A stretch of DNA of 42,378 bases. Origin: Escherichia phage LF82-23. Location of the stretch: the sequence record PV660458, one strand, 5' to 3'. The notes beneath the pieces were generated by a model. The model was not told the DNA's origin. It saw nothing but the letters and a program-made list of their open reading frames with translations, and did not search any database. Within the stretch, counting starts at the first letter, position 1; the number at the start of each line of letters is the position of its first letter. The position numbers were made by a program, and so were the translations under genes. Positions 1-42,378 of this stretch are shown piece after piece.

Positions 1-306
1 ATGGCATCCGTGAACAAGCAGCTCGATGGGCTGCACCGGATGCTGGTGGAGTATCTGTCCGACCGCTTGGCCGACGCTCGTAGGAAAGATGAACATGGTA
101 ATATCATCGAACCTATGGCGGCGGCTGAGCTGTCCGTACTTCGCCAGTTCCTGAAAGATAACGGTATTCAGGCTGATAAAGACCACGCCGACGATTTACT
201 CGCGCTGCAAGAGCAGCTTAACAACGAGAAAACGGAAGCAGGTCGTAAAGATATCATGTCTGCTGCCATCAACTCAATCGCAGAAGATAGCGGGATGATG
301 CACTAA
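1..306 (+). CDS. probable terminase small subunit (DNA maturase A-like)
   Basis: 101-aa ORF starting at window base 1; stop overlaps the start of the large terminase ORF (TAATG at 304-308); AAGGAG at 42367-42372 at the window end would be its RBS if the sequence is circular. Assignment by position and size only. Confidence 0.5.
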   Translation: MASVNKQLDGLHRMLVEYLSDRLADARRKDEHGNIIEPMAAAELSVLRQFLKDNGIQADKDHADDLLALQEQLNNEKTEAGRKDIMSAAINSIAEDSGMMH

Positions 307-2066
307 TGGATTTACAACGCCGCATGGTGATGGCAGGAATCGTTCGCGCCCACTACGAGAACAACTTCCCGCTGTTCCTGCATGACTACTTCGCATGGCT
401 GGGCTTTGACCTCACTGAAATGCAGCTCGACATTGGCCGCTACATGGCCGACCGGACGCTCAAGAACAAGTGCGTCATGGCTCAGCGCGGTGAGGCAAAG
501 TCCACCATCGGTATTGCTCGCGCCCTGTACGAGTTCGTTCAGATGCCGAACGCCACTGTGTTGTTGGTATCTGGTTCGGACGACTATGCGGGTACGCTGT
601 CGCACGCCATCGTGTCTGCCATTATGCAATGGGAGCGTCTGGAATGGCTGCGCCCTGAGACTCGCGCTGGCGCACGTACGTCCTATACGGACGGCTTCGA
701 CGTGCATCACGCATTCCGTATCCCTGACAAACAGCCCTCTGTAAAAGCGGTCGGTATCTTCGGCCAGTTGCAGGGGAACCACGTATCGCTGTTGATTGCC
801 GATGACGTGGAGACTACCAGTAACGGTAGCTCTCCTGCCAACCGCGCCCGTATCAACACCCTGACCAAAGAGTTTGCGGCTATCGCCAACGATGGTGCAG
901 AGATTCTGTACCTCGGCACACCGCAGACGCAGGACTCCATCTACAACACGCTCCCGCAGCGTGGCTTCGACGTTCGCATCTGGCCCGGTCGTTTCCCAAC
1001 GGTTGAGGAAGAAGAACGCTACGGCGGCTGTCTGGCCCCGTGGATTAAGCAGAAGATGGAGGGCCACCCGGAACTTCGCACAGGCTACGGTATCCTTGGG
1101 AACCGTGGTGCGCAGACCGACCCGCAACGCTACTCCGAAGAAAAGCAGTTGCAGAACGAGCGAGACTACCAGCAGGCAGGCTTCCAGTTGCAGTTCATGC
1201 TGGATACGTCGCTGTCGGATGCGCTCAAACAAACGTTACATCTCAAAGACTTAATCTTCTTCCACGGCTCAACGCAGTCTGCGCCGGAGGTTCTGCATTG
1301 GTCGAACCACCCGCGCCATGCCGCCGAGCTGCCACTGGATTTCCCACTGGCTCGCGCTCAGCTATTCTTGGCTGCTGATTTCTCGGACACTTATGTACCA
1401 TTCGAAAATACCTCGGCGTTTCTTGACCCTGCTGGTGGTGGGTCGGACGAATCAGTTATCATCGCCACCGCTTCTGTCGGCCCGTTTATCCACGTCATTG
1501 GTATGCACGTCTACCACGGCGGCCAGACGGAGGAAAACATCAAGGCGGCGGTAGAGTGGCTCGCTGAAACCGGGGTCAAACGGCTGGTCATTGAGGATAA
1601 CATGGGCCACGGCACCGTGACCAACATGTACCGAGGTGAGATTAAGCGCCAGAGCTTGACCATTGGCTGTGAGGGCGTGTACTCGTCTGGCCAGAAAGAG
1701 GTGCGTATCATCAACCGCCTTGGCCCAATCATGCAGCGCCACCGTGTCGTCGTGCATTGGTGCGTTGTTGAAGAAGACCTGCGGCTGTGTCGCGGGATGA
1801 ACAACGGTGGTCGAGAGTTCAGCCTGTTCTGGCAGCTCCAGAACCTGACACAAGACCGTCAATCCATCCCACACGATGACCGTATCGAAACCCTATCTGC
1901 TGCCGTGTACCTGCACGCTGAGGTGCTACAGCAGGACGAACATGAAGAAGCTGCCAAGCGCGAGACGGCTGCCGCACGAGAGTTCCTTGCCAACCCAATG
2001 GGTTACGATGACTCGAAGTGGCGTAGCCATAAGCCTGTGCGTGGCGTGCGACGGAGACTACGTTAA
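306..2066 (+). CDS. terminase large subunit (DNA maturase B)
   Basis: 586-aa ORF, translationally coupled to the upstream small ORF; size and position typical of T7-group large terminase; N-terminal region resembles T7 gp19-family proteins as I recall them (not searched). Confidence 0.8.
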   Translation: MDLQRRMVMAGIVRAHYENNFPLFLHDYFAWLGFDLTEMQLDIGRYMADRTLKNKCVMAQRGEAKSTIGIARALYEFVQMPNATVLLVSGSDDYAGTLSHAIVSAIMQWERLEWLRPETRAGARTSYTDGFDVHHAFRIPDKQPSVKAVGIFGQLQGNHVSLLIADDVETTSNGSSPANRARINTLTKEFAAIANDGAEILYLGTPQTQDSIYNTLPQRGFDVRIWPGRFPTVEEEERYGGCLAPWIKQKMEGHPELRTGYGILGNRGAQTDPQRYSEEKQLQNERDYQQAGFQLQFMLDTSLSDALKQTLHLKDLIFFHGSTQSAPEVLHWSNHPRHAAELPLDFPLARAQLFLAADFSDTYVPFENTSAFLDPAGGGSDESVIIATASVGPFIHVIGMHVYHGGQTEENIKAAVEWLAETGVKRLVIEDNMGHGTVTNMYRGEIKRQSLTIGCEGVYSSGQKEVRIINRLGPIMQRHRVVVHWCVVEEDLRLCRGMNNGGREFSLFWQLQNLTQDRQSIPHDDRIETLSAAVYLHAEVLQQDEHEEAAKRETAAAREFLANPMGYDDSKWRSHKPVRGVRRRLR

Positions 2067-2734
2067 TGTCCTTGATTACCATTACTGACCAACAGCGGTA
2101 CGATATCGGCTACCGCGCCAACATCGCTGCGAACCTTACGCAGCGTTTCGTGAACAACACTACTCAGATTACGGCAGCTCAGGCTGCTGACATTGATACG
2201 GCCATACAGCAGCTCATGACGGCGCTGGAAGCCGCAGGCTATAGTTCCGTACCAGAAGGCTCTGTTATCGTCGCAGGCGGCGATACAGCGACCGTGGTGA
2301 ACCAAGACGGCACTGTGTCCAAGACTGGTACGGTTGAGGTGGACGGTGACACTTATCAGATTCGATTCCCGGTCACTACGGGTATGAAGTCCAACGGTGA
2401 TTCCATCTCTGTGCAGAACGTGAACGGTGCTGCTGGCATCACCTCTACTGCATTCGTCAACACCAATGGCGTGCTGCTGGCAGCCCGGCTCCCCTCGACG
2501 GTAGCCTGCATCTCCAGCGGTAACGGTATCCAGATTCGCAACTCTGCGGGTACGGCTATCGCTAACGCCACTTTCACGGTTTCCAACGGTGTTATTGCGT
2601 ATGGCACCTTCCCGGCAACCATCGCTGCGGTAGCCAACGCCGCTGCCCTGCAAATCCCGGTAACTGGCACCTACGTGGATACTGTTACCTTCACTGTCGC
2701 TGGTGGCGTAATCACTGGCATCACACTCTCTTAA
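2066..2734 (+). CDS. hypothetical Gly/Thr/Val/Ala-rich beta-type protein, possibly virion- or tail-associated
   Basis: 222-aa ORF coupled to terminase stop (TAATG); low-complexity T/G/V/A/N-rich composition reminiscent of fibre/beta-sheet proteins; no catalytic motif recognised. Confidence 0.45.
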   Translation: MSLITITDQQRYDIGYRANIAANLTQRFVNNTTQITAAQAADIDTAIQQLMTALEAAGYSSVPEGSVIVAGGDTATVVNQDGTVSKTGTVEVDGDTYQIRFPVTTGMKSNGDSISVQNVNGAAGITSTAFVNTNGVLLAARLPSTVACISSGNGIQIRNSAGTAIANATFTVSNGVIAYGTFPATIAAVANAAALQIPVTGTYVDTVTFTVAGGVITGITLS

Positions 2735-2745
2735 GGAGAATCTTT

Positions 2746-2940
2746 ATGGCACTTGTTGATTCTACCGCTGCTGAACGTGCGGAGTTCGTGGCAGCCTGTA
2801 ATATGGCGGCCAAGTATCTGAACGTTTGGACGGAAGACTACTTCTTCGATACCACCAACACTGAGCTGGTTGCGTATTATCAGACCTTTGTGACCCGTGT
2901 ACAAACGGCGCTCACTAACCTGACGAACGCCGCAGCGTAA
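2746..2940 (+). CDS. hypothetical protein (64 aa)
   Basis: ORF with GGAG 7 nt upstream of ATG; no transmembrane segment; function unknown. Confidence 0.45.
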   Translation: MALVDSTAAERAEFVAACNMAAKYLNVWTEDYFFDTTNTELVAYYQTFVTRVQTALTNLTNAAA

Positions 2941-2950
2941 GGGGTATCTC

Positions 2951-3439
2951 ATGAAACTGTCTCGGCTAATGGCCGGGGCAGTCCTATCAGCGTCGCTGAC
3001 TCTGACGGGCTGCTCCGCAACTAGCGCACTGTCTGCTGTAACTTCGGCTGTATCTCCCAACAAGCCGGAACTGACGGCTCAGGTAGGTGCAGAAAACACG
3101 AAGCAAGGTATCGGTGTGACTGCGAAACAGTCCGATGAAACCGAAGTCGGTGATGTATCAGGCAACGCGAAAGTGGATACCGCTAAGCAGGGTTCGAATG
3201 GCACTTCCGTCAAGGACGTCTCAGGAGGCTCTGTAAACGCTTCTAAGCAGGGGTCACAAATGACCCAAGGAAACGTACAGGCTAAAACAGTTGTCATCTC
3301 TCAGAGCGACCCACGCAGTCTCCTGTGGGCATTTGGCATGGGCCTTACGTGCATCCTTGGTCTGGTCATGTGGTTTGTACCATCTCCGTGGAAAAGGAAA
3401 GTGAAAGATGACGGAAGCAAAGAAGGAGCCAACTCCTAA
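2951..3439 (+). CDS. lipoprotein with C-terminal transmembrane helix; unimolecular spanin (u-spanin) candidate
   Basis: N-terminal signal peptide ending in lipobox LTGC (Cys21), low-complexity periplasmic middle, C-terminal hydrophobic helix LLWAFGMGLTCILGLVMWFV; lies directly upstream of holin candidate and endolysin. Architecture matches the T1 gp11-type u-spanin. Confidence 0.55.
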   Translation: MKLSRLMAGAVLSASLTLTGCSATSALSAVTSAVSPNKPELTAQVGAENTKQGIGVTAKQSDETEVGDVSGNAKVDTAKQGSNGTSVKDVSGGSVNASKQGSQMTQGNVQAKTVVISQSDPRSLLWAFGMGLTCILGLVMWFVPSPWKRKVKDDGSKEGANS

Positions 3440-3791
3440 CATCCACTCGCGTATGGGTGCAGTGGAGGCTCGTATGCAATCCGTAGAACTTCGACTCGAC
3501 AAGCACGAGGTACAAATCGCGACCCTCGAAAAGGGTGATGCTGCAATGCTGGCCAAGTTAGCGGAGAACGATACCCGCTGGCAGACGGTTCAACAGCAGC
3601 TCCTTGTGGTTGAGCAAATTCAGGACATTCAGAAGACTATGAGCCACATCGGTAAGTTGTTCACGGCGGCGGCTCACGCTGTCAAATGGTGTCTCTTAAC
3701 TGCATCCCTGTGTAGCGGTATCTACTTAGCAATCAAGGCTGGTGACTTAAGCTCACTGCAAGCCTTCATCACTACACTACTGGGGATGTAA
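3408..3791 (+). CDS. membrane protein, holin candidate
   Basis: 127-aa ORF; predicted coiled-coil N-terminal region then hydrophobic C-terminal segment (AAAHAVKWCLLTASLCSGIYLAI); stop overlaps endolysin start (TAATG). Endolysin lacks a signal/SAR sequence, so a holin is expected here. Confidence 0.4.
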   Translation: MTEAKKEPTPNIHSRMGAVEARMQSVELRLDKHEVQIATLEKGDAAMLAKLAENDTRWQTVQQQLLVVEQIQDIQKTMSHIGKLFTAAAHAVKWCLLTASLCSGIYLAIKAGDLSSLQAFITTLLGM

Positions 3792-4327
3792 TGACTAACT
3801 TTGAAATCTGTATGCGGTTCACCGGGCTGGCAGAAGGTGGTTACACCAAGCTGCCCGGCGATACCGGAGGGGAAACGAATCATGGAATTAGCGACGCTCG
3901 TGATGGCAAACTGGATGGCCGAGCTTGTGGTGTCCCTACTGGGCTTGGCGGCACTATTTGTGTACCTATCAAGCAGCTCACCAAAGCACAAGCCGAAGCA
4001 ATCTATCGACGGGATTACTACACCCCCATCCGAGGTGACGAACTTCACCCTGCGATTGCATGTGCCGTGTTTGACTACGGTGTCAACTCCGGTGTCTCCC
4101 GTGCGGCGAAAGCTCTACAGCGGGTATGCGGCGTTGCACAAGACGGGATTGTTGGCCCTGCTACCGTGGCAGCAGCCAAACGTCTGGAACCTCACTCCGC
4201 AGCAGCAGCCATCTGTGACCTTCGTATTGCGTTCCTAAAGGCTTCTACAGCCCCGACAGTGGTTCGCTATAGGGATGCCTTGGTTGCTCGTGCAAAACGC
4301 TGTAGCGCTTACTGTGCGACGCTGTAG
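3791..4327 (+). CDS. endolysin, glycoside hydrolase family 108-like N-terminal domain plus C-terminal peptidoglycan-binding-like domain
   Basis: N-terminal motif FTGLAEGGYTKLPGDTGGETNHGI matches the GH108 EGGY...D.GG.T..GI signature; C-terminal region resembles PG_binding_3-type domains; last gene before the non-coding terminus. Confidence 0.8.
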   Translation: MTNFEICMRFTGLAEGGYTKLPGDTGGETNHGISDARDGKLDGRACGVPTGLGGTICVPIKQLTKAQAEAIYRRDYYTPIRGDELHPAIACAVFDYGVNSGVSRAAKALQRVCGVAQDGIVGPATVAAAKRLEPHSAAAAICDLRIAFLKASTAPTVVRYRDALVARAKRCSAYCATL

Positions 4328-4544
4328 GGGTATCCGAAAGCTGATGCAATGAACAGGCCGTGGGTGCAATACCCCGGCTTGAAAATTGACTATTTGTACG
4401 TGCCCCTCCCTCGACCCAAATGACCGCGCGTGCCCCCATAGCGTGTGCGCGGTTTAGCCTCGCGACGTGCGCGATAATTGCTCGCGTGCGCTGCGCGGCG
4501 CGTCGAAAGGATTGCCTGCGTGCGGTATAGCTCGTGCGTGTCGC

Positions 4545-4900
4545 GTTTCATCGTCTGCCGTGTGGCGTGCTGTGCGCTGTCCTGCTGGCTGTGCTGTGCG
4601 GTGCTGTCCTATGGGGACGCTCTGCGCTGGCTGGCTGGTGCTGTGGTAGCGGTGCGGTCGGTCGGGTATCTGTCTCTTTTCGTGGCGCGGCGTGGTGCTG
4701 TGTGGTGGCGGTGGTGCTGCGTGGTGCTGTCCTGTCTGCTGGTCTACTGTCTGCGCCTGCCAGCTCTGCGCGTCGTGCTCTGCTACCTGCTGTTACTGTC
4801 CTACTGCCTTCACTGTCTGCCGTCTGTCAGTCCTACGGTCTGCCATCCGTCATCCGTTCGGCGCTCGCTTGTTTCGGCTGCGCCGCGCTCGCTCTGCGTA
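4545..4900. other. A-depleted, GT- then CT-rich low-complexity non-coding block
   Basis: Roughly 5% A on the + strand by eye over about 350 nt (e.g. 4681-4740 contains no A); degenerate short repeats (GCTGTG, GGTGCTG, CTGTC); ORFs here exist only because stop codons need A. Confidence 0.7.
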
Positions 4901-5060
4901 TCTAGCGATACTATATCACTATAGACACTTTCATAATTATCTATTGATATCAGTAACTTATAACCTATCTGATAACGGTATTCTGACCAGTGTTATGATT
5001 ATCTAATCAAACTTTAATCCTAATGATTACAGTAACTTATCACTTTTCTTGAAAATAATA
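4901..5060. repeat. AT-rich block with clustered short GATA/TATC-type palindromes (candidate terminus/ori/packaging region)
   Basis: TTGATATCA, TATCTGATA, TGATTATCTAATCA, CAGTAACTTAT x2 seen directly; lies between the A-depleted block and the early promoters. Confidence 0.5.
4919..4934 (-). promoter_or_regulatory. inverted copy of conserved 16-mer ATGAAAGTGTCTATAG (candidate phage RNAP promoter element)
   Basis: Reverse complement of 4919-4934 is identical to 25618-25633; extended match about 27 nt with one mismatch. Confidence 0.35.
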
Positions 5061-5061
5061 C

Positions 5062-5091
5062 TTGCAAACTGTTTTGGTTTTGTGCTGTAAT
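5062..5091 (+). promoter_or_regulatory. sigma70-type early promoter P1
   Basis: TTGCAA (5062-5067), 18-nt spacer, TGTAAT (5086-5091) preceded by TGn extended -10. Confidence 0.6.
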
Positions 5092-5165
5092 TCATCACGT
5101 CGAAAGGCACTAGCCCAGTAGACAAGATTGAACGGTAACACTGCTCTTTAACAATCTGGAGTGTA

Positions 5166-5194
5166 TTGACAAGGCAAGCTCACTATGCTGTAAT
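5166..5194 (+). promoter_or_regulatory. sigma70-type early promoter P2
   Basis: TTGACA (5166-5171), 17-nt spacer, TGTAAT (5189-5194) with TGc extended -10. Confidence 0.7.
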
Positions 5195-5302
5195 GCTTCC
5201 ACGTCAGCCAGCAAGCTAAACAGTCATTGATAAAGACGTTAAAACACACGCAGGCAAACTGGTACGGGTTATTCATCTCAGAACGGGCGCTGAATAAAAC
5301 GG

Positions 5303-5331
5303 TTGACAGGATGAAACGAGTATGCTGTAAT
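5303..5331 (+). promoter_or_regulatory. sigma70-type early promoter P3
   Basis: TTGACA (5303-5308), 17-nt spacer, TGTAAT (5326-5331) with TGc extended -10. Confidence 0.7.
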
Positions 5332-5382
5332 ACGCTCCAGATTGACAGGGCAGCAAGCCAGTCAGTCAGAAGTAAAAAGTAG

Positions 5383-5411
5383 TTGACACGCTGAATACGA
5401 TGTGATGTAAT
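5383..5411 (+). promoter_or_regulatory. sigma70-type early promoter P4
   Basis: TTGACA (5383-5388), 17-nt spacer, TGTAAT (5406-5411) with TGa extended -10. Confidence 0.7.
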
Positions 5412-5843
5412 CAGCACCGAGTTGAAAGGTTGCAAAACAACCTGCTCTGAGTGAACGTAAACAGGCCACGTAGTGTCTCGGCCTCATGGGTATCCGGCGC
5501 AGCTAGGAACTGGTGAGGGCACCGCCGAAAGGCAATAGGGGTAGCGCCCGGTGCGATGGGAACGGAGAAGCGCGATAGACGCAGCGCAGTATCAGCACAA
5601 TCCCGAACGTCTTATAAGGCGCGGAGTGAAGCGGGTAGGTAGGCAAGCTGGTAACGGTGAGCCGGACTGCTGGAGGACTCCTGAGAGTGGATGCAGACAA
5701 TATCCACGGCGCGAAATGGGCGGGGCGATTTTTCAGGGTAGTGAATCCGACAAGCCAATCAATGCCAACGAGTGCAGACTGTACGGCGCGTCACAATGGG
5801 TTCACTATCCACCTGAAAATAGCCAACAACTGGAGAAATTAAT

Positions 5844-6233
5844 ATGTACCGTATCTATGCAAGCGCATATCGTCAGGGCAACGCTGAGTCAGTCAATCTG
5901 GCGCTTCATTGCAAGGCACTGCGAACGGTGCAGGACATGTTCGGAGTGGTTCCGGTCACACTGACAGGCAAGTTCGACAATGCGTATGAGTTAAGCATGG
6001 TCTTCCCTGTCGATGGAATCTACGAAATCCGACAGGCTGTTAAGCTGTTTTGTAAAGCCTTCGAACAGGACTGCATCATGGTAGTGACCAAAGACGACGA
6101 TGCAATCTTCATGGACTCACCGTATCCGGGTAAGCCTGCTGGCAAGCTGGTCAGCAAGACTAACGAGGAAATGGAAGCCGGGCAGCATACCGCTTGGACT
6201 TACGATGGTGAGCAATTTTGGGTAGTGGAGTAA
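5844..6233 (+). CDS. hypothetical early protein (129 aa)
   Basis: First ORF after promoter array and leader; GGAG 9 nt upstream of ATG. Confidence 0.6.
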   Translation: MYRIYASAYRQGNAESVNLALHCKALRTVQDMFGVVPVTLTGKFDNAYELSMVFPVDGIYEIRQAVKLFCKAFEQDCIMVVTKDDDAIFMDSPYPGKPAGKLVSKTNEEMEAGQHTAWTYDGEQFWVVE

Positions 6234-6244
6234 GGAGCATGACT

Positions 6245-6316
6245 ATGTTCACTGCACTGTGTGTTATTGCGGCGGCGTGTTGGGTTATTGACCAGCGCCT
6301 GCCTAAGCGAGCCTGA
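6245..6316 (+). CDS. tiny hydrophobic peptide (23 aa), candidate small membrane protein
   Basis: AAGGAG (6232-6237) 7 nt upstream of ATG 6245; peptide MFTALCVIAAACWVIDQRLPKRA; below the 60-aa floor of the ORF track. Confidence 0.3.
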   Translation: MFTALCVIAAACWVIDQRLPKRA

Positions 6317-6317
6317 T

Positions 6318-6401
6318 ATGTGGGACTTACTGGTAGCGTTATTCTGGTTCGTCTTTGCAGGCTTGTGGATTTACTGGCTGACTCGTCCCAAATTATGGTG
6401 A
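6318..6401 (+). CDS. tiny hydrophobic peptide (27 aa), candidate single-pass membrane protein
   Basis: ATG 1 nt after the stop of the preceding tiny ORF (possible coupling); peptide MWDLLVALFWFVFAGLWIYWLTRPKLW has an 18-residue hydrophobic core. Confidence 0.3.
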   Translation: MWDLLVALFWFVFAGLWIYWLTRPKLW

Positions 6402-6465
6402 CTGCCTAATGCGTCTTGCGAGGCGCATTGTGAAGTAACCAACCAACAACCCGACGAGGTGTATC

Positions 6466-6993
6466 ATGACTACTGTTAAATATACTGCATTCAAAGACGC
6501 TGCCGCTCTGGACAAGGCTATTGAGTCTACCGTCAAGAAGGCGCACTCACTCCGTAACGAGATTCAGAACGTTGCGGTCGGTATCATCCTGCACGCTTAC
6601 CATCACGGCGACTACACTCGTGCTGAATCCTTCGTGAATCAGCTCGGTCAGGGTGTCCGTGGCAAGGCGCTGGTAGACTGGTTCGTCAAGTTCGGCGGCC
6701 TGATTATCGGTGAGAACGGCGGTAAACAGGGCTTCATCGGCTGGCAGGGCGCTGAGTACATCAAGGCGAACATCGACACGGCCAAAGCCACCATGTGGTG
6801 GAGCATGAAGCCTGAGCAGGCGTTCGAAGGCTTCGACCTGCAAGATGCGCTCGAAAAGCTGATTGCCAAAGCTGAGAAGGCGCTGAACAAGGCCAATGAG
6901 CTGCGTCACGAAGGCAAGGACGAAGACGCGAACAAGGTAGTCGTGCCGCAGAACGTCCTCGACCTGCTGCGCAAGGCTAAACAGGCTGCCTAA
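6466..6993 (+). CDS. hypothetical early protein (175 aa)
   Basis: ORF with GAGGTG 6 nt upstream of ATG; preceded by hairpin AATGCG-N10-CGCATT (6408-6429). Confidence 0.6.
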   Translation: MTTVKYTAFKDAAALDKAIESTVKKAHSLRNEIQNVAVGIILHAYHHGDYTRAESFVNQLGQGVRGKALVDWFVKFGGLIIGENGGKQGFIGWQGAEYIKANIDTAKATMWWSMKPEQAFEGFDLQDALEKLIAKAEKALNKANELRHEGKDEDANKVVVPQNVLDLLRKAKQAA

Positions 6994-7007
6994 GCGGGAT
7001 TGACTCA

Positions 7008-7045
7008 AGCCAGTGTCACGGCGCTGGCTTTATGGCAATTCTGCC
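7008..7045 (+). promoter_or_regulatory. conserved early intergenic unit 1: hairpin (AGCCAG/CTGGCT) + GGCA-N4-TGCC element
   Basis: Stem 7008-7013/7024-7029; GGCAATTCTGCC 7034-7045; 34 nt from GGCA to ATG of next gene. Confidence 0.5.
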
Positions 7046-7067
7046 CCAACCATTTAGGAGCTTCACC

Positions 7068-7349
7068 ATGTCTATCAAAACTGTAACTGCTTTCATCACC
7101 AAACGCGACGGCGAACTGTACGGCTTCGCTGTGTCTCTGAACGAAGGCCAGTACCTGCACCATGTCCGTGAAGACGGCGAGCCGACTGAGGCTGCTGGTA
7201 TTCTGGAAACGCTGGCTGGTATCCCGCTGCCGCATGAGTTCATCATCATGCTGGCTGAGCAGGACGAAGACGAGCTGAAAGCGCGTCACGGTAGCGGCCT
7301 GACGCTGGAAGAAATCGGCACCTTCGAAGCCGAGGTTGACGACGAGTAA
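7068..7349 (+). CDS. small acidic early protein (93 aa)
   Basis: AGGAG 9 nt upstream; ORF-track start 7032 lies inside the conserved upstream element, so the downstream ATG was chosen; acidic C-terminus (EAEVDDE). Confidence 0.6.
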   Translation: MSIKTVTAFITKRDGELYGFAVSLNEGQYLHHVREDGEPTEAAGILETLAGIPLPHEFIIMLAEQDEDELKARHGSGLTLEEIGTFEAEVDDE

Positions 7350-7360
7350 GCGTTGTCCTG

Positions 7361-7398
7361 CTGCGCCTTCAACGAGGGCGCAGCGTGGCAATAATGCC
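7361..7398 (+). promoter_or_regulatory. conserved early intergenic unit 2: hairpin (CTGCGCC/GGCGCAG) + GGCA-N4-TGCC element
   Basis: Stem 7361-7367/7377-7383; GGCAATAATGCC 7387-7398; 34 nt to ATG. Confidence 0.5.
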
Positions 7399-7420
7399 TT
7401 ACTCAATCGAGGGTTTTACT

Positions 7421-7762
7421 ATGACTATCAAACTGGTTCTGCTGTCCAACATCGCTGCCTCTGCTTTCGGTGAAGGCGTTCCGGCTGACGCTATCACCAG
7501 CGAGTGGGTTGGCTTCACTCAGGACGGTGAGAACTACCTGATTGCAGGCCGCAACCGCGACGGCGACAGCGCTGAGCAAATCGTTGCGCACTTCGACAAC
7601 GACAGCAACTTCGCAGAGTTCCGCGAGTCCGGCTTCCCGCTGGAGCTGTTTGCTCTGATGGGCGGTCACTCCTTCCTCAGCACTGAAACGCTGGGTGAGG
7701 GCGTGGTTATCAACGTGCTCAAAGAGTACGACGCGGAAGACGATATCGACTTCAACGCGTGA
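7421..7762 (+). CDS. small acidic early protein (113 aa)
   Basis: Conserved RBS context GAGGGTTTTACTATG; acidic C-terminus. Confidence 0.6.
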   Translation: MTIKLVLLSNIAASAFGEGVPADAITSEWVGFTQDGENYLIAGRNRDGDSAEQIVAHFDNDSNFAEFRESGFPLELFALMGGHSFLSTETLGEGVVINVLKEYDAEDDIDFNA

Positions 7763-7769
7763 TACCTTA

Positions 7770-7806
7770 CTGCCTCGTTGCGACGGGGCAGTGCGGCAAT
7801 CATGCC
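7770..7806 (+). promoter_or_regulatory. conserved early intergenic unit 3: hairpin (CTGCC/GGCAG) + GGCA-N4-TGCC element
   Basis: Stem 7770-7774/7787-7791; GGCAATCATGCC 7795-7806; 33 nt to ATG. Confidence 0.5.
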
Positions 7807-7827
7807 CTAACCTTTTGAGGATTCAAT

Positions 7828-8103
7828 ATGTCCACTATCAATGTGTTTGCACTGAACAACGGCGGTCTGGCTTTCATCGTAGGCGAGACCAAAGACAATG
7901 CACCGTCGCTGGGCGTGCAGCCGAAGCCGGACGCAAGCCACGATGAAGTAATCGGTGAAGTGCGCGAGGCGCTGGAAGACCTCGGCGGTATGCTGATTGC
8001 CATTCAGGGTGGCAAGCTGTCGGTTGAAAAGCTGAACGAACTGGAGCCGCGCTTCATCACCAGCTTCGAAGCCGACAACGTAGACGCGGCTGACTTCGAG
8101 TAA
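7828..8103 (+). CDS. small acidic early protein (91 aa)
   Basis: Conserved RBS context TGAGGATTCAATATG; acidic C-terminus (EADNVDAADFE). Confidence 0.6.
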   Translation: MSTINVFALNNGGLAFIVGETKDNAPSLGVQPKPDASHDEVIGEVREALEDLGGMLIAIQGGKLSVEKLNELEPRFITSFEADNVDAADFE

Positions 8104-8135
8104 TCAACCAACCATCAAGCAACAGGAGTACGAGC

Positions 8136-8372
8136 ATGGCTAAGTTTGAACTGGTACGCTTCATCGACCCGAACGATGGTGAAGTAACCTTCGCACAATT
8201 CACTGCCGACCGTGCGCTGGTAGCAGTGTACACCAGCGAGCGTTACGGTCGCTTGAAGCTGGGCAAGGAAGAAAACTTTGACAGCGTAGAGTATGTGCTG
8301 GCGCAAGGTGACGAGTACGCCGACGCTGTGCAGGCTGCGCTGGATGAAGGCGAAGTCGTAGAGACTGCGTGA
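8136..8372 (+). CDS. small acidic early protein (78 aa)
   Basis: AGGAG 8 nt upstream of ATG; acidic composition. Confidence 0.6.
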   Translation: MAKFELVRFIDPNDGEVTFAQFTADRALVAVYTSERYGRLKLGKEENFDSVEYVLAQGDEYADAVQAALDEGEVVETA

Positions 8373-8379
8373 TTTCTGT

Positions 8380-8418
8380 CTGCCCTTGCATAGTCGAGGG
8401 CAGTAGGGCAATCATGCC
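8380..8418 (+). promoter_or_regulatory. conserved early intergenic unit 4: hairpin (CTGCCC/GGGCAG) + GGCA-N4-TGCC element
   Basis: Stem 8380-8385/8398-8403; GGCAATCATGCC 8407-8418; 34 nt to ATG. Confidence 0.5.
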
Positions 8419-8440
8419 ACAACTAACTGAGGGTTTTACC

Positions 8441-8725
8441 ATGGCTAAAGTAACTGCATACTACTCCGCTTCCCAAAAAGATATCGTTGCAATCGTGGGC
8501 GATGGCTTCGAAGAAGGCAACATGGCGCTGTGTATCTCTGGCTGCCACGCTGTACCGGAACTGAACACGGTTGAAGATGCGAAGGCGGCGCTGCCGTACC
8601 TCGAATCTGATATCAGCCGCATGGGTGACTTGGCGTTCCTGCTGAACGGCGGCACCTTGAACGAAGGCGCGGCTGAGAACATGCCTGCTCAGGGCTACGA
8701 AGCGATTGGTAGCTTCGAGGTCTAA
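8441..8725 (+). CDS. small acidic early protein (94 aa)
   Basis: Conserved RBS context TGAGGGTTTTACCATG; ORF-track start 8369 rejected as upstream extension. Confidence 0.6.
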   Translation: MAKVTAYYSASQKDIVAIVGDGFEEGNMALCISGCHAVPELNTVEDAKAALPYLESDISRMGDLAFLLNGGTLNEGAAENMPAQGYEAIGSFEV

Positions 8726-8727
8726 GC

Positions 8728-9069
8728 ATGGCGCTGCATCCGGTCAAGGTATTCCGTGGGCCTGACATTACGGATGGGCAAGACGTGGCGGTACTGCTGT
8801 ACCGCCTGCCCGATGGTCAGGAAGGGCTGGTCGTCATCGACCAGATTGAAATCTTAGGCCAGCACATGCTGACCAGTGAGGCGACCGACGAACAAATCAT
8901 CGACCGCTTCAAAGCATACGCCGGGCGCAGGCCATTCATCATTGACCTGCTGAACGAGCAACATCATAGCGCCGCGCCGCTGGCTGTCCAGACGTGGCTC
9001 AAGGTACTGACTCCCATCTATGAAGGGCAGATGTATCTCTTTGGTATTGACAACGAGGAACAATCATGA
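8728..9069 (+). CDS. hypothetical early protein (113 aa)
   Basis: GAGGT 6 nt upstream of ATG. Confidence 0.6.
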   Translation: MALHPVKVFRGPDITDGQDVAVLLYRLPDGQEGLVVIDQIEILGQHMLTSEATDEQIIDRFKAYAGRRPFIIDLLNEQHHSAAPLAVQTWLKVLTPIYEGQMYLFGIDNEEQS

Positions 9070-9308
9070 GCAAGAAAGTTAAGCTGCAAGTAGTAGGCCG
9101 TCGCGCTGGCTTTACCGAGGGTAAAGAGTACGACGCAGTGCTGATTGCGCCGGGCGAGAATCTCGTCAAGGCATTCCCGAAGCTGGCCAGTGTCTACGGC
9201 AAGGGCGCTGAGGATGTGGCAGGCTACGAGACTGTGGCTGTGCTGAACGAACAGGGTCATCCGTGTGACTTCTTCACTGAGTCTCACGACTGGTTCAAGG
9301 TGGTGTAA
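9066..9308 (+). CDS. hypothetical early protein (80 aa), paralog of 9587-9829
   Basis: ATGA overlap with upstream gene; shares GKEYDAVLIAPGE / GKEYAAVLVEAGE segment with the ORF at 9587. Confidence 0.6.
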   Translation: MSKKVKLQVVGRRAGFTEGKEYDAVLIAPGENLVKAFPKLASVYGKGAEDVAGYETVAVLNEQGHPCDFFTESHDWFKVV

Positions 9309-9309
9309 C

Positions 9310-9576
9310 ATGGCGCACTACCTTGCGAGAGTTCGTGTAATGGTCAATGGTCTGGAACACATCGAGCGCGAGGTGGTGCAGGCGATAGACTACGAGGGCG
9401 CAGAGCAGAAGGTTGATGCTCTGCTGCGTGGTGGCTGGTTCACTCACGACGCATTCAGTTGGTTTGATTCCGACACCAACTGGTACAACTTCCAAGGCGA
9501 GAACGAAGCGGCTCGCATTGAAAGCATCGACGGCATCCCGACTTCGGATGCTCTTGTTCTCCAAAAATATATCTGA
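9310..9576 (+). CDS. hypothetical early protein (88 aa)
   Basis: AAGGTGGTG upstream of ATG 9310; ORF-track start 9265 rejected. Confidence 0.55.
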   Translation: MAHYLARVRVMVNGLEHIEREVVQAIDYEGAEQKVDALLRGGWFTHDAFSWFDSDTNWYNFQGENEAARIESIDGIPTSDALVLQKYI

Positions 9577-9586
9577 GGTACACAAC

Positions 9587-9829
9587 ATGGCACGTTCAAT
9601 TCTGATTCGCATCATCGGTCACGAAGCACAACCGCACTGGTTCTCTGGCGCGGTGAAGGATACCACCATCGGCAAGGAGTACGCAGCCGTGTTGGTTGAG
9701 GCAGGTGAAGAAACGCCGGATGGCTATGAGCCTGACGAGCAGGGCATCGCATTCATTGATGATGTTGGTGATGATTGCTTCGCTTACTCCAGCGCACACC
9801 TCGGCCACACCATCGAAATCGTCGAGTGA
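9587..9829 (+). CDS. hypothetical early protein (81 aa), paralog of 9066-9308
   Basis: GAGGT 8 nt upstream of ATG 9587; shared internal motif with 9066-9308. Confidence 0.55.
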   Translation: MARSILIRIIGHEAQPHWFSGAVKDTTIGKEYAAVLVEAGEETPDGYEPDEQGIAFIDDVGDDCFAYSSAHLGHTIEIVE

Positions 9830-9885
9830 TAAGCTACAGCCTCTGCTTGCGGGGGCTGTGTCATTATCAAACGAGCGAGGTCACT

Positions 9886-10038
9886 ATGAGTGGGAGCACA
9901 TACAATGCCCACGCCAACCAGATATCATACGCTGGTTACTGTGCGCTGGGCGGGGCGAGCAACCCCAACCTAATGAGCCGGGCGGTGTATCTCGGCGGTC
10001 ACTATATGCACCATGAATATTATTTAATCCGGGGGTAG
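9886..10038 (+). CDS. hypothetical small early protein (50 aa)
   Basis: GAGGT 6 nt upstream of ATG 9886; preceded by hairpin ACAGCC-N12-GGCTGT (9836-9859). Confidence 0.4.
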   Translation: MSGSTYNAHANQISYAGYCALGGASNPNLMSRAVYLGGHYMHHEYYLIRG

Positions 10039-10040
10039 TT

Positions 10041-10325
10041 ATGGTACTGGCATCTGAATCAATCATCGAACAAGCTGGCGCAATTCGTGAGGCTGAGCAT
10101 CTGCGTGGGGTAGCCGCAACGCTCGGTCACTGTGCTGGTAACGGCGGCCTGCGTGGGCACTCGGTCGGCGGCGTATTTCCCTGCGTGATATTCTCGCGGG
10201 GCAACCCACATGAACACCTCGACTGGTGCTTCCTCGCACCGAACGGCGACGAGTTCGACGGCTTCATCAGTTACGAAGATGCGTATGCAGCCGCGCAACA
10301 ATGGCTGGAACAAAGAGAGGTGTGA
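10041..10325 (+). CDS. hypothetical early protein (94 aa)
   Basis: ORF with G-rich RBS; unknown function. Confidence 0.55.
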   Translation: MVLASESIIEQAGAIREAEHLRGVAATLGHCAGNGGLRGHSVGGVFPCVIFSRGNPHEHLDWCFLAPNGDEFDGFISYEDAYAAAQQWLEQREV

Positions 10326-10327
10326 GT

Positions 10328-10627
10328 ATGAGTAAGTGGAGTGAGGGCGTAGCCCGGTTACAGCGTTGGTTAGTGGATGCGTTCGGCACACCGCCAGCCC
10401 CGTCGCATGATGACTCGCCGTTCCAGTACGTCGAGAAGAAGACGGAGGAACTTAAGCTGGGTGATTACGTGGTAGCATACGGCGGGTACATCCAGCGCAT
10501 CGGTGCCGTTGAATATGATGGCAGCCGACTGGTCGTTACCAAACTGGGGCATGGCCCCGAACGTGAATGGCAGGCGTACGAAGCTGACGAGTTCACTGTG
10601 CGCATTATGAAAGAGGCAAACAAATGA
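10328..10627 (+). CDS. hypothetical early protein (99 aa)
   Basis: GAGAGGTG upstream of ATG 10328; ORF-track start 10226 rejected. Confidence 0.55.
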   Translation: MSKWSEGVARLQRWLVDAFGTPPAPSHDDSPFQYVEKKTEELKLGDYVVAYGGYIQRIGAVEYDGSRLVVTKLGHGPEREWQAYEADEFTVRIMKEANK

Positions 10628-11136
10628 TTGACTTTAAAACTTTTAACCAGAAGCAGTTGGCTGTGATTAAAACTCTGGCCGACCACATCGACAGCGAACC
10701 CATGCTCAGTGAAGTCATTGAGTTTAAGGGTGGGTACTTGCCGAAGCAAAGTTACATCGGCGCGGTGCGTGCTGGTAAGGAAGCGGCGCTGGATATTATC
10801 CCGGCCACTCGTACTGGTGCGCTGCTGGCTCGCAACGTCAGCGTCATCATCGGTATGAATATGCGTGCCGCCGTGGATGCTCGCGATGAAGAAGCTCAGA
10901 TGGAACTGCGTCTCGCTGGTAAGCTGGCGGCGCAGGCCATGTCGAGCAAGGATATTGCTGAGCAGTATCACGACTGGTACATGGCGTGCGCCAACGTGCC
11001 GAGCGATATCAGTGAGACCACGCTGGGTCTGCTGTTCGTGGGTGAGTTCATCGACGCAACGATTCGCAACCTCAAGGGTAATGTGGAGGCTATGATTCGT
11101 GCGATGCTGGAGTCGAAGAATGCAACGCGACACTAA
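10624..11136 (+). CDS. hypothetical early protein (170 aa)
   Basis: ATGA overlap with upstream ORF; last ORF before terminator-like hairpin. Confidence 0.6.
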   Translation: MIDFKTFNQKQLAVIKTLADHIDSEPMLSEVIEFKGGYLPKQSYIGAVRAGKEAALDIIPATRTGALLARNVSVIIGMNMRAAVDARDEEAQMELRLAGKLAAQAMSSKDIAEQYHDWYMACANVPSDISETTLGLLFVGEFIDATIRNLKGNVEAMIRAMLESKNATRH

Positions 11137-11154
11137 GCTCACCGTAATTAAATC

Positions 11155-11185
11155 ACCCACCGGATTATTCTGGTGGGTTGTTAAT
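11155..11185 (+). terminator. candidate early (host RNAP) terminator
   Basis: Stem ACCCACC (11155-11161) / GGTGGGT (11172-11178), 10-nt loop, followed by TTGTTAATAAA; sits at the boundary between early and middle genes. Confidence 0.4.
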
Positions 11186-11326
11186 AAACTCCAGCCGAAT
11201 AAACCTTTGGCTGTGCGTGATACTAAGTGGGAGGCCGAGAGTAAACTCGAAGACCTGCAACGCATAGTGCGTAATGTTATTCCGGCGTAGTCATCTACTC
11301 ATGCCTGTTATTATTTAGCAGGCATT

Positions 11327-11342
11327 ATGAAGGTGTCTATAT
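11327..11342 (+). promoter_or_regulatory. conserved motif ATGAAGGTGTCTATAT (candidate phage RNAP promoter), preceded by hairpin 11301-11325
   Basis: 15/16 identity with the 16-mer at 25618; 21 nt upstream of the first middle gene start. Confidence 0.35.
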
Positions 11343-11363
11343 TGGCCAACGTGAGGATGAAAT

Positions 11364-11567
11364 ATGTTCAGAGTTATATTGTTGTTCCTGTTCCTCGTAT
11401 TAATATGGGGTGCTATCTGGTGCGTGCTGGCAATGACTGTGCTGGTGCCTGCCATCGGTGAATCAGCAACGGGTGGGCTGGGTACAATACTCGGTATGCT
11501 GGTGGGCTGGGGCTTAATGTCGTTCAGCCTTGACGTAGGCCAGAGCCGGAGGTGGATTAAATGGTAA
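11364..11567 (+). CDS. small membrane protein (67 aa, two hydrophobic helices)
   Basis: GAGGATGA upstream of ATG; sequence dominated by two hydrophobic stretches. Confidence 0.55.
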   Translation: MFRVILLFLFLVLIWGAIWCVLAMTVLVPAIGESATGGLGTILGMLVGWGLMSFSLDVGQSRRWIKW

Positions 11568-12001
11568 AGCCAAAGTATAAAGTCGGGGATGAAATCGTAG
11601 GCGACGATGGCACTGGCACCCGGTCGGGTAAGCTGGGCATCATTGCGTGGGTTAACCCTGACCGCCGAGCGTGGGAGCGTAGCGGGGAGACTCGTTACAT
11701 CGTGAGCTGGATTGGTGAGCGCCTGAATGCGCAGCCGGATATCAGCCACTACAAATCTGATTGGCTGGAGGACAACACCAGTCTGGTCAGTACCCCGGCG
11801 CAGCAGCGCGGTCGGTTCATGTGCGTGGTCGAAGGTGGCAGCACGCCGCCGAAGGTTGAGCACATCACTGAACGTGAAGCGCGTGAAGAAGCTGAGCGAC
11901 TGGCCGAGCGCCACGGCGGTACTGTCCGTGTGCTGCAAGTTATTGCCAGCGTGAAGATGAAGAAGAAGATTCAGTACATACCGGACTGGGATAACGAATG
12001 A
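11561..12001 (+). CDS. hypothetical protein (146 aa), N-terminal KOW/SH3-like motif
   Basis: N-terminus YKVGDEIVGDDGTG resembles that of the ORF at 14362 (LKVGDRVINIDTRS). Confidence 0.5.
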   Translation: MVKPKYKVGDEIVGDDGTGTRSGKLGIIAWVNPDRRAWERSGETRYIVSWIGERLNAQPDISHYKSDWLEDNTSLVSTPAQQRGRFMCVVEGGSTPPKVEHITEREAREEAERLAERHGGTVRVLQVIASVKMKKKIQYIPDWDNE

Positions 12002-12708
12002 TGAAATCAGTGAGCAACGACGAGTGGCCGGAGCTGGCGAAGCGTCTGCCAGTAGGACAAAAGCGAAGGACGTTTCACAGTTGCTCCCGGTCATTCAGCA
12101 AGACCAACTTCGAGTACGGTCGTGCGCCGGATTACATCTGGTGCAAGTGCCACCGCTGTGGGTATAGCCGCAAGCATGACTTAACTCATGCAGTGTACGT
12201 GCCGCCAGCGGAGGTGCAAGTGAAGGTGCCAACTGATGTGGTGCCTATCACTGAGGTGATTGCCAAGCAGCCACGCTTGCTGCTGCCAGTGCTGGAGCGG
12301 GAGAACCTGATGCCGCACCTGTCTATCCTGACTGCAAGCCCAACGTATGGCAGGCTGTATCTGCCGGACGACACGGGCAGCTACTGCGGTCTGGATTATA
12401 CCGGGCGACAGTTCATCCCGTGGCGCTCGCCGCACAAGCATAGCTTGGCAATGAAGGTCAGCCCTCGTGGTAATGCTGAGACCAACTGCCTCTGGATTTA
12501 TGGTGAGGTGGGCGAGTATCTCCAGCAGGTACGCGACGGCGGCAACTGCGCGTTCGTTCCAAACGTGGACGACTCAACGTTGCAGGCGCTGGTCAGTGTG
12601 ACGCTGGCGTATGGATACAACCTCGTGGTTATCTGTCACCACCCAAGTGCTCAACGTATCCGCAGGGAACTGCGCGTGGTAGGGCGAGTGCAGATAGTAG
12701 GAGAATGA
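11998..12708 (+). CDS. zinc-ribbon protein, possible DNA primase domain
   Basis: Cys/His cluster HSCSRS...CKCHRCGY near N-terminus; position immediately upstream of helicase (primase position in T7-group genomes); TOPRIM motifs not confidently seen. Confidence 0.35.
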   Translation: MMKSVSNDEWPELAKRLPVGQKRRTFHSCSRSFSKTNFEYGRAPDYIWCKCHRCGYSRKHDLTHAVYVPPAEVQVKVPTDVVPITEVIAKQPRLLLPVLERENLMPHLSILTASPTYGRLYLPDDTGSYCGLDYTGRQFIPWRSPHKHSLAMKVSPRGNAETNCLWIYGEVGEYLQQVRDGGNCAFVPNVDDSTLQALVSVTLAYGYNLVVICHHPSAQRIRRELRVVGRVQIVGE

Positions 12709-13107
12709 ATGACACCTTGCATTGAGCACGGGCAGAAGGGTGATAAGTCTGGCTACGGTATGGCTAAGTATCGCGGCCAGTTCATGCGACTGCACCGCGC
12801 AGTATACTGCGAGCACAACGACACTGACCCGGCCAGCATCAAGGGCAAGGTGGTCATGCACCGTTGTGATAATCCACGCTGCATTAATCCAGAGCACCTG
12901 CTGCTGGGTACACATGCCGACAACATGCTGGACATGAGCCTCAAAGGTAGGCAGCCAAAGCCCAAGCTCACACCTGAGCTGGTGGCGCAGGCCGCTGAGC
13001 TGGAGTCGGCTGGCGTATCACAGCGTGAGATTAGCGAACGCCTCGGCGTGGCGCAGTCCACAATCAGTAGGGCATTGAGAAAGAGGACGTGGAAGCATGT
13101 TGGATAA
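12709..13107 (+). CDS. HNH endonuclease with C-terminal helix-turn-helix
   Basis: Motif HRCDNPRCINPEHLLLGTHADN (HNH) and C-terminal SQREISERLGVAQSTISRALRKR (HTH). Confidence 0.7.
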   Translation: MTPCIEHGQKGDKSGYGMAKYRGQFMRLHRAVYCEHNDTDPASIKGKVVMHRCDNPRCINPEHLLLGTHADNMLDMSLKGRQPKPKLTPELVAQAAELESAGVSQREISERLGVAQSTISRALRKRTWKHVG

Positions 13108-14362
13108 GTTGTTACTGTCTGTCATGAGGGAGCGGGGTAAGTATAACTCCTTACGCCACGCCATTCCTGATGACACCATGAGCCAGACGACCGGGTACAT
13201 GCTGCGTGCGTATGGTTCTTACTTCGATGCGTTCCCGGATTCAGACTACGTGGATTTGGAAACGCTTGGCACTCACGTAAGGTTAAAGACTGGCAGTACG
13301 CCGGAGCAGATGGGTGCGTTCGACTCACTGTGCTCACAGCTAAAGGAGTACAAGCCGACCAAGCAACAGATGGAAGGTATCATCGACCAACTGGTGGAGC
13401 TTGACACGGCAGGCCGAGTGAACCTGTTAGCACAGAGGTATGATAACGGTGAGGAAATTGATTTTATCTATGAGCTTGGCCGTCTGGCTGAGGGCGCACG
13501 CCGCAGTCGGGGTCAATCATCCGTTACCGATTACGTCGATGACGATGTTGTTGACATTATTAACCGCACTGATGATGACCAAGGTTTTAAGTTCGGTCTC
13601 ATGTGTCTGCAAGATAGCGTACGCGTACTGCTTCCCGGCGACTCCGTTGCAATCGCTGCCCGACCTGACAGTGGGAAGACCAGCTTCATCGCGTTTAACC
13701 TTACGCGAATGGCGGCGACAGCAGCGAAGCTCTATCCGGGCAGACCAATCCTGTGGTTCAACAACGAAGGGCAGGGCATCAACATCATCCCGCGCATCTA
13801 TCAGGCGGCGCTCAACTGTACGCTCCCGGAACTGAAAGAGCTGGGTGAGGACAGGGGCAAGCTGCACGCTGCGTATGCCAAAGCACTGGGTGCGCCAGCC
13901 AATGTGATTCGTGTTAAGGATATGCACGGCGCGACGCTGGCGAAAGCTGAGCAGGTTATCGAAGCGATGAACCCGTGCATCGTGGTGTGGGATATGCTTG
14001 CCAACTTCAAGCTGTCTGTGTCTGACCCGTCGAGCAACAAGGCGAGTCAGGTCGAGCAGCTATGGCAGGAGGTACGTGAGCTGGCAGTGCGTCACAACTT
14101 TGTGTCGCTGGCTACGGTTCAGGTATCGGCTGACGGTGCCGACGATATGTTCCCGGCGCTCGACGCATTGAAGGATTCCAAGACTGGTATCCAAGGGGCG
14201 ACTGATGTTATCGTGATGCTCGGCAGCGTGGATGACCCATCGCTGGCGGCGCGGCGCGGTGTCAGTACGCCGAAGAACAAACGCCAGATTGCTGGGCGTC
14301 CAAGCAACGTGCGGTCACAGGTACACTTCTTTGCTGACCGCTGCCAATACGAGGATATGTAA
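13097..14362 (+). CDS. replicative DNA helicase (T7 gp4 helicase-domain / DnaB-like)
   Basis: Walker A AARPDSGKTSF; size and position before DNA polymerase. Confidence 0.65.
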   Translation: MLDKLLLSVMRERGKYNSLRHAIPDDTMSQTTGYMLRAYGSYFDAFPDSDYVDLETLGTHVRLKTGSTPEQMGAFDSLCSQLKEYKPTKQQMEGIIDQLVELDTAGRVNLLAQRYDNGEEIDFIYELGRLAEGARRSRGQSSVTDYVDDDVVDIINRTDDDQGFKFGLMCLQDSVRVLLPGDSVAIAARPDSGKTSFIAFNLTRMAATAAKLYPGRPILWFNNEGQGINIIPRIYQAALNCTLPELKELGEDRGKLHAAYAKALGAPANVIRVKDMHGATLAKAEQVIEAMNPCIVVWDMLANFKLSVSDPSSNKASQVEQLWQEVRELAVRHNFVSLATVQVSADGADDMFPALDALKDSKTGIQGATDVIVMLGSVDDPSLAARRGVSTPKNKRQIAGRPSNVRSQVHFFADRCQYEDM

Positions 14363-14715
14363 TGAGCAGATTGAAAGTAGGTGACAGGGTAATCAACATC
14401 GACACACGTAGTGTACATCACGGTGCCAAGGGTACTGTCGTGGATGTGAGCGACCGCTACATCAGCATCGACCGCGATGATGGTGCTCGTGGTTCTGGCA
14501 TCGGTGGCTCGTGGACTGCGCGGCACAAGTCGTGGGAGTTACTGAAAGAGGTAGCCGAGGCACCGGAGCCGACAACTGCTGGTGAGGACTGGAGCTACGC
14601 TGAGGCTGAGCGTCTGTATCAGGCAGCATGTGATGCCATGTCTGTTTACAATCAGTACGTTGAGCGTAAGCCTACGACCAACTACCTGACTGGCGCGGCA
14701 CCGACTAAGTGGTAA
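14362..14715 (+). CDS. hypothetical protein (117 aa), N-terminal KOW/SH3-like motif
   Basis: ATGA-type overlap with helicase; N-terminus paralogous to 11561-12001. Confidence 0.5.
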   Translation: MSRLKVGDRVINIDTRSVHHGAKGTVVDVSDRYISIDRDDGARGSGIGGSWTARHKSWELLKEVAEAPEPTTAGEDWSYAEAERLYQAACDAMSVYNQYVERKPTTNYLTGAAPTKW

Positions 14716-14726
14716 AGGAGAACACG

Positions 14727-14918
14727 ATGGAAGAACGCACGTATCGAGCAGCACCTCTGAACCAACGAGAGCAGACCATCATCCGGGCGCAGTACCGGAA
14801 GGGTGATTCGTTCCGTGGTGCTGAGGCATTGGCTGAGCGATTCAATGTGCCGCCTGCTGATGTGGTGGCAGTGGTGAACTTCACTTACCGTAAGGGGAAA
14901 CAGAAGCATGACAAGTAA
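14727..14918 (+). CDS. hypothetical protein (63 aa)
   Basis: AAAGGAG 6 nt upstream of ATG 14727. Confidence 0.5.
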   Translation: MEERTYRAAPLNQREQTIIRAQYRKGDSFRGAEALAERFNVPPADVVAVVNFTYRKGKQKHDK

Positions 14919-15591
14919 TGCCGAAGTCAAGCGCGTGTGGGCAGAGGATATCTGCCGTCTGCTGCAATCCGAAGAACTGAACTTCGTGGTTGCCGGGGGA
15001 GGGGCAAGGGATACCGCGCTGGGTGTTGAGCCGAAGGACTACGACATTGTGGTCTTCGGTTGGGGCGGCGACCTGAGCCGTGTGGCTGGCCGACTGGACT
15101 GGCTGGACTCCAGACTGGAGGACTATGCCGAGCAGCACGGGCTGGCGTATGAGTACATGCCGAGCTATCACGATGCGGCAGAGGGTGGCGACTTTGGTTC
15201 CCGACTGTACGGGGTGTTCAAGATTGGCCCGGTCGATATCATCATCAGTAAGTGTGGCTGCTGGTCACAGGTGCTGAATGAGTTTGACTTCAACCTGAAC
15301 CAGTTCTACTTCCCGTCCAGCATCCCTCGCTACTCCGGCCAGTACAGCCGTGACCCCGGTGAGTTCATGGCTTATCCGTACGAGCCGAACCTGACCGCCG
15401 CCGATGTGCAGTGGTATCCGGCGCTGGCCAGTCTGGTTGAAAGCTACGACGACCTGCTGACTCTCCGTGTCTGCCGACCGGATGCAAGCCTGAGTCGTTA
15501 TGCCTACATGCTGGAGAAGCACGAGCGGCTGCTGCCGTCCATTCAGGAGTACGTGAACAATAAGCCTGACCACTTAGGTGGCCAAGCATAG
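14908..15591 (+). CDS. Pol-beta superfamily nucleotidyltransferase, CCA-adding/poly(A) polymerase head-domain-like (minimal, 227 aa)
   Basis: Motif NFVVAGGGARDTALGVEPKDYDIVVFG matches the class-II tRNA nucleotidyltransferase signature GGxVRDxxLGxxxKDxD (compare E. coli CCA enzyme [25 protein letters not shown], from memory). Confidence 0.6.
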   Translation: MTSNAEVKRVWAEDICRLLQSEELNFVVAGGGARDTALGVEPKDYDIVVFGWGGDLSRVAGRLDWLDSRLEDYAEQHGLAYEYMPSYHDAAEGGDFGSRLYGVFKIGPVDIIISKCGCWSQVLNEFDFNLNQFYFPSSIPRYSGQYSRDPGEFMAYPYEPNLTAADVQWYPALASLVESYDDLLTLRVCRPDASLSRYAYMLEKHERLLPSIQEYVNNKPDHLGGQA

Positions 15592-15601
15592 CGGAGGACT
15601 G

Positions 15602-18067
15602 ATGGCAATTAGAGCACAGGTGATTGACGTTGAGACCGAGAACCATGAGTGGTATGGGGAGCTGGCATCGCCGCGCTGCCCGGATAACTATGTGGTTATG
15701 CAGGGTCAGCGTGACTGTGTGCTGACCAAGGATGGCTGGGTGTTCTACGAGCGCGAGGAATATCGGTACAGTTCGAGGGAGGATTGGTTGCAGAACAAGA
15801 GCCTGCACCTACATCCCGACACGAACATTCTGGTAGCCCACAACGCGCCGTATGAATTGAGCTGGTGGTTCGAGCATTACGGTGACGAGTTCATTGCCTT
15901 CCTCAAACGAGGTGGCCGTGTATTCTGTACCGCGTATGCTGAGTATCTGCTGACGCATCAACAATCCCAGTACCCATCCTTGAACGAGACAGCACCGAAG
16001 TATGGCGGTACTCACAAGGTGGATGCAGTCAAGGCGATGTGGGAGTCAGGCTACCTGACCAGCCAGATTGACCCTGAGCTGCTGAGCGAGTATCTGTCCG
16101 GGCCGTCCGGCGATATTGAGAACACGACCAAGCTGTTCGTTGGTCAGTGGGCAGAGCTGACGAAGCAGGGTATGTTGCCGATGGCACTGACCCGGTTCGA
16201 GGGTATGCTCATGTGGGCGTACATGATGCACGCTGGTCTGCATGTTGACCGCGAGGTTGCCGAGCGCAACCGCCGTGAGTTGCAGGATGCAATCAGTGGG
16301 CTGACTGATACACTGCTGAGTTACCTGCCAGCCGACATGCCGAAGGAGGCGCGTGAGCAGTTCAAGTTCACGTCAGCTTATCACATGAGCGCGTTCGTGT
16401 TCGGCGGCGTGATGAAGTACAAGGCGCGAGTCGAGCGCCGGGATGGGGATGGCAATCTCATTTACGTGAAGGTGGATGCGCCACTGTTCAAGCGAGGCAA
16501 GGACAAGTGGGTCAAGCATACCAGTGAGTGTGAGTGGGATGACGAGACCGGGCTATGGTATGACCCGGTTGAGAAGGTACACCAGACCATCTACTCCAGC
16601 GGGAAGAACAAGGGTGCGCCTAAGTTCGAGAAGCTGGCGACGGATGAAGTGGATACCAAGTGGGGTGAGGTGCTGTTCCGTATGCCGGGCCTCCTGCGTG
16701 TGCAGGATAAACGAGCGAAGGAGATTGCAGACAACCTCGAATGGGAAGACCCGAAGCGACCGGGTGAATACCTGCGGCGCACGGGTGACTGGGTTGGTAA
16801 GCGCAGGCTTGCCGATGGCAGTCCGGTATTCAGTACGGCGGGTGAGGTGCTGGACATTCTGGCAGCTCGTAAGATTCCCGGCGTGGTGGAGATTGCCGAC
16901 CGAGCCAAGGCACAGAAAGACCTCGGCACTTACTACCTGAGCGAGACGTTCGATGAAGAAGGGAACGTGACTGGCCAGTCGGGGATGATGCAGTTCATCC
17001 AGCCGGACAGTATCGTACACCACACCATCAACATGACCGCGACGGAGACGACGCGCTTATCATCGGCGCGACCTAACAGTCAGAACTTGCCACGTAAAGG
17101 TACGAGTAAAGTTAAGCAGATGTTCACCTCACGCTTTGGTGAGGGTGGCCGCATCGTTGAGGCTGACTACTCGGCACTGGAAGTGGTGGGGCTGGCCGGG
17201 TTCAGCAAGGATAAGAACCTGATTCGTGCATTGCTCGACGGTATCGACATGCACTGTATGCGTCTGTCAGCTCAGCTCAACGAGCCATACGAGGACGTGC
17301 TTAAGAAGTGCAAGGATGAATCCCATCCTGACCATGCACGATACAGTCAGATGCGTACTGACATTAAGCCGAAGGCGTTCTCATATCAGTATGGTGCAAC
17401 AGCGCGAGGCATTGCGTACTCGACTGGTTGCTCTGAGGAAGAAGCTCAAGCGTTCATCGACAACGAGAAGGGTCTGTTCCCGGAAGTTGAAGAATGGTTC
17501 GACTCGGTTATCTTCCCAGCCGTAGAGAAAAGTGGACAGAGCAATGTGTTCAAGGAGCAGGACGAGAACGGACGGTGGCAGGTGTATCGCCGTGGTCACT
17601 TCCGGTCGCCGGGTGGAACTTGTTATTCATTCCGTCAGTATGAGAAATGGAACAAGGCGGCGCGTGCTCACCTGATGGAATACAAACCAACTCAGATGCG
17701 TAACTATCCGATTCAGGGTGAGACCGCATTTTGGGTACAGGGAATCGGTGGCCTGCTGTTCCGCTGGCTGCTATCGAACGACTTCTTTGGTGGGCGTGTG
17801 GTTCCCATCAACCAAGTGCATGACGCATTCTATTTCGACATTGCACCTGACTGCCCCCACGAGTTCTTCGTTGGACTCAAGGCAATCATGGAAAGCATCC
17901 CGGAATACTACAACCACGTATGGCCAGAGTATAACCTGACAGTGCCGTTCCCGGCAGAGGTGGAAGCAGGGCCAAGCATGTACGAGAAGCACCACGTAGA
18001 GACGACAGCCGATGAAGTGCTGGAGTTTAAGAGACAATTCCTGACGAGTAAGGGTATCGCATTATGA
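15602..18067 (+). CDS. DNA polymerase, family A (T7 gp5-like)
   Basis: Motif A DYSALEVV, motif B RTDIKPKAFSYQYGA, motif C VHDAFYF; N-terminal exonuclease D-x-E (DVETE). Start chosen at ATG 15602 (GGAGG 4 nt upstream); ORF track begins at GTG 15578. Confidence 0.85.
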   Translation: MAIRAQVIDVETENHEWYGELASPRCPDNYVVMQGQRDCVLTKDGWVFYEREEYRYSSREDWLQNKSLHLHPDTNILVAHNAPYELSWWFEHYGDEFIAFLKRGGRVFCTAYAEYLLTHQQSQYPSLNETAPKYGGTHKVDAVKAMWESGYLTSQIDPELLSEYLSGPSGDIENTTKLFVGQWAELTKQGMLPMALTRFEGMLMWAYMMHAGLHVDREVAERNRRELQDAISGLTDTLLSYLPADMPKEAREQFKFTSAYHMSAFVFGGVMKYKARVERRDGDGNLIYVKVDAPLFKRGKDKWVKHTSECEWDDETGLWYDPVEKVHQTIYSSGKNKGAPKFEKLATDEVDTKWGEVLFRMPGLLRVQDKRAKEIADNLEWEDPKRPGEYLRRTGDWVGKRRLADGSPVFSTAGEVLDILAARKIPGVVEIADRAKAQKDLGTYYLSETFDEEGNVTGQSGMMQFIQPDSIVHHTINMTATETTRLSSARPNSQNLPRKGTSKVKQMFTSRFGEGGRIVEADYSALEVVGLAGFSKDKNLIRALLDGIDMHCMRLSAQLNEPYEDVLKKCKDESHPDHARYSQMRTDIKPKAFSYQYGATARGIAYSTGCSEEEAQAFIDNEKGLFPEVEEWFDSVIFPAVEKSGQSNVFKEQDENGRWQVYRRGHFRSPGGTCYSFRQYEKWNKAARAHLMEYKPTQMRNYPIQGETAFWVQGIGGLLFRWLLSNDFFGGRVVPINQVHDAFYFDIAPDCPHEFFVGLKAIMESIPEYYNHVWPEYNLTVPFPAEVEAGPSMYEKHHVETTADEVLEFKRQFLTSKGIAL

Positions 18068-18963
18068 CCGCATCTGTATTGAACCGCATGAACTCCATCG
18101 TCGAACAGTATGTTGACGAGGAAGAACTTGACTTTAACGAAGCCACGTCTGGTGGTGGTAAGCTGCTGCCGGAAGGTAAAGCGCTGGCACGTCTGGTTGG
18201 CTACATTGAAGTGGGGCCGAGCGTAACCAAGCAGGCACCGGACAAGCCGCCTGTCAATAAGTTCTTCCTCCAGTTCGCGCTGTGGGGCAAGGCCAAGAAC
18301 GGCGAGACTTACCATGAAGTTGTCAATGGTAAGATGGTGCCGGGCAAGGTGCGCACGCAGTTCATCGCTGTGAAGAAAGACCTGAACAGCAAGTCCGGCG
18401 CTTACAAACTGTTCAAGCGTATGAACCCGGACAAGACTGCGAAGCACTTCGCGCAGCTTCTGAACCACACCTTCATCGTTCCGATTATCCACAACGAATC
18501 GGGCGAGGGTGAGAACAAGAAGGTGTACGCCAACATCGACCTTGAGAACATCATGCTCGCGGTTGACCCGGTGACTGACCAGCCGTACCCGGTGCCGGAA
18601 GTCGAAGACGAGACGCTGTTCAAGCTGTTCCTGTGGAACCGTCCGACCAAGGAAGACTGGGAATCCCTGTACATCGAAGGCAAGAACGACGATGGCAAAT
18701 CCAAGAACTGGATTCAGGACAAGCTGCTGGAGTCTCCTGAGTTCCCCGGCTCTCCGCTTGACCTGCTGCTGAATGGCGCTGGCGCTGGCTCGGCAATCGC
18801 TGAGCTGCCGGAGCTGGGTGACGTGGGCCAGCCGGAGGAAGTGGCTGAGGTTAAGCAGGAAGTGCAGGAGCTGGCGACGGCGGGTGCGGCTGACAAGTCG
18901 GCAGCGTCCAAGCCTGAGCCGGACGTGACTGGCGATGCTGACTTCGGCCTGCCGAGTTTGTAA
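18064..18963 (+). CDS. hypothetical protein with acidic C-terminal tail, possible ssDNA-binding protein
   Basis: ATGA overlap with polymerase stop; acidic C-terminus with terminal aromatic (GDADFGLPSL), reminiscent of T7 gp2.5 tail; weak inference. Confidence 0.35.
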   Translation: MTASVLNRMNSIVEQYVDEEELDFNEATSGGGKLLPEGKALARLVGYIEVGPSVTKQAPDKPPVNKFFLQFALWGKAKNGETYHEVVNGKMVPGKVRTQFIAVKKDLNSKSGAYKLFKRMNPDKTAKHFAQLLNHTFIVPIIHNESGEGENKKVYANIDLENIMLAVDPVTDQPYPVPEVEDETLFKLFLWNRPTKEDWESLYIEGKNDDGKSKNWIQDKLLESPEFPGSPLDLLLNGAGAGSAIAELPELGDVGQPEEVAEVKQEVQELATAGAADKSAASKPEPDVTGDADFGLPSL

Positions 18964-18971
18964 CTGACAAT

Positions 18972-18987
18972 GGCACAGGGATGTGCC
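18972..18987 (+). repeat. perfect 6-4-6 palindrome GGCACA-GGGA-TGTGCC
   Basis: Seen directly; intergenic, immediately downstream of the stop at 18963. Confidence 0.6.
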
Positions 18988-18998
18988 GTGGAGGGTAC

Positions 18999-19196
18999 AT
19001 GCGAGAGTTAGAGCCGGGCGAGGTTATCGTGTACGACGAGCCTCGCGACATGTGCATGGTAATCAAAAGCCGCAGCGAGCGAGTTGAAATGAGCTACGAC
19101 ATGTTCTTCACTTTGAAGAAGATGATTGAGGACATGCTGATGGAGAGAGTGAATGAGCAGATTGAGACGCTTGCTTCACAATGCCGAGGAACTTGA
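18999..19196 (+). CDS. hypothetical small protein (about 65 aa)
   Basis: ORF-track start 18981 is inside the palindrome; ATG 18999 follows GGAGGG; start uncertain. Confidence 0.35.
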   Translation: MRELEPGEVIVYDEPRDMCMVIKSRSERVEMSYDMFFTLKKMIEDMLMERVNEQIETLASQCRGT

Positions 19197-20127
19197 TGAC
19201 CAGTTTGATGGTTACGTGTCTGGTCGTATTCTGCTGTGCGATGCTGACTCGACAGTCTACGTCGCGTCGGCCACGACCAGTAACATCGAGACAGCGAAGA
19301 CGCGCTTCTGCTCAGGGGTGCTGACCGCTAAGTTCCTCGCCAATGCTCAGTCAGTTCGTATTGAGCTGACGGCGGCAGAGTGTCGCAAGGCTGGTCGATA
19401 CAAGCTGCGCGGCGTGAAGCCGTATCAGGGCAACCGGGATAAGAAGTCGAAGCCCGGTCTGGTTGAGCCGTTGCGTAAGGCGATTGGCCGAAACATGTTC
19501 AACGTTCCCGATGGTGAGGATTGGTACGTCCACCTGAACTTTGAGTTCGAGGCAGACGATACCTTAATCATGGATGCGTGGACGATTGGGCTGGAGGATG
19601 CTGTCATCTACAGCGCGGATAAAGACCTGCGCTGCTGGCCGGGCAGGTTCCTCGACCCGTACGAGAACAAGGTGCTGGAGCCATGCAAAGGTATCGGCAG
19701 TCTGTGGTGGCACGAGACCAAGAGTGACAAGTCATTGATTGGTCATGGGCCTATCTTCTTTTGGGCGCAGATGCTGATGGGCGATACCGCCGACAACATC
19801 TCTGGTGTCAAGAAGATTGGTAAGCAGACAGCTTACAACATGCTGGTCGATTATCAGGAGACTGATGACGAGTCGGCTGTGGCTGAGTTCGTGCTCCGTG
19901 AATACATGGTGCGTGACCAGAACCCATGGCCAGAAGCAGTGGCGCTGTGGCTGTACCGCACGCCGACCTACTCATTCGCAGCCCACCTGAATACGCTGAC
20001 CTTGAGCAAGGAGCTGCGTGTCTGGCTGCACAAGAAATTGAATGAGGAATGGTATGCGGAAAGTGACTGGCGCGACCTTGTTGCAGATGCGGAAGAATGC
20101 GATGGGCTGTCCTTGCCCACTCTGTAA
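19153..20127 (+). CDS. 5'-3' exonuclease (FEN-family, T7 gp6-like)
   Basis: Motif GDTADNISGVKKIGKQTA (H3TH) and acidic clusters FEADD / SADKD. Confidence 0.75.
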   Translation: MSRLRRLLHNAEELDDQFDGYVSGRILLCDADSTVYVASATTSNIETAKTRFCSGVLTAKFLANAQSVRIELTAAECRKAGRYKLRGVKPYQGNRDKKSKPGLVEPLRKAIGRNMFNVPDGEDWYVHLNFEFEADDTLIMDAWTIGLEDAVIYSADKDLRCWPGRFLDPYENKVLEPCKGIGSLWWHETKSDKSLIGHGPIFFWAQMLMGDTADNISGVKKIGKQTAYNMLVDYQETDDESAVAEFVLREYMVRDQNPWPEAVALWLYRTPTYSFAAHLNTLTLSKELRVWLHKKLNEEWYAESDWRDLVADAEECDGLSLPTL

Positions 20128-20434
20128 CGAACCGATGGTAGACCTCAAGCTCATGGTTGTTGACCACGACCATGTGAGTGGGGAGATTCGCGGTGTCATC
20201 TGCCGCTGGTGTAATGCTCAGCTCGGCAAGGTAGAGAACTCTGCCAACCGAGCGAAGCGCCAGCGCACAGTTGACGACTGGCTGGACAGCGCCATCGAGT
20301 GGCGACGTAAGCAACACACTGGTCTGATGTACCCAACGCACAAGACCGAGGCAGAGAAGAAAGCGGCGACAGCCGAGAGACGTAAGAAGGCGGCAGCCGC
20401 GAAAGCGCGAGCCTTAATCACTAAGGGGAAATGA
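20102..20434 (+). CDS. endonuclease VII-family (Holliday-junction resolvase-like) protein
   Basis: Motif CPCPLC...VVDHDHVSGEIRGVICRWCNAQLG; start chosen at ATG 20102 (GGAAG upstream); the ORF extends upstream to 20042, overlapping the exonuclease. Confidence 0.65.
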   Translation: MGCPCPLCNEPMVDLKLMVVDHDHVSGEIRGVICRWCNAQLGKVENSANRAKRQRTVDDWLDSAIEWRRKQHTGLMYPTHKTEAEKKAATAERRKKAAAAKARALITKGK

Positions 20435-21558
20435 TGACCAAGTTAACTAATCACCAACTCAAAGAAGACATTGCCGAAGGGCTTGGCACCAAGGCCATTG
20501 CTGAGAAGCACGACATGACCGAGAGCGCCATTCGATACCGGAAGCGCCAGCTTGCCAAGAGCGGCTGGAGTCCTGAGCACGACATGACGAAGGAGGTGCC
20601 GGAGCCGTATGCGGTGAAGGGTACGTCCACGCTGTACGATAAGGACGGCAACGTTGTCATGCAGTGGGTGAAGACAGCACTCGACCGTGAGCAGGAGCTG
20701 GCGCTGCTGCAAGAAGCTGTCGATGCTATTAGCGAGAGCATCACCCCGGAAGCTGCCCGACCGTACGCCGGGGGCGCGGCACCTGCTGAGCTGCTGAACC
20801 TGTTCGTGCTGACTGACTACCACCTCGGTATGCTGGCATGGGCAGAGGAAACTGGTGACGACTGGGATATGAAGATTGCGGAAGACCTGCTGGTTAAGTG
20901 GTTCTCGGCAGCGATTGCCAGTGCGCCGCCAGCACAGGTTGCCATCTTCGGCCAGCTCGGTGACTTCCTGCACTGGGATGGGTTGGATGCAGTAACGCCA
21001 TCGAGTGGTCATGTGCTTGATGCTGACACGAGATTCCAGAAGCTGGTGCGTGTGGCTATCCGGGCGCAGCGCCGCATCATTGGTATGCTGCTGGATAAGT
21101 TCCCGCAGGTTCACGTGGTGTGTGCCGAGGGCAACCACGACATGGCCAGCTCAATCTGGATGCGCGAGCTGCTGCATGTCCTGTACGCCGACGAGCCGCG
21201 TGTCACCGTTGACCGCAGCCCTGACCCGTACTACTGCTATGAGCATGGCGAGACGGCGCTGTTCTTCCACCATGGTCACAAGCGTAAGGCAGAACAACTG
21301 GAGACTGTACTGGTCGCCAAGTTCCGCGAAGTGTATGGCCGAACCAAACATGCGTATGCACACGTTGGCCACCTGCATCACAAGAAGGTACTGGAGTCTG
21401 GTGTCATGGTTGTCGAGCAGCACCGCACGCTGGCGGCGAAGGATGCCTATGCCTCTCGTGGTGGTTGGCTGAGTGAGCGCAGCGCGAGCGTGATTACTTA
21501 TCATGCCCGGTACGGTGAGGTCGCACGATTCACCATTAGCCCGGAGATGTTAGAGTGA
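20431..21558 (+). CDS. calcineurin-like metallophosphoesterase with N-terminal HTH domain
   Basis: Ordered motifs TDYH, GDFLHWDG, GNHD, HHGH, GHLH fit the metallophosphatase signature D-x-H / GD / GNHD / H / GH-x-H; N-terminal KAIAEKHDMTESAIRYRKRQL looks HTH-like. Confidence 0.65.
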   Translation: MMTKLTNHQLKEDIAEGLGTKAIAEKHDMTESAIRYRKRQLAKSGWSPEHDMTKEVPEPYAVKGTSTLYDKDGNVVMQWVKTALDREQELALLQEAVDAISESITPEAARPYAGGAAPAELLNLFVLTDYHLGMLAWAEETGDDWDMKIAEDLLVKWFSAAIASAPPAQVAIFGQLGDFLHWDGLDAVTPSSGHVLDADTRFQKLVRVAIRAQRRIIGMLLDKFPQVHVVCAEGNHDMASSIWMRELLHVLYADEPRVTVDRSPDPYYCYEHGETALFFHHGHKRKAEQLETVLVAKFREVYGRTKHAYAHVGHLHHKKVLESGVMVVEQHRTLAAKDAYASRGGWLSERSASVITYHARYGEVARFTISPEMLE

Positions 21559-21779
21559 CGAGAACACTGTACCAAGAAGATGTGGTGCAGCTCAAAGAGG
21601 ATGGCCTTTCCATTGAGTGGGAGGCCAACACTCAGGTCGAGCTGTATAAGGATGGCACCGTCTGCATTTCGCAGGACGGTGAGGAAGTCTGGTTGCCTTG
21701 GGCATATGTCCGGGATATTATTTTCGCTCTTGAGGAAGCACACGATGCACATGAAAGACACCGTAGTAGTAGACCTTGA
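21555..21779 (+). CDS. hypothetical protein (74 aa), GTG start
   Basis: GTG overlapping upstream stop (GTGA) with GGAG 10 nt upstream; overlaps next gene by about 35 nt; uncertain. Confidence 0.35.
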   Translation: MTRTLYQEDVVQLKEDGLSIEWEANTQVELYKDGTVCISQDGEEVWLPWAYVRDIIFALEEAHDAHERHRSSRP

Positions 21780-22272
21780 CGGCACGCTGGCTGATGGCCG
21801 TTGGCGTTTACACCTGCTGCCTCCACCGGAGCGTCGGCACCTTGATGAAGCGTGGGCCGAGTTCAACTTGGCTGGCGCTGACGACCCTGCGTTTCAGGAC
21901 ACGATTGATATTGTGAACGCTCTGGCCCTCACGTATCGCATTATCATCCTGACCGGACGCGGAGCCGTGGCCCGTGAAGTAACCGAGCAGTGGCTTGACG
22001 AAGCTGGTGTGGTTTACGACAAGCTAATCATGAGAGAGATTGGCGACTGCCGTAAGGACACGGAGATGAAGCTGGCGGCGCTGGAGGATATCGGCATCGA
22101 GAACATCGTCTGTGCTTTCGATGACCTGCCCCACATCGTGGACTTTATGCGTGGCCTCGGCATCACGGTTTATGAAGTGACCCGGTATGAGGACAATCAC
22201 GAGTATGTTCACGCAAATGCTAAATACGATGGCGCTGATTCTAAGGTCGATGGAGGTAAGGCGAATGGGTAA
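21745..22272 (+). CDS. HAD-superfamily phosphatase (DxDGT motif)
   Basis: N-terminal VVVDLDGTLADG (HAD motif I); GAGGAAG 6 nt upstream of ATG 21745; ORF-track start 21580 rejected. Confidence 0.6.
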   Translation: MHMKDTVVVDLDGTLADGRWRLHLLPPPERRHLDEAWAEFNLAGADDPAFQDTIDIVNALALTYRIIILTGRGAVAREVTEQWLDEAGVVYDKLIMREIGDCRKDTEMKLAALEDIGIENIVCAFDDLPHIVDFMRGLGITVYEVTRYEDNHEYVHANAKYDGADSKVDGGKANG

Positions 22273-22843
22273 GAAAGGTCAGAAGTTTATCTTAGACCCG
22301 ACACGCAACTGGGGCACTGGTACGCTGCTGAGCGACATTGCTGAGCAAGGTATCATCCTGACGTATGACGAGCCGTACGATGTGCCGAACGACAGCCGTG
22401 ACTACTACACCTGCGTCAAGGATGGCACGACCCACCTGCTGGTGTTGGAACCCTACGAAGTGAAGGAGGTTGAAATGTCCTTTATCCCGAACGACCCGTA
22501 TGACCCTTCCAGTGATGTTGAGGTGGCCGTGGTCAAGAGCGCCGGGCCGGGCGGTATGAAGTTCGACGGCGGCAAGCCCCGCATGTCTCTGCTGTTCGAC
22601 GGCTGCCCAAATGCACTGGAGGCTGTGGCCAGCGTGCTGACCTTCGGCGCTGAGAAGTATGCAGCTCACTCGTGGCAGACTGTACCGGAAGGTGAGGAAC
22701 GCTACAAGTCAGCATTGCTCCGGCACCTGACGGCGGTGGGCAAGGGTGAGGAACTGGATAGCGAATCCAACCTGCATCATCTGGCGCACGCCGCGTGCAA
22801 TGCGCTGTTCATTCTGGAACTCGAATTAAGGAAACGTAAATGA
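22265..22843 (+). CDS. hypothetical protein, possible all-alpha NTP pyrophosphohydrolase (MazG-like / dATP-dGTP diphosphohydrolase-like) domain
   Basis: C-terminal KFDGGKPRMSLL...FGAEKYAAHSW...LLRHL...GEELDSESNLHHLAHAACNALFILE resembles that family as I recall it; GGAGG 8 nt upstream of ATG 22265. Confidence 0.35.
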   Translation: MGKKGQKFILDPTRNWGTGTLLSDIAEQGIILTYDEPYDVPNDSRDYYTCVKDGTTHLLVLEPYEVKEVEMSFIPNDPYDPSSDVEVAVVKSAGPGGMKFDGGKPRMSLLFDGCPNALEAVASVLTFGAEKYAAHSWQTVPEGEERYKSALLRHLTAVGKGEELDSESNLHHLAHAACNALFILELELRKRK

Positions 22844-23154
22844 GTCGTTATCAAAGAGCCGTTGACGACACGGTGGTTGACCATAAGGTGTGCGGTGCCT
22901 GCCACGGCAGCGGCACCTACCGTGGCATGTTGATTGGTGGGCAGGTAGTCCTGATGGATTGCGAAGCCTGCGGCGGTACGGGTACTAATGACCCGGCACT
23001 GCAACATTCTGTACTGAGTGACTTAGGCCAGCGCGTACAAGCGCAGCCGGGATATGACGAGCCAAGCAAGCCATCGTATGGTGTGGGTATCGTCGAGCAA
23101 TACGCCGAAGACGGCAAGCTGATTGAGCACCTGAGCAAACAAGTTAAGGAGTAG
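22840..23154 (+). CDS. zinc-ribbon protein with DnaJ-like CxxCxGxG repeats (104 aa)
   Basis: CGACHGSG and CEACGGTG motifs; ATGA overlap with upstream gene. Confidence 0.5.
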   Translation: MSRYQRAVDDTVVDHKVCGACHGSGTYRGMLIGGQVVLMDCEACGGTGTNDPALQHSVLSDLGQRVQAQPGYDEPSKPSYGVGIVEQYAEDGKLIEHLSKQVKE

Positions 23155-23156
23155 TC

Positions 23157-25589
23157 GTGGATTTACTTGCAGAGCAGATTCGACTTGAAGAAGAAGCGCG
23201 AGCCAGACACCGCGAGGGCTGGCTGGATAATATCAAAGAGGCGATGGCCAGTGGCCGCGCCGGGTCGGTGCCGTTGCTCCAGCGTATGATGGTTGAGGCT
23301 TATCCTCTGGTCGAAGCTGCGATGCAAGAAACCCTGAACGAAACGACCCGTGGGTATGGTGCGCAGTACCGGACGTACATGCGTGAGATTGGCACCAAAG
23401 CGTGTGCCTCTCTCGCACTGAGCATGGCGGTGTCCGGTGCTGCGTCGGAGCAGGCGGTACTCAGCCTGCTCAAGAGCATGGGCAAGGCACTGATGGCTGA
23501 GGTGGTGTACCTCCGGGCGAAGCAGACCGGGCCACAGCAGGCGGCGTACATGGAGCGCGTTAAGCAGGATGTGAAGAAGTCTCGCTCGAAGTCAGCGAAC
23601 CACGTCTACAACAAAGCGCGTGCGTCGGCGGCGAACGTTGGGGTGGAGATTGATGTGCTGCCGCAGCGTGCGCTGATTACCATTGGCAAGCTGATGATGA
23701 AGTGCGTCGAGCCAACTGGTCTGGTGTCCACGATTCGCGTCGGCGGCAACCAGCGGCAGCGCGGTACGGCACACTTTGCACTGCATGAGGATGTGCTGGC
23801 TACGATGAACGACTGGCTGGACATGCCGCGTGCTGATGGCATGTGCTGCCCACCGCTGATTATCCCGCCGAAGCAGATTGCGCCGAACGGTCGCAGCGGT
23901 ATGTGGCATTCGGATGGGCAGGCGGCGATGTACCGGGTCATGAGTCGCATGAACCACAAAGGGTATCGTGCGTTGAACGTTGACCCGACCCCCGTTATAG
24001 AGCCGTGTATGATGCTCAGCAGCGTTCCGTACCGAGTTAACCCAATGGTACTGGAGTTCCTGCGAACGAACCGTACAGGCGTTATGGGGCTGCCTGTGCC
24101 GCCTCGTGAGCCTACACTTCCGTTTACCATCCCCGCTGGTGTGAGCTTCGCGCAGTACATCAGCAAGTTCCCACCAGAGATGCAGCAGCAGATGGACGCT
24201 GAGGCTCATGAGTACAAGGTGAAGACTCGCTTGTATTACAATGAGTTGCGTAAGTTCACATCGCAGATGCTGGCGCTGAACGGTGCAGTCAAAGAAGCAG
24301 ACAGGTACGCCCAGTATGATAGGATTTATCTCCCGACTTACGCCGATACGCGGGGCCGAATTTATTATTCTTCGACCCTTAACCCTCAGTCTATCGACGC
24401 GGTGCGAGCGCTGCTCGAACTTGCTGAACCAGTGGCTCTCGGAAGTGAGGGGCTGTTCTGGCTCAAGGTTCATGTTGCGAATTGCTTCGGCTACGACGCA
24501 ACCGACTTCGATGACCGGGCGGCGTGGACGGACAAAACACTCCCCCGACTACGTGAGGCGTGCCGTCTTCCAGAGGCATTTGATTCGTTCTGGTCAGAGG
24601 CCGATAGCCCTATCTCAGCGTGGGCTGCATCTGTTGAACTCATTCGAGCTATCGACAGCGGAAGTCCTGAGACTTATCCCTGCCGAGTGGTTACGCAATG
24701 GGATGCTACATGTTCAGGTCTCCAACACCTCAGCGCAATGCTACGAGATGAAGTTGGGGGTGCTGCTGTCAATCTTATCAATAGCGTGGGGCGAAAGGCA
24801 GACATATATCTCAAGACGGCAGCAGCGGCGATGCAGGCTCTTGAAGATAGTGAAGCGCAGTCACCGACGCAGATGGGTACGTGGCTTGTTTCAATCGGCA
24901 TTGTACGGGCGATGGCTAAGAAACCAGTGATGACGTACGTGTACGGGGCAACCCGGCACGGGATGGTGGACTACTACTGCCTGTACCTGCGTGAGAACCG
25001 GGTCAAGCTACCGGACGGCAAGAGCCTGCTGGAGTGTGCGCAGTTCATCGCAGAGTTCATGTGGAATGCAATCCCTCGCGTTGTGCCGAAGGCGGCAGAG
25101 CTGATGGCGTGGTTGCAGGCTATCGCGGTGGAGGCGGCAGCCAACGGCGAGTACGTGGAAATCATTGCACCGTCAGGGTTGCGGGTGGTTAACCTGTACC
25201 AAGCTAGCAAGGAGACGATGCTCAACAACATCAACCTCATGGGTATCCACAGCATTAAGCTGCGCGAGTATCTGGACAAGCCGGACGGCAGGAAGTGTGC
25301 CGCTGCGATTGCTCCGAATTTCGTACACGCCATGGATGCCAGCCACATGATGAAGGTGCTGTGGGAGATGTGGAATAACGGGGTGTACATGGTATCCATC
25401 CACGATTCGTTCGGGGTGGCGGCTGCACATGCCGGGCTACTTCACAAGGTCATTCGTGAAAAGTTCGTGCAGATGTACGAGCAACATGACCCAATTCAAC
25501 AACTTGCTGTACGATACAATGCTGTTGCACCTGAACGTGGCAATCTGGATATCCAGCTTGTGAAACAATCAAGCAAGTTTTTCTGCTAA
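23157..25589 (+). CDS. single-subunit DNA-directed RNA polymerase (T7-like)
   Basis: [25 protein letters not shown] and VSIHDSFG match T7 RNAP catalytic segments ([20 protein letters not shown], HDSFG); GTG start with AAGGAG 5 nt upstream. Confidence 0.9.
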   Translation: [810 protein letters not shown]

Positions 25590-25593
25590 TAAA

Positions 25594-25645
25594 TAGTGAT
25601 ATGTATCATTGACTTAAATGAAAGTGTCTATAGTGATATGTATCA
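25594..25645 (+). promoter_or_regulatory. repeat cluster downstream of RNAP gene: TAGTGATATGTATCA x2 flanking conserved 16-mer ATGAAAGTGTCTATAG (candidate phage promoter / origin)
   Basis: Direct repeats at 25594-25608 and 25631-25645; 16-mer at 25618-25633; location corresponds to the promoter/origin region after gene 1 in T7. Confidence 0.4.
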
Positions 25646-25699
25646 CGCTACCGGTAGCCCCGTCAGTGGCGGGGGTTACTGCCACTCAGAGAGGATTGT

Positions 25700-25885
25700 A
25701 TGGGTAGAGAATCTCCACTTGAAAGAGTTCAGTTCACTAAAGCTCAGTTAGCTCTACTGGAAAAGCACTTCGGTACATGGTCTCAGGTAGGTAAGACTGT
25801 CACCCCCGACACTAACCTACCTCTGATTAACAGAGAAGCTGGTAAGCAAGACGTTCTGGATTTCATCAGAGAAAGAGTGATTTGA
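25700..25885 (+). CDS. hypothetical protein (61 aa)
   Basis: GAGAGGA 6 nt upstream of ATG. Confidence 0.5.
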   Translation: MGRESPLERVQFTKAQLALLEKHFGTWSQVGKTVTPDTNLPLINREAGKQDVLDFIRERVI

Positions 25886-25886
25886 A

Positions 25887-26306
25887 ATGAAAGTGTCTAC
25901 TATGGGAAATACATCACACACGACGATGCCACTCGACATTCGCCGTGCTGTGGCCGAAGGCATTCAAGCTGAGCGGCCATGGTCAGACCTATCTCCCGAT
26001 GTGATTGTTGACAGCATGTACGAGGCCACCGCCTCCGGTTGTGTTGACGTTTACATCACTGACGATGACGGCAGCCTCATGGCTGTTGCTCACATCGGCA
26101 GGTTATTCGATATTCATGTGGGTGAGATGGTGGTCGTTATGGCCTCATACGTCTGGCCCCAGTACAGAAACCGTGGAGTGATGCGTGCCATCCTCCGTGT
26201 ACTCAAAGACGTGGCCCGTTCTGCGGGTGTACGTTGGTGCGGTTACTCCCATATGGTGCGGCCTTACGTTCAGGAGTACCGCTTCATTGATTTGGAGAAA
26301 CCGTAA
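25887..26306 (+). CDS. hypothetical protein (139 aa); weak acyltransferase-like resemblance
   Basis: Start overlaps third copy of the conserved motif (ATGAAAGTGTCTACTA); segment YRNRGVMRAILRVL only loosely GNAT-like; start uncertain. Confidence 0.4.
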   Translation: MKVSTMGNTSHTTMPLDIRRAVAEGIQAERPWSDLSPDVIVDSMYEATASGCVDVYITDDDGSLMAVAHIGRLFDIHVGEMVVVMASYVWPQYRNRGVMRAILRVLKDVARSAGVRWCGYSHMVRPYVQEYRFIDLEKP

Positions 26307-26566
26307 TGGGTAGCGTAGGCAAAGTATTCAAGGGCATTGGCTCCGTCTTCGGACTGGGTAGCCAAAAGCCGCAGTACACTATCAAGACTGACCCGGCGCA
26401 GGTCAAGGCTCAAGCTATGCAGGCCAACCTCGCAGCCGACTTGTCGAACGAGAACACCCCAACCATTCAGGCAGGTGGCCAAGTAAGCTCGGCCTCTGAT
26501 ACGCTGGGTGGTCGCCGCCGCCGCACCGGAACTGGTGTGGCAAGTAACCTCGGCATTGGGAGCTAA
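26306..26566 (+). CDS. hypothetical Gly-rich small protein (86 aa)
   Basis: ORF immediately upstream of portal gene. Confidence 0.5.
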   Translation: MGSVGKVFKGIGSVFGLGSQKPQYTIKTDPAQVKAQAMQANLAADLSNENTPTIQAGGQVSSASDTLGGRRRRTGTGVASNLGIGS

Positions 26567-26568
26567 GC

Positions 26569-28134
26569 ATGACTCAAGACGCGCAGAACGTCAGCTATGA
26601 GTCTCTGTGGCAGAAGTACCGGGATAGTAACGTTGTCACGAAAGCGCGGGAGTACAGCCGCTACACACTGGCCAAGCTGGTGAGCGAGTACGACCGCAGT
26701 GACGTGGACGACATGAACCGCCAGCAGATTACTCGTGATTACCAGTCTGTCGGCGCTCTGCTCGTCAACAACCTGACCGCTCGGTTGGGTGAGTTCCTGT
26801 TCCCGGCTTCCGCACGATTCGTGAAGCTGAAATTAAACAAGGTGTCTGACCAACAGCGGCAGTCTATGTCTCAAGTTAATCAGGCGCTTATCACTATTGA
26901 GAAGGCCATCGTAGACAAAGCCAAAGAGAATGGCGGCTACGCTGACCTGCTCCAGTGCATTGCCCAACAAGCTGTGACCGGAAACGCCGCGCTGTACCGC
27001 GATATGGAAACTGGTTCGTACCGAGTGTACGGATTGGAATCCTTCGTGGTGCAGCGCGACGGTCGTGGTGTTGTGGTGGATGCTATTGTCAAGGAGCGCA
27101 TCCAGTGGGATTCTCTGCCGAAGGACTTTCAGAATGAGCTGAACTCCAAAGGCTTCCGCTGTGGTGGGAACAAACGCGTGTGGCTGTATACCCGCGTCCT
27201 TCGCGTTCAGAAGGACAGTGGTAACTACGGCTATGAAGTAACGCAGCAGATTGGCAACTACCAAGGCTGCGTCTATACCCCCGGTAAAGATTACTACCCT
27301 GAAAAAGTCTGCCCATGGTTATTCCCAGTGTGGTCTTTGAAGTCTGGCGAGCATTACGGTCGCGGGATTGTCGAAGACCACGCTGGGGATTTCGCACGTC
27401 TGTCGCTCCTGTCTGAGCATTCTGCTCTGTACATGCAGGAAGCGCTACGCGTGCTGTGGATGCTCACTGGTTCTGGCGGCAACGTCGATGACATTGAGAG
27501 CGCAGAGACTGGGCAGGTCATTCCACTCCAGAACGGCACCACGTTGTCGGGGCTGGAGGTCGGGGATTACCAGAAAGTTCAACAGGCCCGTGACGAAATC
27601 AACCAGATTGTGCAGCGACTGGCGCAAGCCTTCATGTACACTGGCGAGTTCCGTGACTCCGAACGTACCACCGCCACCGAAGTGCAGCAGGTAGCAACCA
27701 GCGCCGAGCGTGGGCTGGGTGGGCCGTACTCAATGCAGGCTAAGACCCTCCAGATTCCTCTGGCGTATGTCCTGCTCGCGGAGATTGACGAGTCCACCGT
27801 ACCAGATATCGTCGGCAACATCCTGTCGCTTCAAGTCGAAGCTGGCTTGGATGCTCTCGGTCGAAGCATTGAAGCTGAGACGCTTATCAGAGCGCTCTCC
27901 GACTCGCAGGCAGCAATGGTTGCTGTCCAAAATATTAATGGCGTTGCTAACACCATCGACCCTCAGAAAGTCCTTGAGGTTATCTTTGCCTCCAATGGTG
28001 TTGCGCTGGACGACTATCGTAAGTCGCCACAAGACTTGGCCCAAGAAGGTCAGGCCATCGACAATGCAGCCGCTGCCGCCGCTGGCGTACAGCCGGGCGC
28101 AGTTGATGTAGCGCCTAACATCGCACAGATTTAA
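26569..28134 (+). CDS. head-tail connector (portal) protein
   Basis: 521-aa ORF, first large gene of the structural block; synteny portal-scaffold-capsid-tail tube as in T7 gp8-gp12. Confidence 0.75.
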   Translation: MTQDAQNVSYESLWQKYRDSNVVTKAREYSRYTLAKLVSEYDRSDVDDMNRQQITRDYQSVGALLVNNLTARLGEFLFPASARFVKLKLNKVSDQQRQSMSQVNQALITIEKAIVDKAKENGGYADLLQCIAQQAVTGNAALYRDMETGSYRVYGLESFVVQRDGRGVVVDAIVKERIQWDSLPKDFQNELNSKGFRCGGNKRVWLYTRVLRVQKDSGNYGYEVTQQIGNYQGCVYTPGKDYYPEKVCPWLFPVWSLKSGEHYGRGIVEDHAGDFARLSLLSEHSALYMQEALRVLWMLTGSGGNVDDIESAETGQVIPLQNGTTLSGLEVGDYQKVQQARDEINQIVQRLAQAFMYTGEFRDSERTTATEVQQVATSAERGLGGPYSMQAKTLQIPLAYVLLAEIDESTVPDIVGNILSLQVEAGLDALGRSIEAETLIRALSDSQAAMVAVQNINGVANTIDPQKVLEVIFASNGVALDDYRKSPQDLAQEGQAIDNAAAAAAGVQPGAVDVAPNIAQI

Positions 28135-28144
28135 TGGAGAATAC

Positions 28145-29371
28145 ATGTTTGGTGAATCCCAACCTACTGCCGCACCCGCTCCCCAAAACGTACCCGCTGG
28201 CCCGACCTATGCTCCCTCTGGTCACGGCGGTAATGATTATGGTGGAAGCCCACAGGTGGTACAGAACCCAGCGTTAGGCCGACTGGGTACGCCTATCGAG
28301 TTACCTCGTGGTGGCGCTACCCCGCAGCCAGCGCAGCCGTTCGGACAGCAGCCGGGCCTGATTCCTTCACAGGAGCACAACCCGTATGCACAGCCCCAAC
28401 AGGGAAACCCAAGTCCTTACGCACCCGTACCTCAGCAGAACCCGTATGGTGCTCCGCAGCAGACCTCTCCGTTTGCGGCACCACCAATTCCGGTTAATGG
28501 GTATCAGAATCCGGGCGCAACGCCTCCGGGCCAAGCGGCTCCGGCACAACAGTTCCAACAGCCTGTAGCACCACAGCCTTATGCTTTCGACCCGTATGGT
28601 CGTCAGCCGGGTCAACAGCCGCAGGCGCAGCAGCCTCAGCAGCAACAGCCTTTCCAGCAGTTGCAGCAGCAGCCGGGCCAGCCACCGCAGCAGTTCCAGA
28701 ATCCCAACCTCACGGCTGATAAACTGGCGACTCAAGAAGGTGGCCTGACCGCAGAGCAGGTTGCTCAGATTTTCCCGGACGATACCAGTCGCGCCGTATT
28801 CCAAGGCATGGACACCATTGCCCGTGGCCAGAACATCGACCTGCTCGCAGCGTTCGGTTCTGCCTATGAGCGTCGTGACCCTACTCTGGTTAATGAGCGT
28901 TATCTGGCACAGTTCGACCCACAGACTGTATCAATCCTCAAAGGTCAATTCGGCGCACTGGTTGCGGCTGGTCAGCAGCGCGATGCTGCAATCGAGCAGC
29001 AGGTTTACCAGATGGCTGGTGGCGAGGAACGATGGGGTCTGGCTGTACAGGCATTCAATACTGCCGCTGATAAAGGCACCATTGATGCTGTTGTTGCGGC
29101 TGTGAACTCCGGCGACCCTAATCAGGTACGTCTGGCAGTGAACACCATCCTCCAGTTCGCTGGTTCCGCAGGGAACTTGATTCAGCGCTCTGGACAAACT
29201 TTGACGCCTAATGGTGGCGGTCAAGCACCTCGTGAGGTTATGACCAACGAGGCATTCCGTCAGCATCTTGGCTGGCTTGAGCAGGCGCATCCTGTTGGTT
29301 CCCCGGAATACAACAAGCATTACGCCGTACTGGTAGAGCAGCGCCGTCAGGCTAAAGCTCAAGGTTACTAA
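28145..29371 (+). CDS. scaffolding protein
   Basis: Pro/Gln-rich low-complexity protein between portal and capsid genes. Confidence 0.65.
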   Translation: MFGESQPTAAPAPQNVPAGPTYAPSGHGGNDYGGSPQVVQNPALGRLGTPIELPRGGATPQPAQPFGQQPGLIPSQEHNPYAQPQQGNPSPYAPVPQQNPYGAPQQTSPFAAPPIPVNGYQNPGATPPGQAAPAQQFQQPVAPQPYAFDPYGRQPGQQPQAQQPQQQQPFQQLQQQPGQPPQQFQNPNLTADKLATQEGGLTAEQVAQIFPDDTSRAVFQGMDTIARGQNIDLLAAFGSAYERRDPTLVNERYLAQFDPQTVSILKGQFGALVAAGQQRDAAIEQQVYQMAGGEERWGLAVQAFNTAADKGTIDAVVAAVNSGDPNQVRLAVNTILQFAGSAGNLIQRSGQTLTPNGGGQAPREVMTNEAFRQHLGWLEQAHPVGSPEYNKHYAVLVEQRRQAKAQGY

Positions 29372-29391
29372 TTTCTTCGTAAGGATTTCTC

Positions 29392-30384
29392 ATGGCTGAT
29401 AACGCTTATACCCCGAACCAGTTCCGTCCACACTGGGGTGGCGCGAACTCTGACAACGACATTCACCTTGAGGTGTATGACCGTGACGTGCAGACCCAGT
29501 TCATTTACAACTCCATCTTCCGTTCCGGTCTGACCAACTTCAAGTCTGTGGCTAACCAGTCCAACACTTGGCGTGGCGACCGTCTCGGCTCTGTGACCGT
29601 TAAAGGTCGTCGCTCTGGCGAGGCGCTGGACAACCAGCCAGTTCGCTCTGAGAAACTGATTGTCACTGTGGATACCGTGTCCTACATCCGTATCCCGATT
29701 GACTATCAGGACGACTGGACTGCGCCGGACTTCCGCGCCGAGCTGACCCGTAATATGGGTACTGCTCAGGCGAAGGCGTTCGACCAAGCACACGTCATCC
29801 AGCTCCAGAAGTCTGCTGACTTCGTGCCTCCGGCTTCTCTGGCAGGTGCGTTCAACGCAGGTATCAAGGAGCAGGTCACTCTGACTGGCACCGTGGCATC
29901 TGAGGAAGATGACGCGTCTGCGCTGGTGCATGGCCACAAGAAAGCTATCGAGGCGTTCATTCGCCGCGACGCTGACCTTGGCCGTCTGGTTACGCTGATT
30001 GACCCGGCGTGGTTCAGCATCCTGCTGGAGCACAAGAAACTGATGAACGTTGAGTTCACTGGTGGCCGTGGTGTCAACGACTTCGCAATGCGCCGTGTGG
30101 CTTACGTGAACGGTATCCGTATCATCGAGAGCAACGCGTTCCCGCAGGCGGCAATCACTGACCACATCCTCGGCCCTGACTTCAACGTCACTGCCGACGA
30201 GATTCAGCGCAAGATGATTATCTTCGACCCGTCTCTGGCTCTGGTCACTGTCGAAGCCCAGCCGCTGTTCAACCGCGTATGGGATGACGAACGTGAACTG
30301 ACCAACGTTCTGGATAGCTTCCACATGTACACCGTGGGCCAGCGTCGTCCAGACGTGGTGGCAGTCGTCACTACCGAGACCTAA
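29392..30384 (+). CDS. major capsid protein
   Basis: 330-aa ORF at the gp10 position; followed by a terminator-like hairpin. Confidence 0.8.
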   Translation: MADNAYTPNQFRPHWGGANSDNDIHLEVYDRDVQTQFIYNSIFRSGLTNFKSVANQSNTWRGDRLGSVTVKGRRSGEALDNQPVRSEKLIVTVDTVSYIRIPIDYQDDWTAPDFRAELTRNMGTAQAKAFDQAHVIQLQKSADFVPPASLAGAFNAGIKEQVTLTGTVASEEDDASALVHGHKKAIEAFIRRDADLGRLVTLIDPAWFSILLEHKKLMNVEFTGGRGVNDFAMRRVAYVNGIRIIESNAFPQAAITDHILGPDFNVTADEIQRKMIIFDPSLALVTVEAQPLFNRVWDDERELTNVLDSFHMYTVGQRRPDVVAVVTTET

Positions 30385-30394
30385 TGGTAAACTC

Positions 30395-30417
30395 GAAGCC
30401 CTTCTCTGAGGGGCTTC
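30395..30417 (+). terminator. hairpin downstream of capsid gene (candidate terminator / RNA-stabilising element)
   Basis: Stem GAAGCCC (30395-30401) / GGGCTTC (30411-30417), 9-nt loop, followed by U-rich TATGATTAT. Confidence 0.45.
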
Positions 30418-30440
30418 TATGATTATCACTGGGAGGTTTT

Positions 30441-30989
30441 ATGACTCTACTCGAAGCAGTAAACATTGTTCTTCGAGCATTGTCCGAACACACCGTATCT
30501 TCAACTGAGATTCGAAACCCGTCCGTTACCCTTGCACTTGACAAGATTGGTATCGCTCAGGAAGAAGTTCTCACTGATGGTTGGTGGTTCAACAATATTC
30601 GAATCACCATCCCTCGCGAAACGGATGGTAGGGTTAAATATCCCGCCGACGCTCTTAGCTTCATCCCTGATGGGTTTGAGTGCATTGTGCGCGGCGGGTA
30701 TCTTTACAACGCGCAATCCCAAACCTTTGTTTTTACAGAAGATGTTCCGGGATTGGTGACTTATGATTTGGGCTGGGATGACCTACCAAGTCCGGTGCAA
30801 AGACTCGTTGCTTATCAAGCAGCTATCTCTGCGTATGCCGATGACATGGGAGACAACCCACCTGCCAGCGTGACGGGCGGTTACGCCATGGCGCTCCAGC
30901 AGTGCCAGACCATTCATACCCGTCAGCGTCGATTCAATGCTCGCCAGCGTAAGAGCTGGTGGCGCTATGAGAGTGCTCGGAGAGGATAA
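30441..30989 (+). CDS. tail tubular protein A
   Basis: 182-aa ORF at the gp11 position. Confidence 0.7.
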   Translation: MTLLEAVNIVLRALSEHTVSSTEIRNPSVTLALDKIGIAQEEVLTDGWWFNNIRITIPRETDGRVKYPADALSFIPDGFECIVRGGYLYNAQSQTFVFTEDVPGLVTYDLGWDDLPSPVQRLVAYQAAISAYADDMGDNPPASVTGGYAMALQQCQTIHTRQRRFNARQRKSWWRYESARRG

Positions 30990-33439
30990 TGCCAGTATAC
31001 CAAGGCGCTTATAAATCCATCCTCGGCGGCGTGAGCCAGCAGGTCTATACCGACCGCCAGCTATCGCAGGTTGAGGAACAGGTCAACATGACCTCTGATA
31101 CTGTTCGTGGCCTGCGTAAACGCCCCGGCACCCGACTGCACCGTACTGTGGATTCCACTAACGCGAACGTCTGGAGCCTTGGTAACTTCGGCCACTTACG
31201 CTTCTATACCACTAACCTCGGATGGGGCATCACCACGTTCATCGTCAACACGAAGACTGGTTATGTCACGTCCATCGTCGAGACCGAAACTGTCCAGTTC
31301 ATGGGCCAGTCCAGCTATCTCGTCACGAACAACCCCGACGACATTGTATTCGCTACCGTGGGCAACACCATGTATGTTGCCAACTGCTCCAAGCTGCCCG
31401 TGCTTCTGGAGAACGAGACGCGTATGAATCCGGGTCGCCGGGGTTACTACTTCGTTATCGCTGGTGCCTACGGCAAGCAGTTCACTGTTCGCGTGCAGAC
31501 CAAGCTCGGCGCGGTCAGCGCAACGTACACTACGCCTGAAAGCTCAGCGACCACGGGCAATCCATCGCAGGAGTCCACGCCGGAGTACATTGTCGGTCAG
31601 CTCAAGTCTCAGCTCGACACGCATGTAGGCGGGGCTGAGGGTATCGAAGTCGTGGCACAGGACGGCGCGTACCTGTACATCCAGTGTACCGAAGCTGCTG
31701 CTGACATGAACGTGTCCACCTCAACTGGCTCAAGCTATGCCATTGCCTCCAACACCCACACTGTTGACCTGACCACTAAGCTGCCAGCGCGACTGCCTGC
31801 ATCTGCTGGTGGATTCATCATGACTGTTGGCGATGCTAACTTTGCCCAGTATTTCCAGTGGAGTTACAACGACTCCCGCTGGATTGAGAAAGGTGCTTAC
31901 GGCTCCCCCACCGGGATTAACCCAAGCACTATGCCATTGGTGTTCAGCACGACCTCGACAGCGAACCAGCACACCTTTGCTCAGGGTGTGTGGCCGGGGC
32001 GACTGGCTGGCGATGACAAGACCAATGCCATCCCAGCATTCACCGATGCCGATGGCGTGGGCATTACCGGGCTGGCCTCCTTCCAAGGTCGCCTGATTGT
32101 GTTCTCCGGGCCGTACATCACCATGGGTTCCAGTGACAAGGAAGACCGCAACAACTTCTTCCGTACGACTGTGACGCAGGTGTTGGACGACGACCGTATC
32201 GAGTTCACTGCGTCCAGCTTCGCCGGGGCATCGTTCCGGTACGGCATCCCGTTCAACTCCGACCTGATTCTGGCCAGCGAAGAACACCAAGCTGTCATCC
32301 CCGGACGTAACCAAATCCTCACGCCGAACAACGCCACCGCTGTGTTGACCTCGACGTACCAGATGGACACTGGCGTAGCGCCGACCACTTCTGGCCGCAG
32401 CCTGTATTACGCGTACCCGCGCTCGAACAGCTCGTTCTCCATCAAGGAGATGCTGCCGTCCGGCTACACGGATTTGCAGTACGTGAGTCAGGATGTGACC
32501 GACCACCTACCGACCTATCTGGAAGGGGCCAACTCATATATCTCTGCCAGCACCACGAACAACATCGTCGTGTTTGGCTCGACCACTGAGAAGTCAACGC
32601 TCTACGTGAACGAGTACCTCTGGTCTGGTGACGAGAAGGTTCTGTCCTCGTGGCATCGCTGGGAAATCTACGGCACCGTGCAGGCTGCGTGGTTCGTCCG
32701 TGAGGTTCTGGTTGTGCTGGTTGAGCAGCAGGGCCACATGAACTTGCTCACGCTATCTATGCGAGACTCCCCTGACCCTACTGACCCGGCGCGATTCCTC
32801 CCGGCCATCGACTACGCCCAGTTGATGACTGTGACGAACCCGGCCACGGACAGTTCGTACATTCAGTTCGCCGCCACTGGTGAGCAGAAAGCGCTGTGGG
32901 ATATCATTCAGTACCGCTACCAGACTGAGGGCAACTGGGATTTCATGACGAACGTAGTGCCGTCCGGCAACTACATCGGGGCTGAGGTGGGTGTTAAATC
33001 CATCGACACCACGAACCGCCGTGTGTATCTCCAGCCTTCATACGGCAGCACCTCGCTGTATGTGGGCCTGCGCTTCAAAGCAGTGTTCAGTCCTACGCCG
33101 CCACGAGTGTTCAATCAGGACGGCTCGTACATGGACGTGAACAAGATGGTCATCATGCACTACAACTTCACGTTGCGGTACACGAGCCTGTTCAATATCA
33201 CAGCCAGCGACCGGGGCGCGTACTCTGCGCTGAACATCATCAGCAGCCCTATCCGGTACACCAGCCAAGAGCTGGGTCTGGAGTCTGCGATGTTGGCTAA
33301 GCGTGCGCACTTGAAGGTTCGCATGGGTCTTGAGGTGGAATCCAGCAGCATGGTCGTGGACTCGTCTACGGCTGGCGACCTGAACATTCAGGGGCTTGGC
33401 TACTACATCAAGTTCTACAACAAAGTTCGGAGAATCTAA
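30989..33439 (+). CDS. tail tubular protein B
   Basis: 816-aa ORF at the gp12 position; ATAATG overlap with the preceding gene. Confidence 0.7.
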   Translation: MPVYQGAYKSILGGVSQQVYTDRQLSQVEEQVNMTSDTVRGLRKRPGTRLHRTVDSTNANVWSLGNFGHLRFYTTNLGWGITTFIVNTKTGYVTSIVETETVQFMGQSSYLVTNNPDDIVFATVGNTMYVANCSKLPVLLENETRMNPGRRGYYFVIAGAYGKQFTVRVQTKLGAVSATYTTPESSATTGNPSQESTPEYIVGQLKSQLDTHVGGAEGIEVVAQDGAYLYIQCTEAAADMNVSTSTGSSYAIASNTHTVDLTTKLPARLPASAGGFIMTVGDANFAQYFQWSYNDSRWIEKGAYGSPTGINPSTMPLVFSTTSTANQHTFAQGVWPGRLAGDDKTNAIPAFTDADGVGITGLASFQGRLIVFSGPYITMGSSDKEDRNNFFRTTVTQVLDDDRIEFTASSFAGASFRYGIPFNSDLILASEEHQAVIPGRNQILTPNNATAVLTSTYQMDTGVAPTTSGRSLYYAYPRSNSSFSIKEMLPSGYTDLQYVSQDVTDHLPTYLEGANSYISASTTNNIVVFGSTTEKSTLYVNEYLWSGDEKVLSSWHRWEIYGTVQAAWFVREVLVVLVEQQGHMNLLTLSMRDSPDPTDPARFLPAIDYAQLMTVTNPATDSSYIQFAATGEQKALWDIIQYRYQTEGNWDFMTNVVPSGNYIGAEVGVKSIDTTNRRVYLQPSYGSTSLYVGLRFKAVFSPTPPRVFNQDGSYMDVNKMVIMHYNFTLRYTSLFNITASDRGAYSALNIISSPIRYTSQELGLESAMLAKRAHLKVRMGLEVESSSMVVDSSTAGDLNIQGLGYYIKFYNKVRRI

Positions 33440-33440
33440 T

Positions 33441-34181
33441 ATGGGTTGGGCAGCTTTTGCTAAAGCTGGTGCCGACGCTACGAACTCCTTCATCACCACC
33501 TACGCTCAAGGACGAGCGGAACGTGCGCAGATGAAGGCTGTGCAGGCAGAGAACGAACGCCTGAACAAGCAGACGTGGCAGGCAATGGGCCAGCGCATCA
33601 ACACCGTGAATCTCCAGCGTGGCCTGCTCCGGCAGCAGACTGGCACCGACCTATACAACATCAACAAGGAAGCTAACCGGGCATCCGGCGCGAGCATTAA
33701 CAATGCCGCCGCTGCCGGGATTGAAGGTGCCTCTGTGGACGAGGCGGTCACGGATATCAGCCGTCAGAATCAGGAAAGCCAAGCGCAGACCCGGTTCAAC
33801 GAGCAGATTCAGGAGATGAACCTCGACACCAGCATCAACGATATCATCGACACCGCAGTCGCAGCTCAGCGTTATTCGCAGAAGCCAGCGAGCAACAGCA
33901 TGATTGTGGGCCGCGCCATTGGCGTATCCGCTATGCAGTTTGCTTCAAGCCTCGCGCAGACCAGCTTCGACTACATGCCGACCGAAGGTGCGAAAGGTAC
34001 TGGCACGCAGAGTGGCAGTGCAGGCGCTACAGCGTCAACGTTCAGTAATCTCGGCTCAACTACAGCGAGTTATGGAACAACTAACTGGATGCAAAAGGCT
34101 GGGGAATTTAACCCGGTTCCGGCGCAATATGATTCAAATCGTTACATGGGCTACGGCTCAGGTTCAATCTTTGGGGGCTAA
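33441..34181 (+). CDS. internal virion protein A (gp14-like)
   Basis: Position and size; GGAG 8 nt upstream of ATG 33441; ORF-track start 33396 rejected. Confidence 0.55.
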   Translation: MGWAAFAKAGADATNSFITTYAQGRAERAQMKAVQAENERLNKQTWQAMGQRINTVNLQRGLLRQQTGTDLYNINKEANRASGASINNAAAAGIEGASVDEAVTDISRQNQESQAQTRFNEQIQEMNLDTSINDIIDTAVAAQRYSQKPASNSMIVGRAIGVSAMQFASSLAQTSFDYMPTEGAKGTGTQSGSAGATASTFSNLGSTTASYGTTNWMQKAGEFNPVPAQYDSNRYMGYGSGSIFGG

Positions 34182-34183
34182 TC

Positions 34184-36880
34184 ATGGCTACTATGCGTGA
34201 CCAGCGTGGCGCTAACCTTAATGCTGCGCAGCAGGGATTACCAAATGTGCAGCAGGCGCAGACTCCGTTTAGTCTCGCAGGCCGCGATACTCGCATCGAC
34301 ACGTTTCCTACCGAGTCCATTCAGCGCGTACTGAACATGGCCAGCGCACTTGCTGGCCGTGTCACTGAGCGTGCGAACGAGGAAGAATACCTCAAGGGTG
34401 CCAATGCCGCCGCGAGCGGTAAGGCTGTTGAGGATTTGGATTCGAACTGGCTGACTGCCCAGTTCCAGAAGGCTGGTTACAACGACCAGTACAAGCGTAT
34501 GCAGATGGCGAACGTCGCCTCTGAAATCTCGGCTAACATGCCGCAGTACGCGAAAATGAGTCCTGACGAGTTCTTGAAGGTGGTGGACGAGAAGACCACT
34601 GGCCTGTTCGAGAACACTGATGGTATGACGCTGAACGGTCGTAAGTCTCTGCTGGAGAACCAGCTCACGTTCAGCAACACCCTTATCCGTACGCAGGCTG
34701 CCCAGCATGGTAAGTATCTGGTTGAGCAGCGTGCAGCTATGTACAATGCGCAGGGTAACACTCTTGTTACTCTGGCGGCTCAGGCCAAGGCGACTGGTGA
34801 CGGCGGCGCGTACGCTAACGCTACGGCTGCGACCATGGCGTGGGCCAAGTCCATTCTGGCAGACGATAAGCTGCCGCTGGAAACTCGACGGACTCAGGTA
34901 ACGTCCATGATGGGGCTGATGCTCCAGCAGGATTTGCGTACCCCTGTCGAGACTGCTGTTAACTCCGGGCTGTTCAACGAGCTGCCTGCCGAGGACTTGG
35001 CCAAGCTGCAAGGTCAGATTCGTGAATCCAAATCTCGTACCGAGGTTCAGGACAACATGGGTCTGCTGGCGCAGAAGGGTCAGCTCGATGCGCGTCAGGC
35101 AGTGTTCGGTGACGTTACGCCGGAGCAGTACACGCAGACGCTCCAGCAGATGGTGGACAACAAGCTGATTAGTGCTGGTGGTTTCAGCTCTGCTATCGAG
35201 TCCTTCTACAAGGATTATGCGAAGCAGGCCAAGGCCAGCCAGCTCGGTCAGGCGTACGCTACCGGGAACCAGACGTACATGCTCCAGCAGGGTGCGAGTG
35301 AACAGGATGGTGCTGACGCATTCATCAAGGCTCGCATGAAGCAGCCGGGCGCGACGGCAAGCTCCGTGGCATTCGACCTGCTGCAAGTTGGCGCACAGAC
35401 TGGCTTCCCTTCTGCGTATAAGTCTGCTGCCAAACTGATTGAACCATCCCTGTCGAACTTCGGCACCGTGGATGAAATGAACCCTGATGCAGCCGCTACC
35501 GTGACCGGGCTGATTGACCGCGTGGCCGTGGCCGAGAATCAGGGTGATAAGACCGCGTGGACTAAACTCCTGTCCGGTCTGTCCGAGGAAAACCAAGAGA
35601 AGATGGTGTACATGCGCGAGCAGATTAAGGCCGGGCGCACCATCGACCAAGCTGGTCAGGGTTACATCAAGCAGCAGCAGGACTACGCTGGCTTAACCCC
35701 GGCACAGAAATCTCAAATCCTCACGCAGCGTCAATCTGACGTTAACACTGTGGTGAACTCCCTTGAGGCTCAGGGCTTCTTTTCTCGCACTTGGCAGGGG
35801 CTGGCTGGTCTGTTCTCAGACACTCAGCAGAACCTGTTCCAAGCTCGCGTCGCATCTGGTGACATTACTGCCGCGCAGGAAATGTCGGAGGTGTCTGCCG
35901 CGTACCGCGAGGAACTGCAAGCTGTCGTCCTCAAGAACCCGAACGTGACCAAAGATGGTATGGAAGCCCTCGCATCTGCGAAGCTGGCTAACCGTGTCCT
36001 CCGCGTCGGGGAAACCACATTCAGTCCCGGCTCTGTGCTTATCGCACCGAGAGGCCAAACTGTTCAGTCTATGCTCGGCTTGCCTGCTGACGTAGCCCCC
36101 GACCGTATCGGTCGCGCTATCGCCGCACTTGACCAGACCAAGGCACCAGAAGGCTTCGAGTCGTCCTACTCGTTTATGCCAGATGGCTCTCTGAACGTTC
36201 AGTTCTTCAACAAGCAAGGTGACGTTTCCCCGAACTCGGTACGCATTCTGCCGCAGGTCGTGCAGGAACGCATCCGTGAAGACGACCGTGCAGCGGCCAC
36301 TGCCAATAACGAAGTCTATGGCGACGGGAAACTCTTTGTTGATAAGTCCAGTAACATCGGGATTCGCGTGAATGGCGTGAATACTGCTGGGGTAGACGAG
36401 CAGCGTATGCTTGTTGCCCGTGGCAAACTGATTGACTTCGAAGGTATCCGCAATACCACTTACCGCGACAGCACTGGTGTGCAGACGAACGGTATTGGTA
36501 TTTCTGACCGCAGCCCGTACTTCTCGGAAGGTCAGGCATCCGGTATGAAAGGCGGTACTGAATGGTCTCCGCGAACTATCCATGATACGTTCGTGCAGCA
36601 CACCAACATGGTGGCCCGGCAGATGCCCGGCACTGCTGCTGCACTGGGGTGGAGTCGTGACAACGATGCCCAGTTCCAGTTCATGATGCAGATGGGTTAT
36701 CAGGCAGGTTCAAGCTGGTATCGCACCGATGGCGCGTACAGCAAGCTGGCTGATGCAATCCGTGTTGGCGACCAAGAGAAAGCTGTTCAGGCTCTGGCTG
36801 CGACTCCGGCTTACAAGCTGTCGCAGGACGAGCGTAAGCAGTATTACGTCCAAACTCTACTCGCAGGTATGCAGGAATGA
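34184..36880 (+). CDS. internal virion protein B (gp15-like)
   Basis: 898-aa ORF at the gp15 position. Confidence 0.6.
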   Translation: MATMRDQRGANLNAAQQGLPNVQQAQTPFSLAGRDTRIDTFPTESIQRVLNMASALAGRVTERANEEEYLKGANAAASGKAVEDLDSNWLTAQFQKAGYNDQYKRMQMANVASEISANMPQYAKMSPDEFLKVVDEKTTGLFENTDGMTLNGRKSLLENQLTFSNTLIRTQAAQHGKYLVEQRAAMYNAQGNTLVTLAAQAKATGDGGAYANATAATMAWAKSILADDKLPLETRRTQVTSMMGLMLQQDLRTPVETAVNSGLFNELPAEDLAKLQGQIRESKSRTEVQDNMGLLAQKGQLDARQAVFGDVTPEQYTQTLQQMVDNKLISAGGFSSAIESFYKDYAKQAKASQLGQAYATGNQTYMLQQGASEQDGADAFIKARMKQPGATASSVAFDLLQVGAQTGFPSAYKSAAKLIEPSLSNFGTVDEMNPDAAATVTGLIDRVAVAENQGDKTAWTKLLSGLSEENQEKMVYMREQIKAGRTIDQAGQGYIKQQQDYAGLTPAQKSQILTQRQSDVNTVVNSLEAQGFFSRTWQGLAGLFSDTQQNLFQARVASGDITAAQEMSEVSAAYREELQAVVLKNPNVTKDGMEALASAKLANRVLRVGETTFSPGSVLIAPRGQTVQSMLGLPADVAPDRIGRAIAALDQTKAPEGFESSYSFMPDGSLNVQFFNKQGDVSPNSVRILPQVVQERIREDDRAAATANNEVYGDGKLFVDKSSNIGIRVNGVNTAGVDEQRMLVARGKLIDFEGIRNTTYRDSTGVQTNGIGISDRSPYFSEGQASGMKGGTEWSPRTIHDTFVQHTNMVARQMPGTAAALGWSRDNDAQFQFMMQMGYQAGSSWYRTDGAYSKLADAIRVGDQEKAVQALAATPAYKLSQDERKQYYVQTLLAGMQE

Positions 36881-39800
36881 TTATCACACAAGAATCGCTC
36901 GACAAGTTCATGGCTCCCAAGCAGGGGGCCAATGCCCCTACGCTGGTGATTCCAGCTCCCGTAAAGACTGCTGACCTCAGCACTCCGCTGCAAGATGCCA
37001 CTCGTCAGGGTGCCGTCGAGCAGTTCGACAAGATGCAGGAACTGGAAGCGACTCCGATGGCCACGGCGTTGAGCGCTTCTGTGAAGAACTGGGATACCAC
37101 CCAGCTCTTTGATGCGGCAATCAACAAGCCTGTGTTTCAGGCTGACCCAAACTTCCACCCTAACGAGGCGTTGCAGAACGTCCAGTTCCCGGTGGGGGAG
37201 GATGACCGTAAGTTCCTGTTCAAATCCAAATCCATGGACGAGTTCAACTGGCGCACCCAGCAGCTCCAAGAGATGCGCGAGCGTACCCAGTTGGCTCACA
37301 CTGCCCCGGTGATGAACGCGGTTCTGCAATTTGCTGACCCGCTGTACCTCGCCACTGACCTGCTCTCGATGGGAGCAGGCACTGCCCTGAAATTAGGTCG
37401 CCTCGGAACCGCCGCTGTCGGTGCAGCTTCAACTGCTGCCACTATGACAGCGGTGGGTAATGAAGCACGCCCAGTGTCTCAGAACGAAATCATCTTCGCG
37501 GCTGCCCTGCACGGGGCGGCCACCACTGCATTCTATCGCCCGGCCCCGGTACAGCGCTCGCTGGCCGACCTGTCGCCGGAGGAATTTGCAGCGGAGATGC
37601 AGCGTCGTAATGGCATCGACCCGAACAACCCGCCGCAGTTCGACCCGAACAACGCCATGTCACCTATGGCAATGTCCTTGGGCTTCGGCGGTCGTGGTGC
37701 AACCGTGGTTGATGAAGTGCCTGAGTCCATCCGTGCCGCCGCACAACGTGGCCTCGACCTTGCTCGCCGTGGTGAGCAGACCAACCCTAAGCGTCCGTTC
37801 CTTGAATGGTCTCTGTTCAAGTCATTCAGCCAGCATTCCGACGAAGCCAGTGCTCTGGCCGGGCGACTGCTGGATGACCCGCTGAACCCGAACATGACCT
37901 CTGCTGCCGCAATCCAGCGCGAGACTCAGGCTCGCTTCGGCGTGCTGCTGAACCAGTACGAGGACACCCTGCGTAATGCGCTGAGCACTGATGGCTGGAC
38001 TAACATCCGGCGCTTCCGTGACCCGGTTGGTTATCGCCGGGCGCAGCAGGAGTTCGAAGCTGCTGTCCGTCTCGAACTGGACAAGCGCATGATTGACAAA
38101 GAGTTCAGAGGTGCCAACGAGAAGGTGGCCGCCGCCGCTGACCGACTGGGGGAATACTCCCGCGCCGTTGGCCGCGAGCTGGAAACGAAGGGCATGGTTG
38201 AGCCGGGCTTCGTAGACAAGAACCCGTACTACTACCCGCGCCGGATGAACGTGACCAAGATTGAGCAGGCTGAGCAGTTGCTCGGTAAGAAGCCATTCAT
38301 GAAGCAGATGACGACTGCGGTGCAGCGCGGTATCGGTACTGACCGTCCGACTGCCAACGTCATCGCCCATGCCATGGTTGAGCGTGCTCGCCGCAAGGGT
38401 TATGGTGTTGACAACTCCGGTATGATTATCAACAAGGAGGGCCGCGATGAACTGCTCGAAATCATTGAGAACTCGAAAGGTCTCGACGAGGCTGCCAAGG
38501 CCCGTGCTTCCGCACTCCTTCGTGAGTCTGGCTCGGACGCTGGCCGACCGTCGATGCTCAAGAGCCGTATCAACATCGACATGATGCACACGCTTGGCCC
38601 GAACTTGCAGGTGCGTGACCTGTTCGACGACAGCATCACCAGCATGATGGACAGCTACAACCGCCGCATTACTGGGCGACTGGCTCTGCATGAGGCTGGA
38701 CTGGGTACTGACGCTGAACGTGTCGCCGCTCGCGAGGCTCTGGCCAAATCCATCAAGGATGGTACGGCTCGTCGCCAAGCGCTGGCGCAGTACGATAACA
38801 TCATGGCCTACTATCAGGGTGCCCCGGTCGGTGAGGAAATGCCGCAGTTCATGCGCCAGCTCTCTGCGCTGACTCAGGCTACTGGTCTGGCTGCATCTGG
38901 CCTGTGGCAGTTGGTGGAATACGGCACGATGATGCAACGTTTCGGGGCAGTCAATACGTTTCGCGCCATGATGCGTACAATTCCCGAAGCACGCGCACTA
39001 TTTAAGCAAATGAGGGTGTCTACTAAGGAAGGTCGTCAATTGGCTCTGGATGCCGAGGAAGCGCTGACTGCGGCTGTGGCGAGTGATATTCGTATGCGCC
39101 CAATCATGCAGCACTACGACGACATGTTCTCTGCCGACAAGTCTCCGTGGGTTATGCGTCTTGAACACGCCCGTGATGCCACGATGTTCATCAACATGCA
39201 GAAATACATTCACTTCCACCAGACTCGAACCAACGCTGCTCTCGTGATGCAGACGCTGCGTAAGGCAGCCGAAGGTGATGCCAAGGCTATTGCAGCCATG
39301 AAAACCTACGGTGCCAATGACGCGCTGCTGTCTGATATTCGCAAGCAGGTTGGTACTCATGGCACCAAGCCAGATGCTTGGGATGAAGGGGTATTCAATC
39401 GCTCTCGCATTGTCATGATGAATGCCATGGATGACGCTATTGTTCGCGCTCGCGTAGGTGAGCTGCCTGCATTTGCTGAGTTCAGTACGCTGGGTAAGTT
39501 CCTGTTTACGTTCCGTCGATTCGTCGCGGCGACGCACAACAAGACTCTGGTTGGTACGTGGAACCGTGAGGGTGCCCGTGGCATGGCTACGCTCATGGCG
39601 TACCAGTACCCGCTGGCAATGATGGCCACTGCTGCTAACAACGTGATTTCCGGTAAGGCATTCTCCGACCCGGACACTATGGCTCCGAACAAACTGGCTG
39701 GTCAGGCACTGAACTACCTTGGTGCTATTGGCTTTGCCTCTGAGTTCACTGGAGTTCTGACCGGGCAGCAGCGCAGCTTCGGTGCGCCGGGCCTGCTGTT

Positions 39801-39984
39801 CCTTGACCGCGCTTACGGTGTGGCGGGTGCAGCTACCAGTGCTGCTGGTGGCGTGCTGACTGGCGATACTGAGCAGGCAGTGTCTGGCGCTCGCAAAGCG
39901 GCAGGCAACATCATCCAAGCTATCCCACTCATTTCAATCGTGCCGGGAGTCCGAGCACTCAACGAAGCAGTTAAGGGTGAATAA
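36877..39984 (+). CDS. internal virion protein C (gp16-like)
   Basis: 1035-aa ORF at the gp16 position; ATGA overlap with the preceding gene. Confidence 0.6.
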   Translation: MIITQESLDKFMAPKQGANAPTLVIPAPVKTADLSTPLQDATRQGAVEQFDKMQELEATPMATALSASVKNWDTTQLFDAAINKPVFQADPNFHPNEALQNVQFPVGEDDRKFLFKSKSMDEFNWRTQQLQEMRERTQLAHTAPVMNAVLQFADPLYLATDLLSMGAGTALKLGRLGTAAVGAASTAATMTAVGNEARPVSQNEIIFAAALHGAATTAFYRPAPVQRSLADLSPEEFAAEMQRRNGIDPNNPPQFDPNNAMSPMAMSLGFGGRGATVVDEVPESIRAAAQRGLDLARRGEQTNPKRPFLEWSLFKSFSQHSDEASALAGRLLDDPLNPNMTSAAAIQRETQARFGVLLNQYEDTLRNALSTDGWTNIRRFRDPVGYRRAQQEFEAAVRLELDKRMIDKEFRGANEKVAAAADRLGEYSRAVGRELETKGMVEPGFVDKNPYYYPRRMNVTKIEQAEQLLGKKPFMKQMTTAVQRGIGTDRPTANVIAHAMVERARRKGYGVDNSGMIINKEGRDELLEIIENSKGLDEAAKARASALLRESGSDAGRPSMLKSRINIDMMHTLGPNLQVRDLFDDSITSMMDSYNRRITGRLALHEAGLGTDAERVAAREALAKSIKDGTARRQALAQYDNIMAYYQGAPVGEEMPQFMRQLSALTQATGLAASGLWQLVEYGTMMQRFGAVNTFRAMMRTIPEARALFKQMRVSTKEGRQLALDAEEALTAAVASDIRMRPIMQHYDDMFSADKSPWVMRLEHARDATMFINMQKYIHFHQTRTNAALVMQTLRKAAEGDAKAIAAMKTYGANDALLSDIRKQVGTHGTKPDAWDEGVFNRSRIVMMNAMDDAIVRARVGELPAFAEFSTLGKFLFTFRRFVAATHNKTLVGTWNREGARGMATLMAYQYPLAMMATAANNVISGKAFSDPDTMAPNKLAGQALNYLGAIGFASEFTGVLTGQQRSFGAPGLLFLDRAYGVAGAATSAAGGVLTGDTEQAVSGARKAAGNIIQAIPLISIVPGVRALNEAVKGE

Positions 39985-42368
39985 TGGCGAACAGCTATAA
40001 CGCTTACGTGGCAAACGGAACGCAGACCGCGTTCCTTGTCACCTTTGAGCAACGCGTGTTCACTGAGATTCAGGTGTACCTCAACTCCGAACTCCAGACG
40101 AGCGGGTACACCTACAACTCTGTGACCAAACAGATTATCTTCGACACCGCCCCGCTCGCCGGGGTGATTGTCCGACTCCAACGTTACACCTCTGAGGTTC
40201 TACTGAACAAGTTCGGCCAAGACGCTGCCTTCACTGGGCAGAACCTTGACGAGAACTTCGAGCAGATTCTGTTCAAGGCCGAGGAAACTCAGGAAGCATG
40301 GCTCGCGCCGCTTGACCGCGCCGTCCGTGTTCCAAACTCTGAGGTCTCTATCAACGCATTACCGAACGTCGCTGGCCGCCGCAACAAGGCATTGGGCTTT
40401 GACAGCAATGGCCAGCCGTTCATGATTCCTCTGGTCGATATCCCGGACTCCGCTCTGGCGATTGCTCTGGCAATGGCTGACGGCGGTAAGTGGATTGGTA
40501 CTCTTGGTGGTGGCACGTTCCTCGACCGTCAGGATACCGTATGCCTGTCCGAGTTCACCAACAATACCGGGTACGCTTCTACCGCCGCTGCGGTGCAGGC
40601 TTGCTTCGATTATGCCAAGGCCAACAACAAAGTTGTTGATGCCCGTGGCTGGGAAGGTACTGTCAGCTCCACTGTCCTGATGGACGGTATTGAGGTTGTC
40701 GGTGGTACGTGGAATGGTACAGCAGACATTCGACTGCTGAACGCCACGTTCCGCAACTTCTCTGCGTCAAAGGTTCGTGTCTGCTACTGGGGCGGCAATG
40801 TACGCATTGCTGACTACGAGTTCACCGACCACCCATCGGCATCGAAAGTTGCCAGTATTCTGTTCCAAGGCAACATCGCCGGGGGCAGCTACGTCATTGA
40901 GAACGGCGTACACCGCAATGGCTACTTCGGTATTCTCCAGCAAGGTACTGGCGAAACCATTGACAACGGTGTGATTCGCAACATCGCGCTCATGGATATG
41001 GCTGGTGACGGTATTGAGATGAACGTAATCAACAAGCACTATGATGGTGGCCTGTCGATTGAGAACATCTACCTCGAAAATATCAACGGTATCAACCCAA
41101 CCTCCAACCCATCCTTCGTATCCAACTGGGGTATCGGGATTGGTCTGGCTGGTCAAGGGCCGTTTGGCTGGGATGCTGCTGAAACCCAATACGCGAAGAA
41201 CATCACAGTCCGTGGTGTTCATGCTCCGCGCGGCGTGCGACAAGTCATCCACTTCGAGGTGGCCAAGAACTGTTCAGTGTATGACGTACACGCCAACCCT
41301 GACCTGACTGTTTCCAACGGTACGGGCCTGACCGCCGCTGGTGTTATCACCTACGGCTGCAAGGACATGGTTATTGACGGGGTGTACGGTGAGCCTATCG
41401 TCGGCACCACAGGCACTGACCCGGCTGCTGTTCGTCTGGTGATGTGTGAGTGGGGTGCTAACCAAGCGGGTGCAGGTGGTGTGCCGGGTGCATCTAACCC
41501 GTCATTCAACATGACGCTGCGCAACATCTACACCAAGACCGGGCGTGTCTACGCTGGTGTTGGCTCCGATGATGTGAACACCAACGTATACCACCTTGAG
41601 AACATCCACTGCTACCGTCTGAGCCTCTTTGGTGTGGCAACCCTCCTGAACATGACCAACGTGACGGGTGTTGACTTCGACTGCGTAGGCGATGACTCCA
41701 GCGGCGGTACGTCCTCTAATGGTGTGTACCCGCGACGCAAGACCTGCCTGAACATGGTGAACGTGAACTTCTATGGGCCGGGCATGACAGAGGGTGCGCT
41801 GTACAGTAAGGCTCGCTACACGGATATCAGTACTCTGAACTCCAACGTGCGTGCTATTCCGTACTCCAACATCCAAGGTAACGTTGGCGTTATCCTGTCT
41901 CCGGTCAACCGTATGTACACGCTACCAAACGACCTTGCGACACTGACTGGCGGGGAGTTCCCAACTGGTAGGGAGTTCTGCGAGGGTACGGTACTGTTCA
42001 AGACCGATGGCTCCGGTGGCAACTTCATAGTTACCAAGTTCGGTGCCTACATTCCCAATGACGGCAACAACTTCAAGGTGCGTGCTGCTGCCGCTGGCCA
42101 GACTTATCTGGAGCAGAACCTGACTCCGGCTGGTACTCAGGCTTCTACCTCGTGGCTGTACCATAAGCCAATCTCTGCTGGTACTCGACTGAACATTCCG
42201 GGTGCCGGGCCGGGCGGCGATACGCTCACTGTGACGGTGGTGCGTGCTCCGTATCAGGTGGACAACAACATCGGAAACCCGGTGCGCATCGACATTACCC
42301 CGGCCATTGTGACGGCAATCCCTGCGGGAACGCAGCTCGCCGCTACCTACCCGGTGGCCTACATCTAA
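39984..42368 (+). CDS. tail fibre/tailspike with T7 gp17-like N-terminal anchor and beta-helix (polysaccharide depolymerase-like) domain
   Basis: N-terminus AFLVTFEQRVFTEIQVYLN...FTGQNLDENFEQI follows the T7 gp17 adaptor pattern; central region shows periodic N/G/I/V-rich repeats typical of right-handed beta-helix (pectate-lyase-like) tailspikes. Confidence 0.7.
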   Translation: MANSYNAYVANGTQTAFLVTFEQRVFTEIQVYLNSELQTSGYTYNSVTKQIIFDTAPLAGVIVRLQRYTSEVLLNKFGQDAAFTGQNLDENFEQILFKAEETQEAWLAPLDRAVRVPNSEVSINALPNVAGRRNKALGFDSNGQPFMIPLVDIPDSALAIALAMADGGKWIGTLGGGTFLDRQDTVCLSEFTNNTGYASTAAAVQACFDYAKANNKVVDARGWEGTVSSTVLMDGIEVVGGTWNGTADIRLLNATFRNFSASKVRVCYWGGNVRIADYEFTDHPSASKVASILFQGNIAGGSYVIENGVHRNGYFGILQQGTGETIDNGVIRNIALMDMAGDGIEMNVINKHYDGGLSIENIYLENINGINPTSNPSFVSNWGIGIGLAGQGPFGWDAAETQYAKNITVRGVHAPRGVRQVIHFEVAKNCSVYDVHANPDLTVSNGTGLTAAGVITYGCKDMVIDGVYGEPIVGTTGTDPAAVRLVMCEWGANQAGAGGVPGASNPSFNMTLRNIYTKTGRVYAGVGSDDVNTNVYHLENIHCYRLSLFGVATLLNMTNVTGVDFDCVGDDSSGGTSSNGVYPRRKTCLNMVNVNFYGPGMTEGALYSKARYTDISTLNSNVRAIPYSNIQGNVGVILSPVNRMYTLPNDLATLTGGEFPTGREFCEGTVLFKTDGSGGNFIVTKFGAYIPNDGNNFKVRAAAAGQTYLEQNLTPAGTQASTSWLYHKPISAGTRLNIPGAGPGGDTLTVTVVRAPYQVDNNIGNPVRIDITPAIVTAIPAGTQLAATYPVAYI

Positions 42369-42378
42369 GGAGAAACCC

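Follow-up and report, generated by a model that had tools for sequence, protein, structure and literature searches.

Repeated intergenic units resembling T7 RNase III sites precede small acidic early genes in a phiKMV-like coliphage

RESULTS

Four repeated units in the early region

The DNA stretch analyzed here (the window; 42,378 bp) is a permuted ~42-kb genome of a phiKMV-like coliphage (Bonnellvirus), with the polymerase gene beside structural genes that is a trait of this lineage. σ70-type host promoters lie at about 5.06 to 5.41 kb (TTGACA-N17-TGTAAT, 5166-5411), and a gene for an anti-restriction SAM lyase (5844-6233) adjoins a group of small acidic early genes. Four intergenic units, U1 to U4, all on the plus strand, sit between these host-type promoters and the first plus-strand promoter of the phage polymerase, at 11326 (Table 1). 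They belong to the early operon, which is transcribed by the host RNA polymerase.

In each unit a GC-rich hairpin is followed by a 12-nt box and then by a Shine-Dalgarno sequence and ATG. The exact sequence GGCAATNNTGCC occurs at 7034, 7387, 7795, and 8407, on the plus strand only, and is absent elsewhere in the window; shuffled sequences are expected to hold 0.12 copies, and 0/100 shuffles reached four. The boxes of U1 to U4 precede the start codons of P1 to P4 by 34, 34, 33, and 34 nt. This bears out an earlier note on this DNA, which had described four units of common architecture 33 to 34 nt from the start codon. The same note made the units too short, because the 5' arm GCGnnATT, at or beside the upstream stop codon, belongs to each of them. 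The shared initiation context that it proposed, TGAGGGTTTTAC(C/T)ATG, holds for U2 and U4 only, U1 having TAGGAGCTTCACCATG and U3 TGAGGATTCAATATG.

Table 1. Early-region features (a caret marks a predicted cut)
Feature	Position	Strand	Description	Basis
Box-less extended stem-loop	6396-6441	+	Precedes 175-aa gene (6466-6993); orthologous sites are weak covariance-model matches	Inverted repeat, fold
Unit U1	6994-7045	+	5' arm GCGGGAUUG (6994-7002), straight after TAA stop (6991-6993)	
U1 upper stem	7007-7016/7021-7030	+	Loop CACG; 3' internal-loop UAU (7031-7033)	Fold
U1 box GGCAAUUCUGCC	7034-7045	+	Predicted cut 7033^7034	Covariance model (whole unit, 73.4 bits)
P1	7068-7349	+	93 aa, pI 4.35, net charge -15; own family, this phage group only	
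Unit U2	7344-7404	+	Outer stem GAGUAAG (7344-7350, includes TAA stop)/CUUACUC (7398-7404)	
U2 inner parts	7350-7356; 7360-7367/7377-7384; 7387-7398	+	5' arm GCGUUGU; upper stem; box; predicted cut ~7386^7387	
P2	7421-7762	+	113 aa, pI 4.05, net charge -16; own family; paralogs in J8-65 and Lidtsur	
Unit U3	7757-7806	+	5' arm GCGUGAU (7757-7763): last Ala codon and UGA stop of P2	
U3 upper stem	7770-7777/7784-7791	+	Loop UUGCGA; box 7795-7806; predicted cut ~7794^7795	Fold, covariance model
P3	7828-8103	+	91 aa, pI 4.21; P4 paralog	hhalign, full-length alignment
P3b	8136-8372	+	78-aa acidic protein; no unit upstream	
Unit U4	8367-8418	+	5' arm GCGUGAUU (8367-8374): Ala codon and UGA stop of the 78-aa gene	
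U4 upper stem	8380-8388/8395-8403	+	Box 8407-8418; predicted cut ~8406^8407	Fold, covariance model
P4	8441-8725	+	94 aa, pI 4.07; strand-strand-strand-helix-helix-helix-strand	Confident AF2 model
Box-less stem-loop	9827-9869	+	Lower stem UGAUAA/UUAUCA round stop codon; ends P4-P5-P6 block	Covariance model (E = 0.007), fold (-30.1 kcal/mol)

A covarying, interrupted RNA helix

In the predicted folds, 5'-GCGnnAUU pairs with AAUnnUGC of the box to form a lower stem of 7 to 9 bp, which an asymmetric internal loop separates from a GC-rich upper stem of 9 to 11 bp. The whole is an interrupted helix of ~20 bp, or about two helical turns. The box was paired with the upstream arm in the folds of 34/41 distinct units, and the U2 fold has a z of -4.1. 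The GGCA-N4-TGCC palindrome noted previously does contain 4+4 symmetric bases, but it acts chiefly as the 3' arm of the lower stem, its partner lying at the upstream stop.

Related phages carry 55 distinct copies, with compensatory changes; the conservation of the upstream elements, which the earlier note had named as a test, is borne out. The upper helix is 99.8% paired, with two-sided changes at 9/9 pairs; in the lower helix, pairing reaches 81.8%, three pairs covary, and G.U pairs occur in 52/55 distinct units. The covariation score over these units was 0.551; shuffles gave 0.139, and sliding the partners gave no more than 0.098. N positions of the box change with their partners (UC/GG, CC/GG, AA/UU, CA/UG, UA/UG, AG/CU, and UA/UA), and relatives show compensatory swaps in the U2 outer stem (GAGUAAG/CUUACUC to GAAUAAG/CUUAUUC) and in the upper stems of U3 (CUGCCUCG/CGGGGCAG to UUGCCUCC/GGGGGCAA) and U4 (CUGCCCU/AGGGCAG to CAGCCCA/UGGGCUG). 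Minus-strand matches to the covariance model are weak; the G.U pairs and the plus-strand matches point to an RNA element. Units are kept across phages whose neighboring gene is only 64% identical. The distant relatives L016 and L017 (175-aa gene 44 to 48% identical) have tightly packed genes and no units. Rfam gave no family match within 4300-12000.

Likeness to the T7 early processing sites

The units have several traits in common with the T7 sites R0.3, R0.5, R1, R1.1, and R1.3: both lie between genes of an early operon that the host polymerase transcribes in an Autographiviridae coliphage, and both form a ~20-bp helix in which an internal loop parts the upper stem from the lower. U1 reads GAUUG-ACUCAAGCC...GGCUUUAU-GGCAAU, and T7 R0.3, R0.5, and R1.1 read ...ACUCAAGG...CCUUUAU^GAU; U1 has the consensus of T7 RNase III sites, ACUCAAG...CUUUAU^G, and has GACUCAAG...CUUUAU^G in common with these three T7 sites. 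A covariance model built from the present units alone finds T7 R0.5 (E = 6e-5), R1 (E = 0.11), and R1.1 (E = 0.21). A site in J8-65 matches the T7 R1 upper stem nearly base for base, and the upstream UGA stop falls inside the 5' arm in T7 R0.5 (GAGUGAUAG) as it does here (GCGUGAUU).

The units also depart from the T7 sites. T7 lower arms vary from site to site, whereas here the 3' arm is throughout one near-invariant 12-nt box that can fold on itself and keeps a constant spacing to the start codon that follows; the present phage, moreover, is of the phiKMV-like lineage, and cleavage of its units is predicted. The internal-loop sequences at the predicted cuts of U2 to U4 (GU^GG, UGC^GG, and UAG^GG, respectively) are unlike the T7 consensus. 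U1 has AAGC/GCUU, similar to the AAGG/CCUU of T7; in U2 to U4, the upper stem has G-C or U.G pairs at its base.

The downstream proteins

The genes behind the units encode, as previously stated, small acidic proteins; their pI is 4.05 to 4.35. The size range given in the earlier note, 93 to 113 aa, fits P1, P2, and P4 but not P3. A duplicated gene family, as the earlier note had proposed, can be demonstrated for P3 and P4 only (hhalign, 83%; 96% via a Lidtsur intermediate). BLASTP revealed no pairwise similarity among P1 to P4, the comparison of P1 with P4 reached only E = 1.6e-3, and P2 matched none of the other three. The low-confidence P2 model (pLDDT 73) resembles P4 in the order of strands and helices, with no match to models of the P3/P4 family. 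The 78-aa gene, P3b, is read as cocistronic with P3 because no unit precedes it; its J8-65 homolog stands behind a U1-type unit.

Searches of the small proteins against Pfam, PHROGs, NCBIfam, and PDB sequences returned nothing informative, and a match of P1 to PDZ domains (E = 0.015) was taken as chance. An exhaustive profile search with the P3/P4 family yielded 17 matches in 1.84 billion representatives; four of these, proteins of 523 to 5438 aa, were treated as spurious, Pfam showing two to be repetitive or of low complexity. The P1 to P4 families are confined to the present phage group. These proteins recall Ocr and ArdA in being small and very acidic and in having their genes at the head of the early region, beside another anti-restriction gene, that of the SAM lyase. 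However, the two modeled proteins, P4 and P2, show neither sequence similarity to Ocr or ArdA nor a fold like theirs, and match no known DNA-mimic family, which for these two speaks against the DNA mimicry suggested earlier. Nearly all early proteins of the phage are acidic, so acidity does not mark out P1 to P4.

DISCUSSION

The stem structure, the consensus in U1, and the match of the model to T7 R0.5 lead us to read U1 to U4 as probable T7-type RNase III processing sites, cut just 5' of the box. RNase III processing had been among the roles suggested earlier; the covarying helix and the R0.5 match agree with it, but U2 to U4 lack the T7 loop consensus, and cleavage of all four units is a prediction. 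In our preferred reading (probability about 0.7), each unit is a T7-type RNase III site joined to a conserved leader within a polycistronic early transcript and serves also as a recombination joint.

On the T7 analogy, the lower stem, asymmetric internal loop, and upper stem would form a substrate of the host RNase III, which would cleave once, on the loop's 3' side, immediately before GGCAAU. Internal loops hold RNase III to one cut, leaving protective 3' hairpins (PMC1540722). The upstream message would be left ending in the upper hairpin, a barrier to 3' exonucleases, and the operon would thereby be split into messages for P1, for P2, for P3 plus P3b, and for P4 onward. The box, a CA-rich spacer, and the Shine-Dalgarno sequence would form a second module, the conserved ~34-nt leader of the downstream gene. 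After the cut, the short lower stem, now intermolecular, should come apart, and the freed GGCA/UGCC could refold as a hairpin located at the 5' monophosphate left by cleavage; decay that depends on the 5' end might thereby be slowed, or translation adjusted. The folded mini-hairpin has a ΔG of about -3.5 kcal/mol and a probability of 0.8 to 0.99 in the cut leader. Its pairs never vary among copies, which puts it beyond a covariation test, and two LIMEzero box variants (GGCAAUCACGCC and GGCAAUUCCGCC) disrupt its A-U pair. Boxes that lie 3' of a complete site would, once the site is cut, have 8 to 12 unpaired nt ahead of the hairpin, which weakens the idea of 5'-end protection.

The box travels with the downstream leader, its distance to the start being 31 to 37 nt in 64/66 distinct contexts, including boxes 3' of a complete site. 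This spacing, held even when the box is detached from the stem, would suit a specific site for some protein of the phage or its host, with GGCAAUnnUGCC as an RNA translational operator or a DNA dyad operator that coordinates the cassette genes and the arm pairing secondary. So would the near-invariance of the entire box, C12 and GG included, which goes far beyond what lower-stem pairing explains, and the LIMElight variant GGCAUGUUGCC, which keeps the GGCA/UGCC symmetry. We nevertheless consider such a site unlikely to be the main function: no candidate binder was found, the early proteins having no recognizable nucleic-acid-binding domains, the symmetry is limited to 4+4 bases, and changes at the N positions are matched in the distant 5' arm, with U9-to-C changes improving lower-stem pairing while breaking the dyad. 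An operator for a dimeric regulator, proposed in the earlier note, is not borne out as a site in double-stranded DNA: only GGCA/TGCC is symmetric, no nearby promoter is there to be governed, and the G.U pairs and strand bias point to RNA. Other readings of the element as a transcription signal were rejected. The phage-polymerase promoter motif, AATGAAAGTGTCTAYWRKG (4917 on the minus strand, 11326, 25617, 25886, and 39009), is unrelated to the box, scans find neither a σ70 promoter nor an intrinsic terminator at the units, and a σ54 promoter, read off the sequence, would be three bases short in its GG-to-GC spacing.

The departures of U2 to U4 from T7 bear on whether the hairpins are cut at all. 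In the uR1.1 model substrate, a G-C pair beside the scissile bond lowers cleavage 7- to 14-fold (PMC1540722), and because of their G-C or U.G pairs at this point U2 to U4 may be poorly cut, cut elsewhere, or only bound. The hairpins could then be uncut 3' stabilizers or weak attenuators, REP- or terminator-like, whose T7 likeness reflects ancestry without RNase III reactivity, at least in U2 to U4; the missing ACUCAAG/CUUUAU loop consensus and a short U-run behind the U1 stem would fit. Yet the terminator scan recovers 0/4 units, the U-run is found in U1 only, and the identical CCUUUAU is a cleavage site and no terminator in T7. A covarying lower stem would be needless for an exonuclease barrier, but it supplies the two turns that RNase III requires, and we regard uncut hairpins as improbable.

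Somewhat more weight, although still a minority share, goes to the possibility that the units are chiefly mobile regulatory cassettes, their conservation kept by or for recombination; this could add to RNA processing. The mellemsur unit is a chimera: its 5' half corresponds to that of a box-less site and its 3' half to that of U4, and P1 through the 78-aa gene, four genes in all, have been lost. A given unit type may stand before one gene in one phage and before another elsewhere, as J8-65, Lidtsur, glasur, and ROV85 show, and several genera have tandem unit arrays. The promoter-early stem-loop (PeSL) cassettes of T4-type phages set a precedent (PMC2839356, PMC4122927): they too are short conserved intergenic stem-loop motifs, repeated before small uncharacterized genes of a variable early region, and recombination between copies deletes or swaps genes, as the mellemsur chimera and the varied gene-unit pairings indicate here. 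Unlike PeSLs, which are defined by a σ70-like early promoter, the units have none on the plus strand, and ~37 nt from hairpin to ATG leaves no room for -35 and -10 elements and a start site plus a Shine-Dalgarno sequence. Their stem-loops are not terminator-like, and RNA processing within a single transcript is proposed rather than transcription reinitiation. Recombination alone, moreover, accounts neither for the pairing-preserving compensatory changes nor for the invariance of units beside diverged genes. On the RNase III reading, the units, being repeated and conserved, would also be places of homologous recombination, which would bring in, remove, and rearrange small early genes.

A more speculative version, to which we give slightly less credence than to the mobile cassettes, makes the box a processing-coupled switch, which would serve as the RNase III lower stem before the cut and afterwards as a 5' hairpin or factor-binding site setting the stability and translation of each early message. 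The unit would also be a portable joint for swapping small acidic, possibly anti-defense genes, and, as palindromes in the DNA, such sites could be sensed by Lamassu-type defenses (PMC11707656).

The proposed mechanism is familiar; what is new is the occurrence of putative T7-type sites in a phage group without such annotation, none of the phiKMV-like lineage records compared annotating RNase III-type processing sites. The textbook scheme of T7 early-mRNA processing would extend to this lineage, that is, to Bonnellvirus, Waewaevirus, Limelightvirus, and uncultured relatives, and annotators of these intergenic regions gain a model that they can apply directly. In the invariant leader box, the phages have a small candidate element that may tie RNase III cleavage to what becomes of the downstream message, and the units would explain the reshuffling of accessory early genes, where anti-defense functions usually sit. 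Since cloned T7 RNase III-site palindromes set off the Lamassu DdmABC defense (PMC11707656), the unit arrays may affect the host range of these phages.

Repeated units as conserved RNA structures

The repeated units described in the earlier note are confirmed: the box GGCAATNNTGCC occurs in the window as four exact copies (0.12 expected), all on the plus strand and where that note had placed them, each preceded by a GC-rich hairpin and followed by a Shine-Dalgarno sequence and an ATG, with 33-34 nt from box to ATG. The "conserved RBS" string is present in U2 and U4 but not in U1 and U3. Nor is the box a free-standing palindrome. When the sense strand is folded (z = -2.2 to -4.1), its CAAUnnUGC base-pairs with GCGnnAUU(G), a stretch adjoining or overlapping the upstream stop codon; the result is a lower stem with an internal loop and a GC-rich upper stem above.

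Across the early regions of 14 relatives (41 distinct units), this extended fold is the minimum-energy structure in 34/41. Alignment of these units reveals helices with compensatory changes and a box invariant except at its two N positions, which covary with their partners (UC/GG, CC/GG, AA/UU, CA/UG, UA/UG, and AG/CU; LIMEzero adds UA/UA). The extra outer stem of U2, GAGUAAG/CUUACUC, becomes GAAUAAG/CUUAUUC in relatives. In a MAFFT alignment of 28 distinct units, the upper helix is 99.6% paired, with two-sided changes at 9/9 pairs, and the lower helix 74.2%; a model-based alignment of 55 distinct units from 29 sources yields 99.8%, 9/9, and 81.8%, respectively. Within the 55-unit set, three pairs of the lower helix covary and its G.U is retained in 52 units, and the covariation score is 0.551 versus 0.139 for shuffles and ≤0.098 for slid partners. 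Because the G.U is conserved and a covariance model of the units gives weak minus-strand matches, we place the RNA structure on the mRNA strand. In the window (7757-7762 and 8367-8372) and in many relatives, the 5' arm begins with the upstream gene's final sense codon, GCG (Ala), and its UGA stop. The C-terminal Ala in several unrelated proteins is therefore probably dictated by RNA structure and not by protein function.

Features of the window
Feature	Position	Details
Terminase	window start	ORF layout
AATGAAAGTGTCTAYWRKG, phage-polymerase promoter motif	4917-4935 (-); 11326, 25617, 25886, 39009 (+)	
Sigma-70-type promoters	5062-5091, 5166-5194, 5303-5331, 5383-5411	TTGACA/TTGCAA-N17-18-TGTAAT, read from sequence
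SAM lyase, first early gene	5844-6233	PF23780, E=1.4e-27
Tiny ORFs	6239-6316, 6318-6401	25 and 27 aa from ATG
Box-less sites	6396-6441, 9827-9869	like stem-loops without box
175-aa gene (g175)	6466-6993	before U1
U1	6994-7045 (+)	correct start of P1, 7068
U2	7344-7404 (+)	correct start of P2, 7421
U3	7757-7806 (+)	correct start of P3, 7828
78-aa acidic gene (P3b)	8136-8372	no unit upstream
U4	8367-8418 (+)	correct start of P4, 8441
DNA polymerase		829 aa; ORF layout
RNA polymerase	immediately upstream of portal, capsid, and tail genes	810 aa; ORF layout

Likeness to T7 RNase III sites

Among the roles suggested earlier for the units, covariation and likeness to T7 make T7-type RNase III processing of the early transcript the best-supported mechanism, with cleavage as the step that we infer. 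The five T7 early RNase III sites were extracted at published coordinates, and the extracted sequences showed the classic ...CCUUUAU|GAU ends. U1, GAUUG-ACUCAAGCC...GGCUUUAU-GGCAAU, resembles T7 R0.3, R0.5, and R1.1, ...ACUCAAGG...CCUUUAU|GAU, and a box-less site of phage J8-65 (CAGGCCAUCUGCGGGUGGCCUGAAC) nearly equals T7 R1 (CAGGUCAUCUGCGGGUGGCCUGAAU). A covariance model from the units alone matches R0.5 (E=6e-5), R1 (0.11), and R1.1 (0.21); in R0.5, as in U3 and U4, the upstream UGA stop lies inside the 5' arm.

In substrates of this class, RNase III makes a single cut, to one side of the internal loop, and the hairpin that remains at the 3' end is protective (PMC1540722). The analogous cut in the units would fall directly 5' of the box, presumably splitting the early operon into separate messages: g175, P1, P2, P3+P3b, and P4-P5-P6 and so on. 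The loops of U2-U4 differ in sequence, and next to their predicted scissile bond lie G-C or U.G pairs, which in a model substrate reduce catalysis (PMC1540722). The proposed processing is of a well-known kind, here with a lineage-specific conserved leader box fused to the site.

The box as a leader module

Outside Bonnellvirus, the box is found in LIMEzero (four copies, U9 to C in two) and LIMElight, where one variant, GGCAUGUUGCC, has its 5' arm altered to match. An IMG/VR pattern scan returned 40 loci, of which ~25 are genuine units; these sit on podophage contigs of 43-45 kb and have a wide variety of upper stems. Some boxes in J8-65, Lidtsur, LIMEzero, and the uncultured contig L050 lie 3' of a complete stem-loop with its own lower stem, and box-to-start distance is 31-37 nt in 64/66 distinct contexts (mode, 34). 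The box is therefore part of the downstream leader and, in most units, also serves as the lower-stem arm. Similar tandem arrays exist in other genera: LIMElight ORF7-ORF9, three adjoining genes with the P4 fold, and uncultured contigs L045 (966-2107) and L050 (10804-11653), with three to four units at intervals of about 360-390 nt.

GGCA-N4-UGCC alone folds at about -3.5 kcal/mol, with a hairpin probability of 0.8-0.99 in the predicted post-cut leader. Folding thus suggests that after the predicted cut a hairpin would form at the new 5'-monophosphate terminus; the U9-to-C variants, and cases with unpaired bases ahead of the hairpin, weaken this idea. Lower-stem pairing does not account for the near-invariance of the whole box.

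The early operon and its turnover

Judged by its ORF layout, the window is a circularly permuted T7/phiKMV-like podophage of ~42 kb with a single coding strand; the nearest records come from Bonnellvirus phages infecting Escherichia, Enterobacter, Cronobacter, and Kosakonia (80-93% identity across the region). The left genome end lies at ~4.3-4.9 kb, followed by the sigma-70-type promoters, and the SAM lyase is the first early gene, as in phage T3. The phage-polymerase promoter-like motif has 5 matches versus 0.06 expected. The positions of both promoter types therefore place U1-U4 within a host-transcribed early operon. The four strong host-type promoters (5062-5411) were overlooked by a consensus scanner, and a ~430-nt untranslated leader separates them from the SAM lyase gene. 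The minus-strand motif copy, near the left genome end, points leftwards, away from every gene, and may be comparable to end-proximal T7 promoters with a part in replication or packaging. Between the SAM lyase and 175-aa genes, the two back-to-back tiny ORFs, each largely one hydrophobic segment, may encode small membrane peptides.

In phage mellemsur, the four genes P1 through the 78-aa gene are missing, and the sole unit is a hybrid joined in the loop: its 5' half is that of the box-less site that follows the 175-aa gene, and its 3' half is that of U4. This chimeric stem-loop (L008 4072-4146, compared with L001 3572-3645 and 5300-5374) has a G-G mismatch in its hybrid upper stem; the ~1.9-kb deletion of four early genes arose from recombination between two units. 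Unit type and gene are also variably paired: a U1-type unit precedes P1 here, a 78-aa-gene homologue in J8-65, and a P2-like gene in Lidtsur. The units also act as recombination joints, paralleling the PeSL cassettes of T4-type phages, although without a promoter (PMC2839356, PMC4122927).

The small acidic proteins

P1-P4 are acidic as claimed (pI 4.05-4.35), as are nearly all early proteins of LF82-23, and measure 93, 113, 91, and 94 aa, against the 93-113 aa reported. The sole basic early protein is the 175-aa product (pI 8.7; phrog_1448, function unknown), conserved out to LIMEzero and two distant contigs and without a match in PDB or Pfam. The small acidic proteins had no family match in Pfam or NCBIfam, the sole PHROGs match being P4 to phrog_32287 (function unknown), and all-against-all BLASTP detected no similarity among them. 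Clustering of 41 unit-linked proteins and hhalign identified P3 and P4 as paralogues (83%, or 96% via an intermediate), which align end to end with G20, G70, and G71 invariant; P1 against P4 is marginal (E=1.6e-3), and P2 stands apart. These families are tiny: among 5.8 billion proteins, P2 has 4 clusters and the P3/P4 profile 24. An exhaustive P3/P4 profile search matched 17 of 1.84 billion representatives, four of them much longer proteins, two of which are repetitive or low-complexity by Pfam. In the models of P4 and P2, no Ocr/ArdA-like fold of the sort expected for the suggested DNA mimicry was found. Host-takeover or anti-defence roles are plausible because the SAM lyase adjoins and the genes turn over among phages.

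In Vibrio cholerae, cloned T7 RNase III-site palindromes kill the cell in a DdmABC (Lamassu)-dependent manner (PMC11707656). Arrays of such sites in Bonnellvirus-type phages could be DNA-level defence triggers.

Follow-up and report, generated by a model that had tools for sequence, protein, structure and literature searches.

The window analysed here, a 42,378-nt stretch of DNA from Escherichia phage LF82-23 (PV660458), carries on its plus strand a gene for a miniature class-II-type nucleotidyltransferase (NTase) at 14908..15591, stop codon included, which was identified from its open reading frame and translation, from a match to PHROG 1614 and from its orthologue gp17 in phage J8-65. The frame opens with ATG, closes with TAG at 15589-15591 and encodes a product of 227 aa. 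It is located between the genes for a DnaB-type helicase and a DNA polymerase, and the phage itself is a Bonnellvirus-like podophage of the phiKMV supergroup. An upstream ORF of 69 aa (14709..14918, plus strand), assigned to PHROG 31596 and equivalent to J8-65 gp16, has a stop codon that overlaps the NTase start and is a translationally coupled neighbour. Directly downstream, a family A DNA polymerase occupies 15603..18067 on the plus strand, as judged from the ORF list and from an orthologue, L003, with DNA_pol_A; its start is likely the ATG at 15603, preceded by GGAGGA, in preference to the mechanically called GTG at 15578, and in J8-65 the polymerase starts 11 nt past the NTase stop. A HAD-type (PNKP-type) 3'-phosphatase is encoded 6 kb downstream of the NTase (21580..22272), a DNA-repair exonuclease gene is also found near it, and no tRNA genes are encoded in the window. 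Three reverse-strand ORFs over the NTase gene (14881..15171, 15265..15573 and 15365..15808) were rejected as unsupported, since the annotated genes of relatives all lie on the plus strand.

The product matches PHROG 1614 ("nucleotidyltransferase") with an E-value of 1.8e-44 across residues 2-224, which amounts to a full-length profile match. Together with 29 homologues in the protein collection (37-100% identity), 254 phage records matched by tblastn and 381 cluster representatives of the family recovered by profile search, this shows that 14908..15591 is a real gene and not a chance ORF. J8-65 gp17, 86% identical, is already annotated as a nucleotidyltransferase, LIMEzero gp22 is 39-40% identical, and LKD16 ORF16 scores 99.2% against the family profile; these three are named members of PHROG 1614, along with fHe-Kpn01 Gp22, PP47 gp28 and VP93 ORF16. 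Relative to the rest of PHROG 1614, the Bonnellvirus/LIMEzero clade is set apart by about 40 extra residues inserted between motifs C and D and by a longer C-terminus. Overall, the family appears to be a large, almost purely phage group of small acidic proteins from several Autographiviridae lineages, cellular occurrence having been judged via cluster look-ups that led mostly to metagenomic contigs no longer than about 45 kb. The LF82-23 protein is itself strongly acidic, with a pI of 4.57 and a net charge of -15, against a family median pI of 4.9.

The family has been catalogued before, under the GenBank label "(tRNA) nucleotidyltransferase" and through in silico discussion in two papers (PMC7693777, PMC7291057), while a literature search returned no biochemical report on any of its members. 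Its distribution is patchy and host-linked rather than tracking phage phylogeny: the gene is present in 37 of the 46 Autographiviridae of Pectobacterium and in 60 of the more than 500 others (PMC7693777). Gp22 of the Klebsiella phage fHe-Kpn01, on sequence evidence a probable Drulisvirus member of the family, is toxic in E. coli (PMC7291057) and is the only member with reported toxicity. Across genera the NTase gene varies in its position within the replication module, and a conserved adjacent partner gene was rejected, its neighbours differing among genera.

An earlier note on this DNA had remarked that the gene occupies a slot often taken by a DNA ligase in T7/phiKMV-type genomes and that no ligase could be recognised. 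The latter observation held in the window, where tblastn with the Pf1 and LKD16 ligases gave nothing at E≤1e-3 (best about 1) and no suitable ORF contained KxDGxR; the KxDG motif is absent from the NTase protein, and the related phage J8-65 has no annotated ligase. The notion of a ligase slot stands as far as position goes and no further. The NTase adjoins an ATP-dependent ligase in LKD16, and Ghunavirus has both genes, so that replacement of a ligase by the NTase was rejected.

The same note had seen a near-textbook class II head motif in the 227-aa protein, and this is indeed present at residues 30-51 of the translation (GGGARDTALGVEPKDYDIVVFG). Motif A proper (residues 30-49, GGGARDTALGVEPKDYDIVV; 14995..15054, plus strand), delimited by family conservation and by alignment to E. 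coli Cca, would provide an NTP-binding GG..RD and the catalytic residues D44 and D46. It is invariant in the family as the signature GG..RD...G..PKD.D: G30, G31, R34, D44 and D46 do not vary among 142-153 family representatives, and D35 and P42 are conserved in at least 90%. At residues 30-46, GGGARDTALGVEPKDYD conforms to GGxVRDxLLGxxxxDxD and is aligned to Cca residues 8-24. A putative third catalytic carboxylate, D110, is located in the strand VDII (residues 109-112; 15232..15243, plus strand), for which conservation and an AF2 model serve as evidence; D110 is retained in 151 of 153 representatives and falls within a strand predicted by the model at residues 109-114. The matching h[DE]h pattern of Pol-beta NTases has been described for fHe-Kpn01 Gp22 (PMC7291057). 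With D44, D46 and D110 intact, the sequence is consistent with two-metal catalysis.

Further along, the hhalign register identifies a degenerate motif B at residues 126-133 (FDFNLNQF, versus RRDLTINA in Cca; 15283..15306, plus strand). F126, D127, N129 and N131 are conserved in at least 90% of the family, but compared with RRDxTxNA the segment EFDFNLNQ keeps only the equivalents D127 and N131, has N129 in place of Thr and lacks both arginines, as does the family as a whole. Alignment also reveals a motif C remnant at residues 140-144 (PRYSG, versus DPYNG in Cca; 15325..15339, plus strand), whose P140, Y/F142 and G144 the family retains. The clade-specific insertion follows at about residues 145-185 (15340..15462, plus strand) and was defined by gaps in the family alignment; its columns are gaps in 130-152 of 153 representatives and are conserved within the Bonnellvirus/LIMEzero clade, and the AF2 model has low confidence here (pLDDT <50-60 over residues 144-154, 172-177 and 185-187).

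Conservation and alignment place a motif-D-like segment and the first neck helix at residues 186-208 (LRVCRPDASLSRYAYMLEKHERL; 15463..15531, plus strand). Here R197 is invariant in all 153 representatives, and L186, R190, D192, S/T194, K/Y200 and K204 are conserved. The segment aligns to LLRHV..EDPLRVLRVARFAAR of Cca, where R197 falls opposite the second Arg of EDxxRxxR and S194 opposite the templating one. The EDxxR template is thus not preserved, the family having S, T or P at the templating Arg and D or E at position 192 in 83 of 153 representatives, in a register that hinges on a gap of one residue in an alignment of distant relatives. In a mutagenesis and selection study of the human CCA enzyme, zero substitutions were recovered at the templating Asp and Arg (PMC11784652). 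Motif E, body and tail are absent, the protein ending 30 residues after R197, and Pfam gave no PolyA_pol_RNAbd match for the NTase protein or for family members.

How close the family stands to the class II enzymes depends on the search applied. Searches with the single sequence (Pfam, NCBIfam, PDB phmmer) yielded nothing beyond sub-threshold matches to motif A, and the NTase protein itself reaches 14 bits against PF01743, below the gathering cut-off of 23, over residues 28-49 only; family profiles were required to go further. Among 142 family members, 61 match Pfam PolyA_pol (E≤0.01, best 5.4e-7), as against at most 4 for any other NTase family. Searched against the PDB, the family profile retrieves CCA enzymes and poly(A) polymerase (PAP) at E-values of 1e-9 to 1e-5, and the close-family profile A1 picks up a bona fide 4x PolyA_pol protein as well. 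With hhalign, the family profile can be aligned to E. coli Cca along 139-140 columns from motif A through motif D (probability 88-91%, E about 1e-6); the rise from 88% to 91% came with a Cca profile from a search with Cca 1-230 that was shallow (Neff 2.6, matches listed at least 71% identical). By fold comparison, the head domain is nearest to class II structures and has a Pol-beta-type fold, not a ligase fold. The earlier note had named placement in a non-RNA nucleotidyltransferase family, such as the antibiotic NTases or CD-NTases, as the outcome that would speak against it, and profile comparison did not place the family with CD-NTases, AbiEii-MenT or antibiotic NTases.

The likeness has clear limits. 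Class II enzymes (PF01743; E. coli Cca, PcnB, the Aquifex A-adding enzyme and the T. maritima CCA enzyme) have about 400-470 aa, compared with 227 here, and it was correctly noted earlier that the long neck and body of cellular CCA enzymes are lacking: E. coli Cca has 412 aa, and the alignment to it stops at about residue 153. Unlike these enzymes, the phage protein has Pro for Asp in motif C, has lost the RR of motif B, carries Ser, Thr or Pro at the templating Arg of EDxxR, is without the motif E, body and tail parts that bind tRNA or RNA, is strongly acidic and is confined to phages. Other small single-domain Pol-beta NTases are likewise known at about 176-195 aa, namely the stand-alone cellular CCA-head protein NP_344798.1 (PDB 2la3) and the MenT/AbiEii toxins. 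MenT enzymes, which have neither body nor tail domains, extend the acceptor ends of tRNAs with nucleotides, according to two reports (PMC11541572, PMC10435456). A CCA-adding, tRNA-repairing function had been proposed for the protein in the earlier note; with the templating Arg, the motif B arginines, motif E and the anchoring domains all absent, an acidic protein and no tRNA in the window, this proposal was not supported. As far as sequence allows, the NTase is a class-II-type catalytic core and not a demonstrable CCA-adding enzyme, and for now its annotation should be class-II-type nucleotidyltransferase rather than CCA-adding enzyme.

A second relationship, which the earlier note missed together with the wide prior annotation of the family, leads to Gad2, an anti-Gabija protein of SPbeta-like phages, the SPbetaL7 copy of which is itself toxic (10.1101/2023.05.01.538930) and whose mode of action is still unsettled (PMC12904381). 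Against a 10-sequence Gad2 profile, hand-built from supplementary table 10 of the preprint (10.1101/2023.05.01.538930), the family profile scored 94.7% (E 5.6e-8) over 100 columns that cover the generic head only, while the close-family profile A1 scored 1.3%; against a single Gad2 sequence the family profile reached 49.5%. A stand-alone Gad2 homologue of S. suis (214 aa) scores 34 bits with the family HMM, versus 22 bits for Cca, and nine close homologues of the NTase have a precomputed Pfam Gad2 (PF26128) match graded "faint". Gad2 and the phage NTase are both phage-encoded and have in common h-AGG, D-x-D, FDF(T/N) and the helix S-x2-R-x2-K-h-x2-K, the Gad2 spacing S-x2-R-x2-K-Y-x2-K being the same as that around R197. 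They differ in that RD and PK in motif A, both present in the phage NTase, are lacking from most Gad2 sequences, and in that the tested Gad2 proteins have 394-400 aa with a C-terminal region of about 230 aa that is absent from the 227-aa NTase. The published list of Gad2 homologues, however, includes NTase-only proteins of 214-228 aa (10.1101/2023.05.01.538930). By these comparisons the family profile seems to fit the Gad2 NTase domain about as well as it fits Cca, in a relationship that is remote.

Taken together, we tentatively favour, with slightly less than even confidence, a stand-alone class-II-type Pol-beta NTase core that performs template-independent 3'-end transfer and has an accessory role in host takeover or counter-defence. 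Its fold, its membership of the family, the intact motif A and the three conserved carboxylates have been shown. The protein comprises the head domain and first neck helix of a CCA-adding or poly(A) polymerase-type NTase, and it would bind an NTP via GG..RD, K43 and the invariant R197 and move the nucleotide to a 3'-OH acceptor without a template. That acceptor would most probably be an RNA end, of tRNA or of another RNA, if the nearest characterised relatives alone are taken as a guide. Sequence-specific building of CCA would not be expected, because the protein template that selects C and A and all tRNA-anchoring domains are missing; the enzyme would therefore act promiscuously or need a partner protein. 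Its role would be accessory, expressed with the DNA-metabolism genes and analogous to that of its distant relative Gad2, and we infer that it is neither a core replication function nor a ligase replacement. An accessory or counter-defence character is suggested because of the patchy, host-linked distribution, the variable position, the toxicity of Gp22 and the Gad2 profile match.

Several observations run against the reading just given. The acidity is unfavourable for unaided RNA binding, with both motif B arginines lost either NTPs or dNTPs may be used, and single-sequence likeness to class II is confined to motif A. The constant place among DNA-replication genes, in LKD16 beside a DNA ligase, would suit a function on DNA ends equally well, and the link to Gad2 is remote, with no significant match for profile A1.

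Alternative explanations share much of this evidence. An enzyme that resembles Gad2 in function and disarms a DNA-targeting defence (Gabija or another OLD/Toprim-type system) through nucleotidylation of a defence protein, of its DNA substrate or of a nucleotide cofactor, tailing no RNA, we consider unlikely, if still worth taking seriously. It would account for the profile score of 94.7% (E 5.6e-8) and the 214-aa homologue that outscores Cca, for the common helix register S/T-x2-R-x2-K-h-x2-K, for the faint Pfam matches in nine close homologues and the NTase-only proteins of 214-228 aa, and for the toxicity of both SPbetaL7 Gad2 and the related fHe-Kpn01 Gp22 on a patchy phyletic pattern. The match is, however, limited to a generic head of 100 columns and non-significant for the close family, GG..RD...G..PKD.D in motif A is a class II pattern whose RD is missing in most Gad2, and nothing corresponds to the C-terminal part of about 230 aa found in the tested Gad2 proteins. 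A true, if minimal, enzyme for the repair of tRNA 3' ends, adding C, CC, CCA or A to counter defence nucleases, perhaps with the phage HAD 3'-phosphatase (21580..22272), appears improbable. CCA- and A-adding enzymes are the nearest characterised relatives, many GenBank records and one paper speak of a tRNA nucleotidyltransferase, E. coli Cca is a fused NTase/phosphohydrolase, and the PNKP-type phosphatase 6 kb downstream recurs in Drulisvirus. Ghunavirus and LKD16 both have the NTase, but no such phosphatase was detected in those of their regions that were examined, and an obligate partnership was rejected on that basis. Absence of the templating Arg of EDxxR and of the motif B arginines speaks against faithful repair, as do the templating Asp and Arg substitutions never recovered in the human enzyme (PMC11784652), the lack of motif E and of the body and tail that would anchor tRNA, in a very acidic protein, and toxicity on overexpression, unexpected from a faithful repair enzyme.

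Genomic position enters most directly into the idea of a DNA-end enzyme of the replication and repair module, a terminal (deoxy)nucleotidyl transferase or gap-filler acting on phage DNA ends or nicks alongside the exonuclease, an Mre11-like phosphoesterase, the 3'-phosphatase and, where present, a ligase, and to this idea we give little credence. The gene is always in the DNA-metabolism block, beside helicase, DNA polymerase or primase, a 3'-phosphatase and a DNA-repair exonuclease are encoded nearby, and the LKD16 family member directly adjoins an ATP-dependent ligase. The motif B arginines are lost, one of which, in class II enzymes, makes contact with the 2'-OH of the ribose. Yet T7-type middle blocks hold many non-DNA genes, which makes position weak evidence, the nearest relatives are all RNA-specific enzymes, the protein is acidic and without a DNA-binding domain, and the NTase is found with or without a ligase or phosphatase. 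Nucleotidylation of a protein or small molecule as carried out by ANT(2'')/Lnu or minimal-NTase (MNT) enzymes, possibly with a toxin or defence protein of the host as the target of AMPylation, strikes us as very improbable, even though size and architecture resemble ANT(2'')-Ia, LnuA and MenT1, all among the fold matches, a few family members weakly match Aminoglyc_resit, DUF2204 or NTP_transf_2, and an acidic surface suits a substrate other than nucleic acid.

Taken alone, the LF82-23 gene adds a further member to a family already labelled "nucleotidyltransferase" in databases; the wider question is the use of a stripped-down CCA/poly(A)-type core by hundreds of T7/phiKMV-like phages. The present analysis adds a remote connection, through the family profile, between class II tRNA nucleotidyltransferases and the Gad2 NTase domain. 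A bolder proposal, for which we claim only a low probability, is that the small Autographiviridae NTases represent, in free-standing form, the catalytic module on which Gad2 is based and act as enzymatic counter-defence factors. As such a module, they may nucleotidylate or tail an immune component of the host (Gabija or OLD-type nucleases), or may, together with the phage 3'-phosphatase, reseal tRNA 3' ends that defence toxins have attacked. If this is true, phages would have taken over the core of class II tRNA nucleotidyltransferases to evade immunity, which would offer a tractable handle on the mechanism of Gad2, and, should the link be confirmed, the small NTases of E. coli phages would be convenient models of enzymatic anti-defence.

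On its sequence, the product of the nucleotidyltransferase (NTase) gene at 14908..15591 (+) is securely identified as a class-II-type NTase core, that of CCA-adding enzymes as well as poly(A) polymerases, with its catalytic residues intact. The ORF singled out in the earlier note is present, starts with ATG and encodes 227 aa, with the motif GGGARDTALGVEPKDYDIVVFG at residues 30-51 of the translation. Its ATG overlaps the stop codon of an upstream 69-aa ORF, and the gene lies between those of a DnaB-type helicase (13097..14362) and a family A DNA polymerase. Mechanical ORF calling places the polymerase start at GTG 15578, which would make the gene overlap that of the NTase; ATG 15603, which follows GGAGGA and agrees with the annotation of Bonnellvirus J8-65 (start 11 nt past the NTase stop), is more likely.

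The window protein is one more member of a large, phage-specific family of small NTases, known and annotated before. Its whole length is covered by a match to PHROG 1614 ("nucleotidyltransferase"; E 1.8e-44), and its RefSeq orthologue, J8-65 gp17 (86% identity), is annotated "nucleotidyltransferase, similar to LIMEzero gp22". Relatives were found by tblastn in 254 phage records, nearly all from Autographiviridae of ~40 kb, with Pseudomonas (128), Vibrio (44), Klebsiella (37) and Escherichia (16) among the host genera; many are labelled "nucleotidyltransferase" and one "CCA tRNA nucleotidyltransferase". A profile search of 1.8 billion representatives returned 381 clusters at E<=0.001, almost throughout of 150-230 aa and matched at profile positions ~10-135; those sampled sat on metagenomic contigs no longer than a phage genome. 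Fold matches in BFVD were likewise small phage proteins (LIMEzero, LKD16, RSB3, a Friunavirus "tRNA nucleotidyltransferase" and ICP1 ORF223). The family has been treated as "tRNA nucleotidyltransferase", with a tree rooted on LIMEzero, and was reported in 37 of 46 Pectobacterium Autographiviridae versus only 60 of >500 others (PMC7693777). Gp22 of Klebsiella phage fHe-Kpn01, which is toxic in E. coli, has 182 aa, an HHpred match to CCA enzymes (99.8%) and motifs at positions 29, 44 and 114 (PMC7291057). It is probably a Drulisvirus member of the family: a Drulisvirus orthologue that matches the window protein also has 182 aa and the same motif positions.

Assignment to the class II lineage, as proposed in the earlier note, is supported. 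The family profile matched CCA enzymes and PAP in the PDB (E 1e-9 to 1e-5), and Pfam PolyA_pol was matched by 61 of 142 members (E<=0.01), against at most 4 for any other NTase Pfam family. By hhalign, E. coli Cca was matched at 88% (single sequence) or 91% (shallow Cca profile), with E about 1e-6, over 139-140 columns up to Cca residue 153. The window protein and the class II catalytic core are therefore homologues. The profile also pulled out a genuine four-unit PolyA_pol protein. In the metagenomic protein P0123 (1455 aa, 1.2-Mb contig), four complete class II NTase units stand in tandem (four stretches each of PolyA_pol and PolyA_pol_RNAbd); either its architecture is unusual or it may be a fusion made by gene calling.

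The label "CCA-adding", in contrast, finds no support. In the hhalign alignment motif A is nearly identical to that of Cca, but motif B (RRDLTINA) reads FDFNLNQ, retaining Asp and Asn and losing both arginines, and motif C (DPYNG) reads PRYSG. Cca motif D, LLRHV..ED-PLRVLRVARFAAR, corresponds to L186..D192..R197..Y200-M201..K204, with R197 aligned to the second Arg and S194 to the templating Arg. The EDxxR template is not conserved in the family; in the human CCA enzyme, a mutagenesis study recovered no substitutions of the templating D and R (PMC11784652). Motif E, body and tail are missing, in line with the lack of a long neck/body already remarked on, and the protein stops 30 residues past R197. 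With a PolyA_pol score below threshold (14 versus 23 bits), no motif B arginines, an unconserved EDxxR and none of the tRNA-anchoring parts, its sequence fails several defining tests of a CCA-adding enzyme.

Across 153 representatives (mutual identity <=50%), G30, G31, R34, D44, D46 and R197 are invariant, conservation is 90% or higher at D35, P42, D110, F126, D127, N129 and N131, and K43, Y87, R99, K105, Q132, P140, Y/F142, G144, L186 and K204 are also conserved. Since the GG..RD motif, D44, D46 and D110 are conserved, we infer two-metal nucleotidyl transfer to a 3'-OH. The AF2 model (mean pLDDT 76.8; ~90 for residues 1-125, poor for 144-190) has a Pol-beta NTase alpha-beta head and, after it, a long helix at the C terminus (195-218). 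The protein is markedly acidic (pI 4.57, net charge -15), as is the family (median pI 4.9).

The gene's position had been read as a slot where a DNA ligase often sits. No ligase was detectable in the window or in J8-65. The argument from the slot is nevertheless unsupported: in Phikmvvirus LKD16 the helicase gene is followed by ORF16, then by those for the ATP-dependent ligase and the DNA polymerase, and ORF16, adjoining the ligase, is itself a family member (hhalign 99.2%); Ghunavirus Pf1 ERZ-2017 carries both genes, with the NTase between amidase and primase/helicase, so that a role as ligase substitute is ruled out. The NTase follows the polymerase in Drulisvirus and VP93 and precedes it in PP99; no neighbour was conserved across the genera compared, and co-occurrence with a HAD-type PNKP phosphatase (21580..22272 in the window) was seen in Bonnellvirus and Drulisvirus only. 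This is the picture of a mobile accessory gene in the middle (DNA-metabolism) block.

A complete podophage genome makes up the window, in a permutation that differs from its GenBank relatives. Nucleotide identity is ~93% with Escherichia phage megetsur as well as with Enterobacter phage BHUENT7; J8-65 and Pantoea phage LIMEzero are further relatives. Against J8-65 the window is circularly permuted (1..2066 and 39984..42368). Because the window begins with the genes for the terminase small and large subunits and finishes with that for the tailspike, the physical ends (terminal repeats) lie inside it, presumably near 4.4-5.5 kb. No tRNA is encoded in the window. Between primase (11998..12708) and helicase lies a gene for an HNH endonuclease (132 aa, HTH at the C terminus; 12709..13107, +; PHROG 59, E 1.4e-33), which looks like a homing-endonuclease insertion, since primase and helicase genes adjoin in J8-65. 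Upstream of the NTase operon, a 117-aa protein (14362..14715, +) has N-terminal matches, weak and below threshold (E 3e-4 and 0.07), to domains of the SH3-like and ProQ-C-terminal-like kinds (Tudor-like, RNA-chaperone); if real, they could make it an RNA-binding neighbour, one not conserved beside the NTase in other genera. Directly after the polymerase gene, a 299-aa protein (18064..18963, +; PHROG 862, unknown function; no Pfam match) with the acidic C-terminal tail ...GDADFGLPSL probably serves the phage as its single-stranded DNA-binding protein (SSB). The product of 21580..22272 (+), labelled "polynucleotide kinase" in relatives, yielded the phosphatase domain alone (Pfam HAD_PNKP, E 3.2e-14, aa 60-201) and no kinase domain, and is probably a 3'-phosphatase only; its gene overlaps the next at its 3' end and may truly start further downstream, the J8-65 version having 175 aa. 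That next gene (22187..22843, +) encodes a MazG-like protein of 218 aa, annotated hypothetical in J8-65, which matches Pfam dGTP_diPhyd_N (E 5.5e-33), the N-terminal domain of dATP/dGTP diphosphohydrolase.

Nine close homologues carry a precomputed match, graded "faint", to Pfam PF26128, Gabija anti-defence protein 2 (Gad2). Gad2 is a ~400-aa protein of SPbeta-like phages with a predicted NTase domain, toxic on expression in the case of SPbetaL7 (10.1101/2023.05.01.538930); its mechanism was still unknown as of February 2026 (PMC12904381). Against a profile of ten Gad2-family sequences (supplementary table 10 of 10.1101/2023.05.01.538930), the broad family profile gave a remote, head-only match (94.7%, E 5.6e-8, 100 columns), and the close-family profile none of significance. 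With the family HMM, a stand-alone S. suis homologue of Gad2 (214 aa) scored 34 bits, versus 22 bits for Cca. In the C-terminal helix, the spacing S/T-x2-R-x2-K-h-x2-K is common to the family and Gad2 (SLLRVQKYTDK), and the register R-x2-R-x2-R-F-x2-R of Cca is shared too. That the NTase is a Gad2-like inhibitor of DNA-targeting defence is nonetheless rather unlikely: the RD and PK of motif A are missing from most Gad2 sequences, and the window protein lacks the large Gad2 C-terminal region. The published homologue list does include NTase-only proteins of 214-278 aa (S. suis, Schlesneria, Rhizobium), and anti-Gabija activity was tested for the ~400-aa forms only (10.1101/2023.05.01.538930); the Schlesneria homologue has a class-II-like GGSLRD motif.

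We tentatively favour, at somewhat under even chances, a template-independent enzyme that would add nucleotides to RNA 3' ends without CCA specificity and would serve host takeover or counter-defence as an accessory function. This reading is preferred because the nearest characterised relatives are RNA-specific, toxicity in E. coli is reported for the probable Drulisvirus member, occurrence across phages is patchy and linked to the host, and the family is related to Gad2. True CCA repair of tRNAs would fit the class II core and is improbable with the template and tRNA-anchoring parts gone; transfer to DNA ends, which the DNA-metabolism block might suggest, is a slim prospect beside those RNA-specific relatives, and nucleotidylation of proteins or small molecules a slimmer one. 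Compared directly, Gad2 and Cca showed no significant match; the family therefore bridges the two, and this bridge may be the single point of possible interest to specialists.

What the first reader, a model, noticed from the sequence alone, without database searches (positions are those of the whole stretch)
20431..21558. HTH-fused calcineurin-like metallophosphoesterase next to the endonuclease VII gene
All five metallophosphatase motifs occur in the right order (DYH, GDFLHWDG, GNHD, HHGH, GHLH) behind an N-terminal HTH-like segment. GNHD is typical of Mre11/SbcD nucleases and of cyclic-nucleotide phosphodiesterases. Possible roles include DNA-end processing, 2',3'-cyclic phosphate/3'-phosphate removal in RNA repair, or degradation of cyclic (oligo)nucleotide immune signals. 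None is established.
Basis: partly seen in the sequence, partly recalled or inferred. Interest (0 to 1): 0.6.

Follow-up and report, generated by a model that had tools for sequence, protein, structure and literature searches.

The report
Phage DNA-binding metallophosphoesterase, probable nuclease
This is a real, intact phage gene for a metal-dependent phosphoesterase fused to a DNA-binding domain; the family is common in phages but has no biochemistry, and it most likely cuts DNA, because a relative in another coliphage is toxic to E. coli and is the gene that phage mutates to escape the DRT7 defence.

Summary
ORF 20431-21558 (+) encodes 375 aa, with all five metallophosphoesterase motifs at residues 129, 177, 234, 280 and 313, behind a three-helix HTH. 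The window is a Bonnellvirus-type Autographiviridae coliphage. Near-identical GenBank genes are already annotated "phosphoesterase".

The family (PHROG 704) is very large: 2043 phage records and 5681 clusters at 50% identity. It includes T1 and prophages of many Proteobacteria. The metal-ligand residues are invariant down to 30% identity.

A 41%-identical full-length homologue, Bas01_0050, is toxic in E. coli and is mutated in DRT7 escape phages (preprint). T5 A1 has the same HTH-plus-phosphoesterase layout and degrades host DNA, but profile comparison shows it is not the same family.

Best reading (about 0.5): a stand-alone, HTH-tethered, Mn-dependent DNA nuclease that attacks host DNA, possibly feeding nucleotide salvage. 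No biochemistry exists. Cyclic-nucleotide and RNA-repair roles are less likely. This is a new member of a catalogued, uncharacterised family, of moderate interest.

The parts
20431..21558 (+). HTH-metallophosphoesterase gene (375 aa; the likelier start is the second ATG at 20434, giving 374 aa)
   Evidence: ORF. PHROG 704 E 3.3e-146. 99.7% identical proteins in GenBank coliphages, annotated 'phosphoesterase'. ATGA overlap with the endonuclease VII stop and GTGA overlap with the next ORF's start.
20443..20565 (+). N-terminal three-helix HTH (residues about 5-45)
   Evidence: Model helices at 7-15, 20-26 and 31-43; 10-residue blocks 11-40 average pLDDT 90-93. Pfam HTH_23, HTH_28, GerE, HTH_8 and others match homologues. 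Family profile against GerE 1fse, E 0.018.
20602..20733 (+). Conserved beta-hairpin plus helix (residues about 58-101) between the HTH and the catalytic domain
   Evidence: Model strands 61-69 and 75-83, helix 86-101. G64, S66, G73, W79 and K81 are invariant in A1. Retained in the Campylobacter phage homologue, which lacks the HTH (alignment starts at residue 64). Some homologues match the profile in two stretches, and in P0125 and P0167 the second stretch reads as an extra copy of this hairpin.
20785..21555 (+). Metallophosphoesterase catalytic domain (residues about 119-375)
20815..20823 (+). Motif I, D129-Y-H131
   Evidence: Translation. D129 and H131 are invariant in 56 sequences down to 30% identity.
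20959..20982 (+). Motif II, G177-D178-F-L-H181-W-D183-G
   Evidence: Translation. G177 and D178 are invariant; H181 and D183 are conserved in at least 90%. The GD-x-x-H spacing is that of Mre11 GDLFH (own knowledge).
21130..21141 (+). Motif III, G234-N235-H236-D237
   Evidence: Translation. N235 and H236 are invariant.
21268..21279 (+). Motif IV, H280-H281-G-H283
   Evidence: Translation. H281 is the invariant residue.
21367..21378 (+). Motif V, G313-H314-L-H316
   Evidence: Translation. G313 and H316 are invariant; H314 is conserved in at least 90%.
20102..20434 (+). Endonuclease VII gene immediately upstream. The ORF opens at 20042; 20102 is the likely start by analogy with aldrigsur.
   Evidence: Pfam Endonuclease_7 E 3.6e-13. 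PHROG 423. aldrigsur annotation.
19153..20127 (+). 5'-3' exonuclease gene in the same gene string
   Evidence: PHROG 107 E 5.4e-58; Pfam 5_3_exonuc.
21745..22272 (+). HAD-type phosphatase (the phosphatase domain of polynucleotide kinase/phosphatase, with no kinase domain). It recurs as the downstream neighbour of the family in several phage backbones.
   Evidence: Pfam HAD_PNKP E 1.4e-14. 48% identical to the gene just downstream of the homologue in a Klebsiella T1-like phage. The phosphoesterase is followed by this HAD gene in 10 of 80 viral loci.
22265..22843 (+). Protein with the N-terminal domain of dATP/dGTP diphosphohydrolases, two genes further downstream
   Evidence: Pfam dGTP_diPhyd_N E 5.5e-33. 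Relatives lie within four genes of the family in 8 (+4) of 82 dereplicated lineages.

Best explanation
The gene encodes an active binuclear-metal phosphodiesterase (probably Mn2+-dependent). Its catalytic core is of the Mre11/SbcD/PolD-DP1 nuclease type. An N-terminal HTH and a conserved beta-hairpin hold it on DNA, so it works as a stand-alone DNA nuclease without a Rad50/SbcC partner. It is expressed with the DNA-metabolism genes (DNA polymerase, 5'-3' exonuclease, endonuclease VII, then this gene, then a HAD phosphatase and a dNTP diphosphohydrolase-like gene). It most likely attacks host DNA. That would be toxic to the cell, shut down host functions and could supply nucleotides. Its activity would also be what the DRT7 reverse-transcriptase defence depends on to stop T1-like phages. 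What is shown: the domain architecture, the conservation of catalytic residues, the fold, the family's distribution, and homology to Bas01_0050. What is taken from the literature for a homologue: toxicity, dispensability and DRT7 escape. What is inferred: DNA as the substrate, host DNA as the target, and any salvage role.
For: (1) The metal-ligand and catalytic residues D129, H131, D178, N235, H236, H281 and H316 are invariant in 56 sequences down to 30% identity. The motifs are present in 77-80 of 80 viral loci. This points to an enzyme under selection.
(2) An HTH is fused at the N-terminus across the family. This points to a nucleic-acid-associated substrate.
(4) H181 lies three residues after the motif II Asp and is conserved in at least 90% of sequences. 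This is the Mre11 GDLFH arrangement rather than the usual GDxxDR (own knowledge of Mre11).
(5) Bas01_0050 of phage Bas1 is a full-length homologue: 41% identity, E 2e-102. bioRxiv 10.64898/2026.02.16.706125 reports that DRT7 escape mutants of Bas1 carry missense or frameshift mutations in it, and that its expression is toxic in E. coli.
(6) Functional analogues exist. T5 A1 has an N-terminal DNA-binding domain plus a metallophosphatase, and is necessary and sufficient for host DNA degradation. The mycobacteriophage A10ZJ24 Gp48 phosphoesterase disrupts host genomic DNA.
(7) Context. The gene is translationally coupled in a string with the exonuclease and endonuclease VII. It recurs next to a HAD phosphatase followed by either a dNMP kinase or a dNTP diphosphohydrolase-like gene, in Bonnellvirus-like, PP99-like, Klebsiella T1-like and about-54%-identical siphovirus-type loci.
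Confidence: 0.5

Rival explanations
1. The enzyme processes the phage's own DNA. It would act like Mre11, trimming ends, opening hairpins or resecting breaks, to support recombination-dependent replication, concatemer formation or repair. It would not target host DNA.
For: It shows the same nuclease-clade structural similarity. It lies beside the DNA polymerase, 5'-3' exonuclease and the Holliday-junction resolvase endonuclease VII. In a Campylobacter phage the homologue sits between a DNA ligase and a Holliday-junction resolvase and is annotated 'putative recombination endonuclease'. PHROG 704 carries the label 'DNA repair exonuclease'.
Against: Frameshift mutants of Bas01_0050 are viable, and the LIMEzero orthologue reads as frameshifted at motif V, so the function is dispensable. 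Expression alone is toxic to uninfected E. coli. There is no Rad50/SbcC-like partner. In T1, Jerseyvirus and many prophage loci the gene lies near lysis or late-regulator genes rather than recombination genes.
Confidence: 0.2
2. The enzyme is a small-molecule nucleotide phosphodiesterase or pyrophosphatase. It would hydrolyse cyclic (oligo)nucleotide immune signals, NAD+, dNTPs or similar, and the HTH would serve only for autoregulation or localisation.
Against: A conserved DNA-binding HTH plus hairpin is hard to explain for a soluble-metabolite enzyme. No PADLOC defence-family match. Toxicity in E. coli is not expected of a pure immune-signal degrader. In my recollection, the known phage enzymes that degrade such signals use other folds (own knowledge).
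Confidence: 0.15
3. The enzyme heals nucleic-acid ends. It would act as a 2',3'-cyclic phosphodiesterase or 3'-phosphatase, like the metallophosphoesterase domain of Clostridium thermocellum Pnkp, and work with the downstream HAD phosphatase to repair nuclease-damaged tRNA or DNA.
For: The gene recurs next to a HAD phosphatase of the polynucleotide kinase/phosphatase type in several phage backbones. Metallophosphoesterase domains are used for end-healing in bacterial Pnkp (own knowledge).
Against: No polynucleotide kinase domain was found in the eight neighbouring genes scanned, and no RNA ligase is annotated in the near-identical phage. Two 3'-phosphatases in tandem would be redundant. HAD adjacency holds in only a minority of lineages. 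End-healing does not explain the toxicity.
Confidence: 0.07
4. The protein is a regulator. It would be a transcription factor whose phosphoesterase domain senses or modifies a ligand, or a protein phosphatase like lambda NinI.
For: It has an HTH. In prophage and environmental loci the gene lies downstream of NinB/NinG-like genes and just upstream of a small protein that I read as Q-like (those names are my reading of the sequences and were not checked against Pfam). That is roughly where lambda carries NinI (own knowledge).
Confidence: 0.05

Closest known systems
PHROG 704 / T1 ST16 / Bas01_0050 family (annotated 'DNA repair exonuclease', 'phosphoesterase', 'calcineurin-like phosphoesterase')
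   Same: Full-length homology: PHROG 704 E 3.3e-146, T1 ST16 38% identity, Bas01_0050 41% identity. Same HTH, hairpin and phosphoesterase architecture, same motifs. This is the family the gene belongs to.
   Different: Nothing structural. The family has no biochemical characterisation. The only functional data are the DRT7-escape and toxicity observations for Bas01_0050.
Phage T5 A1 (pre-early protein, PHROG 1745)
   Same: N-terminal DNA-binding/HTH region plus a C-terminal metallophosphatase with all motifs. A1 is toxic, necessary and sufficient for host DNA degradation, and escape mutations from retron Eco2 map to it. This parallels Bas01_0050 and DRT7.
   Different: A1 is 556 aa against 375 aa. 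It falls in a different PHROG. hhalign aligns only about 23 residues around motif III, at 19-33% probability. A1 is essential for T5 and needed for second-step DNA transfer, whereas the Bas1 homologue is dispensable. It is an analogue, or at most a superfamily-level relative.
Mre11 / SbcD nucleases (and PolD DP1)
   Different: No sequence-level match. No capping domain was detected. No Rad50/SbcC ATPase partner in the genome. It has an N-terminal HTH that Mre11/SbcD lack. Identity is 13-17%.
Mycobacteriophage cluster A metallophosphoesterase (A10ZJ24 Gp48)
   Same: A phage-encoded metallophosphoesterase with five motifs and phosphodiesterase activity. It is toxic, disrupts host genomic DNA and is dispensable in a permissive host.
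   Different: Motif I starts at residue 10, so there is no room for an N-terminal HTH. Homology to this family beyond the superfamily level was not tested here.
Lambda NinI (lambda protein phosphatase)
   Same: A metallophosphoesterase encoded by a phage, located before the late regulator, as in many prophage loci of this family (lambda gene order from own knowledge).
   Different: NinI is a PPP-type protein phosphatase with GDxxDRG and GNHE signatures. It is about 220 aa and has no HTH (own knowledge). The motifs differ here.

Membership tests
Calcineurin-like metallophosphoesterase superfamily | Five ordered motifs: D-x-H, GD-x-x-D/H, GNH[D/E], H, GH-x-H | tested here: met
   All five are present at residues 129, 177, 234, 280 and 313. 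0 of 20,000 shuffles match. Core residues are invariant in 56 homologues.
Calcineurin-like metallophosphoesterase superfamily | The beta-sandwich metallophosphoesterase fold | tested here: met
Calcineurin-like metallophosphoesterase superfamily | Pfam PF00149 above the gathering score | tested here: inconclusive
   This protein scores 15.6 bits against a cutoff of 21.5, E 0.023. 23 of 40 homologues match at E <= 0.05, best 2.7e-5.
PHROG 704 (T1 ST16 / Bas01_0050 family) | Full-length profile match and shared architecture | tested here: met
   E 3.3e-146 over residues 3-374 against profile positions 2-389 of 390. Full-length BLASTP to T1 and Bas1 proteins.
Mre11/SbcD nuclease family | Nuclease-type catalytic core with His three residues after the motif II Asp | tested here: met
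Mre11/SbcD nuclease family | C-terminal capping / DNA-binding domain (Pfam SbcD_C, Mre11_DNA_bind) | tested here: not met
   No such Pfam match even at E <= 10. Only about 60 residues follow motif V.
Mre11/SbcD nuclease family | Partner Rad50/SbcC ATPase encoded nearby | tested here: not met
   The ORFs of 200 aa or more in the window line up in size and order with the annotated replication, packaging and structural genes of the near-identical phage aldrigsur, none of which is an SbcC/Rad50-like ATPase. No such neighbour appears in 82 lineages.
Mre11/SbcD nuclease family | Mn2+-dependent exo/endonuclease activity on DNA | not testable with these tools
   Needs enzyme assays.
T5 A1 family (PHROG 1745) | Profile-level homology over the catalytic domain | tested here: not met
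   hhalign probability 19-33%, aligning only 21-23 columns around motif III. The two proteins fall in different PHROGs.
T5 A1 family (PHROG 1745) | Host DNA degradation on expression | not testable with these tools
   Only toxicity of the homologue Bas01_0050 is reported. DNA content was not measured.
PPP-type protein phosphatases (lambda NinI) | GDxxDRG and GNHE signatures | tested here: not met
Class III cyclic-nucleotide phosphodiesterases (CpdA/Rv0805/GpdQ) | Closest structural or sequence affinity to this subfamily; cNMP hydrolysis | tested here: inconclusive
Known anti-phage defence protein families (PADLOC) | Profile match | tested here: not met
   No match at E <= 0.1 for this protein, Bas01_0050 or T5 A1.

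The most novel reading that the evidence does not exclude
The HTH-phosphoesterase family is a stand-alone, HTH-guided Mre11-type nuclease that needs no Rad50/SbcC. It would be the counterpart of T5 A1 in T1-like, Jersey-like and many podoviral and temperate phages. It would damage or degrade the host chromosome, or overload or antagonise RecBCD. That perturbation, not the protein itself, would be the signal that DRT7-type reverse-transcriptase defences, and possibly RecBCD-surveillance retrons, read. Circumstantially, both DRT7 (whose lambda escape mutations are in gam, and which Gam activates) and retron Sen3 (triggered by RecBCD inhibition) restrict lambda and Bas01.
Probability: 0.3. Interest if true: 0.65.

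Novelty: new member of a known kind. Interest (0 to 1): 0.4.

Why it matters
The family is among the more widespread phage enzymes with no assigned function: 2043 GenBank phage records and about 5700 clusters at 50% identity, spanning T1-like, Jersey-like and Autographiviridae phages, Campylobacter myoviruses and many prophages. If it is a host-directed nuclease, it would explain how these phages shut down or recycle the host chromosome. It would give a mechanistic handle on what DRT7 senses. It would also show that the combination of a DNA-binding domain and a metallophosphoesterase nuclease arose or spread more than once in phages (T5 A1, this family, the mycobacteriophage enzymes). Practically, it is a toxic gene to bear in mind when engineering or cloning therapeutic coliphages.

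Tried and rejected
- Sequence searches gave nothing specific. These were Pfam at E <= 10, NCBIfam and PDB by phmmer and two profiles. The only signals were GerE for the HTH (E 0.018) and P. putida 'Nuclease MPE' at motif III (E 1.3, not significant).
- PADLOC gave no match.
- Foldseek against the PDB gave a generic metallophosphoesterase ranking with low TM scores, which does not discriminate subfamilies.
- I tested whether T5 A1 is the same family, using a single sequence and a 32-sequence alignment against two alignments of this family. Only motif III aligned, so homology beyond the superfamily is rejected.
- I tested whether the downstream HAD phosphatase is a T5 Dmp homologue, which would have made an A1-plus-Dmp parallel. 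There was no significant similarity (E 0.057), so this is rejected.
- I looked for a universal gene partner in 139 loci (82 dereplicated lineages). None exists.
- The genome scan with the diverse alignment A3 failed because no stretch was conserved enough. I repeated it with A1.
- Literature searches for T1 host DNA degradation, SECphi27 and other escape-mutant reports found nothing further on this family.
- I recall from 1970s-80s T1 genetics that non-essential T1 functions are required for host chromosome breakdown. I could not verify this in the library, so it is not used as evidence.
- The RNA-repair idea is set aside because the healing-and-sealing partners are missing.
Full report
**What the window is.** The window is essentially a complete genome of a phiKMV-like podovirus (Autographiviridae, genus Bonnellvirus). 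Proteins 99.5-99.7% identical to the one in question occur in Escherichia and Enterobacter phages of 41-42.5 kb. The 96%-identical gene of Escherichia phage aldrigsur (42,379 bp) is annotated 'phosphoesterase'. All genes around the finding are on the + strand in this order:
- DNA polymerase (15578-18067)
- a 299-aa PHROG 862 protein
- 5'-3' exonuclease (19153-20127)
- endonuclease VII (to 20434)
- the finding (20431-21558)
- a 74-aa ORF
- a HAD phosphatase of the polynucleotide kinase/phosphatase type (21745-22272)
- a protein with the N-terminal domain of dATP/dGTP diphosphohydrolases (22265-22843)
- a 104-aa zinc-ribbon protein
- the phage RNA polymerase (23157-25589)

**The observation.** The ORF is real. 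Its start overlaps the endonuclease VII stop (ATGA) and its stop overlaps the start of the next ORF (GTGA), so the genes are tightly packed and probably translationally coupled. An ordered generic motif pattern was found in none of 20,000 shuffles.

The protein is too divergent for routine tools:
- Pfam Metallophos scores below threshold (E 0.023).
- NCBIfam finds nothing.
- PDB sequence searches find nothing.

Even so, PHROG 704 matches end to end at E 3.3e-146. Pfam Metallophos matches 23 of 40 homologues, and various HTH families match their N-termini.

**Conservation.** In a 40-sequence alignment (56-95% identity) every motif residue is invariant. In a 56-sequence alignment reaching 30% identity (T1, Bas1, a Jerseyvirus, and Klebsiella, Vibrio and Campylobacter phages):
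- D129, H131, G177, D178, N235, H236, H281, G313 and H316 remain invariant;
- H181, D183, D237 and H314 are conserved in at least 90%.

This is an enzyme under purifying selection.

**Size and spread of the family.**
- tblastn finds it in 2043 of 50,697 GenBank phage records: Escherichia 559, Klebsiella 468, Salmonella 373, Vibrio 254, Campylobacter 59 and others.
- A profile search of 1.84 billion cluster representatives gives 5681 clusters at E <= 1e-3 and 1579 at E <= 1e-30. Nearly all are 370-420 aa and match full length.
- It also lies in large chromosomal contigs of Pseudomonas, Stutzerimonas, Xanthomonadales, Bordetella, Paraburkholderia, Brevundimonas, Sphingomonas and others, presumably in prophages.

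**Structure.** The AlphaFold2 model (pLDDT 78.7, pTM 0.71) shows three parts:
- a three-helix HTH (helices at residues 7-15, 20-26 and 31-43);
- a conserved beta-hairpin plus helix (residues 61-101);
- a metallophosphoesterase sandwich from about residue 120, with three low-confidence loops.

Against BFVD, the nearest viral structures outside the family are about-400-aa phage proteins, several auto-named 'DNA polymerase II small subunit'. At sequence level, motif I reads D-Y-H-L-G and motif II reads GD-F-L-H. The conserved His three residues after the Asp is the Mre11 arrangement (GDLFH), not the common GDxxDR. That comparison rests on my own knowledge of Mre11.

**Experimental leads from the literature.**
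- A 2026 preprint on DRT7/UG10 reverse transcriptases reports that spontaneous Bas1 mutants escaping DRT7 carry missense or frameshift mutations in Bas01_0050, 'a putative nucleic acid-targeting phosphoesterase'. The gene could not be co-expressed with DRT7 because it is toxic in E. coli. The lambda escape mutations were in gam.
- I fetched Bas1 (MZ501051). Bas01_0050 is a full-length homologue of the window protein (41% identity, E 2e-102) in the same genomic position as T1 ST16 (38% identity). So at least one family member is dispensable, toxic and required for DRT7 to work.
- T5 A1 is described as a predicted metallophosphatase with an N-terminal DNA-binding domain. It is necessary and sufficient for host DNA degradation, and escape mutations from retron Eco2 map to it.
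- A mycobacteriophage metallophosphoesterase, Gp48, disrupts host DNA.

**Is it T5 A1?** No. A1 homologues also carry HTH_23/HTH_38-type N-termini and all the catalytic motifs. But profile-profile comparison of a 32-sequence A1 alignment with either alignment of this family aligns only about 23 columns around motif III (E[GS]NHDxAxSxW[LM]), at 19-33% probability. The two fall in different PHROGs. They are analogues with the same domain layout, related at most at superfamily level.

**Genomic context elsewhere.**
- In T1 and Bas1 the gene stands between small unknown genes and a homing endonuclease, just before the lysis cassette.
- In a Jerseyvirus it lies in a small island between tail genes.
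- In a Campylobacter myovirus it lacks the HTH and lies between a DNA ligase and a Holliday-junction resolvase.
- In a Klebsiella T1-like phage it is followed by a HAD phosphatase 48% identical to the window's, then a dNMP kinase.
- Among the 80 best IMG/VR loci, 10 have the phosphoesterase followed by the HAD gene. Five continue with the dNTP diphosphohydrolase-like gene and five with a dNMP kinase.
- After dereplication to 82 lineages there is no universal partner. The commonest neighbour clusters, which I named by eye or by similarity to the window's genes and not by Pfam, look like lysozymes, dNTP diphosphohydrolase-like proteins, HNH endonucleases, a small Q-like protein, the HAD phosphatase, dNMP kinase and NinG-like proteins.

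The enzyme therefore works alone. It has a recurrent but not obligatory association with nucleotide-pool enzymes.

**Interpretation.** The best-supported mechanism is a stand-alone, HTH-tethered, metal-dependent DNA nuclease that acts on host DNA. This fits:
- the DNA-binding fusion;
- the nuclease-like core and the Mre11-type His;
- the toxicity and dispensability of the homologue;
- its role as the determinant of DRT7 sensitivity alongside lambda Gam;
- the functional precedents;
- the position among nucleases and nucleotide-salvage genes.

I put this at about 0.5. That the protein is an active HTH-fused metallophosphoesterase I put at 0.95 or higher. The rivals are:
- processing of the phage's own DNA (0.2);
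- a small-molecule nucleotide phosphodiesterase, including degradation of immune signals (0.15);
- end-healing with the HAD phosphatase (0.07);
- a regulator or protein phosphatase (0.05).

**Novelty and score.** The gene is an orthologue of already-deposited and annotated genes and belongs to a catalogued family (PHROG 704). It is a new member of a known, though functionally uncharacterised, kind. A specialist would not be surprised by the architecture. The value lies in the size of the family, the fresh genetic link to DRT7 and the parallel with T5 A1, all of which make the function directly testable. Interest is 0.4.

Noticed in passing
window 21555-21779 (+): A 74-aa ORF whose start overlaps the phosphoesterase stop (GTGA), with a GGAG ribosome-binding site upstream. 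It has a marginal Pfam match to the SH3-like integrase DNA-binding domain (IN_DBD_C, E 9.8e-5, 22 bits against a cutoff of 21). It is found in only 3 of 80 related loci, all close relatives.
   Followed up: partly
window 21745-22272 (+); L006:6044-6658: A HAD phosphatase of the polynucleotide kinase/phosphatase type with no kinase domain. A 48%-identical copy sits directly downstream of the homologue in a Klebsiella T1-like phage, followed there by a dNMP kinase. The phosphoesterase-HAD pair recurs in several unrelated phage backbones (10 of 80 loci). It is not related to T5 Dmp (E 0.057).
   Followed up: partly
window 22265-22843 (+): A protein with the N-terminal domain of dATP/dGTP diphosphohydrolases (Pfam dGTP_diPhyd_N, E 5.5e-33). 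Some PHROGs it matches carry the label 'endolysin; inhibits RNA polymerase', which looks like a propagated misannotation.
   Followed up: no
window 22840-23154 (+): A 104-aa CxxC zinc-ribbon protein directly upstream of the phage RNA polymerase gene. It matches PHROG 6060 'anti-termination protein Q-like' (E 1.5e-15) and, weakly, the DnaJ CXXCXGXG domain.
   Followed up: no
window 18064-18963 (+): A 299-aa protein between the DNA polymerase and the exonuclease (PHROG 862, unknown function, no Pfam match). It has a long acidic, low-complexity C-terminal tail ending ...GDADFGLPSL, reminiscent of the acidic tails of single-stranded DNA-binding proteins. Not tested.
   Followed up: no
L015:6001-7121 (Pantoea phage LIMEzero): The orthologue is split by a frameshift at about residues 314-320, exactly at motif V. 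It is either a natural pseudogene, which would fit dispensability, or a sequencing error.
   Followed up: partly
IMG/VR and bacterial-genome loci L016-L147: In many environmental and prophage loci the gene lies downstream of DnaB, NinB-like and NinG-like genes and just upstream of a small Q-like protein, lysis genes and the terminase. In my recollection of the lambda map, that is roughly where lambda carries the unrelated metallophosphoesterase NinI. The gene names are my reading of the sequences and were not checked against Pfam.
   Followed up: partly
literature: Two defences linked to RecBCD status both restrict lambda and Bas01. They are DRT7, whose lambda escape mutations are in gam, and retron Sen3, triggered by RecBCD inhibition. 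The Bas01 determinant for Sen3 is not reported. It may be the same HTH-phosphoesterase gene.
   Followed up: no
window 19153-20127 and 20042-20434 (+): The longest endonuclease VII ORF overlaps the exonuclease gene by 86 nt. The start used in aldrigsur corresponds to 20102, leaving a 26-nt overlap.
   Followed up: partly

Follow-up and report, generated by a model that had tools for sequence, protein, structure and literature searches.

The three overlapping genes that precede the RNA polymerase (RNAP) gene of Escherichia phage LF82-23 are ordinary members of known families. What is new is the pairing of the first two, which encode a HAD phosphatase and a protein with a DUF5664 domain and together make up a putative, modestly interesting module. 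Beyond existing annotation, the pair is found at the same position in phages with RNAPs only about 30% identical, its members rank at the top of conservation against a Drulisvirus, and one fusion of the two exists. On balance, we favor a joint reading in which an intact 3'-phosphatase-type HAD enzyme and a DUF5664 (d)NTP pyrophosphatase would work as a coupled pair, with the zinc-hairpin product of the third gene as an accessory protein. Phage nucleotide hydrolases have recently been found to be central to Z-genome base replacement and to evasion of nucleotide-sensing immunity, and the substrates of the HAD-DUF5664 pair would tell whether this nucleotide arms race extends to a common podophage module. 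The pair is placed between DNA-processing nuclease genes and the RNAP gene; although the single genes are unsurprising, the comparative pattern is worth experiments.

Position and pairing of the genes

The window, that is, the whole stretch of 42,378 nucleotides that was analyzed (sequence record PV660458), comes from a Bonnellvirus (Autographiviridae) with ∼96% identity to the Escherichia phages megetsur and mellemsur. On its plus strand, open reading frames (ORFs) of 175 aa (21745-22272), 192 aa (22265-22843), and 104 aa (22840-23154) encode the HAD phosphatase, the DUF5664 protein, and the zinc-hairpin protein, respectively. A sequence-only reading had described three consecutive overlapping genes upstream of the RNAP gene, and this layout is confirmed: the HAD and 192-aa genes overlap by 8 nt (ATGggTAA), the 192-aa and zinc-hairpin genes by 4 nt (ATGA), and a gap of 2 nt separates the stop codon of the latter (TAG) from the GTG start at 23157 of the single-subunit phage RNAP (23157..25589, plus strand; PF00940, E 5.5e-83; phrog_414, E 6.5e-213). 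Shine-Dalgarno-like sequences (GAGGAAG, GGAGG, and AAGGAG) lie upstream of the gene starts, that of the DUF5664 gene within the upstream HAD gene. All three ORFs are genuine genes under purifying selection, with dN/dS values against megetsur and J8-65 of 0 and 0.08 for the HAD gene, 0.08 and 0.18 for the 192-aa (pyrophosphatase) gene, and 0.21 and 0.24 for the zinc-hairpin gene. Promoter-like and terminator-like matches between 19000 and 26600 do not exceed the shuffled expectation. The three belong to the middle (DNA-metabolism) genes of this Bonnellvirus and are translationally coupled. They had been placed outside the minimal T7 core, and T7 indeed lacks them, but the first two are kept throughout the phiKMV-like Autographiviridae and are partly annotated in GenBank.

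Among 80 DUF5664 loci from IMG/VR, 30 carry a HAD gene directly upstream of the DUF5664 gene, all of them with RNAP downstream, and the adjacency spans genera with RNAPs only 28-32% identical; it is confined to a single viral lineage whose gene order is strongly conserved, so the 30 loci do not count as independent. In a comparison with Klebsiella phage SU552A (Drulisvirus), no proteins of the genome are better conserved than the DUF5664 domain (72%) and the HAD protein (49%); the capsid (48%), DNA polymerase (41%), TerL (38%), and RNAP (31%) rank below them. Across enterobacterial podophages, the DUF5664 domain is exceptionally conserved (72-78%). A natural HAD-DUF5664 fusion, P0155 (267 aa; one protein on one contig), occupies the same syntenic slot on a diverged contig, and a simple frameshift artefact is unlikely because the other two junction frames are full of stops. 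Siphoviruses and P1 have members of the HAD family (1251 phage records) but no DUF5664, and DUF5664 (809 records) is often found without HAD, so each enzyme can work alone. The comparative pattern nevertheless suggests that the two may act as a coupled pair in nucleotide or nucleic-acid-end processing. PADLOC returned no matches for the four proteins submitted, and the literature searched (phiKMV with pyrophosphohydrolase, Pnk phosphatase with anti-defence, and LIMEzero) yielded no functional study of the module.

Two further genes lie immediately upstream. The first (20431..21558, plus strand) encodes a 375-aa metallophosphoesterase-like protein (‘DNA repair exonuclease’, LIMEzero gp27-like; phrog_704, E 3.3e-146), with a weak match to Pfam Metallophos (E 0.023) and no sequence relative in a PDB search. 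Its stop codon overlaps the start of the next gene (GTGA), and a gene of this type adjoins the HAD or DUF5664 gene in loci L092, L039, and L041 and in phiKMV (gp24). The second is a 74-aa ORF of unassigned function (21555..21779, plus strand), LIMEzero gp29-like and hypothetical in megetsur and J8-65, that shares 35 nt with the HAD gene and has a dN/dS of 0.18 against J8-65. It matches no PHROG family, and its lone Pfam match (IN_DBD_C, 22 bits) is probably spurious.

The two predicted enzymes

The first gene of the trio (21745..22272, plus strand) encodes a stand-alone T4-Pnk-type HAD phosphatase of 175 aa without a kinase domain. The proposal that it is a DxDGT HAD phosphatase akin to the T4 Pnk 3'-phosphatase is borne out, as it matches HAD_PNKP (PF25109) at E 1.2e-14 and 55 bits, over profile positions 2-139 of 143 and against a curated cut-off of 27.6 bits, with all catalytic residues kept. 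Profile searches assign it to the HAD family and to no unrelated fold, the catalytic Asp being present; it also matches phrog_415 (E 8.8e-55), while NCBIfam gives weak generic HAD matches only. PDB matches are to Pnkp1 (4xrp, E 1.2e-7) and T4 Pnk (1ltq, E 0.017), and hhalign aligns the protein with T4 Pnk residues 160-298 at a probability of 97.7% (E 1.7e-12). In common with the phosphatase domains of T4 Pnk (PseT; 1LTQ) and Pnkp1 (4XRP), it has the HAD fold and the DxDGT nucleophile motif, here D10-L-D-G-T14 (motif I, 21772-21786). A MAFFT alignment equates D165, D167, T169, R176, and S211 of T4 Pnk with D10, D12, T14, R21, and T70, and R213, D254, K258, D277, and D278 with R72, D105, K109, D126, and D127. 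HAD motifs I-IV are kept in the phage protein and in 10 orthologues in this alignment, as are the T4-essential phosphatase residues, which we take to be D165, D167, R176, R213, D254, and D278 (Wang & Shuman 2002). Unlike T4 Pnk, the phage protein has no N-terminal P-loop kinase domain, starting at the equivalent of about T4 Pnk residue 158, and no partner ligase was found in the genome. With no P-loop and no kinase match in Pfam, the GenBank designation as a bifunctional kinase/phosphatase does not apply. By homology, the enzyme would most likely be a 3'-phosphatase acting on nucleic-acid ends or on nucleoside 3'-monophosphates or bisphosphates, with catalysis predicted to proceed via an aspartyl-phosphate intermediate on D10.

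The middle protein (22265..22843) consists of an N-terminal SH3-like beta-barrel (residues 1 to about 92; 22265..22540, plus strand), which varies among phages, and a four-helix all-alpha (d)NTP pyrophosphohydrolase domain, DUF5664/PF18909 (residues 97-190; 22553..22834, plus strand). The latter matches dGTP_diPhyd_N (PF18909) at E 4.6e-33 and 113.6 bits, against a curated cut-off of 27 bits, and its four-helix fold is like that of solved members of the all-alpha NTP pyrophosphohydrolase (MazG) superfamily. Profile, residues, and fold thus agree with the earlier likening of the C-terminal half to these enzymes. AF0060 (PDB 2P06) is 14% identical to the phage domain, Pfam gives no PF03819 match, and the classical MazG EExxE...ExxD metal motif is not evident in the alignment, where the conserved acidic and His residues are instead D101, E162, D165, E167, H154, and H172. 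The sole PDB sequence-search match of the whole protein, to a designed Kelch-like protein, was rejected as a spurious repeat match.

Arthrobacter phage Wayne (ALY10775.1) likewise carries PF18909 at the C-terminus of a ∼195-aa protein, and the two domains have conserved R, K-Y, W, R-H, and GE..D.E..H residues in common. The proteins are 43% identical over 77 residues (BLASTP E 8e-11), and R106, K131, Y132, W137, Y147, R153, H154, E162, D165, E167, and H172 are invariant in an alignment that contains the Wayne protein. The Wayne enzyme converts dATP > dUTP > dGTP to dNMPs with a kcat/Km of 2.4e4 M-1 s-1 for dATP (PMC12884076). This preference may not transfer to the phage enzyme, given the short stretch of identity and the Z-genome phage from which the Wayne enzyme comes. 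The genome analyzed here has no purZ, datZ, dpoZ, or NDT-like genes, so the phage is not a Z-genome phage. Another relative is MazZ of Acinetobacter phage SH-Ab 15497 (DUF5664+DUF550); the N-terminal domain of the phage protein is unrelated to those of the Wayne and MazZ proteins. By homology to the Wayne enzyme and MazZ, the most likely reaction of the domain is a divalent-metal-dependent cleavage of (d)NTPs into (d)NMP and pyrophosphate, while the variable barrel would probably be a targeting or adaptor module. The idea that the gene cluster remodels nucleotide pools or nucleic-acid ends is reasonable for these two enzymes, but has no support where the zinc protein is concerned.

The zinc-hairpin protein

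The third gene (22840..23154, plus strand) encodes a 104-aa protein (phrog_6060, E 1.5e-15) with two CxxCxGxG motifs, C18GAC21HGSG25 (22891-22914) and C41EAC44GGTG48 (22960-22983), a conserved ‘LQxxVLxDLGxRxxxQPGY’ tail, and then a variable C-terminus. None of the four Cys varies across 10 homologues. Its description as a DnaJ-type zinc ribbon holds for the motifs, present in every homologue, but does not extend to membership of the DnaJ family: the match to DnaJ_CXXCXGXG (PF00684; E 2.5e-4, 21.7 bits) is below the 32.7-bit cut-off, NCBIfam gives weak generic DnaJ matches only, and a PDB profile search gives sub-significant matches to the UvrA zinc finger and DnaJ (E 0.04-0.6). The hairpin arrangement of the motifs is that of the DnaJ cysteine-rich domain and the UvrA C-terminal zinc finger, but the phage protein has two motifs rather than four, which points to a single zinc site, and neither a J domain nor an ABC ATPase. 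An AlphaFold2 model is poor (pLDDT 63), and Foldseek with this model gave nothing meaningful. The family is very small, with 17 cluster representatives at E<=1e-3 among 1.84 billion, and is confined to the Bonnellvirus/LIMEzero clade (L004-L009) among the loci compared. The exhaustive search of representatives otherwise returned generic CxxCxGxG proteins.

Other phages carry a different gene at this position. Between the DUF5664 and RNAP genes, phiKMV has a 48-aa ORF and LUZ19 has gp25.1; the T7 Gp2-like Gp25.1 of phiKMV/LUZ19 thus shares the slot of the zinc-hairpin gene, and there too stop and start codons overlap. By binding to the beta' subunit of the host RNAP, Gp25.1 shuts down host transcription (PMC7552054). 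The likeness is one of position alone, since Gp25.1 has no CxxCxGxG motifs and no sequence relation to the zinc-hairpin protein (hhalign probability 0.4%). A DUF5664-Gp2 fusion in phiKMV/LUZ19 was considered and ruled out, as gp25 (DUF5664) and gp25.1 are separate genes. The zinc-hairpin protein is predicted to bind one zinc via its four Cys in a DnaJ/UvrA-type hairpin and to be a clade-specific accessory protein; the slot of a host-RNAP inhibitor hints, as a best guess, at a regulatory, protein-binding role.

Alternative readings and database labels

The strongest competitor to the joint reading, doubtful as it is, sees the pair as a sequential sanitising pathway, possibly in counter-defence: by analogy with T5 Dmp, a 5'-deoxyribonucleotidase that defeats Kongming immunity by removing dAMP, DUF5664 would convert an unwanted or signalling (d)NTP to the monophosphate, from which HAD, as a mononucleotidase, would yield the nucleoside. 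The natural fusion and conserved adjacency are in its favor. So is the gene context of relatives. In Rao1, the HAD homologue gp57 is directly upstream of gp58, the dNMP kinase R1DNK. In DUF5664 loci without HAD, the overlapping upstream ORF is DUF4406 (L038 and L044) or DUF7768 (L018, L035, and L036). DUF4406 presumably belongs to the nucleoside-deoxyribosyltransferase (NDT) clan, and its place beside DUF5664 echoes DmtZ, the NDT-like dAMP hydrolase encoded near DUF5664 in Wayne. DUF7768, however, shows an hhalign probability of 0.2% against NDT-like DUF4406, with shallow profiles, and has no PDB relative, so that positional replacement by NDT-like enzymes rests on the two DUF4406 loci.

The protein itself gives a similarly divided picture. 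In the phage HAD family, motif I is followed by 17 inserted residues (‘HRLHLLP..W.EFN.A’) that are absent from T4 Pnk. The phage protein shares the ‘DLDGT...HR’ start with T5 Dmp, and the insert aligns weakly with Dmp (hhalign probability 75%, E 2.4e-5), across 50 N-terminal columns only. The pairwise BLASTP match (E 0.053) spans motif I alone, the rest of Dmp has no detectable similarity, and Pfam assigns Dmp to no family, whereas the whole catalytic core and the T4-specific R176, R213, and D254 fit a 3'-phosphatase. Moreover, Rao1 is Kongming-sensitive despite its HAD homologue and is rescued by T5 Dmp in trans, as would not be expected if members of the HAD family were efficient 5'-dAMP phosphatases. 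Degradation of dNTPs also seems costly to a replicating phage.

A bolder extension of the joint reading appears rather improbable to us. HAD and DUF5664 would together dephosphorylate, in two steps and as one machine, a nucleotide or an RNA end bearing both kinds of phosphate, with the zinc-hairpin protein as the Bonnellvirus replacement for the host-RNAP inhibitor Gp2/Gp25.1. Candidate targets include alarmones ((p)ppGpp or (p)ppApp), 3'-pyrophosphorylated tRNA (a product of toxSAS/CapRel-type defences), and nucleotides linked to defence (dITP or ddhNTPs). If true, phiKMV-like phages would have in this pair a host-takeover or counter-defence module that is widespread but has gone unrecognised.

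We give still less credence to T4-like RNA or tRNA repair, in which host anticodon nucleases would generate 3'-phosphate or 2',3'-cyclic phosphate termini and HAD would heal these to allow resealing of the breaks. T4 Pnk and Pnkp1, whose phosphatase domains are homologous to the phage protein, are both RNA-repair enzymes. However, the phage protein lacks the 5'-kinase domain, no ligase or P-loop kinase Pfam domain occurs in ten other ORFs of >=113 aa (nine early or middle, one downstream of RNAP), and neither is annotated in the megetsur genome. RtcB-type ligation, in turn, is prevented once the 3'-phosphate is removed, so that the predicted activity would block it.

It is highly improbable that the PHROG labels are right and that the 192-aa protein is an ‘endolysin; inhibits RNA polymerase’ like T7 gp3.5 (phrog_5033 and phrog_2252) and the zinc-hairpin protein a lambda-Q-like antiterminator (phrog_6060), although these labels have been copied to many GenBank/RefSeq records. 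Judged by domain content, they are unsupported and contradicted: the 192-aa protein has no amidase or lysozyme domain, being instead an SH3-like barrel and a four-helix bundle, and no Q antiterminator family is among the Pfam matches of the zinc-hairpin protein at E<=0.1. The present assignments correct three public-record mis-annotations, ‘polynucleotide kinase’, ‘endolysin; inhibits RNA polymerase’, and ‘anti-termination protein Q-like’; RefSeq already labels phiKMV gp25 ‘dATP / dGTP pyrophosphohydrolase’.

Gene order and packing of the block

Three consecutive overlapping genes lie directly 5' of the RNAP gene of Escherichia phage LF82-23, exactly where the sequence-only reading had placed them; its overall finding is real and its interpretation essentially correct. 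All on the + strand, a HAD phosphatase gene (21745-22272) overlaps the middle gene (22265-22843) by 8 nt, the middle gene overlaps a zinc-hairpin gene (22840-23154) by the 4 nt of an ATGA, and the GTG start of the RNAP gene (23157, +) follows 2 nt past the zinc-hairpin stop. Shine-Dalgarno-like sequences sit inside the preceding genes, and the upstream phosphoesterase gene and a 74-aa ORF are linked in the same overlapping manner. Since promoter-like and terminator-like matches around it do not exceed shuffled expectation, the block seems to form a single translationally coupled unit. The three ORFs are real genes, all under purifying selection, with dN/dS values (against phages megetsur and J8-65, respectively) of 0 and 0.08 for the HAD gene, 0.08 and 0.18 for the middle gene, and 0.21 and 0.24 for the zinc-hairpin gene.

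Across 21000-25600, the window is 95.9% identical over the full length to Escherichia phages megetsur (Autographiviridae, genus Bonnellvirus) and mellemsur and Enterobacter phages BHUENT7 and SS-2025; other Bonnellvirus phages, among them aldrigsur, J8-65, and Lidtsur, match at 82-91% identity. The gene order (DNA polymerase, exonuclease, endonuclease VII, phosphoesterase, small ORF, 'PseT-like phosphatase', 'putative phosphodiesterase', small ORF(s), RNAP, portal) is a phiKMV-type layout in which the RNAP gene closes the DNA-metabolism block. The J8-65 record likens the three genes to LIMEzero gp30, gp31, and gp32. The genes belong to known families and are partly annotated already; a biochemical characterisation of one of these families dates from 2026. 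Two points add to the existing annotation: the HAD-DUF5664 pair, with its single fusion, is conserved unusually strongly, and a very small zinc-hairpin family sits in a slot occupied elsewhere by a host-RNAP inhibitor. Both are leads rather than a new kind of system.

Upstream, a 375-aa 'DNA repair exonuclease' (20431-21558, +) matches Metallophos weakly (E 0.023), and a search of the PDB found no sequence relative. Its first ~60 residues appear helix-turn-helix-like by eye. The protein may be a member of the same functional block, because its homologues, including phiKMV gp24, keep adjoining HAD or DUF5664 genes in distant phages.

The DUF5664 and HAD enzymes

The middle protein combines an N-terminal SH3-like barrel with a C-terminal DUF5664 domain (PF18909; 22553-22834). 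Arthrobacter phage Wayne has a stand-alone DUF5664 protein with the domain likewise at its C-terminal end (198 aa, PF18909 at 98-195), which shares 43% identity with the window protein over 77 residues (E 8e-11). The Wayne enzyme converts dATP, dUTP, and dGTP to dNMPs, with a kcat of 0.48 s-1 and a Km of 20 µM on dATP; Mn2+ was used for product analysis and Mg2+ for kinetics (Poubanne et al., NAR 2026, PMC12884076). A DUF5664-DUF550 fusion constitutes MazZ of phage SH-Ab 15497 (PMC12884076). The proposed resemblance to all-alpha NTP pyrophosphohydrolases is borne out, and homologues do not lack catalytic Asp/Glu residues, since E162, D165, and E167 are invariant in an alignment that includes Wayne, together with R106, K131, Y132, W137, Y147, R153, H154, and H172. 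The active site may be built differently from that of classical MazG, whose EExxE/ExxD motif is not apparent in the DUF5664 alignment. The N-terminal domain is variable: homologues bear unrelated barrels, Cys-rich segments, or nothing, and many consist of the DUF5664 domain alone (100-110 aa).

DUF5664 occurs in 809 phage records, mostly of 40-49 kb podophages infecting Vibrio, Pseudomonas, Klebsiella, Xanthomonas, and Pectobacterium. In many of them, notably those from Vibrio and Pseudomonas phages, the protein is called 'endolysin' or 'endolysin; inhibits RNA polymerase', a label that goes back to PHROGs 5033 and 2252 and that the domain content contradicts; RefSeq labels phiKMV gp25, also a DUF5664 protein, 'dATP / dGTP pyrophosphohydrolase'. 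Such mis-annotations are spread in GenBank and RefSeq phage records, where a kinase-less HAD is likewise called 'polynucleotide kinase' and the zinc hairpin 'anti-termination protein Q-like'.

The HAD protein had been likened to the 3'-phosphatase domain of T4 Pnk, a likeness that the profile and residue comparisons support. It matches Pfam HAD_PNKP (PF25109, E 1.2e-14) and PHROG 415 (E 8.8e-55), and in the PDB its sequence relatives are Pnkp1 (4xrp, E 1.2e-7) and T4 Pnk (5uj0, 1ltq), in each case by way of the phosphatase domain. When 14 family members were combined into a profile, hhalign aligned it to T4 Pnk residues 160-298 at a probability of 97.7% (E 1.7e-12). In a MAFFT alignment with T4 Pnk, all phosphatase active-site residues are kept in the window protein and ten orthologues: T4 D165, D167, T169, R176, and S211 correspond to D10, D12, T14, R21, and T70 (a Ser to Thr change at S211), and R213, D254, K258, D277, and D278 to R72, D105, K109, D126, and D127. 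We take the T4 counterparts to be essential, as in the mutational literature. Unlike T4 Pnk, the window protein begins at the start of the phosphatase domain and has no kinase domain, so the common GenBank label 'polynucleotide 5'-kinase/3'-phosphatase' is half wrong.

The family is found in 1251 of 50,697 phage records, including Kagunavirus and Drexlerviridae siphoviruses and, as Pap, phage P1; in those genomes the gene adjoins a calcineurin-like phosphoesterase and a P-loop protein.

A conserved enzyme pair

Among 80 IMG/VR loci encoding DUF5664, retrieved for gene-neighbour comparison, a HAD gene lies immediately 5' of the DUF5664 gene (-73 to +4 nt), with RNAP 3', in 30, an adjacency confined to one lineage with rigid synteny. 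Among the paired loci are genera in which RNAP shares only 28-32% identity with that of the window, while DUF5664 there reaches 72-78% and HAD 48-56%. Against the whole genome of Klebsiella phage SU552A (Drulisvirus), the DUF5664 domain (72%) ranks first and HAD (49%) second of all window proteins, ahead of the major capsid protein (48%), DNA polymerase (41%), TerL (38%), and RNAP (31%). For a small hydrolase this constraint on DUF5664 is unusually strong. The segments compared were 22553-22834 in the window and 18020-18316 in the SU552A locus (L087). In sampled Pseudomonas phage records DUF5664 identity drops to ~45%.

When HAD and DUF5664 were concatenated into one query, the search turned up a single natural fusion, P0155, a 267-aa protein with PF25109 and PF18909 that lacks the SH3-like domain. 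It is encoded in the corresponding slot of a diverged AT-rich contig (L092 5001-5804, Logan SRR7122376), directly after a metallophosphoesterase gene and 5' of a 65-aa ORF and the RNAP gene. Stop codons crowd the other two frames across the junction, which makes a simple frameshift artefact unlikely. Taken together, the adjacency, the conservation across genera and against SU552A, and the fusion, seen once, speak for a shared process in which both enzymes act.

Each family also occurs alone elsewhere. Where HAD is missing, the ORF overlapping the DUF5664 start can be DUF7768 (three loci: L018 3157-3486, L035 3109-3438, L036 3178-3507) or DUF4406 (two loci: L038 2023-2367 and L044). DUF4406 presumably belongs to the nucleoside-deoxyribosyltransferase (NDT) clan, and its position recalls DmtZ, the NDT-like dAMP hydrolase near the Wayne DUF5664 gene. 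This suggests that different dNMP-processing partners can fill the same slot, which remains only a lead because no link of DUF7768 to the NDT fold was found.

The HAD enzyme is predicted to strip off a phosphate group, with Asp10 forming the phospho-enzyme intermediate; by homology a 3'-phosphate is the most probable target. Cleavage of (d)NTPs to (d)NMPs and pyrophosphate would fall to the DUF5664 domain, with the SH3-like barrel perhaps steering it to a partner or nucleic acid. Together with the exonuclease, endonuclease VII, and metallophosphoesterase encoded nearby, the pair could then serve nucleotide-pool or nucleic-acid-end processing. The main alternative is that the pair sanitises nucleotides or counters a defence by a two-step route, from NTP to NMP and on to the nucleoside, comparable to the action of T5 Dmp, a 5'-deoxyribonucleotidase, against the nucleotide-sensing immunity Kongming. 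The HAD family carries a 17-residue insert past motif I ('HRLHLLP...W.EFN.A') that is missing in T4, and because this segment aligns weakly with T5 Dmp (probability 75%, 50 columns), substrate specificity may differ from that of T4. Against this route, the HAD active site is T4-like, and phage Rao1 has a HAD homologue (gp57, 41% identical in the family alignment) yet is Kongming-sensitive unless T5 Dmp is supplied. In Rao1 (L091 3947-5099), gp57 lies directly 5' of gp58, or R1DNK, a dNMP kinase experimentally shown to trigger Kongming; the layout resembles a split phosphatase and kinase, the kinase acting on mononucleotides. An RNA-repair role for HAD is unlikely without kinase and ligase: neither a ligase nor a P-loop kinase domain was found among ten other scanned ORFs of at least 113 aa or annotated in the megetsur genome, and a T4-style heal-and-seal pathway is therefore not encoded.

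The zinc-hairpin protein and the pre-RNAP slot

The third protein had been read as a DnaJ-type CxxCxGxG zinc protein. The motifs are present, with all four cysteines of C18xxC21xGxG and C41xxC44xGxG kept in 10 of 10 homologues, but the match to the DnaJ cysteine-rich domain falls below the Pfam threshold. A PDB profile search gave only sub-significant matches, at E 0.04 to the C-terminal zinc finger of UvrA and at E 0.6 to DnaJ, and a low-confidence AlphaFold model gave no structural matches. C-terminal of the cysteines lies a conserved 'LQxxVLxDLGxRxxxQPGY' segment. The family is very small: a collection of 5.8 billion proteins holds nine clusters of it, and a search among 1.84 billion gave 17 representatives at E<=1e-3, of which only about seven have the tail motif. 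It is seen only in the Bonnellvirus/LIMEzero clade (L004-L009). The RefSeq/PHROG label 'anti-termination protein Q-like' is unsupported, as no Pfam match to a Q family reaches E<=0.1.

In phiKMV, a 48-aa ORF with the same ATGA overlap lies between the DUF5664 (gp25) and RNAP genes, and in LUZ19 gp25.1 fills this slot. Gp25.1 binds the RNAP beta' subunit and switches off host transcription, according to Ceyssens et al. (2020, PMC7552054), who refer to Klimuk et al. (2013). By hhalign, the zinc hairpin and Gp25.1 have no detectable relation, and position is the only functional lead.

Still other small ORFs occupy the slot in other genera. In L014, L015, L020, L039, and L041 (e.g., L020 3805-3954 and 3900-4082), two different conserved ORFs replace the zinc hairpin: one of ~49 aa ('SCSDWCRxKYxxAVERGD..YMEMYxLWLxRE'), with a shorter ~38-aa form also in L011, L018, L023, and L036, and one of ~60 aa ('MAGQRELSFDEDKPTD...RRTIAxKTxIYL'). 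Both lack a Pfam family and are candidate lineage-specific regulators.

In megetsur and relatives, a 181-nt cassette sits exactly at the pyrophosphatase/zinc-hairpin junction (window 22838-22843; L001 4841-5047) and encodes a 68-aa hydrophobic, membrane-like protein (megetsur_32). The window is cleanly without it, the ATGA overlap remaining, so that a small gene was gained or lost between ~96% identical phages. A 61-aa hydrophobic ORF takes the same junction slot at L008 3799-3984.

On the 3' side of the RNAP gene, a 139-aa GNAT acetyltransferase (25887-26306, +; PF00583, E 6.3e-5) is the syntenic counterpart of a J8-65 gene whose annotation notes a similarity to LIMEzero gp36. ORF36 of LIMEzero has been listed among the homologues of Rac of phiKMV/LUZ19, the trigger of host RNAP alpha subunit cleavage (PMC7552054).

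Follow-up and report, generated by a model that had tools for sequence, protein, structure and literature searches.

A GTG codon shared by a Bonnellvirus sub-clade is the probable translation start of the T7-type RNA polymerase gene in Escherichia phage LF82-23

GUG is a canonical start codon in E. coli, where it opens about 14% of genes, and in reporter assays the canonical starts work at 10-100% of the AUG level with methionine as the first residue (bioRxiv 10.1101/063800). Phages related to LF82-23 are found in a Danish wastewater coliphage collection (PMC7552041). In five Bonnellvirus phages, namely megetsur (MN850608), mellemsur (MN850570), HHU8 (PQ641135), aldrigsur (MN850592) and altidsur (MN850568), the RNA polymerase (RNAP) gene has the start context aaggagTAGt(c/t)GTG, which is the same as that in LF82-23. 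Their RNAP is also 810 aa long and 99-100% identical to that of LF82-23 over the N-terminal 200 aa, and the genes share 93.0-96.5% nucleotide identity, so that LF82-23 is a different isolate with no difference at the start site. Other Bonnellvirus and Waewaevirus phages (J8-65, smaasur, Lidtsur, Kc261, usur, glasur, forsur, RZ4, ROV85 and LIMEzero) carry an orthologous RNAP gene at the same genome position, behind a small zinc-finger gene, and encode the same N-terminal peptide; in contrast to LF82-23, they start at ATG, some with a tandem ATGATG, their Shine-Dalgarno (SD) sequence is shorter (ACGGAG, AAGGGG or GAGG), and their upstream gene is without a C-terminal extension of about 25 aa. 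T7 RNA polymerase (PDB 1aro, 1cez and others) belongs to the same fold family, with the motifs D(A/G)(T/S)CSG(L/I)QH and HDSFG conserved, but has about 30 more residues at its N-terminus than the LF82-23 enzyme. The RNAP gene lies early in T7, whereas in LF82-23 it lies late in the early/middle region, and the start codon of T7 gene 1 is ATG.

We analysed the 42,378-nt stretch of LF82-23 (sequence record PV660458), referred to here as the window, and found a Bonnellvirus-like genome (Autographiviridae) with all genes on the + strand. When the RNAP region was compared by megablast, it showed 96% identity to Escherichia phage megetsur and its relatives, 86-92% to other Bonnellvirus, and about 73% to smaasur (species Bonnellvirus J865) and Pantoea phage LIMEzero, while the start region of the DNA polymerase gene is 95% identical to megetsur, which is classified in Bonnellvirus. 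Additionally, 52 of 54 megetsur proteins were matched in LF82-23 in the same order save for the permuted start, with m9 and m10 sharing one open reading frame (ORF). Nucleotide similarity, taken as regional identities, and the collinear order with megetsur thus place LF82-23 within Bonnellvirus. The record is a full-length genome in permuted form, opening with the ATG of the small-terminase gene. The AAGGAG of the small-terminase gene lies at the far end, at 42367-42372, and the join 42367-42378/1-3 matches contiguous megetsur sequence.

The RNAP gene (23157..25589, + strand) encodes a single-subunit, T7-type DNA-dependent RNA polymerase of 810 aa, as seen from its Pfam and T7 RNAP matches. 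The catalytic domain identifies the product as T7-type, with residues 428-786 matching the Pfam profile RNA_pol (PF00940) at E = 5.5e-83 and 279.7 bits, above the curated cut-off of 22. The N-terminal profile RPOL_N (PF14700) matches residues 7-183 at E = 8.2e-6 and 25.9 bits, below its cut-off of 30.1. Using phmmer, T7 RNAP structures were matched at an E-value of about 1e-57, in an alignment that pairs residues 6-781 of the query with residues 35-843 of T7 RNAP. A ten-residue query segment and IHDSFG align with the T7 motifs that hold the catalytic aspartates D537 (DGSCSGIQH) and D812 (HDSFG). Because the T7 alignment begins at query residue 6 and the RPOL_N profile at residue 7, the first 29 residues of the product appear from these alignments to belong to the conserved N-terminal domain.

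Directly upstream lies the gene of a small CxxCxGxG zinc-finger protein of 104 aa (22840..23154, + strand), whose 3' end carries the ribosome-binding site of the RNAP gene. The protein has two CxxCxGxG motifs and resembles the DnaJ central domain weakly (E = 2.5e-4, under the profile's cut-off). It is homologous to proteins of 77-88 aa that precede the RNAP gene and are conserved there in all relatives examined. In LIMEzero, the homologue is annotated as 'anti-termination protein Q-like'.

Next, we examined the anatomy of the RNAP start site. The region reads ...caagttAAGGAGTAGTCGTGgat..., given also as ...caagttAAGGAGTAGTCGTGgatttactt..., in the LF82-23 sequence. The SD hexamer AAGGAG (23146-23151, + strand) coincides with the final two sense codons of the upstream gene, AAG GAG (K E), and together with the preceding T it gives UAAGGAG (23145-23151), a 7-bp match to the 3' end of 16S rRNA. 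The stop codon of the upstream gene, TAG (23152-23154, + strand), lies inside the 5-nt spacer (23152-23156) that separates the hexamer from the RNAP initiation codon GTG (23157-23159, + strand), and ends 2 nt before it. In the RNAP frame, a TAA (23145-23147) stands upstream of GTG 23157 and is followed by GGA GTA GTC, none of which are start codons, so that GTG 23157 is the first ATG, GTG or TTG downstream of an in-frame stop and the earliest possible start of the gene. The first-pass annotation had suggested an RNAP start at this GTG, five nucleotides behind a perfect AAGGAG; the coordinates are exact, and the comparison of 22 genomes described below agrees. It had also described the frame as being without an ATG for 28 codons, which is borne out, as codons 2-29 contain none and the first in-frame ATG (23244-23246, + strand) is codon 30.

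Upon examining the strength of this signal, we found a predicted SD/anti-SD duplex with ACCUCCUUA of -8.7 kcal/mol, ranking 12th among the 52 gene starts of LF82-23. AAGGAG occurs 25 times on both strands of the window, against 15.1 +/- 3.6 expected, and the chance of finding it 4-9 nt ahead of a given codon is roughly 0.3%. Of its 19 occurrences on the + strand, four lie 5-7 nt before accepted starts, namely 2746, 14727, 23157 and position 1, the last of these reached across the permuted ends. Folding the 80-nt initiation region gave a structure with no stability beyond that of shuffled sequence (z = +0.69), as was also seen in two relatives that start at ATG; a role of RNA structure in masking or freeing the RNAP start was therefore rejected, no structural device being found. 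Furthermore, the 2 nt that separate the upstream gene from the RNAP gene, and their immediate surroundings, hold no promoter-like or terminator-like site. Across 21500-25950 such sites stay at background level, with 3 promoter-like ones where 2.7 were expected and 4 terminator-like ones where 2.6 were expected, and a promoter or terminator separating the two genes was rejected. On inspection of the sequence, no slippery motif for a frameshift fusion of the upstream protein with RNAP was apparent in AAGGAGTAG.

We then compared the start site across 22 genomes, consisting of LF82-23 and 21 others drawn from GenBank phages and IMG/VR contigs. At the same codon, GTG is present in 11 of the 22 (LF82-23 counted) and ATG in the other 11, the outgroups included. 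The ten other GTG genomes, among them megetsur, mellemsur, HHU8, BHUENT7, Ec1-ASingh, SS-2025, IMG/VR 2751185941, aldrigsur and altidsur, all have the context aaggagTAGt(c/t)GTG in common with LF82-23. The ATG group is made up of forsur, Kc261, usur, RZ4, glasur, ROV85, smaasur, J8-65, Lidtsur, IMG/VR 2228664000, and LIMEzero with its IMG/VR relative, and in these last two the RNAP N-terminus has one extra residue. In GenBank, the records of megetsur, mellemsur, HHU8, aldrigsur and altidsur place the CDS start at the codon corresponding to GTG 23157; these annotations come from automatic gene callers and do not count as independent experimental support.

A 24-residue peptide encoded between GTG and codon 30 is nearly invariant in Bonnellvirus, where most of the variation is synonymous, and recognisable in LIMEzero. 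Across 16 aligned genomes, the variable positions within codons 2-30 are distributed as 26 third, 11 first and 6 second positions, and this third-position excess indicates that the stretch is translated and under purifying selection. Two further searches had a narrower reach. The tblastn matches to Drulisvirus and Vibrio phages begin at query residue 26-28 and are uninformative on the first 25 residues, and an alignment-based IMG/VR scan for more RNAP start codons returned only the six known loci. The first-pass annotation had pointed to an alignment of homologs as one check, in which a conserved N-terminus beginning at a downstream methionine would speak against the GTG. The alignment revealed the opposite, with ATG at the position of the GTG in 11 relatives, codons 2-29 conserved and codon 30 not. 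Taken with the SD complementary to the 16S rRNA 3' end, the codons that follow and the orthologous starts in relatives make it very probable, from sequence comparison, that translation of the T7-type RNAP genuinely begins at GTG 23157.

To place the codon in its evolutionary setting, a neighbour-joining tree of the RNAP gene was built with the start codon excluded. All GTG genomes fall into one derived clade, and the sisters and outgroups are all ATG, so that the tree reads as a single ATG to GTG change in the ancestor of a Bonnellvirus sub-clade, kept since. The RNAP genes of this clade are down to 93% identical to one another. AAGGAG is kept in 11/11 genomes of the clade, whereas the ATG-start relatives have a weaker ACGGAG, AAGGGG, GGGAG or GAGG, the nearest of them ACGGAG. 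Additionally, the upstream protein is longer by about 25 aa at its C-terminus in the GTG clade, and three junction changes fall on one branch: ATG to GTG, ACGGAG to AAGGAG, and the extension of the upstream protein.

The association of GTG with a longer SD is suggestive of compensation but, since all three changes lie on one branch and represent a single evolutionary event, it carries no statistical weight as evidence for it. A stronger reading of the same three changes is that the GTG start, the C-to-A change in the SD and the upstream extension of about 25 codons together form a tuned translational-coupling junction that sets RNAP dosage against that of the upstream protein. We regard this as unlikely; if true, phage RNAP expression would have been retuned in this lineage, as opposed to a start codon drifting neutrally. 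The RNAP GTG start is an ordinary lineage-specific variant, already in the public annotation of relatives.

Initiator fMet-tRNA decodes GUG as methionine, and a stop codon 2 nt ahead of a start permits coupling through termination and reinitiation. In the mechanism we propose, UAAGGAG would pair with the anti-Shine-Dalgarno end of 16S rRNA and position the 30S subunit, whereby the GUG, 5 nt downstream of the SD, would come to lie in the P site and be read as methionine by the initiator tRNA. Ribosomes that end the upstream gene could then re-initiate on the RNAP gene. The junction is compatible with such translational coupling of the two genes, a reading that is taken from geometry only. We infer that the net effect of the GTG would be at most a modest adjustment of RNAP output, with no distinct regulatory device. 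Canonical GUG initiation in E. coli uses the same GUG and SD at a 5-nt spacing, and we found nothing that distinguishes the LF82-23 site from it.

A second reading of the codon 30 ATG is dual use, in which GTG 23157 would give the full-length RNAP and, in this lineage, ATG 23244 would yield a minor isoform cut short at the N-terminus. LF82-23 and the GTG clade do have an in-frame ATG with GAGG close by, and a weaker GTG start could let some ribosomes load downstream; however, the internal ATG is missing in many relatives, so that there is no conserved truncated isoform, the 2-nt spacing of the GAGG is poor, and the truncated RNAP would be without a conserved N-terminal helix. What speaks for such an isoform comes down to the presence of codon 30, and we consider it very improbable.

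Slightly less probable still is that RNAP starts at ATG 23244 itself, with the 29 codons upstream forming an untranslated leader that is open by accident. ATG is the commoner start in LF82-23, found at 49 of 52 accepted gene starts, and GAGG lies just upstream of this one. Against a start at Met30, however, the GAGG, which is the only SD-like element available to ATG 23244, ends 2 nt before the codon, a poor spacing, and the stretch ahead of it aligns to T7 RNAP from residue 35. Among relatives, codon 30 is ATG, TTG, ATA or TTA, and in 9 of the 16 aligned genomes (LF82-23 counted) it is TTG, TTA or ATA; since it varies between M, L and I, it is not a conserved start. The coding-type third-position variation across codons 2-29 and the 11 relatives with ATG at the position of GTG 23157 also argue against it, and Met30 was rejected as the RNAP start for its lack of conservation, the coding-type variation upstream and the poor SD spacing. 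The GTG lies one base off the ATG of sister phages, as it would if it came from an error in sequencing or assembly or from a recent and deleterious mutation of an ATG, but it is present in ten other genomes, deposited from Denmark, India and other sources, which effectively refute this reading, and its persistence across RNAP genes that differ by up to 7% excludes sequencing error.

With GTG 23157 as the preferred start, the RNAP CDS should be annotated as 23157..25589, and constructs for cloning or expressing the enzyme should take Met-Asp-Leu-Leu, and not Met30, as its N-terminus. The case is a further example of ATG/GTG start switching among close phage relatives.

The DNA polymerase gene showed the reverse situation. 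It encodes a family A DNA polymerase (15602..18067, + strand; Pfam DNA_pol_A, E = 1.3e-30), with ATG at 15602-15604 and GGAGG as its SD at 15593-15597 (+ strand), while the mechanical ORF 15578..18067 opens at a GTG (15578-15580, + strand). The first-pass annotation had reported both the extension to GTG 15578 and the ATG with GGAGG at 15602; the coordinates are right, and relatives use the aligned ATG. The 3' end of the upstream gene (14908..15591, stop TAG 15589-15591) contains GTG 15578, and no SD-like sequence precedes this codon in LF82-23. In 9/9 annotated relatives examined, the DNA polymerase starts at the aligned position, with ATG in eight and GTG in Lidtsur, and the N-termini opened by ATG read MAIRAQ..., MRVQ... 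or MPRF.... Furthermore, altidsur has an in-frame TGA directly before the DNA polymerase ATG, which closes the upstream extension. GTG 15578 was rejected as the DNA polymerase start on the altidsur TGA, the missing SD and the nine relatives, and, judged from these alignments, the true start is ATG 15602. The CDS should thus be given as 15602..18067, the longest-ORF rule being right for RNAP and wrong for DNA polymerase. In Lidtsur (NC_048177), the DNA polymerase is annotated with GTG at position 379 (VRVQIIDVETEN...), with GGAGTGG ahead of it, and the DNA polymerases of other bonnellviruses, which use ATG, are longer by three or four residues at the N-terminus.

When start codons were transferred to LF82-23 from the megetsur annotation, we obtained 49 ATG and 3 GTG, the latter at 23157, at 21555 and at a doubtful 6634. 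Apart from that of RNAP, the one credible GTG start of LF82-23 is that at 21555, where a 74-aa ORF (+ strand) opens in a GTGA that also holds the stop codon of the preceding gene (20431-21558); this start is conserved in megetsur. Between the endolysin and SAMase genes, 4328-5843 (about 1.5 kb) received no gene from megetsur, where 39943-41463 is likewise unannotated; this stretch probably holds the genome ends and putative early promoters.

Finally, ATG and GTG have also been exchanged at the start of the helicase gene, a second case within this phage group. The orthologous start codon is ATG in LF82-23 (13097, + strand) and GTG in megetsur (6058), with N-termini MLDKLLL and VLDKLLL, respectively. 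A 132-aa ORF (12709-13107, + strand) with HNH_3 endonuclease and helix-turn-helix matches (Pfam E = 6e-8 and 6e-7) separates the primase gene of LF82-23 (11998-12708) from its helicase gene (13097-14362). As the megetsur counterparts are adjacent (5346-6056 and 6058-7323), this ORF looks like a homing-endonuclease insertion specific to LF82-23, and owing to the HNH insertion the sequence upstream of the helicase is entirely different between the two phages.

Follow-up and report, generated by a model that had tools for sequence, protein, structure and literature searches.

Genome organization and the RNA polymerase gene

The window, that is, the whole 42,378-nt stretch of DNA that was analysed (Escherichia phage LF82-23, record PV660458), comprises a complete, circularly permuted genome of the genus Bonnellvirus, a phiKMV-like coliphage (podovirus) of the Autographiviridae. 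Its closest relative is Escherichia phage megetsur, with 96.6% identity across the RNA polymerase (RNAP) region. Every gene lies on the + strand, and the gene blocks follow one another in the order listed in Table 1. The left genome end was placed at ~4411, with a terminal repeat until ~4655, by homology to phage J8-65, in which the terminal repeats are annotated at 1-259. Four strong host promoters of the form TTGACA-17-TGTAAT are clustered at ~5053-5411. An Rfam scan of the whole LF82-23 genome matched no RNA family.

The last of the DNA-metabolism genes encodes a single-subunit, T7-type RNAP. In a phmmer search against T7 RNAP structures, its 810-residue product was matched over residues 6-781 (E = 1e-57), and the corresponding genes of relatives are annotated as RNA polymerase.

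Table 1. Gene blocks, putative promoters and neighbouring elements of the LF82-23 window.
Feature	Position	Strand	Remarks
Terminase and lysis genes	1-4327	+	
Non-coding stretch, ~1.2 kb	after 4327		holds the genome end and host promoters
Putative promoter E	4917-4934	-	leftward; proposed start 4917
Early genes	up to ~11290	+	
Hairpin, 10 bp	11301-11325	+	abuts putative promoter A; candidate early-transcript terminator or processing site
Putative promoter A	11327-11344	+	positions -17 to +1; proposed start G 11344; exact motif
DNA-metabolism genes	after early genes	+	last gene encodes the RNAP
RNAP gene, single-subunit T7-type, 810 aa	23157-25589	+	matched to T7 RNAP structures by phmmer; annotated as RNA polymerase in relatives
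RNAP residues 682-707	codons 25200-25277	+	aligned to the T7 specificity loop
Structural genes	after RNAP gene	+	
Direct repeat ATAGTGATATGTATCA, 16 nt	25593-25608, 25630-25645	+	flanks putative promoter B
Putative promoter B	25618-25635	+	proposed start G 25635; exact motif
Putative promoter C	25887-25904	+	proposed start G 25904; exact motif
Putative promoter D, ATGAGGGTGTCTActaaG	39010-39027	+	inside 36877-39984; upstream of tailspike, terminase and lysis genes

Five copies of a short motif

A preliminary description of this DNA had proposed a conserved 16-mer as a candidate promoter of the phage RNAP, with near-identical copies at 11327, 25618 and 25887 on the + strand and an inverted copy at 4919-4934. 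All of these copies were recovered at those positions: the 16-mers read ATGAAGGTGTCTATAT (11327-11342), ATGAAAGTGTCTATAG (25618-25633) and ATGAAAGTGTCTACTA (25887-25902), and 4919-4934 is the exact reverse complement of 25618-25633. The unit that they share is shorter than had been thought, a core of only 13 nt, ATGAARGTGTCTA, which occurs exactly at 11327(+), 25618(+), 25887(+) and 4922-4934(-). The copies at 25618(+) and 4934(-) are identical across 22 nt (4913-4934 versus 25618-25639). The preliminary description had counted four copies and had called for a scan of both strands; that scan added a fifth, overlooked copy at 39010-39022(+), ATGAGGGTGTCTA, which has one mismatch and lies within the internal-virion-protein gene (36877-39984).

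The both-strand scan returned four exact matches and eight at no more than two mismatches; 100 dinucleotide-preserving shuffles averaged 1.12 such matches, and all had fewer than eight. The two-mismatch matches at 2951, 18314 and 31706 show no co-variation in relatives and were set aside as chance or coding matches. AT-rich upstream flanks had also been remarked on, and the three most A+T-rich 40-nt windows of the genome do lie just upstream of 4934(-) and 25618.

Hereafter, the copies are called sites A to E, as in Table 1. Site A stands at the head of the DNA-metabolism block that ends in the RNAP gene. Its 16-mer follows directly on a 10-bp hairpin, at the place of the early terminator of the preliminary description, and, as noted previously, ends 21 nt ahead of the gene at 11364; counted from the proposed start, this first middle gene is preceded by a 20-nt leader containing a GAGGA Shine-Dalgarno sequence. 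The earlier placement of the next two copies, one right after the RNAP gene and one at a gene start, agrees with the coordinates. Site B begins 28 nt past the RNAP stop codon, with a leader of ~65 nt to the gene at 25700. Site C lies 297 nt past the same stop codon and 269 nt from site B, and a 139-aa gene (25887-26306) is annotated as starting at its ATG. Transcripts from site C would be without this annotated start codon. The first host early promoter lies ~120 nt to the right of site E, which is ~270 nt to the inside of the terminal repeat and ~510 nt from the inferred left genome end; J8-65 carries the homologue of site E at 536-548(-).

Layout and orientation of the sites

Eleven related genomes were fetched whole, giving 58 sites in all. 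Column counts over these sites define an invariant ATGA..G element at -17 to -11, a variable triplet at -10 to -8, a CTR element at -7 to -5 and an AT-rich segment at -4 to -1. The proposed +1, 18 nt from the A of ATG, is G in 56 of the 58 sites, and positions -19/-18 hold A or T in ~88% of them. This numbering is inferred, and the proposed +1 could be off by 1-2 nt. Adopting the T7 register, CTATA followed by the starting G, would shift +1 by 2 nt upstream at sites B and E.

The orientation of the motif had been left open in the preliminary description, owing to the occurrence of CACTATAG on the strand opposite site E. Comparison of the five sites fixes the direction. The CACTATAG string arises opposite site E, and also opposite site B, because CTATAG is its own reverse complement and is followed there by TG; sites A, C and D do not have it, and neither do the E copies of LIMEzero and Lidtsur. 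Conservation is confined to the ATGAARG side of the motif, and reading the motif in the opposite orientation would no longer place the triplet upstream of the melting segment. Sites A to D thus point with the genes, and site E points leftward.

A hairpin at the 5' end of the transcripts from sites B and E (GUGAUAnnUAUCAC) was considered and rejected, with z = -1.25 and -0.64, respectively; it vanishes if the start is the invariant G. Relatives retain a small palindrome at this position, with differing loops.

Concerted variation among related phages

All five places are conserved in nine of the 11 relatives, site D being absent from J8-65 and smaasur; site A is found at the same place, with the type-specific triplet, in all 11. 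The central triplet switches together at all copies within a genome. It reads TGT in LF82-23, megetsur and aldrigsur; TGA in RZ4, glasur and ROV85; CTA in usur and Kc261; and TAA, with CTG replacing the adjoining CTA, in J8-65 and smaasur, while the core in LIMEzero is CAA-KCACTA. In Lidtsur, the five copies are not uniform at -9/-8 (TAT, TAA, TGA). Given this non-uniformity and the absence of site D from J8-65 and smaasur, the set is not rigid. Two IMG/VR contigs hold further core variants, in each case with two copies in tandem immediately downstream of the RNAP gene. Another observation from IMG/VR is that a contig with an identical RNAP fragment does not match LF82-23 exactly over longer stretches.

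Within a promoter type, the 18-nt element showed no differences in 594 position comparisons, and the flanks differed in 212 of 1650. When types are compared with one another, the triplet differs at 62.7% of positions, which is as fully as possible, compared with 2.8% for the rest of the element and 25.5% for the flanks. In a motif-blind test, LF82-23, RZ4 and usur were aligned and columns reading TGT/TGA/CTA were sought on either strand over ~40 kb. Such columns occur at exactly the five sites, and this three-genome comparison yielded no further co-varying site.

Two of the sites lie in coding sequence, and the encoded residues vary with promoter type. At site C, the N-terminus of the 139-aa protein reads MKVST, MKVTI, MKATT or MKVTV, and MKAST in LIMEzero; at site D, the residues are QMRVST, QMRVTT, QMRATT or QMRAST. 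These changes show that selection acts on the DNA element. Being within coding sequence, sites C and D also owe part of their conservation to protein constraint.

Coupling to the RNA polymerase

The concerted change of the triplet points to a common, phage-encoded reader, and phage usur bears on the identity of that reader. Over 400 nt to either side of its sites A and D, usur shares 95-99% identity with glasur but only 73-91% with Kc261. Its motifs are nevertheless of the Kc261 type, and its RNAP is 99.4% identical to that of Kc261 and 90.2% identical to that of glasur. In this mosaic of glasur-like flanks with a Kc261-type motif and RNAP, the triplet therefore cannot be explained by linkage or by shared ancestry of the local DNA.

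Among the 810 columns of the RNAP alignment, six split the three closest promoter types three ways, and 687, 688 and 699 fall within the stretch of ~26 residues that aligns with the T7 specificity loop. Residues N691, N693, K701 and R703 of LF82-23 align with T7 R746, N748, R756 and Q758, respectively; these correspondences were taken from the PDB alignment, and a separate alignment to the T7 RNAP sequence agreed with them. Each promoter type has its own loop sequence. The TGT and TGA types differ by T versus A at -8 and by three loop residues (T687I, M688A and S699G), their RNAPs being ~91% identical, and in the CTA and TAA types the residues at the equivalents of T7 R746 and N748 differ as well. 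Overall, variation falls at the equivalents of P742, I743, R746, N748 and Q754, whereas those of R756 and Q758 are constant (K and R). In T7-like enzymes, the specificity loop is the main determinant of promoter specificity, and co-variation of promoter and loop is the rule in the T7 class (PMC11880802). Part of the loop correlation is phylogenetic, since promoter type and RNAP clade coincide for the most part. What these genomes show directly is that the copies exist and are conserved, that they change in concert, and that they are coupled to the RNAP gene and its loop.

Comparison with characterized promoters

Four phage-specific promoters, P001 and P007-P009, have been mapped by ONT-cappable-seq in LUZ19 (Phikmvvirus) (Putzeys et al. 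2024, PMC10914365). Two of these follow the RNAP gene, one lies in the structural region and one is antisense at the left end; RNA from the latter enters right-end genes, and the authors suggest that it blocks read-through into the early genes (PMC10914365). LF82-23 resembles LUZ19 in the low copy number of a single ~20-bp motif (five copies here, four in LUZ19) and in their arrangement: sites B and C follow the RNAP gene at the same positions as P007 and P008, site D, in the internal-virion-protein gene, is analogous to P009, and site E is antisense at the left, as is P001. LF82-23 differs in having site A in addition, at the early/middle boundary. The preliminary description had likened the placement of the copies to that of phage-specific promoters in T7-group genomes and had asked for a comparison with promoters of phiKMV-like phages; with LUZ19, the positions match. 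At the level of sequence, the 20-bp Phikmvvirus consensus GgtTATGTCACacACAnnGG is not matched by ATGAARGTGTCTAnnnwG, only the ATG element being common to both, and the two RNAPs are ~32% identical. The LUZ19 sites were mapped experimentally, whereas those of LF82-23 come from sequence comparison. The LF82-23 motif therefore appears to be of the same kind but of another specificity, and not a member of the narrow Phikmvvirus promoter family.

A closer comparison is offered by Pantoea phage LIMEzero (NC_015585), the RNAP of which is 70% identical to that of LF82-23. Its record bears two "putative phage specific promoter" annotations, both predictions. The first (7294-7313), between a terminator and the primase gene, is the positional homologue of site A, and the second (20330-20349), immediately downstream of the RNAP gene, is that of site B. 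Five sites were found in LIMEzero against the two annotated, the homologues of C, D and E lying at 20741, 33867 and 655(-). The two phages have the frame AARGG-NNN-...-G in common, and the LIMEzero core, CAA-KCACTA, is closer to the CACTA of T7 and T3.

The promoter of T7 is TAATACGACTCACTATAG and that of SP6 is ATTTAGGTGACACTATAG. The LF82-23 sites share with T7, T3 and SP6 promoters an upstream recognition element of 17-18 bp that begins with an AT-rich element, a CTATA-like melting segment and a G at +1, as well as specificity positions at about -8 to -11, the part that the specificity loop recognizes in this class. A resemblance to the SP6 sequence AGGTGACACTATAG is seen in the TGA type (AAGGTGACTATAG). 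Differences from T7 include the RNAP, which is ~25% identical, and copy number: T7 has 17 copies (18 according to PhageProm) and SP6 has 12, whereas LF82-23 has five, one of them antisense.

Two further systems share a short element with LF82-23. The RNAP promoter of Cronobacter phage Dev-CD-23823, AATGTATACCCCTATATACAC, has been validated in vitro (Takatsuki et al. 2025, PMC12272871), and the KP34 promoter, TAATGTTACAGGAGTA followed by GGG, is experimentally active (PMC6834552). Both start with AATG, and the Dev-CD-23823 frame AATG-N7-CTATA is also present at site B (AATGAAAGTGTCTATAG). However, the Dev-CD-23823 promoter has A as its start and an unrelated motif middle. The LF82-23 RNAP is ~28% identical to that of the Cronosvirus relative Kc318 and ~31% identical to those of KP34-like phages, and 25-32% identical to any polymerase with a characterized promoter. 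Because the polymerases are this distant, the AATG resemblance is a lead only and gives no evidence of shared specificity. Two unrelated classes of promoter are recognized by the KP34 RNAP, which leaves room for additional promoters in LF82-23. When a second repeated motif class of this kind was sought in LF82-23 with a repeat finder, only early-region intergenic hairpin modules and coding-sequence similarities were returned.

Assignment of the motif and alternative explanations

We propose that the motif is very probably the promoter of the phage's own T7-type, single-subunit RNAP, present in five copies. The preliminary description had suggested the same assignment, which is now supported by four independent lines of comparative evidence: the concerted triplet, the usur mosaic together with the specificity loop, the T7-type layout and the positions of the LIMEzero and LUZ19 promoters. 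LF82-23 has the attributes of this class of promoter: a cognate RNAP gene; several near-identical copies, mostly co-oriented (four of the five), that head gene blocks; the T7-type arrangement of elements; and specificity bases that co-vary with the RNAP loop. The sites would constitute a well-supported, ordinary addition to the known T7-type promoters.

Concerted change calls for a common reader encoded by the phage, though not specifically for the RNAP, and site E lies in an AT-rich region by the terminal repeat, where replication or packaging signals would be expected. The sites could thus bind another phage-encoded, sequence-specific protein of lineage-dependent specificity, for instance one that initiates replication, takes part in packaging or regulates transcription; no other co-varying DNA-binding gene came to light in the comparisons made here. 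We consider this improbable, as it is the RNAP gene that the triplet tracks in the mosaic phage usur, and the type-splitting residues are concentrated in the specificity-loop region of the RNAP; moreover, the placement at block heads, the T7-like layout with G at +1 and the precedents in LUZ19 and LIMEzero fit promoters. Less probable still is that the sites mark localized single-strand interruptions (nicks) of the kind present in virion DNA of phiKMV-like Pseudomonas phages. Nicks were offered as an alternative for a conserved low-copy motif in work on KP34-like phages (PMC4411677), and a few dispersed copies per genome would fit. However, four copies are on one strand and one on the other, the coupling to the RNAP loop would go unexplained, and no nickase is known here; the Phikmvvirus literature that we examined also keeps the nick idea and the mapped promoter motif separate (PMC4411677, PMC10914365).

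Recognition by the host polymerase, with TATAGT, TATATT or TACTAT as the -10 hexamer of a sigma-70 promoter, is very improbable. Site A does include a 9/12 match (TTAGCA-17-TATATT, 11315-11343), and a TTGACT hexamer is found upstream of site B, although only 14 nt from TATAGT. Such matches are no more frequent than expected from shuffles in any of the scanned regions, and there are none at sites B, C, D and E; the true host promoters form the TTGACA-17-TGTAAT cluster described above. In a sigma-70 promoter, the conserved, type-switching bases would fall in the spacer, which is not read sequence-specifically, and the host polymerase is the same for all coliphage types, leaving the concerted switching unexplained. 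Conservation at the level of protein or RNA, as a translation start, an N-terminal peptide (MKVS...) or a leader-peptide element, is brought to mind by the ATG that begins all + strand copies and by the real annotated start codon at 25887, but we regard it as scarcely credible. Only one of the five sites is at a gene start, and site D is mid-gene. The frame that begins at 11327 runs for 44 codons in LF82-23 but for only 10 in megetsur, and those from 25618 (29 codons) and 4934(-) (seven codons) are without a Shine-Dalgarno sequence. The changes between types are non-synonymous (Ser to Thr, Val to Ala), which indicates that the amino-acid changes result from those in the DNA element rather than the other way round.

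Proposed roles of the sites and significance

With the motif taken as the promoter of the phage RNAP, the start site, the contacts and the roles of the individual sites can be inferred. By analogy with T7 RNAP, the polymerase would bind duplex DNA over approximately -17 to -5 (ATGAARG-NNN-CTA), with the beta-hairpin specificity loop (residues ~682-707) entering the major groove to read the triplet located around -10 to -8. The AT-rich segment at -4 to -1 would then melt, and RNA synthesis would begin, to within ~2 nt, at the invariant G, which lies 18 nt from the A of ATG. Site A would drive the DNA-metabolism genes and with them the RNAP gene, a positive feedback that would set in after read-through by the host polymerase from the early promoters. 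Sites B and C would drive the structural genes, and site D would boost the tailspike, terminase and lysis genes. From site E, a non-coding leftward RNA would cross the terminal repeat and run off the left end; on concatemers, it would extend antisense into the lysis genes.

On balance, we favour the view that seven or more polymerase/promoter specificities form a natural series within this narrow clade, some of them being one promoter base (T versus A at -8) and three loop residues apart. The five promoters would have been re-tuned together on acquisition of another polymerase gene, with the two sites in coding sequence forcing amino-acid changes in two unrelated proteins. In the same view, the leftward promoter, found at the same position in LIMEzero and LUZ19, would have a necessary role, for example in blocking read-through at concatemer junctions or in end processing or packaging.

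The literature that we searched describes no promoter for Bonnellvirus and yielded neither a transcriptome nor biochemical work on the genus, and in this clade promoters had been guessed at only two sites of one relative, in the GenBank annotation of LIMEzero. More widely, 741 of the 1757 polymerase-bearing phage genomes in a genome-wide survey of 2025 received no definite promoter prediction. The motif supplies a concrete promoter candidate for the polymerases of this uncharacterized genus of the Autographiviridae, with which the transcription units of Bonnellvirus phages may be correctly annotated. The closely related types are candidate orthogonal polymerase/promoter pairs, and the few, readily interpreted substitutions between them may help to reveal how a specificity loop recognizes positions -10 to -8. 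The antisense left-end promoter seen in LUZ19 would be conserved across the wider phiKMV group. The specificity series, the coding-embedded promoters and the antisense left-end promoter are of modest interest and do not overturn current understanding.

Elements next to sites A and B

Site B is flanked by the two copies of the direct repeat ATAGTGATATGTATCA, which the preliminary description had compared with the setting of the primary origin of T7. The repeats themselves are real, but the likeness to the T7 origin is unsupported. The upstream copy is missing in usur, Kc261, glasur, smaasur and LIMEzero, and the downstream copy coincides with the initially transcribed GTGATAnnTATCAC palindrome, the hairpin of which is weak and not significant. 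As at a T7-like origin, tandem promoters (B and C) follow the RNAP gene, but a downstream AT-rich segment with conserved repeats was not found: the AT-rich windows precede B and C, and the A+T content of 25640-25679 is just 35%. It is the lack of conservation of the repeat, together with the upstream location of the AT-rich DNA, that leaves the origin analogy without support.

The hairpin that abuts site A folds at -22.6 kcal/mol (z = -4.3). It is retained in relatives through a compensatory change, CCTG/CAGG to CCAG/CTGG, and in J8-65 a different sequence adopts the same shape. The hairpin has no U-run, which makes it no more than a candidate terminator. The LIMEzero annotation places a terminator at the corresponding position.

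Variation in the proposed promoter and elements flanking the polymerase gene

In the relative Lidtsur, five copies of the proposed phage-polymerase promoter were located (Table, in that genome's own coordinates), and these are not alike at −9/−8, within the variable triplet of the motif, reading TAT, TAA, TGA, TAT and TAA in the order listed; two of the five also lack a G at the proposed +1. This copy-to-copy variation may mean that the Lidtsur polymerase is less strict in its choice of promoter or that its specificity is currently shifting.

Immediately upstream of promoter B, the copy at 25618 (+), lies a hexamer, TTGACT or TTGCTT (25609–25614 in the window, and homologues), separated from the promoter by 3–4 nt. 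Every relative within Bonnellvirus keeps this hexamer; LIMEzero lacks it. Pairing of this hexamer with TATAGT as a sigma-70 promoter was rejected because the spacing, at 14 nt, is too short. A small gene (22840–23154, +) lies just upstream of the RNA polymerase gene; the records of J8-65, Lidtsur and LIMEzero call it "anti-termination protein Q-like". Should that annotation hold, its product might help the host polymerase to reach the RNA polymerase gene before promoter A, the copy at 11327 (+), becomes usable.

Early-region promoters and intergenic hairpins

Four strong host-type early promoters share one core (Table), contained within TATGCTGTAAT in three of the four. They are not picked up by a consensus promoter scan because their −10 element carries G as its second base. 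The spacers between the early genes harbor a repeated two-hairpin module, comprising, in order, a GC-rich stem-loop of 10–12 bp and variable sequence, a small GGCA-AUnA-UGCC hairpin, approximately 20 nt, a Shine-Dalgarno sequence and ATG. Folding z-scores for two copies were −3.4 and −4.1, and we regard these modules as candidate RNA processing or stability elements.

Table. Coordinates of promoter copies and hairpin modules
Feature	Position	Strand	Core
Host-type early promoter 1	~5053–5090	+	TTGACA-17-TGTAAT
Host-type early promoter 2	~5166–5194	+	TTGACA-17-TGTAAT
Host-type early promoter 3	~5303–5331	+	TTGACA-17-TGTAAT
Host-type early promoter 4	~5383–5411	+	TTGACA-17-TGTAAT
Two-hairpin module	7007–7044, 7359–7398, 7768–7806, 8380–8418	+	
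Two-hairpin module, weaker copy	~10287		
Lidtsur promoter copies	5999, 19775, 20015, 33128, 41432(−)		

Terminal-repeat region

The conserved element TATCTGTCTCTTTTCGTGGCG (4667–4688, +) lies just inside the right end inferred for the terminal repeat; its J8-65 counterpart, at ~270–290, is CTATCTATCTTTTTTCGTGGCG. In sequence, the element may resemble the T7 class II pause signal at the concatemer junction, ATCTGTT followed by a T-run. The plus strand across 4411–4900 shows strong G+T skew, and degenerate GTGCTGT-type repeats are present; the minus strand is correspondingly C/A-rich with few stop codons, and the "hypothetical proteins" that the ROV85 and glasur annotations place on that strand of the region are therefore probably spurious. 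Between the leftward promoter E, the copy at 4934 (−), and the first host promoter, the stretch 4935–5052 is 80% A+T and contains a 30-nt direct repeat (4941–4970 and 5020–5049; copies 80% identical), possibly representing a replication or entry-related element.
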